Source: Savitreella phatthalungensis (Eukaryota). From it: a DNA stretch of 64,000 nt. The notes beneath the pieces are model-generated. The model was not told where the DNA came from. It saw nothing but the letters and a program-made list of their open reading frames with translations, and searched no databases. The position numbers and the translations under genes are program-made. Location: positions 124,001 through 188,000 of the forward strand of contig AP039711.1 in assembly GCA_051599415.1 (NCBI GenBank), given 5' to 3'. This document shows, one piece after another, positions 1 through 64,000 of the stretch. The first letter of the stretch is position 1. Each line of letters begins with the position of its first letter.

Positions 1-277
1 TCAGCCCTACTCCTGATCGAATGCTTGGACCTCATGCTCTAGCTTCCTTTCCTCGAGTACAGTGCACGTAGATCTGAGCATACACAAAGTCGCTTTGAAG
101 AGTCGCTCTCCCTATCTCAATCTCTATCGCGCGTCACCACTTCCATCACAACAACCATCACTCCTCGGAGAGCCGTAGCCTTTCGACCATTCTCACACCC
201 ACATAAGAAAGGGTTCTTTCGCTCAAACCAAGTCTCCAAGAACAAAGTATCCATACTATACAGTAATCTCGTAAAAC

Positions 278-613
278 ATGGCTATCCAGCAGCAACAAGA
301 AGTCGCCGTCGCCGTCCCAGCCACGGTGCCAACCATGTCGCAGACCCCTGTCTCCGACTCCCAGTCTGTCTCTCAGCTTGAGCAACAGACGGCGCCCGTC
401 CAGGAAGGTTGGCTCGCCAGGCTCAGAGGTGGAGCTCACCCTATTGCGGAATGCCTAGCATGCTGCTGTGTCTGTCTCGCGTAAGATCCCCCCTTCTCCC
501 CATTCTCTGGGCTTGACCCGATGACTGACATTTTGTGTTTTCGCGATAGTGCTGAAGATATCGCAGCTTGCCTGTGTCTCGACTCGCTCTGCTTCTGCTG
601 CTCCGAGGCCTAA
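278..613 (+). CDS. Small Cys-rich CYSTM-like membrane-tail protein, 88 aa, 2 exons (278-480, 550-613), with internal RLRGG motif
   Basis: ATG in good context (AAAACATGG). Intron 481-549 has a GTAAGA donor, a CTGAC branch site and a TAG acceptor. Splicing removes the stop at 482-484 and gives ...WLARLRGGAHPIAECLACCCVCLAAEDIAACLCLDSLCFCCSEA*. A Q/P/S-rich N-terminus with a Cys-rich hydrophobic C-terminus is the CYSTM architecture. Confidence 0.8.
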
Positions 614-647
614 CAGAAGGAACATTCTCTCCCGTAGCCATATATCC

Positions 648-857
648 CTACCACCGTCGACCGCCGAGTCCGCGACTCACGCATGCCTTGAACGCCTCAA
701 ACTCCCGTACGCAACCGTCCTTCCCAATGTCATCCACCTGAGACACCACACAGCGACCGTAAGCCGCACCTTCCACACCACATCGAGACATCGCGCTTGA
801 TAATCGCGCCAGCGGTCGTTGTACAGCAGTCCCAGCAGCTGTGACCGGCGTCGTCAT
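648..857 (-). CDS. NDUFAF8: Twin CX9C mitochondrial protein, NDUFAF8-like complex I assembly factor (69 aa)
   Basis: First ATG at 857 (MTTPV...). CGVEGAAYGRC and CVREFEAFKAC are two CX9C motifs matching the CxxxxxAYGxC...C.xEF..xK.C pattern of the NDUFAF8 family. Confidence 0.8.
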   Translation of the reverse strand: MTTPVTAAGTAVQRPLARLSSAMSRCGVEGAAYGRCVVSQVDDIGKDGCVREFEAFKACVSRGLGGRRW

Positions 858-1184
858 CCTCGCTTGTTGTGAGTGATTGTTGTCGTGCGTGACAAGAAGG
901 TAGCTACCGAAGTACTGTAGAGTGTGTGTGTGAGAGGTGGTGACGTGAGATGGGTGATTCGGACTATTCAACAGTGACGTGCATTCAAAATCACAAAACA
1001 GACATCTTCACCAAAAGATGCACAAAAAGGTTCAAAGAGTCAAAAGTCAACCTGGTACGAGGTACACAAACAGCGCTCTCACACGCTCATACACTCTCTC
1101 TCACTCTCTCATAGCCACAAACCCTCTTTCAACGTACAATATCACTCGCTATCAGCCTGTTGCTCTTCTGTTGCTCTTTTAGTG

Positions 1185-2240
1185 ATGGCTCCGAGGACGC
1201 AGGTCGGTAGAGGACCAGGTGAAATCCGTCTCACGAGGGACGAACAGAAGCTGTATGAAGCGTTGAAGAGTGGAGACTACACTCCAAAGACGCAGGACGA
1301 AGCACTGGCGTCAGTCTCTGGCAAATCACCCGAGTGGCTAGCAGTCGCCATCAACAAGCTCGTCCACCAGCAACTTGTCATCCTCAAGCAAGACTCCTCA
1401 TCCAATGTATCCTACCAGGCAGTCGCAGAAGCCGAGGCGAAAAAGGTCAGAGAGCTCGAAGACGACGATCGAATGGTGTATCTCCAGGTCAAGGACGCTG
1501 GCAGTTCAGGTGTATGGACGAGGACGATCAAGCAGAAAACGGCACTGCACACGACAGTCATTAATAGGGCGATCAAGACGCTAGAGACGAGATCGATGAT
1601 CAAGGGATTCAGGCACGTTCAGTACCAGACAAGAAAGTACTACATCCTCTACGACCTGTCGCCATCAGTCGAGGCGTCAGGAGGCACGTTCTTCCAGGAC
1701 TCGGAGCTCGACCAGGATTTCGTCCAGCAGCTGCGGAAGGTGATCATGGTCATCATCGAGCGCAAGGCCGGTATTTCGAGATCAGGTGGTCGAGGAGGTG
1801 CTGTGGAGGACGATGAGGAAGAGAGGTACAGACAGCGTCGGCTTCCTCCGGGTTCGCTGAGAAAGCGGTTGCCGAGGGTGGAGGATCTGATGACGTCGCT
1901 GAACGAGTCTGGGATCACGCAGCAGCCACTAGCGCTAGCAGACGTCCAGGCCGTCGTCAACACGCTCGTCTACGACGGAAAGCTACAACCTGTAGGACAC
2001 ATCGCCTCCGGAAAGTACCTCCCAGTCCGCAGAATCCCAGCCGCACCAGCCCCACAGTCACACCAAACAACCAATGAGACTAACGAGCAACCCCAACTGT
2101 CCACCAAACAGACCATGCAGGCAGCCATCACACAGGTACCCTGTGGAAATTGCCCAGTCGCGGGAATCTGTCAACCTGGCGGTGTTGTGTCTCCCGAGGG
2201 GTGCGGGTACTGGGATACCTGGCTCTCGAAGATGCTATAG
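1185..2240 (+). CDS. RPC34: RNA polymerase III subunit C34/RPC6
   Basis: Winged-helix segment (GVWTRTIKQKTALH...IKTLE...RKYYILYDLSPS...GGTFFQDSELD) and C-terminal Fe-S motif PCGNCPVAGICQPGGVVSPEGCGYW. Confidence 0.95.
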   Translation: MAPRTQVGRGPGEIRLTRDEQKLYEALKSGDYTPKTQDEALASVSGKSPEWLAVAINKLVHQQLVILKQDSSSNVSYQAVAEAEAKKVRELEDDDRMVYLQVKDAGSSGVWTRTIKQKTALHTTVINRAIKTLETRSMIKGFRHVQYQTRKYYILYDLSPSVEASGGTFFQDSELDQDFVQQLRKVIMVIIERKAGISRSGGRGGAVEDDEEERYRQRRLPPGSLRKRLPRVEDLMTSLNESGITQQPLALADVQAVVNTLVYDGKLQPVGHIASGKYLPVRRIPAAPAPQSHQTTNETNEQPQLSTKQTMQAAITQVPCGNCPVAGICQPGGVVSPEGCGYWDTWLSKML

Positions 2241-2454
2241 CCAGGGGAGTCTCATCACTCACCCACCACCCATACACGGTGACACTTATACGCGATGACA
2301 CACTTACACAGGGACAGACGACACTCGAATATGACACCGCTCTAACGATGACAAACGACATAGAAGAAAAGAGAGATGATAATGATGATCCACCAGATGT
2401 TCCAGATGAGATGAATCTGTGTAGTGGATACTGTACAGTAGATTGTCTATGAGA

Positions 2455-2546
2455 GACAGTGACCGGGTGACTTCAGAGACAGTGACTGGAGGACTCCTGG
2501 AACAGTGACTAGGTGACTCCTGGGACAGTGACTGGGTGACTCCCGA
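2455..2546. repeat. Degenerate minisatellite, 4 x 23 bp (consensus GACAGTGACTGGGTGACTCCTGG)
   Basis: Units at 2455, 2478, 2501 and 2524 read directly from the sequence; intergenic between RPC34 and PUF6. Confidence 0.9.
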
Positions 2547-2747
2547 GCGTGTGTGTATGAGTGAGAGTGTGTTTGTGCATATTTGAATGAAATATATTTG
2601 TACTACCCTGTCACTAAATAACAGTATACATAAATCTACACGTGCACACAACCACATCCATACTCACACCAGGCACAAACAAGTCAACGTCCTAGTCCTA
2701 CTTCTGGTACATCTACTCTCTCAGTGGACAATAGAAACCTCTTCATC

Positions 2748-4730
2748 ATGCCCGCAGTCAAGCGGAGAGGTACAGACTATTCAGCTGGAGGAAGTCGCAG
2801 AGTCAAGCGTCAAGCATCTGCCCCAGCATCCACACCAAAACCGCCAAAACAGGTAAAGCCGCAGCAGCAGGTCAAGCAGCAGCAGCAGGTCAAGCAGCAA
2901 CCAGCCAACCAGGAGTCTGAAGATGAACTAGACGAGCTAGACATGTCTAGCGACAGCGACAATTCCAGCTCAGAAGCACCACAAGACGACGATGATGATG
3001 ATTCAGAAGACGATGACGAAGAAGACGCAAACTCGCAACCAGATGCAGCAGGTCAGTCACAGATCCAAATGGTACCAGGTCCACCGAAGGAGACCGCACG
3101 AGAATCTCACATCAAGCAGAAGATCGCTCAGCAGGAGCGGAAGCAGGCCAAACCACACTACGACATTCTAACCCAGGCAAAATCCCTTTGGTCAAGTCTG
3201 AACAAGAAGAAGCTATCACGAAAGGAGCGGGAGAAACTTGTCGGGGAACTCTTCGACGTCTGTCGTGACAACGTGTGCGACATCATCTTCAAGCACGATG
3301 CATCCCGGTGTATCCAGGCAGCTTTCAAGTACGGCACGCGGGAACAGAGACTCCAGATCCTGCGTGAACTCGAAGGTCGGATTCCAGAGTTGGCAGAGTC
3401 GACGTACGGCAAATTCCTGGTGGTCAAGATGCTGCTGTACGGAGACGAGAAGGCGCGTGCACTGGTAGTCAAGGAGCTGCGGGGGAAAGTACGAAAGATG
3501 ATCCGGCACAGGGAAGCAGCGTACGTGGTCGAGGATGCATTCAGGGAGTACACGAGCGCCGCACAGCAGGACGCCCTCGTCGGCGAGCTCTACGGAGCCG
3601 AGTTTGCAGTCTTCCAGGGACAAGTCCCACCCCTCCACGACCTCCTCAAGCAACAGCCGGCGAAGCGAGACCTCATCATGTCAAACCTGTTCGCAGCCAT
3701 CAAAGCATCCGTCGAGAAGGGCTCTGCAGGGTTCACCATCATCCACAGGGCTCTCGTCTACTACATCGTCGAGGCCAACGCCACAGAGCGGCTAGAGGTG
3801 ATCGATCTGCTCAGAGAACAACTCGCAGAGATCGTTCATACTAGAGACGGCGTCCAAGTGGCAGCGCGTGTCATCGCTCACGCCACCGCCAAAGACCGGA
3901 AGCTGATCATGAAGGCATTCAAGCCACACACCTTCCAGGCACTCACAGACGAGTACGGTTGGATGGCCATGGCCGCACTCTTCTTAGCAGTCGACGACAC
4001 AGTCCTGATGACAAAGGCATTTGTTCCAGAGATCCAGGCCAAGGTGCTCGATCTTTTGGAGAATCGGCATGCACGCAAGTTCTTCCTCACAGTCCTAACG
4101 GGAGGACCCCAGCGAAAGTATCTCGTCGACAAGGAAGTCGACTTGCTTACTCTCGTCCAGGAACTCAAGCAGGCAACCTCGAAGAAGGACGACGGCACCC
4201 GATCGAGAGAAGTACTCGATCAGCTCGCACCGGTCCTGCTTGCTGCAGCAACAGAAAACCTGAAGGGTATGCTAGCAGACCCGAATGCCGCACCCCTCCT
4301 CCTAGAGCTCCTCCTGCATGCGCCAGAATCGCAACCTCGAGAGACGCTTGTGGACGCCATCATCTCATCGTTCGTTGCAGCAGGTCCACCCTCACGGACT
4401 CTATCGTCTCACTCGCCACGATTCCTCAAGACTCTCGTCCAAGGAGGTCACTTTGACAAGTCTGCAGGCGGCATCGTCAGATCGCCTACATTCGCCACCG
4501 CCGACTTCCCACAAAAGCTAGCGACCGAGCTCGTCGCCAATGACCACGCAGCCTCTTGGGCGGCCTCCGATGCTTCATTCGTCATTCTAGCACTCCTTGA
4601 AGCTCACGAGCAAGGTCTCAAGGACAAGCAGCCACTCAAACAAGCACTCCTCGAACACAAGCATTCCATAGAACAAGCAGCAAACAAGGGCAACAAGGGC
4701 AGCAAGCTTGTACTCGACCTGCTTGAATAG
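2748..4730 (+). CDS. PUF6: Pumilio-repeat/CPL-domain nucleolar protein Puf6 (60S biogenesis)
   Basis: Basic then acidic N-terminus, followed by Puf6-type repeats (KHDASRCIQAAFKYG, YGKFLVVKMLLYG, IVHTRDG, AKDRKLIMK, VDDTVL). First ATG at 2748. Confidence 0.93.
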   Translation: MPAVKRRGTDYSAGGSRRVKRQASAPASTPKPPKQVKPQQQVKQQQQVKQQPANQESEDELDELDMSSDSDNSSSEAPQDDDDDDSEDDDEEDANSQPDAAGQSQIQMVPGPPKETARESHIKQKIAQQERKQAKPHYDILTQAKSLWSSLNKKKLSRKEREKLVGELFDVCRDNVCDIIFKHDASRCIQAAFKYGTREQRLQILRELEGRIPELAESTYGKFLVVKMLLYGDEKARALVVKELRGKVRKMIRHREAAYVVEDAFREYTSAAQQDALVGELYGAEFAVFQGQVPPLHDLLKQQPAKRDLIMSNLFAAIKASVEKGSAGFTIIHRALVYYIVEANATERLEVIDLLREQLAEIVHTRDGVQVAARVIAHATAKDRKLIMKAFKPHTFQALTDEYGWMAMAALFLAVDDTVLMTKAFVPEIQAKVLDLLENRHARKFFLTVLTGGPQRKYLVDKEVDLLTLVQELKQATSKKDDGTRSREVLDQLAPVLLAAATENLKGMLADPNAAPLLLELLLHAPESQPRETLVDAIISSFVAAGPPSRTLSSHSPRFLKTLVQGGHFDKSAGGIVRSPTFATADFPQKLATELVANDHAASWAASDASFVILALLEAHEQGLKDKQPLKQALLEHKHSIEQAANKGNKGSKLVLDLLE

Positions 4731-5075
4731 CTAGCACTGCCTAGCCGAGCAGCACAGAGTGTGCAGTGTACAAATCGAGAGACAGGCTGAGGCTCAGACT
4801 CTAGTAGGTATATACGATGTGTATAGGTATCTTCAACCATGGAGTATACCCTGTTACTGCTGCTGCATTGCTGCCGTTGCATTCATCCTTGTATGCGATT
4901 CAAGCTTATAATGAACAGAATGACTGAATGCATGTACGACATTGTACAAAGAAAAAGTTACACAAAACAAGAGAGCACAGAGCGTGACGTCGACAACGAC
5001 CTCCTCCTTCTCCTGATCCTCATCCTCCCCTCTTCTTCTACCCTCTCTCCCTCTCTTCTTTCTATAGACATAGGC

Positions 5076-7541
5076 ATGGCTCCACTGGATCTACCTCCAA
5101 ACCGTGCTCTAGATGCAGCGGCAGCATACCAGTTCAGACAAGTCCTCCAGGCGTACGAGTCAAAGGAGTACAAGCGCGGTATCAAGCTTGCAGATGCCAT
5201 CCTCAAGCGCTTCCCAACTCATGGAGAGACTCTAGCGATGAAGGGTCTCATCACCTACAACACAGGCGCAAAGGACGAAGGTTGGGAGCTTGTGAAGAAA
5301 GGTCTGAGACACGATATCAAAAGTCACGTTGCCTGGCACGTCTACGGGCTGATGCACCGTGCAGAGCGGGCGTGGGAGGAAGCGATGAAGGCGTATGTGA
5401 ATGCACTCAGATTCGAGCCAGAGCAGCAGGTCATCCTCAGAGATCTCGCCAATATTCAGGCTCAACTCCGCGTATATCCTGGTCTAGTCGAGACCCGGAA
5501 AGCCCTCCTAAAACGCACACCCGACGACCGATCTGCAACCACAGCGCTCGCAGTCGCCTACCACCTCGCTGGTGACCCAAAAGCAGCAGACAGAGTTCTG
5601 GAAGCATTCGAGACAGACAAGCTGCTTGTGAAGCCACGCAACTCGCCAGAACACTCCATGGTCACACTTTACCACAACACCGTCATCGCAGCAACAGGTG
5701 ACATCGACCGCGCACTCACCCATCTCAATCTGACTGGGGGAGCAATCCTAGACAAGCTAGAGCTGAAGGAGCGTCGTGCAAAGTACGCACTTGCCCTCGG
5801 TCGGTACGAGGATGCACAGAAGTACTATCTCAGCCTGCTGGACATCAATCCTGACTGCTATGCATACTTTCGTGGGTACACGGCCGCAAGGCAGATCTCC
5901 AATACCGACCAGGATGCTCTCCTCGCCGTGTACAAGGAGCTTCAGAAGAAGTACCCACGGTCGACGGCCGTCAAGCGACTTCCACTTGACTTTCTCACGG
6001 GCGAGAAGTTCGTCGAGGCAGCAGACGCATACCTGCGAGGACGACTCCAAAAAGGTGTTCCTTCGACGTTCGTTGACGTCAAGGCGCTGTACACGTCAGA
6101 GGAGAAGGCAAATACGATCGAGAAGCTTGTTTTAGGGTATCTTGCCGTGCTGGAGCATGACCAGGACGCACCACTCCAAACTCTGACGCCGAATGGGACA
6201 AAGCGAGATGCTCCCACAGCTTACCTGTGGACGCTGTACCTGCTAGCACAGCACTACGACTATACGAGAGCCTTGCCGCGGGCACTCGAGCTGATCGACC
6301 GAGCGATCAGCCACACGCCGACCCTGGTGGAGTTGCATATGGGCCGTGCGCGGATCCTGAAGCATCTGGGCAAGGTCGGGGAGGCTGCAGATGCGATGAA
6401 CGCAGCGAGAGAACTCGACCTGCAAGACCGCCACGTCAACACGAAATCGACAAAGTACTTCCTCCGCGCAGACGCAAATGGCGAAGCCATCCAGACCATC
6501 TCACTCTTCGTCAACACGACACTCGGGGGAGGCGCCATTGGCGACCTCGCGGAAATGCAATCCCTCAACTTCCTGCTTGAGGACGGAATCTCGTGGGCGC
6601 GCCAGGGCCTGATCGGACTAGCCCTCAAGCGCTTCCACCAGGTCAAGAAGGCTGTCGATCTATGGGCTGACGACCAGTACGACTTCCACGCATACTGCTT
6701 CCGAAAGAGCACGCTGGACGCGTATGTGGACATGCTCAAATGGGCGGACAACTCCCTCTACGGCAATGTCCAGTACCGCCGGTGCGTGCGGGCTGCAGTG
6801 TCCATCCTCATCGCCCTTCACCGTGACCCTAGCCTGAACACGGGCTTCCCACCAGACTCCCCAACTGCTACAGACGCAGACAGGAAGAAGGACAGGAAGC
6901 GGATCCAGAAAATCAGGGCAAGAGTGTCCAAGGACGCCACCCGAGAACCAGACAAGAAACCGGAAAAGGACACGAACGCTGACTACGTCAGGAAACCAGA
7001 CCTAGATCCACTAGGTGACACACTCCTCCAAGACAAGCAACCACTCCAAACTGCTCTTACCTATATCACACCGCTCCGCGCAGCACTGCCGACGGATGTC
7101 GAGGCTGTGTGTTTGGAGGCTGACGTGCGATTGTGCCTGGGTGAGTTTGGGAAGGTGTTCGGGTTGCTGGAGAGTGTTGCTGAGGAGGTCGATGGGGATG
7201 TGTGGATCACACCTCGAGCAGTCGCCCTGTGGTGTGCAGTCACGGACGAAGGCACGATCACGAGGTCGGACGTCGAGAGAGCATTCTTCGGTGGACATCC
7301 ACCATCTACAGACTTCCAAATCACAAACCTCCTTTCCATCACAGCATACCTAGACATCCTCAACACGCTGGACGCCAGCACCATCCCACCATCACACGAG
7401 CAGGCTATCCTAAACGTCCTCACAAACACCCGCAAGTTGTCATACCACGATAGCTTGGCCATCGTCAACAGACTTGTGGCTGTGGATGCTGAGGTGGGAG
7501 GTCGTGTGAAGGATGGACTGAATGAGCGGTGGCGCCCTTGA
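5076..7541 (+). CDS. NAT1: NatA N-terminal acetyltransferase auxiliary subunit (Nat1/Naa15)
   Basis: YESKEYKRGIK, HGETLAMKGL, SHVAWHVYGL, HTPTLVELHMGRARILKHLG, ARELDLQDR and DQYDFHAYCFRK are Naa15 TPR motifs. The conserved start is MAPLDLPP at 5076, not the ORF-track start at 4839. Confidence 0.95.
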   Translation: MAPLDLPPNRALDAAAAYQFRQVLQAYESKEYKRGIKLADAILKRFPTHGETLAMKGLITYNTGAKDEGWELVKKGLRHDIKSHVAWHVYGLMHRAERAWEEAMKAYVNALRFEPEQQVILRDLANIQAQLRVYPGLVETRKALLKRTPDDRSATTALAVAYHLAGDPKAADRVLEAFETDKLLVKPRNSPEHSMVTLYHNTVIAATGDIDRALTHLNLTGGAILDKLELKERRAKYALALGRYEDAQKYYLSLLDINPDCYAYFRGYTAARQISNTDQDALLAVYKELQKKYPRSTAVKRLPLDFLTGEKFVEAADAYLRGRLQKGVPSTFVDVKALYTSEEKANTIEKLVLGYLAVLEHDQDAPLQTLTPNGTKRDAPTAYLWTLYLLAQHYDYTRALPRALELIDRAISHTPTLVELHMGRARILKHLGKVGEAADAMNAARELDLQDRHVNTKSTKYFLRADANGEAIQTISLFVNTTLGGGAIGDLAEMQSLNFLLEDGISWARQGLIGLALKRFHQVKKAVDLWADDQYDFHAYCFRKSTLDAYVDMLKWADNSLYGNVQYRRCVRAAVSILIALHRDPSLNTGFPPDSPTATDADRKKDRKRIQKIRARVSKDATREPDKKPEKDTNADYVRKPDLDPLGDTLLQDKQPLQTALTYITPLRAALPTDVEAVCLEADVRLCLGEFGKVFGLLESVAEEVDGDVWITPRAVALWCAVTDEGTITRSDVERAFFGGHPPSTDFQITNLLSITAYLDILNTLDASTIPPSHEQAILNVLTNTRKLSYHDSLAIVNRLVAVDAEVGGRVKDGLNERWRP

Positions 7542-7695
7542 GTCTTGTTCATATCACCATCACTTCTACTACTACTACTAGCATCCTTAGATACCCCCGT
7601 GTGGAAAGCACGGCGGGCGATTTATAAATAGAATTTCTTACTACTACTACACCTACTACACCAACATCATCGTCATCGATACACTTACTACACAG

Positions 7696-8541
7696 ATGGA
7701 TGACGAGTTGCGCTACGACCAAGACATCGCTCAAGGCTTGTATGACGCCGGTCTAGAGTTTGCTCGAACCATGTCACTCGTCCGCCATGCCAAGTGAGTT
7801 CCTCTCTCCCATGGTAGATGTACATACCTACTGACTACGTAGGTGGGCTGGCAGTGGTCGTCAACGGCGTACAGTTTCAACAAACGTCCGCTTTAAAAGA
7901 CTTCGTGTACGTGTGCGAACGTGTGTGTATGTACAGCGACTGACGATGCGCAAAAGGAGCAGATCGATCCACCGCGACCGCAGGTGTACCCGCAGGTGAG
8001 AGTTCACCAACCGCCTCCCGACACCGTTGTTGTCCCTAGAGCTCCTAGATCAAGAGCGTTTGTGCCGGACTCCACACCTGCTGTGACGAGCCCCGAGAGC
8101 GAGAGGGACTCGGCAGAGTGGGTGTACGTCCCACAGGAGAGATCTGCAAGGAGAGCTTTCCATCCAGTGGTGCAGATGACCACGACGCGGGGCGATGAGC
8201 TGCACCACGGAGTTCCCCCGCCGACACCGCAGATGGAGATGGACACGGACACGGCAACGGTCTCGTGGCAGCCGGAGGTGTCTGCAGGAGCCGTGGTGGA
8301 GATGGGCTTCGAGAGTGAGGAGACTGGACTGACAGGCAACGATGACGTTGATATCGGGGAAGAAAAAGAAGGAGAGAAGCGATCTCGACCGGCGGATCTC
8401 CCGTCTCCCGAACGCAAGCGGCAGAAAACTACTGCTGATCAGCGCACCGATCATTTTGAGCGAACCGACCATGTTGATGACGATGAATCGTTCTGGCGAG
8501 CGGCAGCGAGGGTGGATGACGAGCGAGCGTTCATGCCATAA
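7696..8541 (+). CDS. Hypothetical protein, 248 aa, 3 exons (7696-7793, 7843-7906, 7957-8541)
   Basis: Two canonical short introns (7794-7842 GTGAGT..CTGAC..TAG; 7907-7956 GTACGT..CTGAC..AAG) join MDDELRYDQD... in frame to the 7921-8541 ORF without stops. The C-terminal part is low complexity with an NLS-like SPERKRQK. Confidence 0.7.
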
Positions 8542-8559
8542 GAATCGAAGTCGTTATCT

Positions 8560-9681
8560 CTACACGCGCAGTCTGCGGAGCCCATCGATGCCGGTGATGA
8601 GGGCGACACCGGTGACTGGACAGCTTGCGTGCTTGGATACCCAGGCGTGGGCGCAGGCGTAGCAGAGGACGTACCCTGTGGGTAGCGCTGTGGGTGCGGT
8701 GATGGTCCCGCGTTTGCACAACGGACAGCCTTTGCCAGCGTTGGGCCTGTCGACGGCGGTGTTGGTTGATGTGGCAGGGGGTGAGGGAGGAGGAAGGTCG
8801 ACTGAACTTGTCGTCTGTCGTGATAACTGCTTGGCGAAATCCGAAGCTGACCACCACTCCACAAACTTGAGGAAGAAGATGCCGAGCGGGAGCGCAAGCC
8901 GTAGAGCATCCAGCACACGCGGCAGGATGTGTTGGGCAATAGCAGCAGGCGACAGCGTCGAGTCTGCGGGCATCCCACCCAAAAACGGCCTATCCTCCGA
9001 AAGCTTCTCAAGCTTACGGAAATCATCACCATCCAACCGCACAACAGACTGACCAATTATCCAAAGCGACAGCGTATGGTGGTCAGCATCACCAAACAGG
9101 TAGCCGAGCTGGAATAGAAGTGAGGAGAGGTGGTACCCAGCATTCACAAATGGGTACCATCGCTTGAAGAGTCTGATGTGTCTGGGAGTATCTTCGTCTC
9201 CGGAGGAAGGTGACCGACGGATGTGGAGATCTGCTGCACCGTGTCGTTCCCAGAGGTGGTCCAGCTTGGCTTTGAGGTAGGGTATGCCGATGAGGAGGAG
9301 GAGTGCGAGGTATCGATCTCTGCGTGAGAGTTTGAGTGCGCGGGAGAGGAACGAGGGTGCTTGGGCGTGGGTGCGAGGGAAGCGTGAGGAAGAGGAGCGA
9401 GGGGTCAGTCCACGTTTCAACCCATAGAAGTTCTCAGTAAACGTGCCACCAAACTCTTTCAAAAAGTGACGCTCCACCAGGAATGTCGCTACCGCGTACA
9501 CCTCGTCAGTCCGATTCGCAACCCTTAGCAAGTAGCGAGGGTACCGTTCACCATAGTACGCGAGCACGTACCGCAGCGCAGGCAACAGCAACTCCCGAAG
9601 CTGATCCTGAGCAATCAACTCAAACACACTCGGCTTGTTAGGGTCAAGCGCAGACGATGATAAGTTCGACAGGAAGTCCAT
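8560..9681 (-). CDS. PEX12: Peroxisomal RING-finger peroxin Pex12
   Basis: KPSVFELIAQDQL, FTENFYGLKR, IFFLKFVEWW and the degenerate RING CPLC...TGYVLCYAC...CPVT. Confidence 0.95.
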   Translation of the reverse strand: MDFLSNLSSSALDPNKPSVFELIAQDQLRELLLPALRYVLAYYGERYPRYLLRVANRTDEVYAVATFLVERHFLKEFGGTFTENFYGLKRGLTPRSSSSRFPRTHAQAPSFLSRALKLSRRDRYLALLLLIGIPYLKAKLDHLWERHGAADLHIRRSPSSGDEDTPRHIRLFKRWYPFVNAGYHLSSLLFQLGYLFGDADHHTLSLWIIGQSVVRLDGDDFRKLEKLSEDRPFLGGMPADSTLSPAAIAQHILPRVLDALRLALPLGIFFLKFVEWWSASDFAKQLSRQTTSSVDLPPPSPPATSTNTAVDRPNAGKGCPLCKRGTITAPTALPTGYVLCYACAHAWVSKHASCPVTGVALITGIDGLRRLRV

Positions 9682-9877
9682 CCTTGCCTGTCTTCTTCGA
9701 TCGCGACCGACGCCCTCCCTCGTCTACGGAGGATGGGATTTTATTGTTTGTGTGAGTATGGTCACACAGCATCTGTCTGTGGTCGTTTTTTGAGGGTTGA
9801 AAATTTGTGGGGTAAGCTTAGCTATCTATTTCACGAGTACGGCGTACGAGGGGGGTTATGCTGGACGAGGTTGGCTT

Positions 9878-10453
9878 TTATGGCGATCGATCCGCTGCCT
9901 GGCGCGACACCCAATCTTGGAGAGCGGCGTGCCAGGAAGGGGCATCGCGGACAGTCGACGCTAGATTCCGACACCGATTCCTAATCACCGACCACGTACG
10001 ATCCCTCACAATCTCCTCAGTCGCCAACTCGCCCTCCACCACAGTCTGCAGGATCGGCGGAGAGGCGGTGGCCCGGCCGGCGTAAGGATCATACCGCTTC
10101 CGTGTCCAGCGGTCACCGCCTCCTGCGTCTGCGATCGGTGTGGCCGTCGTGGTAGGGGAGGGGTGGACTCGGGATGAGCACGCCGCAAGCAAGGTCGATC
10201 TGGCTGCCCAGTTGGCAAAGACGGCGTCGACGAGACGGTCACAGGAGGTCTGATCGATAGGGGCATCTAGTTGCTCTGTTTGCGTGGCTGTGGAACGTCT
10301 GTTTGGGGAGGATGCTGTTGTGGAGAGGGGATCGAATGGTTTGGGAAGTCGGAGGTTGTTCAGGTTTGTGGTGATGGTGTCATCGACAAGTGCTCGCGAT
10401 AGTCGTAGCCAGTCCTTTAGACTAGTGATATCTTCACATAGCTCCTCTGCCAT
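9878..10453 (-). CDS. MIX23: Mix23/Cid2 (CCDC58) mitochondrial intermembrane-space protein
   Basis: LRLSRALVDDTITTNLN, W..R..LL..C, YDPYA and EEIVRDRTWSVI...C match the Cid2/Mix23 family; ATG at 10453. Confidence 0.88.
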   Translation of the reverse strand: MAEELCEDITSLKDWLRLSRALVDDTITTNLNNLRLPKPFDPLSTTASSPNRRSTATQTEQLDAPIDQTSCDRLVDAVFANWAARSTLLAACSSRVHPSPTTTATPIADAGGGDRWTRKRYDPYAGRATASPPILQTVVEGELATEEIVRDRTWSVIRNRCRNLASTVRDAPSWHAALQDWVSRQAADRSP

Positions 10454-10639
10454 CCCTACCACTGCTCGTACTGACCAGACTACCCGACTACTGACCTTTG
10501 TACTACCTGTGTACTAATCTTTGTACTACCATGTGTAATGCTATGCTTAATATGACTTCGGACTGGGTTACTGTGTTGGTGCGAGTGTGTACGTCACGGT
10601 GGTGGGATCGTTGGTGCAAAAGAGGAAAATTGGAAAAAG

Positions 10640-10650
10640 AAAAAAAAAAA
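10640..10650 (-). terminator. Pol III oligo-dT terminator of tRNA-Thr
   Basis: T11 run on the minus strand, 4 nt downstream of the tRNA discriminator base. Confidence 0.85.
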
Positions 10651-10654
10651 CTCT

Positions 10655-10727
10655 TGCCTTCACGCGGGATTGAACCGCGGACCTCCATCTTACTAAAATG
10701 GCGCTACTACCACTGAGCTATAAAGGC
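10655..10727 (-). tRNA. tRNA-Thr (anticodon AGU), intronless
   Basis: Minus strand reads GCCTTTA TA GCT CAGTGGTAGT AGC G CCATT TTAGTAA GATGG AGGTC CGCGG TTCAATC CCGCG TGAAGGC A: full cloverleaf, A and B boxes, 73 nt. Confidence 0.96.
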
Positions 10728-11047
10728 CAGATGGGATTTTGATGTCCAGATCAAAATATAAACCACTGCTCAAGGCCAGGTGAATGACTGGGAGACCGTC
10801 CTGACACGGCTTGGGGGAGTCTCGATAGATCACGATGGTGACCATGTTGAGCAATAACGGCCAGATGAGCATCTGATGCCTCTCCTGCAATACGAGCCAA
10901 TGGTTAGACTTCACAAAGTCGAGCGAAAGACTGGGAGACTGTCCTTTGACACGGCTCAGACAGACTTGATGATCCACGATGACGGCGGTGATGTTGCAGG
11001 GGAGTGATGATTGTCATGTGGTATTACATCAAAGGGCTACAAAGTTC

Positions 11048-13009
11048 TTACTCTGCCTCGAGGATTTTCAGTGCTGCTAGAAGTCGAGTGGCTTGAGGGT
11101 TTTCGGCTGGTGGTGTGTATGGTTGATCGTTGAGTCTGTCTGAGAGTTTCTGGATGGCATCTTCCAGTCTGGCGACGAGATCTGCCGCTGTGACGTCGTC
11201 GACTTCGGGCACGATGACCTGGGCACGAGGACGCTCAGGAATAGGGGTGAAGGCGCGAGCTAGGAGTGTCTCGATCGTGACATCGTTCGCTGATACGATA
11301 TCGGCATCCTGATCATCGTTCTCGTCATAGGGGCTGTACTTTGGGAAATCTGAGCGAGGTGCGTGTGGGGATTGTTGCGGAAGCGCTGATTGCGTCCTAC
11401 GATGTGCCGAATGGACTCCTGGCTTGGCAGGTGTACGCGGTAGTGGGATGCCACTCGGCGTCCGACCTTCGAGTCGGGAGGATGGCCTGCGTGTTAGACC
11501 ACTGCCAGCAGAAAGATCCCAGCTGCCGAGCCGACCGATGAATTGCTGTTGCCGTGACGGCGGCCGGATTCTTGATTGACGCTGACCAATGGGGAACTCG
11601 TGAAATACCTCCGGTGGCGATGTCTTGGGCGCGTTCGGCTCGACAATTTCCGGCTCAGCAGTTTTCGACAGGGAGTACCGCGTGTGGTCAGGTTCAGAGA
11701 AGCTGCCAGTTGCGGTGTTGCCTTCGCTGCTGCTACTCCCGTCGGAGCGCTTCCGGGGTGGATTGTACAGGAGGTCCCTTGGGTGGCCCTGCATGGTCAT
11801 GAGCTCGTTTGCCGGCTGAGAGAGACGAGGAGGGGTGGCTCGGGTTGGGGAGACACCGTCATTGGACGCGGTCGAGTCAAGAACGAGGGATCTGCGCGCA
11901 TACCCGCCTCCAAACAGCTCACTCTCGAATGTCGGCCTCGGTGAGAAGAGCAGGTCGTCGGTGATGACGGTCACGGTGGACGCGCGTTTCTCAGCGATGG
12001 GTTCTGGGACAGGTTGTGTCGGGGAGATGGAGCGGAAGGCGCCGAGAGGTTGGATCGTCGAGGTTGCCGTTCGTGGAAGCGGATTGGTTATGAGCTCAGA
12101 ATCTCTACGTCTGTCGACGGCGCGAGTGGCTCCGCCGCGCTCGTGTGCCGAAAGCTTCGTGGTGTGGAAGACTGGAATGTGGAAGAGTGCAAGATCAGGC
12201 TCGATTGGTGTCTTCCGTGCCACAGTCGATCGAGCATCAGGAGTGTACCGCTGCTTCTGCTTTGAACCACCTTGGTTTTTCTCACGCAGCCTGTCGATAC
12301 CACCAACCGTGACGACCTCCGGTGGGTAAAAGTCCAAACCAACAAGAGACAACTGTGGATCGTCTTTTGTGATGACGGAGGGACGGGCGTAGGAGAGACC
12401 CTTCGGGGTGGAATAGAATGCCATGACACCAGATTGCTTGCGCGGTGTGACTGGCGGAAGCATGTCTTCCTGATGACGAGAAGCCAAGATTTTCAGGTCA
12501 GGGATCTGCTCAGCCCGAGGACGAGGTGGTCGGACGGGGCGCGTCCGCGCGAGCGCCCGACTTATGACATTTGCATCGATCGACCCGAGTGCTTCACCTC
12601 CTTGAGGTAGAGTACTGCGGATGATCTGGAGTTCGTCCCGGAGCTTTCTTAGCTCTGCTGTGTGGGCAAATGAATCTGAACGCGTGATCATCAGAGACAT
12701 GAGCGAATTGCGAACATTGTCGCGTGGAGACGGGGTCGGAGTCGTCTGCACTGCTGTGGTTGCGGTGGACTTGATGGACGTGGTCGCAGGACTGCCACCA
12801 ACGGAGGTACGACTACGTACACGGGAGATGCTCGACCGTGCGTTCGCCAATTGGAGGTCCACAAGCTCGAGCTTGGCGCGCGCCCTAGCAATGGCGCGCT
12901 CTGCGGCGAGCGATAGCGATTGCGGGGTCATCGCATCCATCCGATCAAAGTCTGACTCTGCTGCTGTCGCTCCTGCCGCTGGAACCGCCGTTGCTGTCAT
13001 CGTTGCCAT
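11048..13009 (-). CDS. Hypothetical S/P/R-rich, largely disordered protein with short predicted coiled coils (about 653 aa)
   Basis: Long open frame; first ATG at 13009 in good context. Helical segments LAAERAIARARAKLELVDLQLANAR and DLVARLEDAIQKL; many SP/TP sites; no recognisable domain. Confidence 0.7.
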   Translation of the reverse strand: MATMTATAVPAAGATAAESDFDRMDAMTPQSLSLAAERAIARARAKLELVDLQLANARSSISRVRSRTSVGGSPATTSIKSTATTAVQTTPTPSPRDNVRNSLMSLMITRSDSFAHTAELRKLRDELQIIRSTLPQGGEALGSIDANVISRALARTRPVRPPRPRAEQIPDLKILASRHQEDMLPPVTPRKQSGVMAFYSTPKGLSYARPSVITKDDPQLSLVGLDFYPPEVVTVGGIDRLREKNQGGSKQKQRYTPDARSTVARKTPIEPDLALFHIPVFHTTKLSAHERGGATRAVDRRRDSELITNPLPRTATSTIQPLGAFRSISPTQPVPEPIAEKRASTVTVITDDLLFSPRPTFESELFGGGYARRSLVLDSTASNDGVSPTRATPPRLSQPANELMTMQGHPRDLLYNPPRKRSDGSSSSEGNTATGSFSEPDHTRYSLSKTAEPEIVEPNAPKTSPPEVFHEFPIGQRQSRIRPPSRQQQFIGRLGSWDLSAGSGLTRRPSSRLEGRTPSGIPLPRTPAKPGVHSAHRRTQSALPQQSPHAPRSDFPKYSPYDENDDQDADIVSANDVTIETLLARAFTPIPERPRAQVIVPEVDDVTAADLVARLEDAIQKLSDRLNDQPYTPPAENPQATRLLAALKILEAE

Positions 13010-13474
13010 TGCGGACACGAAGATCGAAGAGTCTGGTGAGCTGCGCTAGGATGTTATACCTGTGACATGTCTGTGTGCATTTGGAGGGCTCGAGCCAGGA
13101 GAGTCTGATGAGCTGTGAAAGTACTTCGTGAAAGAGCTATTGAGTAGTCGTGAGATTTCGAAGTGGAGACTCGGAAGCGTTCGACGATGTGCGCGTCTGT
13201 GGCCTTTTCGAGGAGACTGTGGAGTGTTGGAGGAGGTTGAAGATGGTGGTTGGTATGACTCTTTGAGGTTGGAGCCTGATCGAGGGTACCCGAACATTTG
13301 ACACGTCTCTTTTTTGGTGTTGGAGATTACCCGTTCCGGAAGAGCTGATGACTCGATTTGGCTGAATTAGGGAATTTCTCTTTTCCCTTTTGTTTTCGCT
13401 TTTTGCTTTGCCTTTTCAGCTTTGATTCTTCTTATAATCAATTAATTGATTGATTGAATTTCGATTGAATGAAT

Positions 13475-15964
13475 TCAGCCGCGGCGCAGAGTCCGGGGAT
13501 GCACGTGCACATGCACAGGTGCTGGTACTGGCACAGGCAGGTCGTCTTGTGGATTGTCTTCCTCGCCACTTGCCTGTAGTTGTGCGTCCTCGTCATATTC
13601 TTCCTCTTCTTCCTCATCGTCTTCTTCTTCTTCTTCTTCTTCTTCCTCCTCATCTTCTCCTTCCCCGTTGCTATCGTCTTCTCCATATTCGCTGCCTGCA
13701 TCACTCCGTAGAGCTGGTGCACTTTGAGAGCGTTTGTCTGCGGCCTGCTGCGCTCGGACGTGCCGATCGAGCTTGCTGACAAGGCCTTGTGATGATGATT
13801 CTCCTTGCTTTGATTCTATCTGCTGGCTAGTGCGAGCGGCTGTGACTGAGGATGGAGCACTAGCTGCTTTGGCAGGCGCAGATCTCGACCGCGGTCTGTG
13901 GCTTGCGCTTTCGTCTTCGACCGCTCTCGCCACAATAGGCTGACGCGTGCTGTGTCTGAGTGGTGGTGGTGGCTTGTGTGTGAGTGACATGCCGGCCACA
14001 CGTGCTTCCACATCGGCGTCTGTTGCCGAGGGCTTTCGCTTGCCGACAGTCCTGTCGCAGGTTGAGAGACTGGACGAACCGCCAGGATGGTGTACTCTGC
14101 TTGGACTCAGTCTTCGGCGTTTCTCCTCAAGTGACGCTTTCGACAGCTGCTCCGAGGGGACTTCTGACTCGCCTCGCTGGCGCTTGCCTGCTGCCGGTGC
14201 TGATGGATGGTGCGAGATGATGGCATGAGCCACGGTGGTCGCGCCTGCTGACGTCGCAGCCGTGTTTGCGTCCTGCTGGGCTTGGAAGGCGCGGTAGGTG
14301 GTCTCGAGTGCACGAATGAGTTGCGTACGCGGTGCGAAGGAGAGTGCTCGGGAGATTAGAGCGGTGTCTGTGACGCCTGCTGCGAGAGTCCGGACTGCTC
14401 GGGAGAGGGAGGCTGATGAAGGGAAAAGCGTGGCAAAGACCTCGGCCATCCGTGTGGGTAGTTCGACATCGCCAAAGAAACCGCGGTCAGCGTCGTCTCC
14501 CGCCCACTCGTCTACGACAGCCTCGAGCGATAAGGCGCCAGGCCGGTCCCCAGGCTCGCAGTCTTCCGCAGCGTCTGCGGATCGCTCGCGCACGTGTAGG
14601 ATGTCGACAAAGCGCGATGCCGGGTCGATCAGATTCCGAAGCTCGTCAGGAGATGCACGAGTCCATTTGGGTTCCGTCAGCGGCCGATCGAGATCGAGTT
14701 CTAATGTGATGGTCCTGTGAGAGGAGAGCTGTCCACCTGTGGGATCGTGTGCGGATCGCCAGGTTGGGGTGCTAATCGATCCAGTCGCGGACGTGGCCGC
14801 TGCCACTGTTGTGGTCGTTGCCCCAGACCGATCCGACCGCTCCGAGCCTCCTGTCCTGTCAGGCCGTAGCAAGGAAGGCGCATCATCTGCAGGCACGAGC
14901 TCTTCAAAGGCTGCCCAGCCGTCTGTGGCAATGACGATCCTGCCGGATGCACGGAGGAAGTCTATCCGGGAGATATGATGAGTAGGGATGACGATCCTGC
15001 GAGTACCGCGTGAATGACTGATGGAGAGTCTGTCTGGGTGGATGAGAGCTGCATCAGCTGCAGAGAGTCGAGCATCCGGTCCGCGGTCGGAAGCCTTACG
15101 AAAGCAGAATCGTACACGCGAGTCACGTGCACCTCCGCTGACAGTCTCATCAGACTGAGATCCTTCGTCTGAGGTCCAGGAACCGCAGTAGACAGCTTTC
15201 AGACGGAAGTCAGAGAATGTGCGGCGAGCTTGCGGATGTCTTGACGCGTCCTGTGGCACGGTTGGCCGACTGTTTGGCGGTCTACCGAAAGAACGCTCGC
15301 TGGCGGGAGACACATGGTTTACCTGCCGACCTGAGAGGACAAGTTCTTGTCCAGTCCTGCTAACGTCGTGATGATGGTGATGCCCATGTGGGTGGTGATT
15401 ATGACTGGACTGATGGCGATTGGCGTGATTGCGCGGGTCTACCCGCTTTCGTTTGCTTGCGTGCTGTGGCGAGACGTGTCGATGGTCACCGTAAGTGCTT
15501 GGTGTCGTTGATGCTCCTCCGTAGTCTGACGACGGCTTAGCTTCGTGTGTATGTGGGAAATTCTGGGGACGATTCATGGGTCTGTGGTGAGGAGCAAGTG
15601 GAACTGGAGGGTTCTGTGGAGGAAAAGGTCGACCCGATTGATAGACCTGTTGTGGATGGAAGGGTGCGTAGGTATTGTAGGGCATCATGTAAGGCTGTGG
15701 AGGTTTCATCTGAGCACGGTAGTCAAATGCTTCTGGTGGTCCGGGAGGAAACGAATGCTGTTGTGCATGCTGATGTGGGTGAGCATGTGAGGACGAATGT
15801 GGATGTGGTTGAGCGTGTTGCTCTGAACGAATTGGAGGCTGCCATGGTGGGCGCATGCCTGGTGGTGTTCTTATTGGAATCGTCTGCGGATGATCCTGAA
15901 TGTCCGGATCCGCTGGGTGATGCTGATGATCTGCGCCGACACCACGCGCATCTTTACTGCTCAT
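13475..15964 (-). CDS. Hypothetical 829-aa protein: H/P/Q-rich N-terminus, central putative beta-rich domain, acidic tail
   Basis: 829-codon ORF starting at ATG. The central segment DFRLKAV...SRVRFCF...DRLSISH...RRIVI...IDFLRASGRIVI looks folded; poly-E tail encoded by a GAA repeat. Confidence 0.8.
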   Translation of the reverse strand: MSSKDARGVGADHQHHPADPDIQDHPQTIPIRTPPGMRPPWQPPIRSEQHAQPHPHSSSHAHPHQHAQQHSFPPGPPEAFDYRAQMKPPQPYMMPYNTYAPFHPQQVYQSGRPFPPQNPPVPLAPHHRPMNRPQNFPHTHEAKPSSDYGGASTTPSTYGDHRHVSPQHASKRKRVDPRNHANRHQSSHNHHPHGHHHHHDVSRTGQELVLSGRQVNHVSPASERSFGRPPNSRPTVPQDASRHPQARRTFSDFRLKAVYCGSWTSDEGSQSDETVSGGARDSRVRFCFRKASDRGPDARLSAADAALIHPDRLSISHSRGTRRIVIPTHHISRIDFLRASGRIVIATDGWAAFEELVPADDAPSLLRPDRTGGSERSDRSGATTTTVAAATSATGSISTPTWRSAHDPTGGQLSSHRTITLELDLDRPLTEPKWTRASPDELRNLIDPASRFVDILHVRERSADAAEDCEPGDRPGALSLEAVVDEWAGDDADRGFFGDVELPTRMAEVFATLFPSSASLSRAVRTLAAGVTDTALISRALSFAPRTQLIRALETTYRAFQAQQDANTAATSAGATTVAHAIISHHPSAPAAGKRQRGESEVPSEQLSKASLEEKRRRLSPSRVHHPGGSSSLSTCDRTVGKRKPSATDADVEARVAGMSLTHKPPPPLRHSTRQPIVARAVEDESASHRPRSRSAPAKAASAPSSVTAARTSQQIESKQGESSSQGLVSKLDRHVRAQQAADKRSQSAPALRSDAGSEYGEDDSNGEGEDEEEEEEEEEEDDEEEEEEYDEDAQLQASGEEDNPQDDLPVPVPAPVHVHVHPRTLRRG

Positions 15965-16344
15965 CTCATGTCTATCGGACGTTGCTGGCTAGGTTGAAGC
16001 GGGCTAAGAAGAAGATGAAGGTGAGTGATTGTTGGTGGATGATCTCCGTGCATCAGTTTTTTGGTGGAGCCGCTAGTGTTTGTTGCCCGAGTGTGCTGTG
16101 CATGCACATATCAGTATTATGTATTGTACGTCGATGTGGATACGTCACAGATAAATGTATTGCGGACACCACAGAGTCTTTTCTCTTTGATCGCATACTC
16201 ACCAAGAAGCACAACAGAGAGAGAGAGAGCGGCATGAACAAGACAGGATCATGGATTACTTTCAACTACGAGGACCTTGATCGAGTATCACTAGATCAGA
16301 ACCGATTGAGGGATCTCTGAAGCATAAGGAATAACCAAGAGTGC

Positions 16345-16376
<32 letters not shown>
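16345..16376. repeat. Compound microsatellite (GT)6(AG)10
   Basis: Read directly; intergenic. Confidence 0.9.
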
Positions 16377-16540
16377 TACTCGTGTATACACGCGCGTGTC
16401 GGTGACTTTAATGAGATATTTATTTGGGGCGGGGCGATTAGGGAGGGTGATGGGAGAGCAGGACGGAGTGTACATGGCTTGACCTGTGACCTTTGACCTT
16501 TGACCTTTGGCAAAGCGAGCGCTTTGGGGGTCAAGGACGT

Positions 16541-16921
16541 TTAGCAGAGAAGACAGCACTCGACGCATTCTTCTGCGGCACAGCAGCAGAGAAGGGCAGC
16601 ACAACAACCTCCTGCTGCGCCTGCTGCTGCACCACCGCCGTTCTGCTTCATTGGCTGCTGCTGGACGTACATGGGCTGCTGTCCGTATCCCTGCTGCGGG
16701 TATCCTCCCTGCTGTGGGTAACCTCCCTGCTGAGGGTAGCCACCCTGCTGTGGGTAGCCACCACCGTACTGTCCCTGTTGAGGGTAACCTCCCTGGTGAT
16801 TGTTGTTGCCAAAGACGCCGCGCTCACCTGCGCCGCCCTGTGCAGGCGGTGGCTGGGAAGGTGCGTTGTAAGGTGCGCCTCCGGCGTTGTTGTTGTTGTT
16901 GTAGTACTGCGCAGCGCTCAT
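16541..16921 (-). CDS. CYSTM-family protein with GGYPQQ repeats (126 aa)
   Basis: G/Y/P/Q-rich repeats followed by PMYVQQQP and the Cys-rich hydrophobic tail GGCCAALLCCCAAEECVECCLLC. Confidence 0.88.
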   Translation of the reverse strand: MSAAQYYNNNNNAGGAPYNAPSQPPPAQGGAGERGVFGNNNHQGGYPQQGQYGGGYPQQGGYPQQGGYPQQGGYPQQGYGQQPMYVQQQPMKQNGGGAAAGAAGGCCAALLCCCAAEECVECCLLC

Positions 16922-18246
16922 ATTGCAAAGTGATGACAGAAGGAGGAGATCAAACTTTTTCGGTGATGTCTCTTGGGAAGATGTGAAAAGGTGGTTGGAA
17001 GATCCGTGGATGATGACGATGAAAGAGAGCGACGATGTTCAGGATGGAATGGATGATCGAGTGATTCGAGACGATCCGTGTCGCAGATTATGCTTGCCGG
17101 CTGGCTTGGCAGGTGGGCGCTAATCTGCCACAGGAGCAAATTGGTTCTGACTGTTAATTATAGTAAATTTATACTTTTGAATGAGATGCAATGCATGGCC
17201 AGGATAATCGATGCTAGGAAGGAATGAGGTCAGAATTTGAGCTAAATCATTAGAAGTCAATTTAATTTCACAGTGTATCCGTTGAATATATGTTCTTCTG
17301 TGAGACTGAATTTATTGATATCATCTAGCAAATTCGTCTTTGAGCCCGTTGGTTCTATTGATTCTGCCTACCTATTCAGCCGGGCCTAGAGCGGGAAATC
17401 ACCATTGCAACGTTCACTCCAGGCAAGTACGAGTACTCGGGTAGGGCCGATCGATCATTGGACCTATGCTGAAAATAGATTGTCCAATAGCTTAGCGATC
17501 TTATGGGTTGTGGTCTGGACATTATATATCGCTGCATAATATCAACATGCAACACATTTACTTTACATCAGACCCCGTCCACTGTAGCTATGAACAGTCC
17601 AGGCCACCCCGAATAGACCCAAGAGCACATGGGTCATCTTATGCACTCTTGGAAACTTCAAAGCATATAAAGCTTACTTGACTAGGCCCAGACCTAGCTT
17701 GTAAACTAGCTTGTGAAAAACCAAGATTGACCAGATGTAACAGGTGCCATTTTACACGATTTTGAGCCGTCCATAGATTGCCGATCTTCTGAAGCATCGA
17801 CAACCGATCTGACCTATGATTGCTTCAGACCGCTTCCCACTCTCTCTTCAGATGGAGACTTCAATTGGAAACACCTGCACATCTCACCCATGCTTCTGAT
17901 CAGGTCTGTCGATTTTAGCCGATGACGACAGATCAGCACGTGTACACAACTCGAGTTCTCCCTCTGTCTGTGAATGCCAAACCCACCCGTGGGTCTCCGG
18001 TGGTTCAAAGAAGATGGACAAGCTCATCGATTGTGGTCCAGTCAGGTAATTGTCATTCCTAGCCTGATCGCCAGGCGTAGTGTAGATGATCACATCCGTC
18101 GGTCACAGATCTGCCTGATCATCTACGACTGTCTCATAAGAGTTCTACATGTGTGATATTCGAGTAATCATACGGCACAAACCTCAATGGAGATAGAAAC
18201 TTCCTTCCGTCAGGCCTCGCTCGCTCGGGTGACAAAAGACTTCTGC

Positions 18247-18973
18247 ACGCGAAATCGGCGACAAGCGAGTTTTCATGGTTGGAGAATACAATATAAAACA
18301 GACGTCACGCGTCATGTTCGGTCACGTCATGAAGACGATCGAGGGTGTACATCTGGAGGTGAACGCGAATAGGTGATGAGAGTTATTTTCAACGCGTCAA
18401 GTTGGATTTGAGAATGAGTTCTCGGGCTGGATGTATAAATGAATGGGTGTAACAATGAAAATGAATATAAAAATGCATTTACGAGTCGCGTGACGGACGG
18501 CAAGCGGAGACGAATGAATTTACAGGTCGCGTGACGACACTCTGATCATTCGTCAAGCTGAGAAAAGCGGGTCAAATTGCAGCATGTAGTCAAGTCAATC
18601 ATTCGCATATGTATATTGGTCGGGGAGACTCGAATTCCACATGCACGCGAGAGAGACACGCGTGTAATCGTGCAAGCTAATAGATGCAGACGTGAATGCA
18701 GCAAATATCGGTGCAAACCTGGATTCAGAGAGGTAGAGGGAGAGTCACGGGATGAGAAGCATATGTCTCTGTCTGTGATGCATGCATTGACCCATGCATG
18801 GTGAATGATTCAGCTCTCCAAGACGAGATTGATTGCATCGATCGCGTGGCTGGAAACGTGGACAGTAGTGTGGTGGGTGATGAGTGATGATGGGTCAGGG
18901 TGAGTGAGTGACTGAAGGCACGTCGGACAATCGAGAATCAGATTGATCAGTATGGAAGCTACAAGATTCGCGT
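18247..18973. promoter_or_regulatory. Cluster of 10 MCB-like elements (ACGCGT/ACGCGA, either strand)
   Basis: Hexamers start at 18247, 18307, 18363, 18392, 18486, 18527, 18645, 18658, 18842 and 18968, in the divergent spacer between the CYSTM gene and the cyclin. Confidence 0.6.
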
Positions 18974-19726
18974 CACTCATGCCGCGTCGATCCATGGAAA
19001 GAGATTATTTGGATGAGCGCGACAGGTTGCTCTCCTGTACTCTTCTAGGGTGTAGAGAGAGCAAATATTATCCGTGCAGAAGGTAGTTCATGTGAAGGGT
19101 GTTACTGAGGGGAGGAGGTTCCAGAGGGGTGAAAGGGAGAATGGCTGGTCGACAGGGGATAGCAATCGATGTATCCAGACGGTCGGTAACTTCGATTTTA
19201 CCGATCCAGAATCCCGTATATAACTATGTCAAGTAGCTTCATATGCTCGATCAGATTGAGATTTAGATACTCCTGTGGTTATGCTTACCACTAGGCTCAG
19301 ATACGTATTTGAATGAAGGTGACGTGTTTAAAGGGGTGCATGGGATGATGGTACGGCATTATTTCATGCATGCATGCATGGACCTATTTGTATCTATTCA
19401 TGCATCTACTTGCGTCTCTGGGATACTTTCACTCACTCAGTCAGTCAGCAGTCTGCAGGTCTGAAGGAATACGTGTCATGGAGTCAAAGCAGCTGAGCCA
19501 GATCTGAATATATACAGAGAAGAGAGAGTAGAGTGAGTAGAGAGAAGCTCAGTGATCCCAAGTATAAACTCGAAATTGGAAAAAGTAGATCAAATTTTGA
19601 AGAATGGAGAGAAAATTGATATCCAAGCTTCTGTAGATGCATCGTACTTGAACAATGGCCGTGATGATTGGTTCGGCTGAAGATGGCAACGGCGCGACTT
19701 TCAACTTGTACTCGTTCCATACAACA

Positions 19727-19741
19727 TTTGTTTTTGTTTAC
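19727..19741 (-). promoter_or_regulatory. Forkhead/FLEX-like site GTAAACAAAAACAAA
   Basis: Exact GTAAACA core about 650 bp upstream of the cyclin ATG. Confidence 0.5.
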
Positions 19742-20384
19742 ACCATTAACTTTCAACTTTTCACATTCTAATGGATTCTTACTAGGCTTGTAGACATCAG
19801 CCGTGACAGTGTTATGTGTGATTAACTTTGATATAATAAGTCCTTTAAAATTTAGGATGACGTGAAATGGCTGGTTGGCTTACACCATTCCCATTCCCGC
19901 TGTCACCAGATCAGGATCCTCTCTCTAGATAACTTTCTCTCCCCTAAGGTCTCTCTAACTCACTACAGCTCTCCACTTGACCTCACTACACTCACTCACG
20001 CGGTAACAGTCTGTCTCTTACTCACTCTACAACATCATCTTCACTCTCATCTCTCTCCGTCTTGTCTCTCAACAGTCCTTCAGAGTCACAAATCTCAAGC
20101 TCCGCATCACAAGGTCTCTCGTTGAACCACAAGCACAAGGAAACACTTGATCTTTCTTCATCAGCGTCCTTCATCATATCATCATCATCAACATCACCAC
20201 CTAGAACTCGACCTATAGTCACTCATCCCTCTTCAAAGCTCCAACTCCACCTGAACTTTTACACGAGAAGCAGCACAGCGTCTCTACGCGTCACGCTTCC
20301 CTCTCACAGGTCGATCCATTCAGACAGATCGTCTTTCTAAATTGCCACGATTAATCCGCTCTCCTGAGCACGCGCCCGACGACC

Positions 20385-21851
20385 ATGAACGGCACTGTAA
20401 GAACTTATCCAAGAGCTCCTTCACCACGTGCACATCAGACTGACTTTTCCATCCAGCGCCGTACGACGCGTAACGCCGTCGACCACGCCGTCCAGGCAGT
20501 CCATGGAGATGAGAATGCTCGGCCTAGCAGGTTGACAAGGGCAAAATCACACATGACATCCTCCACCGACGCAACTGTCAAGACGCTCTCGACGTCGACC
20601 ACATCCACAGGCTTAGCCGCAGCCGTCTCTGCGGATGTCGGCGTACCTAGAAAGCGAGCTGCCCTCGGAGACGTCAGTAACCACGCAGCCGCGGCAGGAG
20701 CAGCGACAGGTGCTCTCCAGACCAAGAAGGCCTCTGTATCCACACTCCCCGCTGCACGAACAACCATCCCATTGCGCAGCAAATCTACAAACACCAACAT
20801 CCCTACCGCAGCGAATGCCGCAGCCACACAGCAGAAGCGTAAGGTGACTGCCGTCAAGCTTCCTGCAGCACGAGAGCACAGTGTCGAGGTTGCTGAACCT
20901 CCGCTGAAGAAGCAGCAGGTCATTACAAGACAAGACCTTCACGCACCTGCAGCTCCTTCGCTCTCCACCGATGCACTCGACTACGATGACCTTGACGCAG
21001 AAGACGCAGAGGACCCGTTGATGGTCTCTGAATATGTTGTCGAGATCTTCAAATATCTACGGTACCAAGAAGGTCTGACGATGCCGGCAGCCAACTACAT
21101 GTCCCGTCAGAAGGACCTGCAGTGGAAGATGCGCGGCATTCTCGTCGACTGGTTGATCGAGGTTCACACAAAGTTCAGACTCTTGCCAGAAACGCTCTTC
21201 CTCGCCGTCAACATCATCGACCGATTCCTTTCGTTGCGCGTATGCTCTTTGCCGAAGCTCCAGCTTGTCGGTCTCACTGCTCTCTTCATTGCGGCCAAGT
21301 ACGAGGAGGTGATGTGTCCGTCCATCCAGAACTTCATCTACATGGCCGATGGCGGCTACACGGATGAAGAGATTCTCCAAGCGGAGCAGTATGTCCTTCA
21401 GACTCTCGATTTCAACCTCTCATACCCGAACCCGATGAACTTCCTCCGCCGCATCTCAAAGGCGGATGCGTACGACATCCAGGTCAGGACAGTGGCGAAG
21501 TACCTGCTGGAGATCTCCCTTGTCGACCACCGCTTCCTGCCCTTTCCACCGTCCCTCCTGTCGGCTGCGGGTATGTACCTAGCTCGTTACATGCTCGACC
21601 GCGGTGGCTGGGATGCAAACCTTCAGCACTACTCGGGCGGATACGCGGAGACGCAGCTCGTCGGTTGCGTCAAGCTGATGATCGACTACCTCCTTCAGCC
21701 AGTCCGTCACGACGCCTTCTTCAAGAAGTACGCTGCCAGGAAGTTCATCAAGGCTTCACTGTACGTGCGCGAGTGGGTGAAAAAGTCTGCAAACGCGCAT
21801 CTGTTTGACGACGTCCACGACGACAAGGAGTACGAGATCCTGGACGAATAA
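20385..21851 (+). CDS. B-type cyclin (Cdc13/Cig2/Clb family); probable intron 20397-20456
   Basis: Destruction box RAALGDVSN and cyclin box MRGILVDWLIEVH...LLPETLFLAVNIIDRFLS...FIAAKYEE. A 60-nt GTAAGA..CTGAC..CAG intron follows MNGT. The paralog cannot be assigned by eye. Confidence 0.96.
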   Translation: MNGTVRTYPRAPSPRAHQTDFSIQRRTTRNAVDHAVQAVHGDENARPSRLTRAKSHMTSSTDATVKTLSTSTTSTGLAAAVSADVGVPRKRAALGDVSNHAAAAGAATGALQTKKASVSTLPAARTTIPLRSKSTNTNIPTAANAAATQQKRKVTAVKLPAAREHSVEVAEPPLKKQQVITRQDLHAPAAPSLSTDALDYDDLDAEDAEDPLMVSEYVVEIFKYLRYQEGLTMPAANYMSRQKDLQWKMRGILVDWLIEVHTKFRLLPETLFLAVNIIDRFLSLRVCSLPKLQLVGLTALFIAAKYEEVMCPSIQNFIYMADGGYTDEEILQAEQYVLQTLDFNLSYPNPMNFLRRISKADAYDIQVRTVAKYLLEISLVDHRFLPFPPSLLSAAGMYLARYMLDRGGWDANLQHYSGGYAETQLVGCVKLMIDYLLQPVRHDAFFKKYAARKFIKASLYVREWVKKSANAHLFDDVHDDKEYEILDE

Positions 21852-22218
21852 ATGTCTAGATCGTCTCTATCTCCTTTCACGACCGTTCCTATCCCCAGTT
21901 CCCCACAGCGCTTGGCTTTGTAAATTAGACTCTTTCTCGTCGACGTCCCTTCCTCATCCAACTCACCAGCCTCAAATCACCCTATTACCCATCAAAACGA
22001 CCGACCTTCTTTCTCCACGCAACCACGCACGACCAATCGCTCGATCGTGGTCTTTTAGTCTAGCGACCTGCACAAGTCAAGCCAAGGTATCGAGTTCGAC
22101 TGAAGAAATTTTCGAATTGGTATTGGCTGCAGTAGTCTCAAAAAATGGCATTACCTTTTACCTTTACTATGTCTTGTACCATGTGCATGTGCATGTTCCG
22201 GAGCTATACGAGACGCTT

Positions 22219-22734
22219 CTACCACAATCCTGTTCTGTCGAGGACTGCGCCTACAACGCCACCGGTCGTTCCTGCGGCCAATTTCCACCATCCGTACAAG
22301 AATCCAAGCGGGAGTACCTGCGAGGCTGCATCGATTGGGAAAGCGTCATACTGTGCTGCGATTCTGACCTTGCCATCCTTCTTGCTCTTCTCGAGCTCTA
22401 GCACGGTGATGATCTTGAGCCGTCTGACCCGAAAGAGCGGCACGTACCTGATAGACAGCGACTCCTCCAAATCGATGACTGCGCGCTTCTCATCCTCACC
22501 AATCGTGATCGACAAAATCTTGATCTCCACATCCCGAGTCAAGTACTTGTACACACCGTACACTCGCTTCAACCGCTCCCGCGATCCTTCACCACTCGCC
22601 ACCACAGCCAGCGGGTGCACGAACGAAGGACGTTCCACAAAAAACCGATCGACCGTCGCCTTGTGGCTCACAGGATCGTCGTTCTCCGTCAGCGCAAGCA
22701 CGACCTCTCGCAACTCCTTTCTGACGTTCTCCAT
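22219..22734 (-). CDS. Fungal NTF2-like (SigF-like) small protein
   Basis: MENxxxEL...L...RFF....F.HPL...SR..L..VY..YK.L pattern, recalled from fungal NTF2-like hypothetical proteins; hydrophobic C-terminus. Confidence 0.65.
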   Translation of the reverse strand: MENVRKELREVVLALTENDDPVSHKATVDRFFVERPSFVHPLAVVASGEGSRERLKRVYGVYKYLTRDVEIKILSITIGEDEKRAVIDLEESLSIRYVPLFRVRRLKIITVLELEKSKKDGKVRIAAQYDAFPIDAASQVLPLGFLYGWWKLAAGTTGGVVGAVLDRTGLW

Positions 22735-23315
22735 CGTAGGTAGTGTAGTGTGGTGTAGTGTCGGGGGAGAATGAATACTTTCTTTTTTGACATGTGATCA
22801 ATTAAATCCAACTTGCTGTAGATGTGGATGCATAGCCGTCAATCGGTGACGCAACCACACACACACACATCTGCAGCACTCTCCTCATCGCCTCAAGTAC
22901 CTACAGTGGCTGGAATGGAAGTGATGCCGTGTGTGTAGACAGGGAGTGTCGTCGTCTGTGAGTGCTCCGGGAACCTGATGGTCGGGAAGCGTGATGACAC
23001 CATATTAAGGTCTGTGACCTGTCACTTCCGGGCGGGCAGGTCGGATGTTTCGTAGTGGCGTGAGGGCGCGTATCTCGCTGTTCCGTCGTCGGGCTCTGCG
23101 GCAGGAAGAGCCCGATGTACAGTTACCGTGGCCGAGATTACCGCTCGAGGTCTTTGTAGCCCATCGGAGAGCTCTATGTCGTGCATTCCGGTGTGACAAC
23201 CAGGCCGATCAGGCGGCAGATCGGCAGACGGAGGTGAAAAACAAAATACTCCGAACGTATACAAACGCTCATAAATTTATACCACCCTCGGTCTCTCCGG
23301 CCCTGCACCGTCCCG

Positions 23316-24554
23316 ATGCGATTCGGTCTCGGTTTCGGTGGTGGCTCGAAACCAGAACGACCGCTTGACCCTCCTGCGGCGAGTGACCCTTCGCGCCAGT
23401 GTACGTATCCTGTGGATGCTGGGTCTCTGCGTTGGGATCTGAAGCGTGGTGGGTTGACGACTCAGTACAAGGCTTTCTACTTCAGTTTTGGGGATGGAAG
23501 TGCTGGGTATGTGCAGTTTGCGTATGGGAATTTGGGTGTGCTGGTGAAGGTGTGTCCGATGGGTTTTACGTACTACCGTCCTGGGTGTCCGAGTATCGTC
23601 CTCTCACACACAGCTCACGCCTCCTCCCTCACACTCACAGACGACGGCAGATCCTACACCGCAGGCGCTCACGCCATCACCTACACCCACGACCCATCCA
23701 CAGACACGCACACCTGGCACGTCCGAGTGGACGACCCGTCTCTCAAGTACGATCTCGACTTCACATGCAAGGGGGATGCGTCGAGGGCTTTGGTGATGCA
23801 TGATTTCGGAAGGGATGCGGGTGAGACGTGGTTGACGCATCGGTTGATTCCGAGTGTTGGGGTGCGTGGGCGTGTGAGGGCGCATGGTGGCGATGCTGTG
23901 GAGGTTGTTGGGATGGGGGCGTACGTGGAGGCTTTGTTCACACACGTCAAGTTCACCGACATGTGCATCGACTTTGTGAATGTGCAGGTGCGAGGGGATG
24001 CTGAGGATGAGTTCCTCATGTGTATGGGGTATGTCCCGCGCGCGGGTACCCGCAGGGATGGACCGAGGATCGCTCATGGGTTTTACGCAAGGGACGGCAT
24101 CGTCAGGGCAGTCGCATTCGATCGCATGTTCATCGATCCAAACCCACCTACACCGGCACATGACACGACTGACCCAGCGGCACTCTTCGACACGGTCAAC
24201 ACACAAGGTCGACCGCCTTCCGCACCGCACACCCACGCCGATAGCGGATACCTGCTACCTTCTAGCGCGCGGTATGTGTGGGATGGTCGGATGATTGGGG
24301 GCGAGGGTCGATTTCGGGCGGTGTTGAATGTATCGCTTGAGAAGGAGCCAACATCGACGACGGATGTCCTTGGGATTTTTCCAAAGTTCGTCAAGGATAT
24401 CGTGGCTGTGTGGGCAGGGTCGCCATACGTCTTCTGCTGGCGTGTCAATGGCGCCACTGCATACATCCAGGAGGGCGATTCAGATAGTCCTGTCAGGAAG
24501 ATCCAGGGCACTGCCAACGTCGAACTCACCAACGTCCACCGCACAAAGGAATGA
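23316..24554 (+). CDS. Svf1-like (survival factor 1, lipocalin-like fold) protein
   Basis: T+..FYF..G..GYVQ.AY.N.G N-terminal segment and SGY.LP....Y.W.G...DVL...PKFVK.IV...AG.PY+F.W C-terminal segment resemble Svf1; divergent. Confidence 0.7.
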   Translation: MRFGLGFGGGSKPERPLDPPAASDPSRQCTYPVDAGSLRWDLKRGGLTTQYKAFYFSFGDGSAGYVQFAYGNLGVLVKVCPMGFTYYRPGCPSIVLSHTAHASSLTLTDDGRSYTAGAHAITYTHDPSTDTHTWHVRVDDPSLKYDLDFTCKGDASRALVMHDFGRDAGETWLTHRLIPSVGVRGRVRAHGGDAVEVVGMGAYVEALFTHVKFTDMCIDFVNVQVRGDAEDEFLMCMGYVPRAGTRRDGPRIAHGFYARDGIVRAVAFDRMFIDPNPPTPAHDTTDPAALFDTVNTQGRPPSAPHTHADSGYLLPSSARYVWDGRMIGGEGRFRAVLNVSLEKEPTSTTDVLGIFPKFVKDIVAVWAGSPYVFCWRVNGATAYIQEGDSDSPVRKIQGTANVELTNVHRTKE

Positions 24555-24693
24555 TGCTAGAAGATGATAGAGAGATGCACGGAGCAGAGACTCTCAGGTC
24601 TCTTTCACGGCAGTGTAATGGCAATGAATCGAGCGAGAGATGCAATTTGATTCGTGGGAGTGAAGGGCTTTACAACTAAAAGGAAGCTGATCT

Positions 24694-27513
24694 TTAGTCT
24701 TCGAAATAGTTTGGATTCTTCTTGACGATGACAACACCCTCGAGAACGTTTGTCGCAGGGAGGTATTCGTCAGTGGCGAGTTCTGCGCGGTGCTCGTAGT
24801 TCAGGAGGACTGGTGTGGTTTGAGTGACCCATCCTGTGATCTTCCGTGGTTTTCCTGGACCGAATGAGTCGACAGCTTGACCCACGCGAACCGTCACAGG
24901 GACTGCGTCACCCTTCTCGTCTACCGTGATCAGCATCCGCGGTCGGAGTGCGGGAGTCATGAGGAACAGCAGCCAGTGTGCGTCCGCGAGAACGGTACGC
25001 TTTGCGTCGAGGAAGGCAATGAGGACAGTGACGAGACCTGCGAGCGCAGTCTTGGAGAAGATCGACCGGTCGAAGTGGAATGGGTTGAGTGACATCGTGC
25101 CCTTGCCGAGGTGGAGAAGTCCCTGTGCGAGGCGGACGACAAATAGTGTGTTGGGCTCCTTGGCGTAGTAGGATGCGAGCGAGCGAAGAAGCTGTGCTAG
25201 ACGGGCGTTGTTGGTACCTGCGCCGACAAGACCCATGGCGAATATGGCGTTGACGGCAACGTCGAGATCGGCGTCGTGGGAGTACCGCGATAGCGTCTCG
25301 AACACTTTCATCTGAGGATTCGATGCAGACAGAAGTCCGAGGGCGAGAGGGACGGCCTTGCGGATGATCGGATCGCCGTAGTGCATCAGGTGACCGAATT
25401 GTCTCAATGCCATCTCCGTGCCGATGTCCTCCCCCATTGCGATTGCCGCAATACCTATTGTGGCGAAAGCCTGGAAGAGGTTGTCGGGCTCGGTGGGGGC
25501 AGGCGTGTCTGGCTGCGCGTCGTCTTCCTCCATTGCGCCATCGGCATTCTCATCAGCTGCGGGCTCCGGTACGGTCAGATGCTCGGCTGTGAGGTGGAGC
25601 ATCCGCTGGACCTTGAGCACGTTGCCGGTACCGGCGTACGCGAGCATATCGAGCAGAACCTCTGCGTGTTTTGCCAGTGGGTTCTCGATCGCTTTCAGGG
25701 TCTCGATTGCAGCGTCTGCCTCCTCCTGCTTCCCCACAAACAGGAGCGCGAGACCGAGGACCATGAAGGGCGCCCACTTGTCACCCACAAGCTGCTTCTC
25801 GTCGCGTTCCATCAAGGTCTGAAGGACGGCTGATGCAACATCTCCGTTGCATGAGCCAACAAAGACGAGACCGAGCGAGAGGGCGGCGAGCGAGCTTACC
25901 TCCATGCTGACATCCGTGTCGCCTACGAGCTCAAGCAGGAGGTCTTGGATATCCTGCCTGTTCGAGCCTGCGTAAGCGAGACCGAGACCGATGATCGCGC
26001 TTGTGCGCAGCTTCGGATTGGATCCTGCTGCCTCCTCCGACAGAAGCGCAATCGCTGGGTCGCCCTCGTGGTGAACGCCGTTATTCATGACTCCGACGCC
26101 CAAGAGCGCGCCGGCCTTGATGTGCTCGTCCTCAGCATAGAAGTACTTGTCGATCAACGACAGACCGTTGTCGACGTCCCACAGACTGAGCAGGCCGATC
26201 GAGGCTGTCGCGGACGCTTGCCCGGCGTCTTTGTTCTTGTACACAAAGCTAGAGCGCTCATCGTCGACAAGGATCATCTTGTCTGTGCCGTAGCCAGCAT
26301 TGACAAAGCCGTTGACGAAGGTGGCTGCGAGGTTCTGCTTGGCAGAGTCGACGCCACCAGTCGAGAAGACTGATCGCGATGGCTCCAGATGCGATTTGTA
26401 GATGTCCTCTGTTGTGCGGGGATCTGCGAGAGAGAGGTCTGTGGTGGCTGCCTTGAAGTACTCGCTTAGTCTAGCGTTGCGTAATGCCTCGGTCAGTGCT
26501 GTCGTCTCTTCATCGTCGTTGTCAATGCTCTCGTCCGCGTCATCATCGTGCAGCCAGATACCCTGCTGGGCGAGCATGAAGGCCAACTGCTTTTTCGTGT
26601 CTGGTCTATCGCATTCTGTCAGCGTCTCACGCATCAGACTTTCCTGGTCGAGGCGAATGGCGAGCAGCATGGCGGATGGCCATTGTCTTTGTTTGCGATA
26701 GATACGATGGGCGGTCTCGAGGAAGATGACGTCGTCCGGTGGTGCAAGCAGGCTGACGCAGTTCGTCATGTACAGGCAGACCTTCGACCAGGTGTTTTCG
26801 TCAACGAATTCGACCAGCATGTCGACGGCCTCCATCTCGAGCACGAGATCGACGGCGTCTGCCTCTGCATTGTGGCTGAGAAAGAACGGAACGAGTTTAC
26901 TCGCAAGGGCGAGGAGGTCTGCTGTATCCTGTTCCTTCTCTATCCTATCTGCGCGCTCTTCACCGATCTCTGTAGCGAGGTGACGGACGTATTCGTGGCC
27001 CCACGTGCCTGGATCCTCGTCCGGTCGCGCGAGTCTATACCGAAGGCAGTCGCGCTTGCTGTCTGCGTAGGTCATGGCGAGGACGGAAAGAACGTCTCCG
27101 AGGTTTCCGCGGACTGTTGCGAGGTCCGGCTGTTTCTGCCAATCATCGTAGACTGTCTGAAGGCTCTGGTAGTGTGGTCTGAGGAACTTGAGTGGCTTTG
27201 GCACTGCTGTCATAGAGGATGTGCTGGTACGGATATGTGTGCCAAGCTGGTCGATTGCTGGCTGGTAAAGAGAGGTGTCGATCTCCTTCAAGCGTTCGAC
27301 CAGCATCTCTAGATCTGTCTTGAGGGCTAGATCTTCCTCTGAAAGTTCTGGCTCATCAGTAGCCTTCTTCTTCGATTTGCCGTCTGCCGCCGTTGTGCCG
27401 TTCGTGGTTCCCTTCTTCTGAGGCTTGTCAGAAACTGTGTTAGGAGCGTTCGTAGAGCCATTCGTGTCGCCGCTGTTGTTGTTGCTGTCCTGCATCTCCG
27501 TGTCCTTACTCAT
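24694..27513 (-). CDS. RPN1: 26S proteasome regulatory subunit Rpn1
   Basis: STSSMTAVPKPLKFLRPHY, WGHEYVRHLA, DSAKQNLAATFVNGFVNAG, GAGTNNARLAQLLR, VRVGQAVD. Confidence 0.98.
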   Translation of the reverse strand: MSKDTEMQDSNNNSGDTNGSTNAPNTVSDKPQKKGTTNGTTAADGKSKKKATDEPELSEEDLALKTDLEMLVERLKEIDTSLYQPAIDQLGTHIRTSTSSMTAVPKPLKFLRPHYQSLQTVYDDWQKQPDLATVRGNLGDVLSVLAMTYADSKRDCLRYRLARPDEDPGTWGHEYVRHLATEIGEERADRIEKEQDTADLLALASKLVPFFLSHNAEADAVDLVLEMEAVDMLVEFVDENTWSKVCLYMTNCVSLLAPPDDVIFLETAHRIYRKQRQWPSAMLLAIRLDQESLMRETLTECDRPDTKKQLAFMLAQQGIWLHDDDADESIDNDDEETTALTEALRNARLSEYFKAATTDLSLADPRTTEDIYKSHLEPSRSVFSTGGVDSAKQNLAATFVNGFVNAGYGTDKMILVDDERSSFVYKNKDAGQASATASIGLLSLWDVDNGLSLIDKYFYAEDEHIKAGALLGVGVMNNGVHHEGDPAIALLSEEAAGSNPKLRTSAIIGLGLAYAGSNRQDIQDLLLELVGDTDVSMEVSSLAALSLGLVFVGSCNGDVASAVLQTLMERDEKQLVGDKWAPFMVLGLALLFVGKQEEADAAIETLKAIENPLAKHAEVLLDMLAYAGTGNVLKVQRMLHLTAEHLTVPEPAADENADGAMEEDDAQPDTPAPTEPDNLFQAFATIGIAAIAMGEDIGTEMALRQFGHLMHYGDPIIRKAVPLALGLLSASNPQMKVFETLSRYSHDADLDVAVNAIFAMGLVGAGTNNARLAQLLRSLASYYAKEPNTLFVVRLAQGLLHLGKGTMSLNPFHFDRSIFSKTALAGLVTVLIAFLDAKRTVLADAHWLLFLMTPALRPRMLITVDEKGDAVPVTVRVGQAVDSFGPGKPRKITGWVTQTTPVLLNYEHRAELATDEYLPATNVLEGVVIVKKNPNYFED

Positions 27514-28135
27514 GGTGAAGGGAGGCGATGTAGCTGTGAATGTAGATGTGGATCTGTACTGAGGCTGACTTGCAGCGTTGGCTTATTTGCAGCGTTGGTG
27601 GGTGAGGCAGTATTCCGCCTGGCTGGAGCTGAAGTGCTTGTTGCGGAGTCAGAGACTATGGAGAGTCAGATGGAGGAAGAGCAGTCTAGTTCTGCTGTCA
27701 CTTGGGACCTCTTGGCGAGTCGGGTATGTCACCGGCTGTCCTGGATCCTTGCTGACTCACTGGAAGGCTGACTAGCTGATCAAATGACCCACCTGCAGTC
27801 CTGATGAGACAATAGAGACTCCTATCGAAGGTAAGGTCGATGATGTGTGTTTGCAGAGGGGTGTGTGTGAGTATGCGCGTATACGTACGTGTGTATGGGT
27901 TGACGCGCAGACTGAGAATTAACTGACTGCATCTGTGCTGCATACGCAATCAATCCATTCATCAATCTCCAATAAATACACGTGCAAGTGATCATTTCAT
28001 CCATCTATACAGTGACAGTATCCTCACACCACATCGATAGACAAAGTCATCACGTACACAGACTCACAAGACAAAAGCGAGTCAACAAGAACAATAGCTC
28101 AGAGACGAATCCTTTCTGAAGATTCATTGAACATC

Positions 28136-28433
28136 ATGGCAGTCGCTGCTTCGCTCAGAGTAATCAGGGAAATGCTTGCGAGTATCAGAGTCAAGGATAC
28201 CTTCCTGGTCCTCTGCTTCACCATCGCCATCATCGGCTGCACAATGCTCCTTATCGTACGTTTACCCCAACGATAGATATCCTTTCATGTGAAGGTGGCA
28301 TAGACTGACAAGAGTACAACAGAGCGGTGAAGGAAATGCGGGACAGACACATCATCTCGGAGACGAAGCGCAAGAACACCACCATCGACGTGCTCTACTT
28401 GCTCGTGCGCCATTTCTATCTGGCGACTGGTGA
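28136..28433 (+). CDS. Small single-pass membrane protein, 76 aa, 2 exons (28136-28255, 28323-28433)
   Basis: Intron 28256-28322 GTACGT..ACTGAC..CAG. Product is MAVAASLRVIREMLASIRVKDTFLVLCFTIAIIGCTMLLISGEGNAGQTHHLGDEAQEHHHRRALLARAPFLSGDW*. ATG context CATCATGG. Absent from the ORF track. Confidence 0.6.
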
Positions 28434-29492
28434 GCGAGAAAATTGTGTTTCGCCATGACGAGAACGAGGACCTAATGACGACGATGATGATTAACGACGT
28501 GCTTTGGAAATGCTGATAATGCATGTCCGTGAGTCATGCTCAGTGCATGACTGAGACACAGAATGCACGCCAGGTCAAGCGAGCATACCCCGGAGCAGCG
28601 ATGATTATTGGCGAGTCTATAAACTTCTCACTTCTGCACGAATACCACGATCGTCGAATGCAGAGTGCAGAGCGCCTCTGATGCGTTGCGCTCAGCATGG
28701 CTTCGCCCCATCATTTCGAGCAATCAGGAATTCAGGCGAGCTCTTTACCATTGGCGTCTTTTCAAGGATCCTGCGGGAGCCAGTCACTCCTGCCTCTTCA
28801 AAAGGAATTGATTTCAGTCAAGACATTTAGCTAACGTCGAGCTCGATTGATCTCTCCGGCGGTTTGGGTCTTGCACTGCACCTTGAATAAAGGTGGCGTC
28901 AGTTTGCCAGGACAATTCAAGGGCTTCTCCTCTGCCAACTGTCTTTTCAAGCTGTCATAGCTGCAATTGGATGCCTTGTGTGAGACCGTCTCCCTCGGGT
29001 GTATGAGTTGAGCTGAATCGCCCATTGAACGAGAGAAATTCTTAGGTAACAACATGGTCACTCAGCAACATAATATCGACATTGGATGATACTATGATCG
29101 TGAAAGTGATCGAGCGTAACAGATAATGAGCTTAGATTGAATCTAGACTTAAGCTACTTCTATGTGCAAGAGACGAAGACTGACTGGCCACTTTTCCAGA
29201 CACTCCGTTGACTCGTTAGGCCCTACCATTCAATGGATGTCGTTGGTGAGGTGAATACGCTGAATGGAATTCTTGATAGGAATGATATGTGGATGAATGG
29301 TGAATTCTGTGATGGAGCAGCGTCACTGTTCAGTTGATCGAATCTATTCAGTACACGTGAATAGATCCAATACAACAGCACGTCATCAACAGCCTACTTC
29401 ATCAGCCATCAACTCTTGGATCTCAACTCTTCCTCTCTTCATCCACTCGGTTCAGCTGCATTTCGGCCGGGACTAGATACATCTTCACTACG

Positions 29493-30401
29493 ATGAGCGC
29501 GAACTCAGACAAGGATTCAGTGGACTTGCTGATTCTCGGCGCAGGATGGACAAGTACATTCTTGATTCCTCTTTTGAAGGAAGAGCGTGTGAGCTTTGCT
29601 GCCACCACCACTACCGGACATGACAACACAATCTCGTGGCGATTTGATCCTGACGAAGTCGGTCACGATTCATACAAGCTTCTCCCTCGTGCTCAAACCG
29701 TCCTTGTCACTTTCCCGCTCAAGGGCACCGGCCAGAGCAGGAAACTCATCGAGTCATACAACGCTGTTCATGGGCAAGCCTTCGTGAGCGGTCGATCTGA
29801 TGAGATCCACTTTATCCAGCTTGGCAGTACTGGAATCTGGGGAGGCGGTCCGACATCTCGTGCCTCTCAGTCTTCAGATTTCAAGAATGAGGAGACCTGG
29901 GTGACAAGACACTCGCCTTACAATCGGGAGGATCTTCGAGCGATCGCAGAAGACGAATTCAAGTCGCTCGGCGGCGTCATTCTCAACCTCTCGGGACTCT
30001 GGGGAGGTCCTCGCCAGCCGAGAAACTTTGTCTCTCGAGTTGCAGGATCGAAGGAGCAGTTGGCTGGCAAATCGTCACTGCACATGATCCACGGCCGCGA
30101 TGTCTCACGCGGTGTTCTTGCAGTCCACAGGAAGTGGCCTGGCGCAAGTCGTTGGCTGCTCACCGACACGTTCGTCTATGATTGGTGGGCGCTCGCGATC
30201 GGCTGGGGCGACGGTGGAACGGGGACACTGGCCAGCGGGGACACAGACGTCCAGGGCAAGCAGGCACAGTGGGTGCTCGAGCTCATGAAGGAGCAAAATG
30301 TCAGAGCACTCCCGCGCCCACCAGAAACTCTGACACGCGCACTCGATAGCACAGAGTTCTGGCACACCTTTGGCATCTGGCCTGTCAGAGCTAGAATCTG
30401 A
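29493..30401 (+). CDS. NAD(P)-binding Rossmann-fold protein (atypical SDR-like, conserved fungal hypothetical)
   Basis: LLILGAGWTSTFLIPLL nucleotide-binding start, FIQLGSTGIW, LNLSGLWGG, HMIHGRDV. Confidence 0.8.
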   Translation: MSANSDKDSVDLLILGAGWTSTFLIPLLKEERVSFAATTTTGHDNTISWRFDPDEVGHDSYKLLPRAQTVLVTFPLKGTGQSRKLIESYNAVHGQAFVSGRSDEIHFIQLGSTGIWGGGPTSRASQSSDFKNEETWVTRHSPYNREDLRAIAEDEFKSLGGVILNLSGLWGGPRQPRNFVSRVAGSKEQLAGKSSLHMIHGRDVSRGVLAVHRKWPGASRWLLTDTFVYDWWALAIGWGDGGTGTLASGDTDVQGKQAQWVLELMKEQNVRALPRPPETLTRALDSTEFWHTFGIWPVRARI

Positions 30402-30664
30402 TCGATGGCTCAATTCGAGCGAAGGTATACCAAAGACACCCTAAATCTTCTTTAATGGCATGATGTGTGACGTCTCTAGTCTCCCCCAAATCTCCGTTGT
30501 CCTTGTGAATCTGACCTTTGGCCGCGTAACTGTCTACTTATTGACATGTTGATACGTGCATGTGCATCTGACAGGGAGCTGATAATGACGAGCTAAAAAT
30601 AGATTTCCGTCCCCAGGTACAGGGCAACTACGACATCACTTACCCTCCCAACCCGCGAAAGGCA

Positions 30665-31885
30665 ATGCCTGCTCGCATGAGAGCGACTGCTAAAGCAGCG
30701 TCGCATGACGCTCGTTTTGATCTGTCAAAGTTCGAGAACGATGATGATGGTGATGGCGCCGACGGCACATCGTCACTATCTGGGTCTGATGAGGAGGATG
30801 CTGAAGAAGACCAGGAGAGCGAGGAGGATAATGAAGACGAAGACGTTCGTGATATCTCGAAAGGTACAGGCTCATCGAAGCGGAGGAGGCTAGTGAACAC
30901 GGTCGAGCCGAGTAAATCAACCGGCAAGAAATCCAATCTCTCAGGACTCCCTCAATTCACAGCGGATCTATCTTCCGAGAGCAGCAGCAGCGACGACGAT
31001 GACGACGACGACGATGACGGCGTCGACGAGGACGATGAGCCAGAGCCAAAAACATCACCAGAGACTCGCACAGAGGCAAATCTCGCCGAGACATCACTGA
31101 AGCGGAAGCGTGTAGAGATCGCATCGCTGACGCCGGAGGCGCTTGCTGATTTGGAGCGTCGTAAGGCTGCTTCTGGGGTGATTTATTTGTCGCGGGTGCC
31201 GCCGTTTATGAAGCCTACGAAGGTGCGGCACTTGCTTGCTCCGTTTGGCGAGATTGGTCGGATTTTCTTGGCGCCTGAGGACGATCGGTCTTACGCGCGC
31301 CGTGTCAAGAGCGGTGGGAACAAGCGCCGGCGGTATGTGGAAGGGTGGATTGAGTTTGCCGATCGGCGGCGAGCGAAGCTGGTCGCAAGGACGCTCAATA
31401 CGCGGCCTGTTGGGAGCACTGCGTCGGTGCTCGGTGCCGGGAGAGCTGGGAAGAAGGAGCGGTTTTACGCGGATGATTTGTGGAATCTGAAGTATCTGCC
31501 AAAGTTCAAGTGGGATGATCTGACAGCGCAGATTGCAGGCGAGCGGCGTGCGCAGGAGGCCAAGCTCAGGTCGGAGCTGCTACAGCAAGAGAGGGAGGAC
31601 AGGCATGTTGTCAGGCAGCAGCAGAAACACAGAGAGGTCGAGGCCATCAAGCGGACACGTCAACGCAGGGCCGAGGAGCGGCAAGCCGAGGGCAAGCAGC
31701 CACTCCCCGAGAAGCTGCGCCCCACGGAGAACACCGGCGCGCAGGGGAGAGGATTCAGGCAGAATGTGGTCATGGATCGCGCTGCAGCTGGCGGTGGCGA
31801 TGCTGCAGTTGCTAAGCCTATCAACAAGTCATCTGGAGGTGCTCATGGCGAGCCTCTGCAAAAGGTGCTCGACAGTATCTTCTAG
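30665..31885 (+). CDS. ESF2: Pre-rRNA processing protein Esf2/ABT1 (SSU processome)
   Basis: GVIYLSRVPPFMKP.KVRHLL..FGEIGRIFLAPED, EGWIEF, DDLWNLKYLPKFKWDDLT.QIA. Confidence 0.96.
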   Translation: MPARMRATAKAASHDARFDLSKFENDDDGDGADGTSSLSGSDEEDAEEDQESEEDNEDEDVRDISKGTGSSKRRRLVNTVEPSKSTGKKSNLSGLPQFTADLSSESSSSDDDDDDDDDGVDEDDEPEPKTSPETRTEANLAETSLKRKRVEIASLTPEALADLERRKAASGVIYLSRVPPFMKPTKVRHLLAPFGEIGRIFLAPEDDRSYARRVKSGGNKRRRYVEGWIEFADRRRAKLVARTLNTRPVGSTASVLGAGRAGKKERFYADDLWNLKYLPKFKWDDLTAQIAGERRAQEAKLRSELLQQEREDRHVVRQQQKHREVEAIKRTRQRRAEERQAEGKQPLPEKLRPTENTGAQGRGFRQNVVMDRAAAGGGDAAVAKPINKSSGGAHGEPLQKVLDSIF

Positions 31886-31926
31886 TCATTCCGGATTAAT
31901 GTATTTTGCCATATCTAGCTCATGCA

Positions 31927-33117
31927 TCACTTGTGGATGTGTTCGTCGTCAAGCTCATCTGCGCTCCCGTGCACTTCATCTTCGGAGTCCCCCTCTGCCT
32001 CTCCTTCTTCCTCGTCAGCATCTTCACTCCCGTCATCGACCTCATCCTCCGAGGTTTTCTGTCTCTCCTCGGCTTTTGACCTTGCAAAAGCCTGGTCGAG
32101 TTCCTTAAGCTGACGCTTTGTGAGGGATCCGGATGCTGCGACGACTCGATCGATTCTGTTGTCCTTTGCGTTTGTCTCTTCCTGCAGATCTTTGCGAATT
32201 TGCTGGAGATCAGGGAGCTGGCCGGTGTAGTGATAGTCGAATTTGCGAGCAAAGTAGGAGACGAGTGCATTGACATCACGCTCGAATTGCTCTTGTGCTT
32301 CATCGTGGTCAATCGAGATCATCTGTGGGAAGTCGATGACTGTTGGCGTACCGTCCTCTGCAACGAGGATATTGAACTCGTTTAAATCACCGTGCACAAG
32401 CCCGTCCCTCGCCAGTCTTTCAGCGAATCCCAGCAGCTTCTCCAGCAGGAGCTCCGGGTCTAGACACGTATCGATCTGATTCAGCGGAAGGGCGTCGACC
32501 AATGACATCACCACACAGTGTTTCTGGCGACCGAATGGTTTCGGGATCGGGTAGCCGCGAGCGTGGAGTTCGACCATGAAGGCGTGCTCTCGCTCTGCAG
32601 ACATGCGCGACAGGTATTGCCACGACGATACGTCGGTGTTGTCTGTTTTTGCTGGGTTGCCGCGCTTGTTGTTGGACCTGCCGTAGTTGCGCTTGGTTCT
32701 GGCGGCGTTGCGGAACGAGGTTCTGCCGAGTCTGTGGAATTTGACGATGCAGTCGTCGCCTGCGTCTGTAGCGCACGCATACACGTCTGCTTCTTTCCCA
32801 ACACCAATCTGGTTGCCGACGGCGGCGAGGACGCCGCGCTTGGCGAGCACACGCATCGCAAGGTGGTCCGCGCCCATTCCTGTCAACCGGTACCCGTCGT
32901 ACGCCTGCCGCTGGCCTGGCAGGCGGCCAATCAGTTTGGCCTTCGCGAGCGTTGATATGCACCGGTCGACGTGTGAGGGAGCGCGCATACCACTCAGCTG
33001 GTGTATCAGTTTTGTGGGTACCAGCTCATGGTTTCGTGAGCCAGCGTCCACGGCCCCGAGGACGCGGAAGTCGTCTGGCGTCAGGTACCGCATATGTGCA
33101 GTATTTAGATTAACCAT
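31927..33117 (-). CDS. RIO2: Atypical kinase Rio2 (40S maturation)
   Basis: DFRVL.AV..GSRNHELVP, GNQIGVGKEAD, KFHRLGRTSFR, HGDLNEFNIL, IDFPQMISIDH. Confidence 0.97.
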   Translation of the reverse strand: MVNLNTAHMRYLTPDDFRVLGAVDAGSRNHELVPTKLIHQLSGMRAPSHVDRCISTLAKAKLIGRLPGQRQAYDGYRLTGMGADHLAMRVLAKRGVLAAVGNQIGVGKEADVYACATDAGDDCIVKFHRLGRTSFRNAARTKRNYGRSNNKRGNPAKTDNTDVSSWQYLSRMSAEREHAFMVELHARGYPIPKPFGRQKHCVVMSLVDALPLNQIDTCLDPELLLEKLLGFAERLARDGLVHGDLNEFNILVAEDGTPTVIDFPQMISIDHDEAQEQFERDVNALVSYFARKFDYHYTGQLPDLQQIRKDLQEETNAKDNRIDRVVAASGSLTKRQLKELDQAFARSKAEERQKTSEDEVDDGSEDADEEEGEAEGDSEDEVHGSADELDDEHIHK

Positions 33118-33411
33118 CTCCGTCCTGCTCGCTAGCTGTCTCGACTGTTTGAAGGGTCTGACTGTGGCCTATGTCCTGAGTTGTTGTGCCTTGAGGAGGT
33201 GTCTGTGGTATGGTTGATACTGATTAATTGATCCTCGTTCAGAGTGAGAATGCTTGAACGGCGAGGCGTTATGTTACGATTGCCTAATTGGGAAATCCGT
33301 GGACATGGATGACCGTGGTACAAAGGACACCGCAGCGCCAGCATCCATCCGACGTACAAGCACACCAGTGCGAGGGACTCTATCAGCGTGTGATTCGCTT
33401 GTACCGCTCAT

Positions 33412-34137
33412 ATGACAGCTTATAGGGAGCTACAAGAATGGTCTGATGCAGTCGGATGTATCTTTATCGATCGACAGACGCGGGGGGACTTGGCGGACGA
33501 AGACTTCAATCGATGGTTGTACGAGGATGCGCTGTACGTGCGTGCGTTTGCGTACTTTCTCGCTAGACTTCTGGTGACGCTCGACGCACAGGAGCCATCG
33601 GCATTCAGAGAAAAAGCGATCGAGGTATGCAAAGCTGGCTATGCTTCTCTGTCTGCAGAGCACGATGTCTTTGTCGGGCAGGCTATAGCTAGGGGCGTTG
33701 TTTTGCCTGATGACTTTGCCATACACAATTCAGACTACCGGCAGGAAGCCTCAGAATCAGCAACTTCGGCAGCTGCAGCCGAGAGATTCTCAAAGGACTG
33801 CAAGACCAAAGCTTGCGCTGAGTACGTCCACCTGCTTTGCGATACACTTGACGAAGATAGCGCGGAAGTGCGCATTTGGATGCTGTTGGCGATCGAAGAT
33901 TGCTACTTCACTGCTTGGCGGAGGGTGCGCGATGGCGGCAAATTCGATAGCTTGCCCACGAGTGTGCGAACTTTCGTTGACTGGTGGTCGAACGATGGAT
34001 TCGGCGCGTATGTTCAGGACATTCGTACCGCTGCAGAGTCGGCGGTCCTCCCTGAGGCGGATGTCGTCCGCCTGAATGAGCTGATGCGCACTATGCTCAA
34101 GTTGGAGAAGCAGTTCTTCGACGACAGCCTATCATAG
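33412..34137 (+). CDS. TenA_E / heme-oxygenase-like thiamine salvage protein
   Basis: FNRWLYEDALYV, AIEDCY (Glu at the position where TenA_C has its catalytic Cys), WSNDGF..YV, LE.QFFD. Confidence 0.8.
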   Translation: MTAYRELQEWSDAVGCIFIDRQTRGDLADEDFNRWLYEDALYVRAFAYFLARLLVTLDAQEPSAFREKAIEVCKAGYASLSAEHDVFVGQAIARGVVLPDDFAIHNSDYRQEASESATSAAAAERFSKDCKTKACAEYVHLLCDTLDEDSAEVRIWMLLAIEDCYFTAWRRVRDGGKFDSLPTSVRTFVDWWSNDGFGAYVQDIRTAAESAVLPEADVVRLNELMRTMLKLEKQFFDDSLS

Positions 34138-34155
34138 ATGATCGCGCTTTATAAC

Positions 34156-35886
34156 TCATGACATGATGCTCTGCTGGACCAAGTTTCCTTCAGAGTCAAA
34201 CAACGGGAGGAGGAATGACTGTGGCTGAATGATCGCGTTGTGCCATAGTGCCGTTTTGATCAGAGGAGTATTCGAGCCGATCGACTGCAGCGTGCTGATG
34301 TCATCGAATGAGGCATGCGTATCTGCGGAAGAAGCTGGTTTGGCCATCGACGACAGCTTCTTCGCGAAAGCGCCTGCCGGTGTAACAGGCGCCAGCAGTA
34401 GACGTCTATCCTCTAGATTCACCCAGGTACGCAACTCCTCATTCAGGCTGCCCAACTTAGCTCCTTTTCCAGCTCTGCTGCGGACGTGTTCGTGGAAGTA
34501 CGTGAAGGCATTCGGGTCTAGCATAAGTGGCCGGGCGAAAGTTGGTGCAGATTCCTCGTACAGCGCATAGCTCGAGATTGACTCTAGCGCGAGTTGCATA
34601 TTGTCGTTGTGAGCTTGAGGAGCAAGCGCGTACGCCCACACGTTTAGTGGCGGGCCGAGTCGATCTGAGACGCCATGTTTTGCCGCCGTCACTAACGCGT
34701 AGTGCAGCATGTATGGACTCGCTTGCGTGTCTCCCGGCAGGTGTATGAGGAAGTGATTCGAATCGATAGGCATCCACCCGTCTATCACGTCGGTGCCGCT
34801 CATTGATGTCCTGTCGGTCTTCAGGTAGCTGTGGCGGAGTGAGATGGCAGATGTAGGCCAGCCCGTCTCGCGAAGCTTGCTGACCGCCTTCAAGACGGCT
34901 TGCGGATCCCGATCGTCGAAGGTCAGTGTGAGGTGAGGTTGTCGATCCCGCAGCGGGATGTGCAGATCTGCTAGGGATTGGAAGAGCTTCTCGAGAAATC
35001 CCAGGTGGGTGGTGGCATCGACGTGGATGTCGATGCGGAAGTCCGAGATACTTCGGAGCTGTCGTGGGTCGAGAGACGACATCCAGGCGGAATTGGCCAC
35101 TTCATTCTCCTGGAGGACGATAGGAGTGATCCAAGCCATGTTGTGTGCTGACAAGGCAGCACGCATGAACGAAGGCTTTGGGTGATCATCGCCATCGCCG
35201 TAGATGACTGTCACAGCCCTCAAGCGGCTCAAGTATCGTAGGACCTCTAAGGTGTAAGCGTGAACATTCTCCGACGCTGGGGCACGCCCGTCATAGACGT
35301 GGAGTGGGCAATCATCCCGCTCTAGGCCATGGACTTCTTTTAGCCCGGCGAGCGAGGTCTTGCCCCTTCCAAGGACAAGCAACCTGACAGCAGCATCGGG
35401 ATTCGCAGCTGCATACGAGCAAGCCAGCCCAATCATCGCCTGATCGTGCTGGGCGAGCTCGTGGATTGCAAATACAGTGGCGCCGAGAGCTGCCGTGGAG
35501 AAGATGTTGATGGGGCTGCGTAAGGTGCCGCGAGGGCCGCTAGGTACCATGTTGCCATCTGTGGTTTCGAAGTCTGTGGTGAAGGCCTGTGTGAGGGTAG
35601 GCAGAAGTCCTGCATCTTTCGATGAACTGGAGACGAGTACCTCGTCCTGGTCAGCAGCTGCTGTCTTCGACAAACGCTGCCAGCCGTAGTGATTCTTCGA
35701 TCGTGACGATCCACTGGCAAAGACATAGTAAATCCCGCTCATCAGGACGACCATGAGAAAGATCTTGATGATTGAGAAGTACCGTCTTCTGAAGGCTGTA
35801 GTGCGACCATTTAAATTCATCATTCGGGATGTCCATCGAGGCTGTTTCTTGTCTTTGACCTCATGCTGGGTCCATGGCAAGCCCAT
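34156..35886 (-). CDS. Type II membrane protein, fungal glycosyltransferase-2-like family (divergent)
   Basis: N-terminal TM (IIKIFLMVVLMSGIYYVFA); LAC..A....V.L.+.GR...L..V.G....C.....DGR segment; L.KL..SL and W.P.D..HFL+.L......SP motifs. First ATG at 35886. Confidence 0.6.
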   Translation of the reverse strand: MGLPWTQHEVKDKKQPRWTSRMMNLNGRTTAFRRRYFSIIKIFLMVVLMSGIYYVFASGSSRSKNHYGWQRLSKTAAADQDEVLVSSSSKDAGLLPTLTQAFTTDFETTDGNMVPSGPRGTLRSPINIFSTAALGATVFAIHELAQHDQAMIGLACSYAAANPDAAVRLLVLGRGKTSLAGLKEVHGLERDDCPLHVYDGRAPASENVHAYTLEVLRYLSRLRAVTVIYGDGDDHPKPSFMRAALSAHNMAWITPIVLQENEVANSAWMSSLDPRQLRSISDFRIDIHVDATTHLGFLEKLFQSLADLHIPLRDRQPHLTLTFDDRDPQAVLKAVSKLRETGWPTSAISLRHSYLKTDRTSMSGTDVIDGWMPIDSNHFLIHLPGDTQASPYMLHYALVTAAKHGVSDRLGPPLNVWAYALAPQAHNDNMQLALESISSYALYEESAPTFARPLMLDPNAFTYFHEHVRSRAGKGAKLGSLNEELRTWVNLEDRRLLLAPVTPAGAFAKKLSSMAKPASSADTHASFDDISTLQSIGSNTPLIKTALWHNAIIQPQSFLLPLFDSEGNLVQQSIMS

Positions 35887-36227
35887 GGCTAGCAAGCCAC
35901 AGTACTGCTCTGGCACGTAACAGACACAGAGAACGCCTTAGACCGTGACCCCAGGGAGGATTGTTGGAGCTTGATTAACTCGGAGCTCTTGAAGAGAGAG
36001 ATCTCGAGAGTCTGGGGTAAATCAGTGACTGGATCATCGTGACTGCTACTAAAATTAGACTGCACTTTTTTTTGACAGGTCTGTAGATCATAAAAAATCT
36101 GACAACCGATACATCTAATCGCCGGCAACTGCGGCGAGGATGTGACTCAATACACTCGCCTGGGTTACAACACGGATAGTAGCTGTACATGATATACATC
36201 TATGTGCTTGAACCTGACCTGTGAGAT

Positions 36228-39200
36228 CTAAGAGAAGAAGTACTTTGATTCTCGCAGTCGGTTGACGTCAAAGTCGCCCTTGTTCGGGATCGGCGGGAAC
36301 TTGATAGGTAGCCAGAGCATGTTGCAGTTGAGGAAGTGCTTGTGTGCTTCGAGTTCTTCTGGCGTGAAATGGGAGCTCTCGGACGGGATGTCAGGACCGT
36401 CGTCTTCGATTGGCTCTTCATCTTCGCCTTCTTCAATCTCGTGACGAGATCCTTTCTTGCCCGCGGCGACATTCATCGCTAGCAGCTTGGCTCGCCCGCC
36501 AGCGCGCTTGATGGTCAGGCGCTTGTGATCACGAATCTCATTCGCTAGGATCTCATCCTTGACGACGATTGCGCGCGTTCCAGGCACCACCTGCACCTTA
36601 CCCAGGCGGAAGTGCTCCGCCTGGAGTGCATACCTGTACGTGCCGAGCTTATGCACTTTGGCCGCATACGGGTGGAGGTGATCGCGGTAACGGAAGACAA
36701 ACTCGTCTCGCAACTTGGTCATCAGGTCAGCTGAGTGGAGTTTGATGAATGCATCTCGTAGGACCGCGTTCATCGTGTCTGTGTCAGCTGCATGTGTCCA
36801 GTATGAGTCGTGGACCGCAGCAAAGGCTATTCCCTGATCTCTGCACGCCAGTGCTGACATGAGCATGTGTGTGGCGTCGAGCGAGTGGATGTAGTTAGGT
36901 GGGAAGCCACCTGCCTGCTTGCGCGAATCGACAAGCTGCGCATCTGACGGATCTGCCAAGTAGACAGTCTGAAGATTGGTCATAATCTGCTTGCGGACTT
37001 CCTTCCGGTATGGCTGAACGACGGGGAGGTCGAGCGGTGTGGTCCAGATGACAGCTGTCATGTGCTCCCCAGCGCCTTCTGCTAGAGCTTCGCGGGTGAC
37101 GCTTTTAGTGATGAGCAGCGATGCTTCGCGTAGCCAGTTCTGGATCTCGTGAGCTCCGCCGAACATCGACTGGAGTGCTTTGAAGGTCTTCGTTGTGAGA
37201 TACGTTGTCAGGGCAAACATCTCGTCATCACAGAAGGAGTCAAGGTTGCGTAGCTGATTCTCAATCTGAGCGCGAGCTCCAATATAGGTGACACCATAGA
37301 CGTTCGTCATGACCGTCTGCTTGACGACCTTGCGGGAGATGCGACCACGGAGACGAAGTGCTTTGTCGTTACCTGATGCAGCTTCTTCATCGACCTCACG
37401 CGACACGATCTCCGCCACTCCCTTGTAAACGTCTTGTGGTCGGTCGGAAGGCTCGAGATTCACTTGCTTCGCTCCGATGATGTCTCCACCGAGGGCTGCG
37501 TAGTGCTGCAGACCGTTGCACGTGCCATCCTGGTGGACCGGTAGACTGGACTCGAACATGGCAGGGTCAGGGTGCCTGAGAGCCGCTGCAAGTTCCATGC
37601 AGGATGCCAAGCACTGCCAAGGATTCTCTACCTCTCGCCACCATTGACTGCCGTCCATAGGATGATCGGCTGCTTCGAAGACCTGCTCGGCGTGCTCATC
37701 AGCGTACGTGACGCGCTCTTCGAAAGACGCCTTGTCGTACCCACACTGGTTTGCAAAGTGGATCTTCAGCCAACGGAGGCCAGACGCGCCAAGGGGACGG
37801 GATTCGGCAAACCGCAACAGTCCTCTGCAGAGATCGTTTCCGAGGTGGTTGAAGTGTGGCGGGATCGGGTAAGCTCTGCCTCTAAAATCGAGCGAGTGCG
37901 GGAAATAGATCTTGTCGTGCAAGAAGGCTCGGGCGATCTCGAGTTTGTAGTTGTAGTCACTGCGAACTGAGGCAGCATTGCGGACAGTCTGCGTCAGCTC
38001 CTTGAGACGTTCATTGTACATGAAGCGCTCCTTTGGCTCTGCATTTGATGGTGGCATCGGTGGCACATTGAGCTCGAGTTCGGCGGGCGGGATCTTGGCA
38101 AAGCCTTGACCGGAATTCCACGCTTCGACCGCGCAGTCAAACACCTTACGATTGATGCGCCACGAAGTCGCGCCTAGTACGTCAAGACCAGCGAGGACTG
38201 TGTCAAGCCTGCCCTCGCGAGACGCCTGAGCAACATAGTCTCGTTGCTCGTTTGACTGCTTTGCTCGAAGCGCCCGGGTGGGCGTGTAAAAGTAGCCGCC
38301 GGAGTTCCACGAGAACCATGGCTTTGGTTGCACGAGCATAGGAAGGTAACGAGGGAAGACATTGCCTTTGAGTGGCTCAGAAGAAAGCTGTCCGATCAAT
38401 TGCTCGTTGATCTTGAGCACTCCAAGACGTTGGCCTCGATTGTACTGATATGTGTGAATGAAAGCGCTGACATCTTGAACGAGGCGCTCACCAGTGACTT
38501 CGGAGACAGTCTCGAGCTCGATTCGTGCAGCGTGGATCAGGAATGACAGCATGAGCGCGCCGACTCTGGCGCGCATAGCAGGCGACCAAGATGCCTTGAA
38601 TAGGCCAGAGTCACGACGATCGATTTGCTCTGCCTGCATTCGGCGCACTGTCATGTTGAAAAGTTTCTCACTTTGCACAAGAGTCTTGTAGTCCATGCCG
38701 ATGACATCCTGGACGTTTTTGCCCTTGAGGATATGCGCTTGGTATTCAAGCTCGAGAGCTTGTCCGATTTTTGTCACAACGGCAGCCGTCTTGGCTAGTT
38801 CGCCGCCAAGTGTCATGTAGCACCGGAGAACCTCGAGAATGGTGATGGCCGCCATCTTTTCTGGTTTCAAGAGGAAGAGCAATGGGCCGTACTCGCGGCG
38901 AGTTCGCTGAGCGGCTTCAGTCTCAAGTCCAGCTTTGAGCTCTTCGTAGTCTGCCACCCGCTCATCGCGGTGGAAGGTGTTAGCTGGTCCATGGCCTGAA
39001 CGCTTGTCTCTTGGGTTCTTGATGTTGTTGTCAGTGGCTCGGTGATCGACCCTAGCGAGTTCCTCCTTGATGAGTGGCAACATATCCTCCTTCCATTGCC
39101 AGAACATCGCGTTCAAGGACCGCTTGTAATTGAGCTGGCCACGCTTCTTCATGTCTTCGTGCTCTTCACGCCAACGCTGCATCGCTGCATCAACAGCATT

Positions 39201-40211
39201 CTCCTCCAGCATTCTTTGTCGGGCAAATTGGAATGCCAAATCATCATCAATGGATCCGTCCTCTGATGTCTTGGCAGCAGCGTAGTCTTGGGCCTTGACC
39301 TCGATATAGGCGTTTGGATCCACTAGCGCCTGGAGACTGAACTTGACATGCTGGAGACCTCTGCCGGATTGTCGGACAGGCAGCAGTTCTGGGACATCGG
39401 CAAGAGGATGTGCTTTATCGTGGATGGCAATCAGCTTTCTGAATTGAGGTCCGAGCTGACGGTAATCGAGACCTGCGAGTTGGAAGATGGTCCTGACTTC
39501 GTCAACCGAAAGGACATCAGAGACAGCTAGTACTTCTCCGAAGTCCGCCTTTTCCAGCTGCCACTGCCTTGCGAAGTCTCGCACGTATGATTGCTGATCA
39601 GAGACGTTCTCGAGTTTGAGTGCCCCCTTGCACAGCAAAGCGTAGGTCAGCCGGTCTCCGAGGATACTCCAATTTTTCTGCCAAGACTTGATGAAGGTGA
39701 CAGCCCTTTCCATTTCCTCCACAGATGAAAGCTTCCTGATCAATGCGCCGAGATACCGATTGGCGCATACGCGAGTCGTGCTGTCGTCACAAAGATGACG
39801 GACCTGGTCGAGCATGACCTCTGCTCTGGAGAGGTTGTTTGTCTCGATGCAAGCGTTATACAGTGCGAGAGCATCATCGGCTGTTCGTATTCTCGCAGAA
39901 GGCATCTTGCGTTTTGTCGGCGGACGGAACTCTGGTCTGGGTAAGATAAGTGGTTCTCTCGCTGGGCGGACTTGACCATCTGATGCGAGGGGTAGCGAGG
40001 CGGGGTCAGCGTGTCGAGTGAATGTCGCATAAACCTCATCTTCGGGAGTCGTCTGAACAGCTGCATGAAGAGTCCTTACAATCGCTGAACGCTGGGTAGA
40101 TGGCGTGGATACGGTCTGTGTAGCTCTAGATATATGCAGAGCTGAGGAAGCTGGCTTGGACCTGGCCGCAGCTCTGACAGCGGGCGCAGTATGTTTGAGC
40201 GCTGAGCGCAT
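36228..40211 (-). CDS. RPO41: Mitochondrial (T7-like) DNA-directed RNA polymerase
   Basis: Basic presequence; DFRGRAYPIPPH, HQDGTCNGLQHYAALG, RKVVKQTVMTNVYGVT, PPNYIHSLDATHM, VHDSYWTH, terminal YFFS. Confidence 0.98.
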   Translation of the reverse strand: MRSALKHTAPAVRAAARSKPASSALHISRATQTVSTPSTQRSAIVRTLHAAVQTTPEDEVYATFTRHADPASLPLASDGQVRPAREPLILPRPEFRPPTKRKMPSARIRTADDALALYNACIETNNLSRAEVMLDQVRHLCDDSTTRVCANRYLGALIRKLSSVEEMERAVTFIKSWQKNWSILGDRLTYALLCKGALKLENVSDQQSYVRDFARQWQLEKADFGEVLAVSDVLSVDEVRTIFQLAGLDYRQLGPQFRKLIAIHDKAHPLADVPELLPVRQSGRGLQHVKFSLQALVDPNAYIEVKAQDYAAAKTSEDGSIDDDLAFQFARQRMLEENAVDAAMQRWREEHEDMKKRGQLNYKRSLNAMFWQWKEDMLPLIKEELARVDHRATDNNIKNPRDKRSGHGPANTFHRDERVADYEELKAGLETEAAQRTRREYGPLLFLLKPEKMAAITILEVLRCYMTLGGELAKTAAVVTKIGQALELEYQAHILKGKNVQDVIGMDYKTLVQSEKLFNMTVRRMQAEQIDRRDSGLFKASWSPAMRARVGALMLSFLIHAARIELETVSEVTGERLVQDVSAFIHTYQYNRGQRLGVLKINEQLIGQLSSEPLKGNVFPRYLPMLVQPKPWFSWNSGGYFYTPTRALRAKQSNEQRDYVAQASREGRLDTVLAGLDVLGATSWRINRKVFDCAVEAWNSGQGFAKIPPAELELNVPPMPPSNAEPKERFMYNERLKELTQTVRNAASVRSDYNYKLEIARAFLHDKIYFPHSLDFRGRAYPIPPHFNHLGNDLCRGLLRFAESRPLGASGLRWLKIHFANQCGYDKASFEERVTYADEHAEQVFEAADHPMDGSQWWREVENPWQCLASCMELAAALRHPDPAMFESSLPVHQDGTCNGLQHYAALGGDIIGAKQVNLEPSDRPQDVYKGVAEIVSREVDEEAASGNDKALRLRGRISRKVVKQTVMTNVYGVTYIGARAQIENQLRNLDSFCDDEMFALTTYLTTKTFKALQSMFGGAHEIQNWLREASLLITKSVTREALAEGAGEHMTAVIWTTPLDLPVVQPYRKEVRKQIMTNLQTVYLADPSDAQLVDSRKQAGGFPPNYIHSLDATHMLMSALACRDQGIAFAAVHDSYWTHAADTDTMNAVLRDAFIKLHSADLMTKLRDEFVFRYRDHLHPYAAKVHKLGTYRYALQAEHFRLGKVQVVPGTRAIVVKDEILANEIRDHKRLTIKRAGGRAKLLAMNVAAGKKGSRHEIEEGEDEEPIEDDGPDIPSESSHFTPEELEAHKHFLNCNMLWLPIKFPPIPNKGDFDVNRLRESKYFFS

Positions 40212-40541
40212 CTCCCTGTAAGTCTTTTGACTATACGGTATGGTCTATAGACACTTTTGTACAGTCGTTTGAGGATGTCTGCGTGAAGAACGACTATGAC
40301 GATGTCTTGTGCCTTGCTCGTTCCAGTGTATGATCCAAAGAGATTGGAGAGTGGATGAGGCGTGCATTGGATGAATTTGATCGATCATCCATCAGATCGT
40401 CTACGTAACCGTTGCAAAATCGATTTCATCCTGGGCGTCACCCAAAATCATTGGTTTGTATATGCACACAGCTCCAGACAATTAAGAGCCTATACTGTAG
40501 CTCGATCAATGGCGGGTGTCTTTATCGTGAGCACCATTAAC

Positions 40542-40685
40542 GTCACAAGGCTGGTATCCCGGTCACAAGGCTGGTATCCCGGTCACAAGGCTGGTATCCC
40601 GGTCACAAGGCTGGTATCCCGGTCACAAGGCTGGTATCCCGGTCACAAGGCTGGTATCCCGGTCACAAGGCTGGTATCCCGGTCA
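40542..40685. repeat. Perfect tandem repeat, about 7.2 x 20 bp (GTCACAAGGCTGGTATCCCG)
   Basis: Identical units with no spacers, between the NMD3 stop and the RPO41 start. Confidence 0.98.
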
Positions 40686-40781
40686 GAAGTGTTGAAAAAC
40701 TAGCAAGCACAAGGAGTGAGCGTCAATATGGGCCTCAATCATCAAGAGAATCGTCAGCTCTAGAGTATCTACGTATCATAG

Positions 40782-42365
40782 CTATCCGTCAATGTTCATG
40801 TCGTCAAACTCGTCGAGAAGCTCGTCGATACCGATTTCCGGTGCTTCTTCATCGTCGCCTCCGGCATCAGTCATCGCGTCTGCCTCTGCCTGCTGCTGCT
40901 GACGGCGAGCTTCGGCTTCAGGGTCGCGGTATAGATTGACGGTGTGACGAAGTTCCTCATCTTCCTCAAGATCACGAAGGAATTGCTCATAGTCAGCCTC
41001 GAACTTGGCCTGATCGACCTTGTCATTGCCACCAGTGGCATTCGCACCACGCTTGCTACCCTTCTTGGCCGTCGGAGTGTCTTCCTCATCCGCGTGCTCT
41101 GCCTTTGTCAGAGACTTGAGCTTCCAATTACGAGCCTTCTGCTTGCGCCGTCTGTTTGCGTAAGATTTCTTGACCAGGATCACCTCCGGAACCTTGTCCT
41201 GTGGCAGGCTGTCGAAGATGGCGTCATTCAAGTTTGTTACTCCCAAGTGGTAACCGAGGACTGTGTCTCCTGGCTGAAGGATACCTCCTAGATGGGAGCG
41301 CACGATCCAGGTCTGATCTGCGCCAGTGAGGGTGCTACGAACGACTTCAACATCGGCGAGTACATATTTGCCGCGCGTCTCGCCTGTGACTTCGACGTCG
41401 AGCACCGTGAACTCTACCATGTCCTTTACGTCGGCAAGAGACTTGAACGGCTGCCGCCAGTAGACTGCATTCGGCAGATCAGCAGTGGCCAAGCTGACTG
41501 GGTCGACAAAATGCACAGAGTTGGAAACTTTGTTGGCGAGGACGAGCTGTGGGATGTTACTCAGGGCTTTTGCCGTCTGCTTTGGCAGACAGATAAGATC
41601 GTCTTTGCAGATGGGAATCAGCTCGACACTGTATGTGTACTTGAAGTTTGCGGTACCGTTCTTTCGGTCACCACTGACGAGCTCCTCGGACGATTTCGCC
41701 TGGACAGGCACCACGGTCTGGAGAAAGTCGACCATCTTGATGGCCTGGTTGCGATTGACAAAATAAAAGTTGAGACCGTCTTTTGCCTCTTGGATGTTCA
41801 TGGCATCTCTGTGTGCGCTGTGCTTGAGGATGAGCTGTTCAAGGTAGATGAAGGTGCGCTTGTGCTGTACTTTCTGGCGGATTTGCACACATGCCTTCCA
41901 GGTGTGGTGAGTGAACGTCTTTGCACAGTCTGGACACTGCTGATAACCGACTGTGAACTCGACTTCGAAGGCCTGCTGTAGGATGGTAGAGGTGAATGCC
42001 TCCTTCTGGATGACGAGGATGACTTTGATGCGGCGGGAATGTGGTTCTGTCCACTTGAATTTGGCATCGATCAGTCTGACCTTATTCAGACCTTTTATTT
42101 TGCGCAGGCATAGTGCTAGAAGCTCGCGAGACTCGAGCTCTGCCTTGACCCATTGTGTAGGGGGCATTAGATACCGTTCGCAATCTCGGCAGAAGTTGAC
42201 CACGCCTTCTCTTGGAATACCCTCGGTGATATCTGTGTTGAGCTTGATGCAGTTGACGCACATAGCTGCTGGGTTTGGGGCGATAGGAACGCCACACTGG
42301 CAACAGAGTATGCGAGCCTCTGTTGGAGCGGCATTGGAATAACCTTGTACGGCGTCAATATCCAT
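40782..42365 (-). CDS. NMD3: 60S export adaptor Nmd3
   Basis: ILCCQCGVPI.PN.A.MC.NC, LESRELLALCLRK, WTEPHSRRIKV, QIRQKV.HKRTF.YLEQLILKH, YEQFLRDLEEDEELR. First ATG at 42365. Confidence 0.98.
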   Translation of the reverse strand: MDIDAVQGYSNAAPTEARILCCQCGVPIAPNPAAMCVNCIKLNTDITEGIPREGVVNFCRDCERYLMPPTQWVKAELESRELLALCLRKIKGLNKVRLIDAKFKWTEPHSRRIKVILVIQKEAFTSTILQQAFEVEFTVGYQQCPDCAKTFTHHTWKACVQIRQKVQHKRTFIYLEQLILKHSAHRDAMNIQEAKDGLNFYFVNRNQAIKMVDFLQTVVPVQAKSSEELVSGDRKNGTANFKYTYSVELIPICKDDLICLPKQTAKALSNIPQLVLANKVSNSVHFVDPVSLATADLPNAVYWRQPFKSLADVKDMVEFTVLDVEVTGETRGKYVLADVEVVRSTLTGADQTWIVRSHLGGILQPGDTVLGYHLGVTNLNDAIFDSLPQDKVPEVILVKKSYANRRRKQKARNWKLKSLTKAEHADEEDTPTAKKGSKRGANATGGNDKVDQAKFEADYEQFLRDLEEDEELRHTVNLYRDPEAEARRQQQQAEADAMTDAGGDDEEAPEIGIDELLDEFDDMNIDG

Positions 42366-42980
42366 GATGAGCAACCGACCAGTTGAAAGAATGCGAATAT
42401 GTGACTCTTTGAGCGCTTCAAGTCAATTCCTTCCACGCCTTTTCCAAGAGTCGTTGGAGAACTCTTCTGCTGACGATAGAAGAAGAGATGATGCTGAAGA
42501 TATTATCTAAGAGTATCTGTACGAAGCTATGTGTATGTGTGTGTATGTGATTGTTGCTTTGTGCCTAGCTTGTCTTCGATCGTCTGACGTTGACCCTGAT
42601 CATGATCGATCGAGTTATTTTTATATGTATGCAGATATGAAATGATGAGTCTTTCTTGACTGATCAGATATTCTGCATTCATCGTTTGAATATTTGTATG
42701 CACGGATGATTGAGATGGATGGATGAATTGATCATGCGCATATGTGTAATTTACATTTGAATTGCAATCAGCATGCTGCAATTGATCTCCACCGCCCAGG
42801 CACAGCACATACATCAGTCGATATATTATACACAGTATACAGTATACTCGTGATAGGTGTATCTGTACACCTTCAAGATACTGTGCTTGAGCCCAGATCA
42901 TATCATCACTCTCTACACATCTACAAGTGGATGCTATTTCAATCTACTTCCTCTTCCATCTTCTACGATCTCTACTTGTC

Positions 42981-44411
42981 ATGAAGGGTAAGCGCAATCA
43001 CCTGAAGCGCACGGCAGATGAGGCTCGAATCGATGACAGACTCCACAAGACCGACGATGTTCGGCTCAAGAAAGCCGGTAGTGGATCTCGCAAAGGTACA
43101 AAGGCATGGCGGAAGAACGTCGATGTCAGCGAGGTTGAAGACGGAATGCAGCGTGTCAGGGATGCTCAAATTGGGGGTGGCATCGTAGGTGAAAAGCCAG
43201 ATGGGCAGCTGTTCAAGGTCGATGTTGCTGGTGACAATGGGATTGCTCTTAAGGAGAGGTCACGTGGCAGGAACCAAGCACCTCTCAGATCCGACCAGAT
43301 TCTTGCTCTCAACTCTGCCATTGCTCCTGTCAATAACCTTTCCCACCGGACCTCAAAGCTCGGTACTGGAATAATTCACAAGAAGGTCAAGGGTGCCTTG
43401 CCAGCTTCTGAAATCAGACGCCTCAAGAAGATTGCTGGCAGGATGGACCAGGCAAAAGCCGGACAGACTGCCGCTGCATCGATGCAGAATGACAAGGTCA
43501 AGACTTTCGATGTATGGGGTGATGGTGGTGGTGACGCGGCTGAGAAAGAGAAACCGTTTGCCGGTGGCTGGGTCGAACCGAAGCGTACAAAACGTGCGCC
43601 TAAGACGTATGGCAAAGCGCCGGAGAATCTGACACATGATGGTGATACCGTTGCTCAGGTCCTGATCGCTGAAGAAGGTCAATCGTACAATCCGCCGATC
43701 GAGGAATGGAATGAGCTTCTGTCTCGTAAAGCCGAGGAGGAAACCACACGCGAAGAGCGCAGAGGGCCTGCAAAGACTATCAAGGCTGCACAGGCCAAGG
43801 ACGAGCGATTGTCGATGCCATTGGGTTTGCTTGATGACGACGGAGAAGAAGATCAAGTGGATGACGCTGACGAGTCCGTCGAGCGATTCACCGCACCCGT
43901 GGTCCGGGAGAAGAAGACTCAGCAGCAGCGCAACCGGGAAGCTCGGATTGCCAAACGGCTAGAATTCGAAGCCGCCAACAGAGCCGCAAAAGCTGAGCGA
44001 AGAGCACTCCAGGCAGCAGTTGAGCTCGCGAAGCGTGAAGGCTCCTCTGCACGAGTGGCAAGTCTCTTGGATGCACACTTGGGCGCGGTAGTGCGTTCCC
44101 ATGATGCTGCGGATGATGAGGTTGCCAGTGTGGCAGAGACAGCGACGACGCTCGGCGAGACGCGGATGCCACTTATGCGAAAGCGCAAGTTTGGCAAGCA
44201 TGCTCTCCCTCAGGACCCGCTTGAGGTTCAATTGAGTGATGAGCTTGCAGAGTCCCTCCGCACGCTCAGACCAGAGGGCAACGTCTTCAAGGACAGGTTC
44301 CTGTCGCTTGTCAAGCGGGGCGTCGTCGAGGCACGAATTCCACATACGCTCAAGCGCAGGTATGCTCTGATGAAGCGCGAGAAGTATTCACACAAGTACG
44401 GCAAATACTGA
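42981..44411 (+). CDS. NOP53: 60S biogenesis factor Nop53
   Basis: SRKGTKAWRKNVDV, AIM-like LFKVD, GQSYNP, LEVQLSDELAESLRTLRPEGNVFKDRF.SL.KRG.+EAR. ATG at 42981. Confidence 0.95.
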   Translation: MKGKRNHLKRTADEARIDDRLHKTDDVRLKKAGSGSRKGTKAWRKNVDVSEVEDGMQRVRDAQIGGGIVGEKPDGQLFKVDVAGDNGIALKERSRGRNQAPLRSDQILALNSAIAPVNNLSHRTSKLGTGIIHKKVKGALPASEIRRLKKIAGRMDQAKAGQTAAASMQNDKVKTFDVWGDGGGDAAEKEKPFAGGWVEPKRTKRAPKTYGKAPENLTHDGDTVAQVLIAEEGQSYNPPIEEWNELLSRKAEEETTREERRGPAKTIKAAQAKDERLSMPLGLLDDDGEEDQVDDADESVERFTAPVVREKKTQQQRNREARIAKRLEFEAANRAAKAERRALQAAVELAKREGSSARVASLLDAHLGAVVRSHDAADDEVASVAETATTLGETRMPLMRKRKFGKHALPQDPLEVQLSDELAESLRTLRPEGNVFKDRFLSLVKRGVVEARIPHTLKRRYALMKREKYSHKYGKY

Positions 44412-44475
44412 GCCCACGACAGACTGACCTTATACTGTCTATACTGTACATATATCTATCTGACGATCGGCATTT

Positions 44476-46317
44476 TTATCGTGCCTCATCACGCTTGTAC
44501 TCGATGAACGCTTCCAGATTCTGTAAAGCCTCGTCGCATCGCTGCCAGGTGCGTGGATCTCGACGCTTGTCCGTGGTGTTGCGCATCTGTCTGACTTTTG
44601 GCAGTGCGGCTGTCAGATGGTGTGCGAATCTGCCTGTGACGAAGACCGGTGTATCATAGTCAAAGGCTGCGTCTCCATAGACCTCGAAAATCGCGTCGAG
44701 CGCTTCCAGCGCGCATTCGCGATCGGTTGAAGGCAATTGTGCGATTGTGGTAATGAGGAACGTGCCGGCGGCGCGATTCACCTGGATGCGACCCTGCGAT
44801 CGTGCGAGTGCCCCGATCAGACCCACGATACGAGACTGGAAAAGACCATTGAGTGACGAGCTGTATAGCTTGACGAGATCGTTGATTTCGGCAGGCGTAC
44901 ACGCCACGTCACCATTGTGGTACAGGGCGACTGCATACATGAGCGATAGTGCGCTCTCTGCCACGTCTTCGTCGCCTGTGACGAGGATTCGAGGCAAAGT
45001 TGCTACTGACCATGACCATAGCTCACGTGATTGTGTTTCCCAAGCGAATTGTGATGCGATCGCGGCACCCAAGGACTGCATCGACCATGCCAGGTTATGC
45101 AGTGTATCAAGTGCAAAAGTGTGAATACCAAGCAACTGTCCGGGATAAGCTGCATCGCCAACTTCTCCGTCAGCCGAGTTCTCGGGATTGCCGTTCGCCT
45201 CTGCGCTCGGATTTCCTGGAATGACTATGGGAGTCGCCCAGCTCACGACAGCGGGTAATAATTGTGTGTGCACCTGAGAAAAAACGTACTTCTGCAGCTC
45301 GTTCAGCGAAGGTGCAGCATCAACATCCGGCATCTCGTCCTGGCCTTCCTCTCCATCAACCGTCACAGCTTTCGATAATGCCTCGAGCGAGGTCTCCACG
45401 GTGGCGAGGAACTGCGGACGATCTTTTGTATCGATGGACATGATGGTATCTGCCGTTGTCGCAGTCAAGGTACGCTGTAGGACGGATATGATGTGGGACG
45501 GTGCTCGACTCAGCTCAGGATACAGCATACTGCTAGACCGGCGTGCAAAGACAATCTCCTGCAGAGATGCCGTCAGCAGAGCTGCCAAGTAGAGCTCGCT
45601 AGTGTGACTGGCGAACAGAAGACCGAGCAAATCTGTATCTGCGAGCACTTGATCTACAGCGCCCTCATTATCATCCAAAAAGCTAAGCAGGCACTGCGCT
45701 GCTGCAACCCGTGCATCGTTCGCTGTAGCATCAGTTATCGCCAGCACCGCTCTCAGGAATGGTAATAAGGCAGGGACCTGCCGATTAATGGAGTTCAGAA
45801 CAGCATCTGACGTTTCGACCAGTCCAAGCATGACCGATGCCATTGCCTCTGCCAGCTGATAGCCGTACTTGAGCTTCTGCATATCGTTCACTCCACTGAC
45901 ATCTGTTGACCATTTAGACATCCGAGTCTGAAGTGTTGCGAGTGCGTTCGCGTGGAACAGCTGCTGACAGACGTCTGCAACAGAATCATCATTTAACACG
46001 AGATTTCGCAACGCAACTGCAGCTGCCACCACAGTCTGCGAATCGTCGTCTGTTAGGTGGTCCAGCAGCAATTTCGCCGTCTCCGCTTTCAGTAGAGCTT
46101 TCCTGTTTCCAGCATCGTTCAGAGCCATCTCACCGATCGCCAAGCATGCTTGACAACGTTCTCCAGCATCGCTCGACTTCAGTTTTGCGAGGAACGGCTT
46201 GATCTGGCTGTTATTTGAGAGTCGAGCGGCGTGCGTCGATGTACCAGGACTCTCCCCTGTGCCAGCTGGGCTGTAACGTAAATTTGTACGCCTCCTACCG
46301 CTCTTCGATCTGCCCAT
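44476..46317 (-). CDS. SYO1: Symportin 1 (Syo1/HEATR3), ARM/HEAT import adaptor for uL5/uL18
   Basis: Basic N-terminus MGRSKSGRRR, ALRNL ARM repeat, C-terminal EALDAIFEVYGD..FDYD.PVF...EALQNL.AFI.YK. Confidence 0.85.
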   Translation of the reverse strand: MGRSKSGRRRTNLRYSPAGTGESPGTSTHAARLSNNSQIKPFLAKLKSSDAGERCQACLAIGEMALNDAGNRKALLKAETAKLLLDHLTDDDSQTVVAAAVALRNLVLNDDSVADVCQQLFHANALATLQTRMSKWSTDVSGVNDMQKLKYGYQLAEAMASVMLGLVETSDAVLNSINRQVPALLPFLRAVLAITDATANDARVAAAQCLLSFLDDNEGAVDQVLADTDLLGLLFASHTSELYLAALLTASLQEIVFARRSSSMLYPELSRAPSHIISVLQRTLTATTADTIMSIDTKDRPQFLATVETSLEALSKAVTVDGEEGQDEMPDVDAAPSLNELQKYVFSQVHTQLLPAVVSWATPIVIPGNPSAEANGNPENSADGEVGDAAYPGQLLGIHTFALDTLHNLAWSMQSLGAAIASQFAWETQSRELWSWSVATLPRILVTGDEDVAESALSLMYAVALYHNGDVACTPAEINDLVKLYSSSLNGLFQSRIVGLIGALARSQGRIQVNRAAGTFLITTIAQLPSTDRECALEALDAIFEVYGDAAFDYDTPVFVTGRFAHHLTAALPKVRQMRNTTDKRRDPRTWQRCDEALQNLEAFIEYKRDEAR

Positions 46318-46616
46318 GACTTCAGTCTTCTGTCTGCCGGGCCTATATCAGCACCTGATTGACATTGGCAGTCGATGTGATGGTGCCTGATGGACTGCCT
46401 GACGTTATGGAGTGATCGATGTTGATCCATATGCATACACAGTTCTAAGTCGATTGACTCGATCAATCGAGCAATCGATCATGTGCTATTCTTAGAACAG
46501 ACAAAATACACCCTTCCTATCAGTATGTGTTAGAGCGCAATGACAAAAGACTGTGTCCGTCAGACAGCACGTCCTCGTCCTCATCCTCATCTTCCCGAGA
46601 TCTTTGTGATGCTCTG

Positions 46617-48743
46617 ATGGCAGACGCCGAAGCGCCACGGCGCATTCAGAAATTAGACGAAGCAGTTGTCGTAAGTTGAACTCGTCATATATTCTTGATC
46701 CGATGGCTAATCAGAGCGCAGAACCGTATCGCTGCTGGAGAGATCATTGTCAGACCCTCGAATGCCCTTAAGGAGCTACTCGAGAACTCGATCGATGCTG
46801 GAGCCAAGTCGATCGATATCCTTGTCAAGGATGGCGGCTTCAAGCTCCTTCAGATCACGGACAACGGCTGTGGGATAGATCATCTCGATCTGCCCATCCT
46901 CTGCCACCGCCATACCACATCCAAGCTCACAACTTACAATGATTTGGACAGCATTGCCACATATGGCTTCCGCGGTGAAGCACTTGCCAGTGTTACACAC
47001 GTCGCGCAGGTCACCATCACAACGAAAACAGCAGCAAGCGATTGTGCATATCGAGCAATGTACATCGATGGAGAGCTCGCACCTGAGACACAGGCTGGTG
47101 GTCCAAATCCAAGGCCAGCTGCTGGTCGTCAGGGCACCGTGATCGCTGTAGAAAACATGTTCTACAACATGGGCACGCGCAGGCGTGGACTCGACAAAGC
47201 CTCAGATGAATATGGTCGTATCCTAGACGTTGTCGGCAGGTATGCCATCGAGCATGCGGGCATTGCTTTCTCCTGCAAGCGACACGGCGAAAGCTCCAAC
47301 GGTCTTAATACGCATATGCGCAATTCCAGCCTCGACAACATACGGGTCGTTTATGGTTCGGCGGTCGCGGCCGAGCTGGAGAAGATCGAGGTCGAGCATG
47401 AGGAGCTCTCTTTCAGAGCACATGGGCTCGTTTCCAGCGCGAATTATAATATGCGAAAGCTCCAAATGTTGCTCTTCGTCAATCGTCGCCTGGTAGAATC
47501 GTCGACGATTCGGAGAGGTGTTGAGAACGTTTACGCCGCGTACTTGCCGAAGGGTACTCATCCGTTCGTCTACTTATCACTCAACATCAATCCGGCACGT
47601 ATTGACGTCAACGTGAGCCCCACCAAACGCGAAGTTCATATCCTTAACGAGGACGAGATCATCGATGTTTTGCGTGACACTATCATCAAGAAGATCGATC
47701 AAAGCGACCACTCCCGCACCTTTCAGACAAAGACAGTGATTCAAGCAAGGGCATTCGATGCTGACATCGAGGCTGAAAAGCTACACCGCAGTCAGCCAAG
47801 CCAGACTGTGGCGCCGATGCAGACAAGCACGATTGGAAAGCCACCGGCGCCTTCGCACTTTGTTCGTACGGACGCGAAGCAGCAGAAAATTTCGAGCATG
47901 TTTGAAGCCAGAGCTCCAGTCGCAAGAGATGACACTGACCGCGCGAGGGTCAGCATCCGATTGACCAGCGTGAAGGACCTCAGAGCAGCTGTCAGAGACG
48001 CCTTGCACGAGGACCTGACGGCAATCATCAGCGAGCACGTGTTTGTTGGCGTGGCATGCTTCCGCAGACGACTTGCCATGATGCAGCACTTGACGAAGCT
48101 ATACCTGGTGGATTATGGCGCACTCTCTTACGAGCTCTTCTACCAACTCGGGCTGTCGGAGTTCGGCAATTTTGGGGCAATCATGTTGGATCCTCCACTA
48201 TCGCTTCAAGATGTCCTCGAGCGCGCCTACGAGCGACCTGCCGAGCACCAGACTGACATTCGCAATGCTCACAAGCGCATCATGGACATGCGCGAAATGC
48301 TCCAGGAGTACTTTGCCATCGACATCACCGAGTCTGGCGAGCTCAAACAAATACCGCTTCTTCTCAAGGGCTATACTCCTCCGCTCTCGAAGTTGCCCCG
48401 TTTCCTCGCCAGCCTAGATACCCTTGTCGACTGGGACGACGAGAAAGCCTGTTTTGACACGTTCTTGCGCCAATTAGCACTGTTCTACGTGCCGGCGTCT
48501 TATACTTCGCAGGCTGTCCTAGATGCTCTAGAGGCGCCACCGCTGGCAGAGCCTGATCGGGTCGAGAGATTTGATGTGGTCCAGGAAGATCCGACTGAGA
48601 TCGAACTTAAACGCGTTGTCGAAACCTCGCTCTTTCCAGCATTTAAACGTCGACTGATATGCACGACCGAGCTCGCCAAGTCTGGGTACGTGACACAGCT
48701 GACCGATCTGCCGGAGCTCTATAAAGTTTTCGAAAGGTGCTAA
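46617..48743 (+). CDS. MLH1: DNA mismatch repair protein Mlh1; intron 46671-46721
   Basis: Exon 1 MADAEAPRRIQKLDEAVV splices (GTAAGT..CTAAT..CAG) to NRIAAGE; ELLENSIDAG, DNGCGI, YGFRGEALAS, C-terminal LYKVFERC. Confidence 0.98.
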
Positions 48744-48879
48744 GTGGTTCGAGCGCCTCTCAAATCTCAACGCCACATTAGACAGCTGACAAGTCGCTTG
48801 ATGAATCGACGAAAATGCCTACGAAACCCCTATTGTATTCACATAATTCTTATTAACCTCGATGGATCGCACGTGTGTG

Positions 48880-51800
48880 TTACCCTTTAGACCAGAAGTA
48901 GCCGCCTTGGCCTGAAGCGGCTGGCTGTGGTGGTGAGACGTGATTGCCACTGCTGTTGTTGCTGTTGTTATGGAGGTTGTGGTGATGGTGCATCCCAGGC
49001 TCCGGTGTCTTTGAGCGGCGAAGCGCACGAGCCGCTCGAGCACGTTTCGATTCTTTCTCTGGTGGTTCATCAAAGGCAGGACTGACTGCAGCTGACGAGG
49101 ATAAGTCGCCTGCCGCTGAAGTAAAGATTCCTGGGCTGCCGCGAGGAGATCGCTTGTCCAGTCCTGATTCGGACTCTGGCGATTGCGCTGTGCTGGCTGA
49201 GCCGCCTGTACGCTGCTGCTGTTGGGTCATGGCGTTTGCCGCCGCTGCAGCGGCCTGCTTGTGCTTGTCGGACGATGCCCACAGCCTCTGGCGAACAGAC
49301 TTGCCGCCTGACCGTGCGGACTGCGCGGCTGCAGCAGCCGCTGCAGGCAGCAACGAGCTTGCAAGCGTGTCGTTGAAGCTATCTGCTGGAAACACCGGTG
49401 GACCATTCTGCTGCTTTCGCGACGACGTCTTATTGGCGGCGTGAAGCTTGGGCGCCTCGCTACGCAGCAGTGTATCGAGTTTGAAGCTAGCTTCTGAGCG
49501 GTTGTCCTCGACGACTGTGGTTGCTGTCGATACATTGTGCTGCTTACCATCGTCGAAAGTGCCACAATCAATACGTTGTCTGGAGGGACTGAGGAAGCCA
49601 GGTTGATCTGCCGAACTGCCTTTGCCATGCGTCGCCACGTATGGAGGTGTGACACCTGGTCTGGCCTGCCTCGGAAAAGCATAGCCGCTAGCGAGCGGGC
49701 TGCCTACCGTGACCCGGTCCGTGCTCGGGCTTGCAGGCGCCTTTTTGTTGCGCTGTGGCGACGTATCGAAGCCTGGAGACGTGAAGCTGGATGTTGATGG
49801 TGTCCGAGTCAAAGAGCGAGCAAGGATTGCCGCGACGCGCGAGTCATAGACGGTAGCAGGCGCCGCATCGGCGACATGATTTGGCCCGGTGGCGACCGCT
49901 GTCTTGGCCGCACCGACAGTCGAGTCCTCTGCAAAGAAGACGTCAAGATTGTGCAGAGCTGAGACCATATCGCCAAGGTTGGACTCGGTCGCATCGATCG
50001 ACATCATCGTGTCGCTGCGATCACTTGGTGCCCGGTAGTTGTACTCTTCAATGTGGAATTGCACAGGCTTCAACGATGTGTCATCTGCTTGAGCATCTTC
50101 CGGTGTACATGTGTAGAATACAGCATGGATGTTGGCCCGCGTGCTTGCCGCCGCGACAAGTGGCATTGGTATCGCCCAACCGCTGTCTTCTGGAATACCG
50201 AATAGGGTAGCTGTCTTCTCGTACTCCTTCCGAATGAGTCGATTACCGAGGGACATCCGCAAGACTTGTCGGTCTTTCGGACCGCTGCGAATGGCGATCG
50301 CCTTGTCTAGAACCTCGAGAGCCTGAGGCGCCAGCTCGGTCTGAAGCAGACGGAGAAGCGGCGAGATGAGATCGGCTCCAACACCGGCAAACTCGACTCG
50401 AGAAGTATCTGCGTATGGCAGAAGCGCCTTCAGCAAGTCCATGGTGCACACTTTCATCCACTGAGCCCGATGGCTTAAAAGGCCGAGCCAGGTGATTAAG
50501 ACATGTGCTTCGTGCTGTGGTAGGAAAGTCGATCGAATTGCACCGACAATCTGCTTCGCAAATTCCTCGCTGTTGCGGAAACGGCCTTTGGCGACGGATG
50601 TCAAAGTCCGTGATAGACTCTCATGGCCCTGTGCTTGCGCGACGATCGCCATCGCGTTCGCGGCTGACTCACTTTCTGGGCTCAAACCACCTTCGCCAAT
50701 CTCGCGTACGAACACTGGCAAATTGTGGAGAAGGCAATCGAGCATCCGGCTGTCTCCACCGACGACCGGATTGCTCGGTATCCTAATGAGCTGATTCAAC
50801 AGGCGTAGACACGAGTCCGAACATTGCTCTGACCGCACACCCTTGAGGAGCGGTCGGAACAGTCCGGCGAACGCGCCGTCCCATTGCGACGGCTTCTGCG
50901 AGAGCAGGAAGTCGACGTTCTCCTCTGCTGCAAGATCGACCTTTGCGATGATGAGGTCGATGATCTTGCATGCTTCCATGAATTCGTCCTCGTGGATCGT
51001 GTCCAGACAGGCAGCTGTCGCCCAGAACAGCTGCGGTAGGCTGGCAAAATCCTTCGCCTCCATTGATGCCACGACGTGGTGCATCGTGTAAAGGATTTCC
51101 ATGGCAAACGCCTCGATATCTTTCGAGTCGTCTGCGATAGTGTTGGAAAGTCTCGCGAGCATGTCTGCAAGCGTCTCCTGGCTTACATCGACAGCGAGAC
51201 AACGGTATACTTGAAAAGCACGGCAAGCCATGTGCCGAACGGGACACGAAGTAGCCCATTGGAGAGCTAGCTTGCTCCAGGTCCTTCGCAGGTCAGGAAC
51301 GGCGCCCTCGCAGATCGTCAGCACTTTTTCGACCATCGGTCCGAGGTTGGCTGGCACACGCTTCGGCAAATCTGGACAGGCTAGCTCATCGTAGGCCCAG
51401 AAGCCCTTCGATTCGCGTTGACGAATGCTCTTGAGGAACTCGACCGCTTGTGCGCGCCGCTCCGGGTCCGTGTCCACGTGCATCGTAAGATTGTATCCGA
51501 GATACATGAGCAGCTCTCTTGCCTGTTCTTGAACGAGTGGAATGTAGTGATCGAGCATGACGAACACAGCCTGTAACATGAGCGGCACGTGTGTCACGAG
51601 ACCTGGCACTGGCTCTACGAGCAGATCGACGATGAAAACGAGGGCAAGCTGGCCGAGTGAAAAGACGACGCCGCGTTGCTGAACGTCAAACACGCGATCC
51701 AGGTCAGCAACATATGGTAGTTGGAGTCCTTCAAGTGAAGGACGCTGTGCCTCGCGCAACAATGGAATCATCGACCTCGGTTCGAGATGAAGCAAGAGTG

Positions 51801-54800
51801 CTGGTAGCAAGTTTACGCCGAGGGGGGAGCGGGACAAGTAGACGATGACTTGCTTCGCGCAGCGCACAAACTTGGGTTCCCGTCTCGCGACACTCTGCGC
51901 CATGATGAAATCAAGAATTACCTTTGCGTTGCCGCTAGTTGGCTTGGCCAGCAGGACCGCCCATAGACCTTCGATCTCATTGAGCAAGGTGTCACTGAAG
52001 CGCAGGGTGATCTCGAAGAGATTGACCAGCACCATATGACTCAGATCATTAGCCTGTTCGTCAGATGCATCGTCCGTGAGCTCGATTGTCTGCAGCCAGG
52101 GCAAGAGAATCGCAACCACGTCCCGCTGAAGCCTCGTTTCCACGAGTCGAAAGAACTTTGAACATTCGCTGAAAAGCAAGAACTTCATCTGTTCGTGGTC
52201 GATCGCTAGGCGGGCGGCGAGCAGGTACTGAGCCTTCTTGTAAATCACTGGGTTCTGATTACAGATCATCGCTTCGAAAGTATCGACGCAAGAAGAGCCA
52301 AAGGCACGCGTCTCGATACTTTTGAGGAGTTCGAGCGTGCGCCGTCGAACCTCGAACGACTTGTCGCCTGCTTTGAAAAGACACAGAGCGACGAGCTGAG
52401 GTAGTGGACAAGGTAGATTCTCTTCCTGCATTAGCACACCGGCTAGCACGAGAAAGTAGCTGCGGGCTGCTCGGGACTCAAAATCGTGCGTGTAACACTG
52501 GTGAACTGCAGCCTGGTAGAGCTTCGGGAAAGATGCATTGTTGCACAACACGGCAGACAAGGCGCGCCTGCCAATCTCGTGCGTCTTCTCCGAAGAGCTG
52601 TTGAACAAGGCGGCGAACCAAGCTAAGAGCGCGTCGATATCTAGCGACATTGTGATCTTTTGCACACCAGCGCTTTCGACGGCCTGATAGATCGGCCCTT
52701 TGCACAGACTAGCCATCGCCTGCAGAGCAGCTTGCTCGACTTGACGCTTCTCGAGCTCCATGGTCGCTGTCAAGGCGCCCTGATCGCGAATATCGCGATG
52801 GCGAGAGATAATGGCTTTGCGCATGTAGTCTGCACGGGCATTGGTGATAGCCTCGGCAGTACCATGACCACACCATTCCTCGACGAGGCGAAAGCATGAG
52901 ATTCGGCCCTCGAATGGAAACAGCTCCTGTGCATTCTCCACGAGGGTCAGACCGTCCCAGATGCCCTTCAAAAGATGGCTGAAGTGTCGGCGGAGGCGCT
53001 GGTGCTCAAAAGAGTTTTGAATGTCGTCCTGCATGAGGTAGACCTTTGTGTCCTTGAGGAAGCCAAGGAGCGTATTGACGATCCACGTATCCGACGACAC
53101 AGACTTGTCTTGCAGAAAGCGGCTGGTGAGCTGAAGGATATTTGTGATCTCCTGACGGAGCAAATCGAGCTTGCGCACGTTACCTCGAGCGGGTGTGCCA
53201 CCCGCCGACTGCTCGGCTAGTAGGCGCATCATTGGACGCAGATCTTCCAACAATGGCTTGAACAGATTGACGTTGATACAGCCCAGTGCTGTCACGACGG
53301 AGTCGCGCACAGGCGAGCTATCGCTTGTGAGGAAAGGCAAAATTAGTGAGAATACTCCACGAGCGCTCGTAATTCGCGTAGCGGATACTGCGGTTTTCTT
53401 TTGCTCCGCTTTCGTTGTCGACTCTTCAGTCGATGTCAAGGTGATACATGCTACCATCAGATACAGTCTCCATTGATCCACAAGACTCTCTGGAGAGCCC
53501 AGAGTCTTTGGCGTCGTCAATGAGACCACGTCGAATGGTGCAGGTGTGCGGATCTGTGCAAGACTTGCTGTGATCATCTCTTGCATACGCGGCAAACGCT
53601 CGCAAATGATGTTGCGCGTGATGACGGTGGTCGTCGGAAAGATTTCGAACGCCCGACGAATAATGTGAGGGAATGCTTTGAACCAAATGGCTGCATCCAC
53701 GCCGCTTTCGGATTCTGCTACCACCTTCAGTACTGTCTCCTGCTCGTGACGTAGCTTTGTCACTCGGCCACGTTCGGCGACGGAAGCATTGTCAAGGCTG
53801 CGCATCAGGATTTCGCCGCTCTCATTCTCGAGCACGTCGATGATGCGCAGATCAGCCTGTGTAGCGCCACCGTCTGACGCATCAAACTCTTTGACCAGAC
53901 TCAGTATCTTGATCGCGGCACCTCGGAGGAGTCGCGACTGGCTGCAGAGAAGAAGCATTCCTGCAGCCTCAGCTTCGTCCACAATGGGCCATACAGTGTT
54001 GAGCAACATTCCCTGATTCTTGATTTCGCCATTTGCAGTATTCTCGGGTGTCGAGGCTTTCTGGTTTGTGCTCGCCACATCCTCACGTACTTGTCCGAGC
54101 CATGTCCTTAGGAGATCCAAGTAAAGCTCGATGCGATCTTGCATTCCCGGACGTGGTCGTCCATCCGCTCTGAGGATGACCCGTGTGTAGGCTGCGACGA
54201 TGGGCTGGGCGTGCCTTCTGCGCGAGAGCCCGAGTAGTGCGGATCGCGCTGCCAGTTGTGCATCAGCATCGCCAGACTGCGTTGCTCGACAGAGCAATTC
54301 GACTAGCTTGGCAGAGATGTGCTTCGGCGAGAGTACGACTGGGGCGATGTTCAAGGCGACAACTGCTAGCTCCAGGTACGCGTAGCGATCGCGTCCGTGG
54401 AGACCTTGTACCATTGGACTCATGACTGCTGTTGGTGTACGAAGTGGTTGATCCAAATCATCGTTTAGGAGATTCTCCAAGAGATAAAGCAGTCTAACGA
54501 CTGCATCACCGATGCTCTGCCGGTGGTGCTCAAATGTGGTTGCCAGGACTCCTTTCAGTGGTGTCTGGGACAGATCCACATCCTCCTTCGTTGTATCTGT
54601 GAATTCGACGGGAAAAGGCGAATCACCACCACTTCGAGCTCCGACGACTGCGATGGTATGTATAGCCGAAAGAGCGAGAGTCGCCCGATCAGCATTAACG
54701 TTATCGAGCGAGACGCGATCATTGCGCTGCAGGTCGTGGCCGATGAAGTCATTAAGCAAGAGCTTGAATGTCTGCTCCGGGAAGCGAAGTCCGAGGTAGC

Positions 54801-56262
54801 TCGCGGCTGTCACAACTGGTAGCTTTGGCACGTCACTAGGTTGCGCGACGACACGTCTCGTGACTGGACAGGTCAACCTGAGAAGGGCTTCGAACCTCGG
54901 GAACAGGGTCGTCAGAGGTTCAGCAGCTCTGAAGCACGCCACCCACATCAACCGCGCGATCGCCTCGACGTACGCCAATTGCGAGAATTTCTCCTTCAAT
55001 CGAGAAGCGTTGGCTTCTAGCAACGGATACCACCGAGAGCTAAATTGCTGCTGTGGACTGACGCAGAGCACGGTGCAGCACAGCGGAAACGCCACATCCC
55101 AGTATTTGCCCTTCTCGAGCATCTTGACGGCACGTGGATAAAGTACACCTGTGGCCTCGACCCATTGTGGGAAGCTCACTTCGGCGGTTGCCACGCCGGC
55201 GACAGGCAACAAGATGCGATTGAGGACGGAGGCGTATGCGCGCTTGATGCGGAAGCCATGAGACTCGATGAAGAATTTCGATAGACTCAGCACAAACTCG
55301 GCAGAATCCTCAAGATACTGGGCAGGGTATAACCGGAGCTTCAAGTGCCGCATCCCGGTGATGAGCATCTCAACAAAGGTTTCTCGATCTTTTTGAATCA
55401 TGCCGCGGCCGTACTTTTCAATGTCGGCAATGAAGCGGTCAGACACACTGACGAAGCGAATTGCAGACAGAGCTCCGAGTAGCTCGACGAACAGATTCCA
55501 ATTTGCCAGTCTCAGTGGCGACTGCATGAGAAGATCGGGATCGGCGCTTCGAAGCTGGTTGTAGACAATCTCTTCAAGCTTCTCACCGACTTCAACCGAG
55601 AGTGCAGTCTCATTGACCTGCTTGATGAGCTCGATGAGGGTCCGACAGAGGATATAGATGGACACCAAACCTTTACGGTCGGCCAGGATTGAGGCCTCTC
55701 GTGCTGCCAGGGCTGCGGCGGCATCGGCATTGGCCGTATTTGTCCTACTGAGAGACGGCCTCATCTCATGCCGACGGCTTGCGGCCTCTTCAGGGACGAT
55801 GTGAGAGCCAGAGTCAGAGCGAAGTTCAGCGCGAGACTTGCGCCAAAACATGACACTGTCAATGACGGGTTTCGGGTTCTGTTTAGCAATGAACGCAAGG
55901 TTGCGAAGGACCTTGTCGAATGCGACGTCTGCACCAGATGCCATGGCTGCGGCAACGTCCGGCTCTTGATCAGTGGCCGAAGTGACGATCGAGTTGATTT
56001 TACGCTCTGCAAGGCGTACGAAAGAGGTGAAGACGACATGCAAGGCGTAAGTGAACGGGCTCTTGTTGCTGTCGTCTGGGACGTCCTCCTTTGTGACGCT
56101 ATTGAAATTGGCGCCTGAGCTACCTGGTGGTGGAGACAGGGGCACGGACGTCTTTGCACGGATGGGCGATGGTCTAACCCGTGCGACCTGAGGTGAGGAC
56201 ATTTGTCTGCCGTGTAGTACGGGACGGCCTGTGAGCGCGGCCATCCTAGCATTGTCGCTCAT
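48880..56262 (-). CDS. TAO3: RAM/MOR network scaffold Tao3/Pag1/Mor2 (Furry family), 2460 aa
   Basis: YALHVVFTSFV..AE.KI, PKPVIDSVMFWRK, SIYILCRTLIE, WATSCPVRHMACRAFQ, DMLARLSNTIAD, GADLISPLLRLLQT, TRANIHAVF. Confidence 0.95.
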   Translation of the reverse strand: MSDNARMAALTGRPVLHGRQMSSPQVARVRPSPIRAKTSVPLSPPPGSSGANFNSVTKEDVPDDSNKSPFTYALHVVFTSFVRLAERKINSIVTSATDQEPDVAAAMASGADVAFDKVLRNLAFIAKQNPKPVIDSVMFWRKSRAELRSDSGSHIVPEEAASRRHEMRPSLSRTNTANADAAAALAAREASILADRKGLVSIYILCRTLIELIKQVNETALSVEVGEKLEEIVYNQLRSADPDLLMQSPLRLANWNLFVELLGALSAIRFVSVSDRFIADIEKYGRGMIQKDRETFVEMLITGMRHLKLRLYPAQYLEDSAEFVLSLSKFFIESHGFRIKRAYASVLNRILLPVAGVATAEVSFPQWVEATGVLYPRAVKMLEKGKYWDVAFPLCCTVLCVSPQQQFSSRWYPLLEANASRLKEKFSQLAYVEAIARLMWVACFRAAEPLTTLFPRFEALLRLTCPVTRRVVAQPSDVPKLPVVTAASYLGLRFPEQTFKLLLNDFIGHDLQRNDRVSLDNVNADRATLALSAIHTIAVVGARSGGDSPFPVEFTDTTKEDVDLSQTPLKGVLATTFEHHRQSIGDAVVRLLYLLENLLNDDLDQPLRTPTAVMSPMVQGLHGRDRYAYLELAVVALNIAPVVLSPKHISAKLVELLCRATQSGDADAQLAARSALLGLSRRRHAQPIVAAYTRVILRADGRPRPGMQDRIELYLDLLRTWLGQVREDVASTNQKASTPENTANGEIKNQGMLLNTVWPIVDEAEAAGMLLLCSQSRLLRGAAIKILSLVKEFDASDGGATQADLRIIDVLENESGEILMRSLDNASVAERGRVTKLRHEQETVLKVVAESESGVDAAIWFKAFPHIIRRAFEIFPTTTVITRNIICERLPRMQEMITASLAQIRTPAPFDVVSLTTPKTLGSPESLVDQWRLYLMVACITLTSTEESTTKAEQKKTAVSATRITSARGVFSLILPFLTSDSSPVRDSVVTALGCINVNLFKPLLEDLRPMMRLLAEQSAGGTPARGNVRKLDLLRQEITNILQLTSRFLQDKSVSSDTWIVNTLLGFLKDTKVYLMQDDIQNSFEHQRLRRHFSHLLKGIWDGLTLVENAQELFPFEGRISCFRLVEEWCGHGTAEAITNARADYMRKAIISRHRDIRDQGALTATMELEKRQVEQAALQAMASLCKGPIYQAVESAGVQKITMSLDIDALLAWFAALFNSSSEKTHEIGRRALSAVLCNNASFPKLYQAAVHQCYTHDFESRAARSYFLVLAGVLMQEENLPCPLPQLVALCLFKAGDKSFEVRRRTLELLKSIETRAFGSSCVDTFEAMICNQNPVIYKKAQYLLAARLAIDHEQMKFLLFSECSKFFRLVETRLQRDVVAILLPWLQTIELTDDASDEQANDLSHMVLVNLFEITLRFSDTLLNEIEGLWAVLLAKPTSGNAKVILDFIMAQSVARREPKFVRCAKQVIVYLSRSPLGVNLLPALLLHLEPRSMIPLLREAQRPSLEGLQLPYVADLDRVFDVQQRGVVFSLGQLALVFIVDLLVEPVPGLVTHVPLMLQAVFVMLDHYIPLVQEQARELLMYLGYNLTMHVDTDPERRAQAVEFLKSIRQRESKGFWAYDELACPDLPKRVPANLGPMVEKVLTICEGAVPDLRRTWSKLALQWATSCPVRHMACRAFQVYRCLAVDVSQETLADMLARLSNTIADDSKDIEAFAMEILYTMHHVVASMEAKDFASLPQLFWATAACLDTIHEDEFMEACKIIDLIIAKVDLAAEENVDFLLSQKPSQWDGAFAGLFRPLLKGVRSEQCSDSCLRLLNQLIRIPSNPVVGGDSRMLDCLLHNLPVFVREIGEGGLSPESESAANAMAIVAQAQGHESLSRTLTSVAKGRFRNSEEFAKQIVGAIRSTFLPQHEAHVLITWLGLLSHRAQWMKVCTMDLLKALLPYADTSRVEFAGVGADLISPLLRLLQTELAPQALEVLDKAIAIRSGPKDRQVLRMSLGNRLIRKEYEKTATLFGIPEDSGWAIPMPLVAAASTRANIHAVFYTCTPEDAQADDTSLKPVQFHIEEYNYRAPSDRSDTMMSIDATESNLGDMVSALHNLDVFFAEDSTVGAAKTAVATGPNHVADAAPATVYDSRVAAILARSLTRTPSTSSFTSPGFDTSPQRNKKAPASPSTDRVTVGSPLASGYAFPRQARPGVTPPYVATHGKGSSADQPGFLSPSRQRIDCGTFDDGKQHNVSTATTVVEDNRSEASFKLDTLLRSEAPKLHAANKTSSRKQQNGPPVFPADSFNDTLASSLLPAAAAAAAQSARSGGKSVRQRLWASSDKHKQAAAAAANAMTQQQQRTGGSASTAQSPESESGLDKRSPRGSPGIFTSAAGDLSSSAAVSPAFDEPPEKESKRARAARALRRSKTPEPGMHHHHNLHNNSNNSSGNHVSPPQPAASGQGGYFWSKG

Positions 56263-56954
56263 CGTGGATGCTGCACGCGCTCACGGGACATTATCATGAC
56301 AATTGGAGGAGGGAACTGGTTGGAAGGAGCGGTCCGATCGTGTGTGCTGATCGATCCTGATCTTTGAAGCTTAGCTGCTGGGATGATTGCAGATGTCAAG
56401 AATGCGCATAGATGTGGGCGATCCAGAAGAGCGCGTGTCCGAGACTTGTTCCCGTGATTCTGTCGCTAGCAAGGTGGAAAGCCAAGGTGAAGAAGAGTGC
56501 GGCTGTTTTCCGACCTGGTCTGCCGTACTGTGAACAGAATGCACAGCACCACCGCCCTTGTATAGAGCTAAGTAACGTATCAATAGAGAGAGTCCAAGTG
56601 ATGTTCTGTACAATTGTCTTGTCTCCTCGTCCCGTACTTACGTAGGTGCTGCTGCTATTACTGCTGTTGGTAAAACTACGCCAAGCACGAGACCAAAAAT
56701 AGCAACCTGATCTCCCTTTCACTGTAGCTAGCTAAGTACGCATATGTCTGTGGGTACAGTATGATAATTCTGAATAGAAATTATGATGGAGTCACCGGTG
56801 TGATCCAGTAGAGTCCACTAGGGTACACGTGTGTGTACAGCATTTACAGCTATATATAGCTATAGCTAGGCATATACGCAGCGAATTCACGTATGCCGTA
56901 CAGGACTGCAGGATGTTGGAAACTGAAGTAGTACTAATTTAAATTATTTTGAAT

Positions 56955-57018
56955 TATTGGATGCATAAACATAAATTTATGTATTGGGTGCATAAACATG
57001 TATTGGATGCATAAACAT
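56955..57018. repeat. Three near-identical copies of TATTGGRTGCATAAACAT
   Basis: Copies at 56955, 56982 and 57001 in the AT-rich divergent TAO3/SYN8 spacer. Confidence 0.85.
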
Positions 57019-57562
57019 GTTTGATGTCTGTTGACACGCGCGCGCCTTTTGGTGCTGGTCAATAGGATCACGAAAATTCAATCAATTCAATCGATCCAAA
57101 TTTAATGCAAATCTGAATTGACGTTTCGATCCTGTATACTTCCTGATTGATTGGCAACTAGTATATGCGCACATACGTCAACGTACCGTGCAGCGATTAA
57201 TTCAACCACATGTATGTGTCTCTGTACGTATGCATCACAGTCTGTACGTGTGCATCAGTCAACATGCATCACTGCATCAACTCCAACACACTTTGTAGCA
57301 AGCGAACAAGCACGGGAATCGATTAACGCACAGTAACTACCCTGTCCACGCGATTGTCATTCACTCCAGTGAAGCACAGTGAAAGCGCCAGCTTCTAGAA
57401 TCCCTCTCATACCGAGATCAATCCGGTCATTCAGCTACAGCGCTTGTGAGTACAGCCTCGCAAGAATATATATTTGAAGGGTCTGCGGGCGCACGTGATA
57501 AGATCTCCAGACTGGCCACGACGAATTGATTCTGCCTCTAGAGAAGTAGGTGATCGGAAGAG

Positions 57563-58300
57563 ATGTCGTCGAGACTCAGGCTTCTCGCAGACCAACTACG
57601 CATTTCAATCCTTGAGCGTAACAGGCTTGTCCTGCTCGGAGTCGAGCCATCTCAAGATGACGAGGAGGAGATGCAACACTCACTGGAGACCTTGCGTACA
57701 GGGATCACTCATTTGACGGATGCCCCAAGGGAGGAGGTAGCAACGTTGCGTCAGGAGCTGCGCGAGCTCGAGAGACAGTTCAAAAACAGTGAGGCAGTCG
57801 ACCTGGAATCACAACCCTACCGGGATGATCCCTCAGCAGACTCCCGCTCCGGGTCCGGCTCGGGCTCGCGCTCGGCCGGCTTCCTGCCCTACCACGACGA
57901 TCCGGAGGCCGCAAGGACTGCACTGTTGACATCGTCGACGCGGAAAAGTGTCAGATTCAGCGAGACGCCTGCGAGCCCTGACCTCGCCTCCCGCGATGTC
58001 TCGAATGAAGGGCTGTTATCGGCGCAGCAGCAGATGATGCGGGAACAGGATGATTCACTCGAAGTACTATCTCGCTCGATCGGCAGGCAACGTGAGCTCA
58101 GCATTCAGATTGGCGACGAGCTTGACGAGCAAGGAGAGTTGATTGACGACGTCGACGGACACGTCACCCGGAGTCAAAATCGGCTTGACCAGGCGAGAAC
58201 GAGATTGACCGCCTTCAGTAGGAAAGCAAAGGCCAACTCTCATCTGAGCATCATCATCACGCTCTTGGTCGTCCTCATTCTGCTCATGACGATATTGTGA
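57563..58300 (+). CDS. SYN8: Syntaxin-8-like Qc-SNARE (Syn8/Fsv1)
   Basis: L.LLAD...IS+LER.R N-terminus, SNARE motif EQDDSLE.LSRSIGRQRELSIQIGDELDEQ, C-terminal TM. Confidence 0.88.
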   Translation: MSSRLRLLADQLRISILERNRLVLLGVEPSQDDEEEMQHSLETLRTGITHLTDAPREEVATLRQELRELERQFKNSEAVDLESQPYRDDPSADSRSGSGSGSRSAGFLPYHDDPEAARTALLTSSTRKSVRFSETPASPDLASRDVSNEGLLSAQQQMMREQDDSLEVLSRSIGRQRELSIQIGDELDEQGELIDDVDGHVTRSQNRLDQARTRLTAFSRKAKANSHLSIIITLLVVLILLMTIL

Positions 58301-59538
58301 GCGGAAGAGATGGCGCACAATCTCGCTCTGCAAAGGTCTTGCCACAACCCACCTGTCTATTCTTATCTAGCGTCTGGCGGTCTGTATACTATTGATGTCC
58401 AATTGAAGCTGATGCAGCTCGAGATGTGCAATACCGGGTGAATTCGACGACAGCTGTGAATTAGATCTTGCAGCGTCGTTGTGCTATGAACTGTATTGTT
58501 CGGGTTCAGACGATTATGATTAACGACAAGGAGGTGGGATGATGCGTGATCGAGATCAGACGGATCACGGTTTACCGAAGCCGGATGCCGGATGCTGGCG
58601 GCCGCAGAACGGTTGTCACGCGAGCTCTCACCAAAGGAGACAGACGATCTGGGCAAACAATCTGGACTAGTCGATCACATAACAGTCGGGACAGATGTTT
58701 GATGACCTCTTTTGCGCCGTGGATCCGCCTGGTTGCCGCCGATCCGTCCGTCCTTTCGCTGGCTTACGTTACGTTTAGCAGTGGGAAATGCTAGATCAGA
58801 CCGCCTGCCAGTTGATTCTGATGCAAATTCCAGATGATTGATCGATCAATCAATCAAGCTCGAGCAGAATAATTCGAAAACTATATCTCTCTCGGCTCAT
58901 CGGAAATCCCACCTCCACCTTGAATAATCAATCACATGTCAATGCCATCTCGCCAAGCAAAGTCGAATTCGGACGCGGGTGAATCAATATTATGTTTGTG
59001 GTAGTAGAAGCCCCTGGGGTCTACATAAATAAATACTAGGTCGATTCCACTAGCTTGACAGCATAAGTGGTCAGGCGGGGTTCTTACCACTGAATGCAAA
59101 TTGAAATCAAGATCGATCGATCGGTCATTGCAACGAAACTTAGGGCAGTTGCCGACCTCCCACAGATTCAGCTGGATCAATCAAAAGCACGAGATTGAAT
59201 TTCATTGTCTCGAACAAGTAAACTAAATTTTCATCCCCTTCGACCATCAACAATAAAACTCACACTCACTCCGCTCGTTCAGTCAGTCAATCAATCAATC
59301 GATCAAATCATCTGCAGTCATCAGACAATTTGTGAAAACGGCTCATATCGATCGAGTGAAGGAGAAAGAAAAAAAAGTCAGGCTATTCTCGTACAACGTA
59401 AGCAGCACCGGGGTAATACAACAACAGCCGCCCACCTCGCCAGCTGAATCAACACCCATCAGTCCCATTCTAGCCAGTACATCGACCAGACATCTCTGAA
59501 GAAAATCAGGACCCTCGAGTGCGATCATCACAGGGAAG

Positions 59539-61626
59539 ATGCCATCATCATCAGGTCGTCGGATAGAGACATCTGATTTCGTCATCCTCTTCCTGGTGGC
59601 GGTAGCGACAATCGCCTACTTCACAAAAGGCAAACTCTGGGCAAAGCCAAAGACCCTCGATCTCAGCAAGACGAGCGCTGGTAGGGCTCTAGCGAATGGT
59701 CATGCCCCAGGCTCCGGCAAGTCGCGCAGCATCGTTGAAAAGATGAAGGCCAGCGACAAGAACTGCGTCGTCTTTTATGGCTCTCAGACTGGTACCGCTG
59801 AAGACTACGCAGGCAGACTCGCGAAAGAAGGTCATCGCCGATTCGGCCTCAAGACGATGATTGCGGACATGGAAGAATACGATTATGACGATTTGGACGA
59901 ATTTCCGGAGGATGCTGTTGCCTGTTTCGTCGTGGCAACCTACGGAGAAGGAGAGCCGACAGACAATGCAGTCGCCTTCTTCGACTTTATCAAATCAGAG
60001 GATTCGACAATCGGATCTCGCTCGGCAGAGGATGCTCCGCTGGCTAATCTGAAGTATGTCACATTCGGTCTCGGAAACAAGACCTACGAGCACTACAACG
60101 AGGTTGTCAAGATCTGCGACACAGAGCTGACCCGGTGGGGCGCACAGCGCGTCGGCACTGTTGGCATGGGAGACGATGGCGACGGCTCTATGGAGGAAGA
60201 CTACCTGGCGTGGAAGGAGACTATGTGGGTTGCTCTTACAGAGGTGATGTCTCTCGAAGAGCGCGAGACAAGCTATGAGCCAGCATTTGATGTAGTCGAG
60301 GATGCAGAGCTTACGACTGCCAGCTCCGAGGTGTTCCTTGGTGAACCGAGCAAGAAGCACCTTACCCGAGCAGCAAAGCCCTACAATGCTAACAATCCGT
60401 TCCTCGCTCCTGTCGCACAAGCTCGCGAGCTATTCACCGTCAAGGACAGGCATTGTCTTCATATCGAATTCGACCTCAGCAACTCTGGCATCAAGTACAA
60501 GACAGGAGACCATATCGCAGTCTGGCCGACGAATCCGGATGTCGAAGTCGATCGTCTCGAGCGCTTGCTTGGCCTGGAGAACAAGCGGGATACGGTGGTC
60601 AAACTTAAAGCGCTCGACACTACAGCAAAAGTTCCGGTGCCGCAGCCGTCCACATATGACTCTATCTTACGCTACTATCTCGAGATCAACGCTGCTGTGT
60701 CTCGTCAGTTCCTTTCTACACTCGTCCAATTTGCACCGAATGATAGTGCGAAGCAAGAGCTTACGAAGCTCTCTCAAGACCGCGAGTATTTCCATGCTAA
60801 GGTCGCCCTTCCGCATCTGAATCTTGCACAGCTGATGGAATCGTTAGCTCCGAGCTGGCCAAATTTGCCATTTAGCATTTTCTTGGAGACTTTCAGCCGG
60901 CTGCAGCCACGCTACTACTCTATTTCGTCCTCAAACGTTGCTTCCCCGTCAGCAATCACAATCACAGCCGTCGTTGAAAGCCAGTCATTTGCTGGACATG
61001 AGAACATCTTGCACGGTGTGACGACCAACTACCTACTCGCGCTGGCTCAGCACCGCAACGGCGCCACGGAGCCTCACCCACACGGCCTGACTTACAAGCT
61101 CGATGGTCCACGCGACAAGTATGCCGGTGGCAAAGTGCCTGTCCACGTGCGCCAATCGAACTTCCGTCTTCCGTCAGAGCCGAGCGTGCCGATCGTGATG
61201 ATTGGTCCCGGTACAGGTGTGGCACCGTTCAGGGCGTTTGTGCAGGAGCGTGCAGAGCAGTCGAAGGAGGAAGGCGTCCAGGTGGGCAAATCGATCCTCT
61301 TCTATGGTTGCAGAAAGGCAGAAGAGGACTATATTTATCAGAAGGAGTGGCAAGAGTACAAAGGTGTGCTTGGAGACTCATTCGATCTCGATGTTGCGTT
61401 CTCTCGTCAGACTCCAGGCAAAAAAGTCTATGTACAGCACCGGCTCGCCGATCGCGCGGCGGAAGTCAAGCAGCTCTTGCTCGAGCACGGCGCCTTTTTC
61501 TACATCTGTGGAGACGCTGCCAATATGGCTCGCGAAGTCAATGCAGCGCTCGTCAGCATGATTGGCGAAGATCAGGTCAAGCAGCTCAGAGCGAGTGGCC
61601 GCTTGCAGGAGGATGTATGGAGCTAA
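59539..61626 (+). CDS. NCP1: NADPH-cytochrome P450 reductase
   Basis: N-terminal anchor; FYGSQTGTAEDYA, ATYGEGEPTDNA, LQPRYYSISSS, MIGPGTGVAPFR, YICGDA, terminal EDVWS. Confidence 0.98.
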   Translation: MPSSSGRRIETSDFVILFLVAVATIAYFTKGKLWAKPKTLDLSKTSAGRALANGHAPGSGKSRSIVEKMKASDKNCVVFYGSQTGTAEDYAGRLAKEGHRRFGLKTMIADMEEYDYDDLDEFPEDAVACFVVATYGEGEPTDNAVAFFDFIKSEDSTIGSRSAEDAPLANLKYVTFGLGNKTYEHYNEVVKICDTELTRWGAQRVGTVGMGDDGDGSMEEDYLAWKETMWVALTEVMSLEERETSYEPAFDVVEDAELTTASSEVFLGEPSKKHLTRAAKPYNANNPFLAPVAQARELFTVKDRHCLHIEFDLSNSGIKYKTGDHIAVWPTNPDVEVDRLERLLGLENKRDTVVKLKALDTTAKVPVPQPSTYDSILRYYLEINAAVSRQFLSTLVQFAPNDSAKQELTKLSQDREYFHAKVALPHLNLAQLMESLAPSWPNLPFSIFLETFSRLQPRYYSISSSNVASPSAITITAVVESQSFAGHENILHGVTTNYLLALAQHRNGATEPHPHGLTYKLDGPRDKYAGGKVPVHVRQSNFRLPSEPSVPIVMIGPGTGVAPFRAFVQERAEQSKEEGVQVGKSILFYGCRKAEEDYIYQKEWQEYKGVLGDSFDLDVAFSRQTPGKKVYVQHRLADRAAEVKQLLLEHGAFFYICGDAANMAREVNAALVSMIGEDQVKQLRASGRLQEDVWS

Positions 61627-62464
61627 GCTCGATCCCTATCGAAGAAGCAGCGACGAACCATGACGTTTTCTCTTCTACCACTGGATCTCGGGTTGTATAG
61701 TGAATCAATTCAACAATGCAGGATGAGCTCATCGTGCCTGATGTCGATATCTCGCGTGTGTTTGAAAGGCGTTTCACGTGTCTATTTGGGGAGTGCGTTC
61801 GCCATGTAGCGTGCTCCCGAGACGTGGAGATACGTCTTGCTCAGATCGTGTAGGTCGATCGGTCGATCGCGTGTGGGCGCGTATGCAAGTCTTGCTCTCG
61901 TTCCATGCAGGAGCTACCTGTGTGACTGAAGTTCTTGCTCTCGTGTACGGCGGAAGCTACCTGGCTGGCTGCTTTGGTGATATAAGCTATTTATAGTCAT
62001 CCCGCGCGTGTCTGTGAGCGAGCGTGGCAAGCGTACGCAACATTCACTTGATTAATCGAACCGTACAGCAATTAATCGAGCTGCTCTTGAATCATGGACG
62101 AGTCATGTCATGCCTAGCTTTTGTTTGATCAGCCAGAATCAGTCAGAGCACCAAACCATCCGATAGCCCGATCCTAGCTCATTGACCTGTGCAATCACAT
62201 GCGATTGATCGAGCTATGACGTTCCAAGTCGAATGAGGCTCAATTCCGGTTAATTGATGCCTTGACAATTCCAAGTAAACTTGCTCAATAAGTAGCCGTG
62301 ACATCCTCGCATACAGCTTCAGACAGCTTCTTATCGACACTGCACAGCTACCACTCGACTCGGATCGCTGCACAACACTCGCTTCACTGTCTGCTTAAGG
62401 TTGCAGCATCCACTTCAGACCGTTATTGACTGACTGCGCTCGAGTATCCAACTTACTGATTCTC

Positions 62465-64000
62465 ATGTCGAGCGAGTCCGACAAACACAAGATCGACGGC
62501 GGTCCAGCGGAGAACGAGGAGGAGATCAAGACGCTGCCATGGCGGAAGGAGCAGCGTGTTCCCACCGGTCCCCGTCTATCACCGCCAAGAAGCAGGAACA
62601 GCTCAAGCGCCAAGAGTGCGGGCAATTTCAGTTCGAAGAGGAGCTCGACATCCTATGACTCTTTTAACAGGTCTCGGCGCTTATCAGACATACCTCACGG
62701 GTACAATTTTCCGCCTTCGCCGTTGGCAAGCTATGACGAAAGGAGACAGCATCCGCTGACACCCTCTCCTTCCATACATGGCGGAAATATGCTCGACGAG
62801 GTGTCTGGCATGCTGAGGAGGTCTCATCTCATGCATGTTCCATTTGTCGTGTCAAGTCCGACCTCACCGGCCAGTCCAACCGGTCTCGTTCCGCTTACGT
62901 CGGTCATGACGCCAGGTGAGATACCCTCACTCGTCGGCTCTTCTACTCCTGGTGACACGACACCGCTGTGTTTGTCCCCCACCTCGCCTGTCAGTCCAGA
63001 GCAAGCCAAGCAGGTCATTCAAAACAGCCCACTCAGCGCTATTGCTATGGCTGAAGTGGCGCATCAAGCAGCACTCCAGCGACGCCAGCGCTCGAACAGC
63101 ACCAAAAGCGGTAGACTACACAAACGGGAGGACTCCAACAGCTCGCAGCTGTCTCAGGGACCACTACCAGTTGAGCTAGAGGAAGCCCTTTTTGCCGAGC
63201 CCAAGATACCTCAACCCATTCCAAGCCTATTCAGTACGCCTGCAAATGATGCGCCGCAGCAATCGACCCTACACAACCCATCGCGCACAAAGAACATATA
63301 TGTCCGTGGATTGCCTCCTGAGACGACGGACGACAACCTCTACGCCATCTGCAGGCGATTCGGTCGGATTGTATCGAGCAAGGCCATAATCGATGTCTCA
63401 ACTGGGCACTGTAAGGGTTTCGGCTTCTGCGAGTTTGATGACGAGCAAAGTGCTCGCAACTCGATCCTCGCGCTCACACACTATGGCTATCAGGTCTCAT
63501 TCGCCAAGGATAGCTTCAATGACCGTCTGCAGGACTTACGTGACTCGTCGTCGACTAACCTCTACTTGAGCAATCTGCCCGTGGACATGTGTGAAGAGGT
63601 AAGAAGAACGGCAGGCGGATAGAATCGGTGACTGACTGTTTCTCCCAGGATGTCGAAGAGCTCTTCTCGCCGCATCGCATTGTCTCTCAGCGCATTCTGC
63701 GAGACGCGAACAGGACGAGTCGTGGCGTTGGGTTTGCAAGGCTGGAGACGCGCAGAGACTGTGACGATGTCATTGCAGAGCTGAACGGCACAAAGCTTCC
63801 TGGCTGTGATCAGGCTCTGCAGGTTCGTTATGCTGATTCGCCACTGCAGAAGAAGCTCAAAACCCAGACACAGCAGCGTCGACAGTGGCGTGCGCGAGAG
63901 TACAACAGTAAGTTTAGATGGGAGTGATCGATGGATGGAAGAATTTTGCTGACCATTCAGTCCTCACCGGAAAATTTGCACAAGATCTGGCGAGCAACTT
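62465..64000 (+). CDS. Two-RRM RNA-binding protein, Spo5/MSSP(RBMS)-like; introns 63599-63648 and 63908-63960; runs off the window end
   Basis: NIYVRGLPPETTDDNL...FGRIVSSKAIID..TG.CKGFGF, GYQVSFAKDSF..RLQ.L.D..STNLYLSNLP, SRGVGFAR. Both introns are GTAAG..CTGAC..CAG and keep the frame. Confidence 0.88.

Follow-up and report, generated by a model that had tools for sequence, protein, structure and literature searches.

A two-exon gene encodes a lysine-free protein with an internal RLRGG

The window, that is, the whole stretch of 64,000 nucleotides of Savitreella phatthalungensis DNA that was analysed, holds a short two-exon gene on its forward strand and a second, classical CYSTM gene on its reverse strand (Table 1). 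S. phatthalungensis belongs to the Taphrinales within the Ascomycota. Joined by their coordinates, the two exons form a 267-nt coding sequence that starts with the ATG at 278 and specifies a product of 88 aa. Their translation is identical to P0004, the 88-aa entry that NCBI lists as 'hypothetical protein PYCC9005_005518 [Savitreella phatthalungensis]'.

Table 1. Positions of the 88-aa protein's gene, of its parts and of the second CYSTM gene within the window.
Feature	Position	Strand	Remarks
Exon 1	278..480	+	From Met1 through base 2 of codon 68 (Ala); codes for the disordered leader (aa 1-47), for RLRGG (aa 48-52) and for the initial half of the Cys-rich tail
RLRGG codons (aa 48-52)	419..433	+	Sole invariant columns of the 19-member family alignment
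Intron	481..549	+	69 nt, phase 2; 5' site GTAAGA, branch-like CTGAC at 525-529, 3' end TAG
Exon 2	550..613	+	Base 3 of codon 68 (Ala), then AEDIAACLCLDSLCFCCSEA; stop TAA at 611-613
Cys-rich acidic tail (aa 53-88)	434..610	+	Split by the intron at 481-549
Second, classical CYSTM gene (P0003, 126 aa)	16541..16921	-	PF12734 at E 2.5e-9, 37.5 bits against a cut-off of 25.2

The splice rests on the sequence signals of the intron, on the NCBI model and on the ends of homologous proteins. Left unspliced, the open reading frame at 278-484 gives 68 residues ending in ...CVCLA, and its TAA stop is formed by the 5' splice site. The homologues end in three ways: P0005 stops at ...CCCA, P0006 diverges past ...CCCA, and P0007 runs on as ...CCCAAEDIA. 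From these protein ends, rather than from DNA, we infer that P0005 and P0006 may represent unspliced read-through at the equal phase-2 position, and P0007 the spliced form. An earlier, sequence-only reading of this DNA had proposed the two-exon structure with its intron at 481-549, and the structure holds at the level of sequence: its product is the NCBI model, and the homologue ends agree with it.

Translation of the joined exons also bears out the composition given in that reading. The 88-aa protein contains no lysine, its RLRGG stands at residues 48-52, and the 36 residues that follow include 10 Cys. This tail further carries five Asp or Glu, has no Lys or Arg, and shows no uncharged stretch longer than 11 aa. 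With the composition of the window's ORFs, the chance of zero Lys in 88 aa is 0.02. The leader, which had been described as disordered and rich in Q, V, S and P, is rich in Q, V, A, S, P and T (Q10 V7 A6 S5 P4 T4 among its 47 residues), and AF2, supplied with the 19-row family alignment, modelled it as disordered. In that model the pLDDT averaged 54, with values under 50 at residues 6-10 and 17-40. Residues 44-50 formed a short helix of low confidence, G51-A53 a break and residues 54-68 a further helix; WLARLR appeared as a short helix and not as a strand (pLDDT about 55-63). The Mucorales AF2 model had no secondary structure at all (mean pLDDT 51). These models are of low confidence, and they are used here solely for saying that no fold is apparent.

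A classical CYSTM gene and housekeeping neighbours

P0003, encoded by the second gene, is laid out as a Q/G/Y/P-rich head, a MYVQQQ element, a Gly/Ala linker and a CCAALLCCCAAEEC... tail; it holds ...KQNGGG... and has one Lys in its 126 aa. Its QNGGG, found where RLRGG might have been expected, had been put forward as an internal control. It controls little, since P0003 belongs to a different, classical YVQQQ subfamily and is not an ortholog. The gene offers a paralogue-level comparison that lies outside the RLRGG family.

Among the 25 long ORFs of the window, those matched in a Pfam scan were housekeeping genes, and 7 of the 25 were without a match. The names assigned include Rpc34, a NatA auxiliary subunit, Pex2/12, cyclin, RPN1 and Rio2, together with the mitochondrial RNA polymerase, NMD3, Nop53, Mlh1 and MOR2/PAG1. 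No deubiquitinase (DUB), acyltransferase or peptidase was found beside the gene in the scan of these 25 ORFs.

RLRGG forms the only invariant columns of a small fungal family

Four sequence searches yielded 18 relatives, which together with P0004 make up the family analysed here (n=19). P0005 and P0006 were found alongside P0004 in the first protein search. An exhaustive HMMER search of 1.84 billion representatives returned five proteins, namely P0004, P0007, P0006, P0008 (from the rust Melampsora) and P0009. A search for shared exact 5-residue words returned seven and added P0010, from the rust Cronartium, and P0011, from the mucoralean Sporodiniella (E 0.08), and a further search returned 13, consisting of P0011 and 12 more Mucorales (Rhizopus, Mucor, Backusella, Parasitella and unnamed records). 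P0009, a 390-aa repeat protein (E 7e-4), was dropped, its match being one of low complexity to leader residues 11-40 only. A pattern search of metagenome DNA for relatives gave 553 matching stretches, none of them confirmed. Two metagenome loci picked up with the Mucorales profile were rejected, one as a bacterial response-regulator ORF and the other as a 758-aa protein with a chance CVCEECCC.

RLRGG was present in all 19 collected members, drawn from Taphrinales-like fungi, rusts and Mucorales, a sampling that is small and partly circular, and motif-less members could have been missed. Genes of this size frequently lack annotation. The sequence-only reading had made its case depend on conservation of the motif in relatives, and on this point it withstood the comparison: R48, L49, R50, G51 and G52 were the sole invariant columns of the 19-row alignment, with P14, C59 and C65 nearly invariant. 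LRLRGG, which reproduces the end of ubiquitin over six residues exactly, occurs in 15 of the 19; the other four have ARLRGG and are Taphrinales-like members. Nowhere in the 19 sequences is R exchanged for K, or one residue for another within L/I/V/M or within G/A/S, at any of the five positions. The residue directly past the GG is always Ala or Gly (19/19) and never Pro.

The surroundings of the motif vary more. Leaders are 41-61 aa long and poorly conserved; that of P0007 measures 148 aa, of which the N-terminal ~110 look like a mis-predicted extension. From the motif to the first Cys there are 2-8 residues family-wide, and in the 13 Mucorales members this Cys lies 2-3 residues past the GG. 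Lysine is missing altogether from nine of the 19 members and from the segment past the motif in every one. That segment is free of Arg as well (Lys/Arg in 0/19), has between one and five acidic residues in each member, and has a longest uncharged stretch of 11 aa in 16 of the 19. Among the Mucorales, near-invariance extends over the whole tail. Taphrinales-like members and rusts have the same motif but not the same flanking residues, nor even the same Cys pattern.

To judge by this pattern, the conserved RLRGG is probably functional, and the 88-aa protein belongs to a small CYSTM/CYSPD-like subfamily of fungi, apparently not described before, with an invariant juxta-anchor RLRGG collar. Among the papers listed in a full-text literature search there was no account of RLRGG or LRLRGG in CYSTM, palmitoylated or Cys-rich fungal microproteins, and the matches listed for RLRGG together with mimicry concerned viral proteases, HDAC6 or bacterial effectors. 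RLRGG and LRGG are absent from the searchable part of the supplement to PMC2804304, which takes in one of its two files; the full alignment might contain subfamily members.

Conservation is robust between two lineages, and the link to the third depends largely on the motif

Given the amino-acid composition of the window's long ORFs, a chance RLRGG should arise at about 2e-6 per position, which makes roughly 10 in a proteome of 5 million residues. A second RLRGG is found in the window itself, at 6460-6474 on the reverse strand, in a non-coding frame. A lone RLRGG is not improbable; the motif of the 88-aa protein is lifted above chance because it is conserved in 19 of 19 family members.

We used hhalign to compare the groups with the RLRGG columns deleted. 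Taphrinales-like members and rusts were still aligned at a probability of 95.7% (E 1e-8), which argues that RLRGG has been robustly conserved between the ascomycete lineage and the rust fungi. For Dikarya against Mucorales, the probability was 96.1% (E 3e-9) with the motif and 17% (E 1.5e-3) without its columns; tails alone gave 0.9% and leaders alone 0.2%. Taken separately and without the RLRGG columns, Taphrinales-like members reached 67% against Mucorales (E 5e-5) and rusts reached 24%. On inspection, the words that P0011 has in common with the query all stem from the motif, and thus the bridge to the Mucorales was found via the motif itself. The Mucorales group is either homologous but very divergent, or it came to the same arrangement independently, and invariance of RLRGG across three phyla by descent is not proven. 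Whichever origin holds for the Mucorales, it is not by chance that (L)RLRGG and a Cys-rich C-terminal tail occur together.

The tail resembles CYSTM/CYSPD modules

CYSTM/CYSPD proteins are widespread, stress-related microproteins whose molecular action is, according to the authors who describe them, still unknown (PMC2804304; PMC10840359 in the part available). They are small (<150 aa), and from a polar, disordered head rich in P/Q they lead through a strand element in the cytoplasm and a linker to a C-terminal Cys patch (PMC2804304). The cytoplasmic beta-strand element has conserved hydrophobic residues and is joined by the linker to the Cys-rich helix, and the module itself occupies the extreme C-terminus, with 5-6 Cys, of which 3-4 are consecutive, followed by an acidic residue (PMC2804304).

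The 88-aa protein agrees with this description in its size and in its Q-rich leader of low pLDDT. Its CLACCCVCLAAED... reaches the C-terminus, with CCC at aa 62-64 and then E70/D71, as in the Cys module described in PMC2804304. The place of the strand element is taken in the family by (W/F)LA-RLR or (F/L)L-LRLR; AF2 draws a low-confidence helix there in the 88-aa protein and no secondary structure in the Mucorales model. The likeness extends to the named members of the group (PF12734; yeast Cpp1-3, S. pombe Uvi15, plant PCC1/CDT1), which are likewise small proteins with a disordered polar head, a short conserved element and a Gly-containing linker, and a C-terminal run of Cys followed by acidic residues. 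The differences lie in two parts of the protein. Where the classical P0003 has a strand of the YVQQQ type, the upstream element of the 88-aa protein is the invariant RLRGG, and its tail, at 36 aa with 10 Cys, is longer than those of CYSTM proteins, contains five acidic residues and is nowhere uncharged for more than 11 aa.

The sequence-only reading had called the tail a CYSTM module. The resemblance stands on profile comparison, on ESM Atlas and on architecture; a Pfam assignment for the 88-aa protein does not, as P0004 had no CYSTM match even at E<=10. PF12734 was matched below threshold in 13 of the 19 members, all of them Mucorales (best E 0.0022; gathering score 25.2 bits), and the match of P0011, at 16.3 bits, begins at the second Arg of RLRGG and covers profile positions 14-37. 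When the family was aligned with P0003 by hhalign, HPIAECLACCCVCLAAEDIA was placed against GAAGGCCAALLCCCAAEECV over 20 columns, at a probability of 58% (E 1e-4); the Mucorales profile reached only 8% against P0003. In the ESM Atlas, P0004 and P0010 both have top clusters that bear the name CYSTM, at a score of 0.92 and with 175 and 185 features in common, and several Mucorales members are named 'CYSTM domain-containing' in UniRef. Weak Pfam matches to MtrE, Tox-REase-3, DUF1308, Pdase_C33_assoc, ROKNT and others were set aside as noise (E>=0.0076, in one member each).

In yeast, CYSTM proteins are bound to membranes through S-acylation and are not transmembrane, and tags placed at the C-terminus disturb their anchors (PMC10840359, in the part available). 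The name CYSPD stands for CYSTM proteins whose Cys-rich tail binds the membrane by being S-acylated (Giolito et al. 2023). The longest uncharged run of the present tail, at 11 aa, is too short for a membrane-spanning helix, and on its charge pattern the tail is too broken up to cross a bilayer.

The motif is that of the ubiquitin tail, without a ubiquitin fold

The family shares an identical penta- or hexapeptide with the C-terminal tail of ubiquitin, LRLRGG, and in both it is preceded by hydrophobic residues and followed by a small one. ISG15 likewise ends in LRLRGG. The invariant block corresponds to the part of the ubiquitin tail that enzymes grip, from P5 to P1, and we know of no reader of RLRGG other than the ubiquitin system. 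Unlike that of ubiquitin, however, the family's motif is internal, and it stands behind a disordered leader of 41-61 aa that has no beta-grasp fold.

As the sequence-only reading had supposed, no ubiquitin fold is detectable ahead of RLRGG by Pfam, AF2 or PDB profile search. None of the 19 members had a ubiquitin-family Pfam match at E<=10, and the leader was modelled as disordered. The PDB profile search matched only ubiquitin chains, and these only via their last ~17 residues, with ...sfllRLRGG aligned to ...LHLVLRLRGG; single ubiquitin scored E 1.9 against the family profile, the high scores being sums over polyubiquitin repeats. The matches include an eS31/S27a fusion chain (E 2.5). As in the ubiquitin fusion precursors (eS31/eL40), ...RLRGG directly precedes a Cys-containing C-terminal extension; unlike them, the 88-aa protein is without a complete ubiquitin domain. 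The extension of eS31/eL40 is a folded, zinc-binding ribosomal protein, which is not so in the 88-aa protein.

RLRGG may act uncleaved, beside a membrane anchor

We consider it most likely that RLRGG acts uncleaved, as a sequence-specific juxta-anchor element, and we give this reading about an even chance of being right. The protein has three parts: a disordered, lysine-poor, polar head; an invariant collar made of hydrophobic residues, x and RLRGG; and a C-terminal tail that is acidic and Cys-rich. As in the CYSTM proteins of yeast, this tail most likely holds the protein on a membrane by multiple S-acylation. The alternating hydrophobic/arginine stretch provides the only positive charges beside an all-acidic tail. 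The collar sits in place of the classical CYSTM strand element (YVQQQ in P0003), with the Gly-Gly as a hinge behind it, and would dock the newly made protein on the membrane, on an acyltransferase or on another partner, thereby presenting the Cys cluster for acylation. Identity with the ubiquitin tail would on this account be a convergence on an extended 'strand plus di-glycine' peptide.

A purely electrostatic or hinge role would tolerate exchanges within R/K, L/I/V/M or G/A/S; because no such exchange is seen at the five positions, the alignment argues for a specific reader. Conservation in itself is as compatible with recognition or a structural role of an uncut motif as it is with cleavage.

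Alternative readings of the motif

The sequence-only reading took RLRGG for a ubiquitin-tail mimic; we weigh this idea first among the alternatives, in a broadened form, and consider it unlikely. (L)RLRGG would be a linear motif in its own right, joined to a Cys-rich, lipidated anchor and read by the ubiquitin system without any ubiquitin fold. In a cut version, a DUB would cleave past the GG and produce two pieces, a disordered leader ending in ...RLRGG, whose freed carboxyl end could bind domains of the ZnF-UBP type, and a short lipidated or metal-binding Cys peptide. In an uncut version, the motif would dock a DUB or other tail-binding domain at the membrane. The exactness of the match suits either version: RLRGG supplies the only invariant columns, it is extended to LRLRGG in 15 of the 19, conservative substitutions do not occur, Ala or Gly but never Pro follows, and hydrophobic residues precede the motif as they do in ubiquitin. 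The pentapeptide RLRGG alone suffices for binding to the HDAC6 ZnF-UBD, for which PDB 3GV4 is cited (10.1101/268557, in the part available). Rsp5 and the proteasome mediate the turnover of yeast CYSTM proteins, as stated in the accessible part of PMC10840359, which makes a link to ubiquitin not far-fetched.

Against this stand the absence of a ubiquitin fold (no Pfam match in the 19 members, E 1.9 for single ubiquitin) and a leader that is disordered and poorly conserved. DUBs need more than the tail: LRGG tetrapeptides are 'very poorly hydrolyzed', and efficient catalysis requires an exosite for the body of ubiquitin (PMC7477763, in the part available). The scissile bond in the Mucorales members would sit 2-3 residues from the first Cys and, once this is acylated, would lie at the membrane surface, which would count against cleavage by a DUB. 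The scarcity of Lys, with nine members free of it and none carrying it past the motif, agrees with the mimic but also fits a Q/S/T/P-rich composition; P0003, outside the family, has one Lys in 126 aa, and zero Lys in the 88-aa protein has a composition-based chance of 0.02. On present biochemical knowledge, DUB processing is less likely than an uncleaved role.

We regard it as distinctly improbable that the motif is an arginine-based R-x-R sorting signal. A hydrophobic residue followed by R-L-R would bind COPI and keep the unacylated protein in the ER/Golgi, and acylation of the adjoining Cys cluster would draw the motif onto the bilayer, mask it and allow export. A hydrophobic residue is favoured before RXR, and in the family the invariant R-L-R is preceded by Leu in 15 and by Ala in four of the 19 members and lies 2-8 residues from the first Cys; the known ER/Golgi signals likewise place R-x-R in a cytosolic, membrane-proximal segment. 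COPI binds RXR motifs, which keep membrane proteins in the ER/Golgi and are open to masking (PMC6589700, in the part available). The R-x-R pattern is present throughout the family but is too short to be diagnostic, and the reading leaves both the invariant Leu at x and the invariant Gly-Gly unexplained, neither of which an RXR signal requires. The proteins for which such signals have been described are moreover integral, multimeric membrane proteins; CYSTM proteins, by contrast, seem to be peripheral (accessible part of PMC10840359).

A motif of no special function, whether a chance match to the ubiquitin tail within a generally conserved module or an artefact of the gene model, seems very improbable. 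The roughly 10 copies expected in a fungal-sized proteome, and the second copy in a non-coding frame of the window, are in line with chance, as is the almost invariant tail of the Mucorales, whose link to the family depends largely on the motif. But the motif is unchanged between Taphrinales-like members and rusts, whose homology is recovered at 95.7% without it and whose flanks and Cys pattern differ, and an artefact sits poorly with a splice that agrees with both the NCBI model and the homologue ends.

A double-glycine leader, as in bacterial bacteriocin and lanthipeptide systems, where a dedicated peptidase cuts the leader after GG, shares with the 88-aa protein the order of leader, GG and Cys-rich core, but we find it hardly credible for a fungal, cytosolic protein without signal or transporter context, which lies among housekeeping Pfam neighbours (7/25 ORFs without a match) and whose tail resembles CYSTM anchors, not secreted peptides. 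By the usual consensus rules, N-myristoylation of a neo-N-terminal Gly was set aside because of the Pro at position 5 in the window's protein, and Kex2-type cleavage because of the lack of a dibasic site or secretory signal.

Implications for CYSTM-like microproteins

If the ubiquitin system does read RLRGG, the ubiquitin tail would be a portable linear motif that operates outside the beta-grasp fold in eukaryotic cells, and S-acylated microproteins would be linked to deubiquitinases. The mimic would then amount to a releasable, membrane-tethered head that leaves a diGly-ended peptide for readers of the ZnF-UBP type or, alternatively, to a membrane decoy or recruiter for DUBs. If it is not ubiquitin-read, as under the uncleaved role that we favour, the motif would still mark the binding site of a partner, be it an acyltransferase, a coat or another protein, that handles these anchors. 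Should the Mucorales and Dikarya groups not be homologous, the same solution would have arisen twice. In each case, five invariant residues beside the anchor provide a sharp handle on this group of proteins, and each of them can be mutated singly.

Leader conservation and genomic surroundings of the RLRGG protein

In the alignment of the RLRGG-bearing family (A4), the leader carries a second conserved element near its N-terminus, weaker than the first. The Mucorales version of this element reads E(V/I)PMAT(M/V/L)A, followed by ..YP, the Taphrinales-like version reads P(V/Q)AMAPM, and the 88-aa window protein has AVPATVPTM; Pro14 is nearly invariant across the family. The element may represent a short linear motif in the cytosolic head.

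Six-frame translation of the window revealed another RLRGG, in the context ..LRHLRLRGGSTLS.. This is a chance occurrence, as it lies antisense to the ORF of a NatA auxiliary subunit and has a stop codon nearby in its own reading frame. Seven of the 25 long ORFs scanned in the window, 214-837 aa, lacked a Pfam match at E<=1e-5, among them the five marked as unmatched in the table below. The same scan placed a proteasome subunit gene, RPN1, in the window; we see no grounds for connecting this gene with the RLRGG protein.

Features of the window
Feature	Positions	Strand	Remark
NatA auxiliary-subunit ORF	4827-7541	+	
Second RLRGG	6460-6474	-	
N-terminal leader element	~305-337		window protein aa ~10-20
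Long ORF	7897-8541	+	no Pfam match
Long ORF	11048-13045	-	no Pfam match
Long ORF	13475-15988	-	no Pfam match
(GT)n and (GA)n microsatellites, threefold TGACCTT(TGACCTT)2 repeat	16340-16378, 16483-16510		just 3' of the stop codon that ends the classical CYSTM gene
RPN1	24694-27582	-	Pfam scan of long ORFs
Long ORF	29361-31885	+	no Pfam match
Long ORF	34156-35937	-	no Pfam match

Public records of family members

The 88-aa Mucor velutinosus member (P0023) is labelled 'Bifunctional purine biosynthesis protein PurH', a name that is probably an annotation error. Another member, P0007, has an N-terminal extension of ~110 aa with a counterpart in no relative; this too is probably misannotated. The Melampsora record (P0008) stops at ...CIGIEEL, where the Cronartium protein runs on with ...CIGIEEFCCIEALNSCLGN, which suggests that its last exon was missed.
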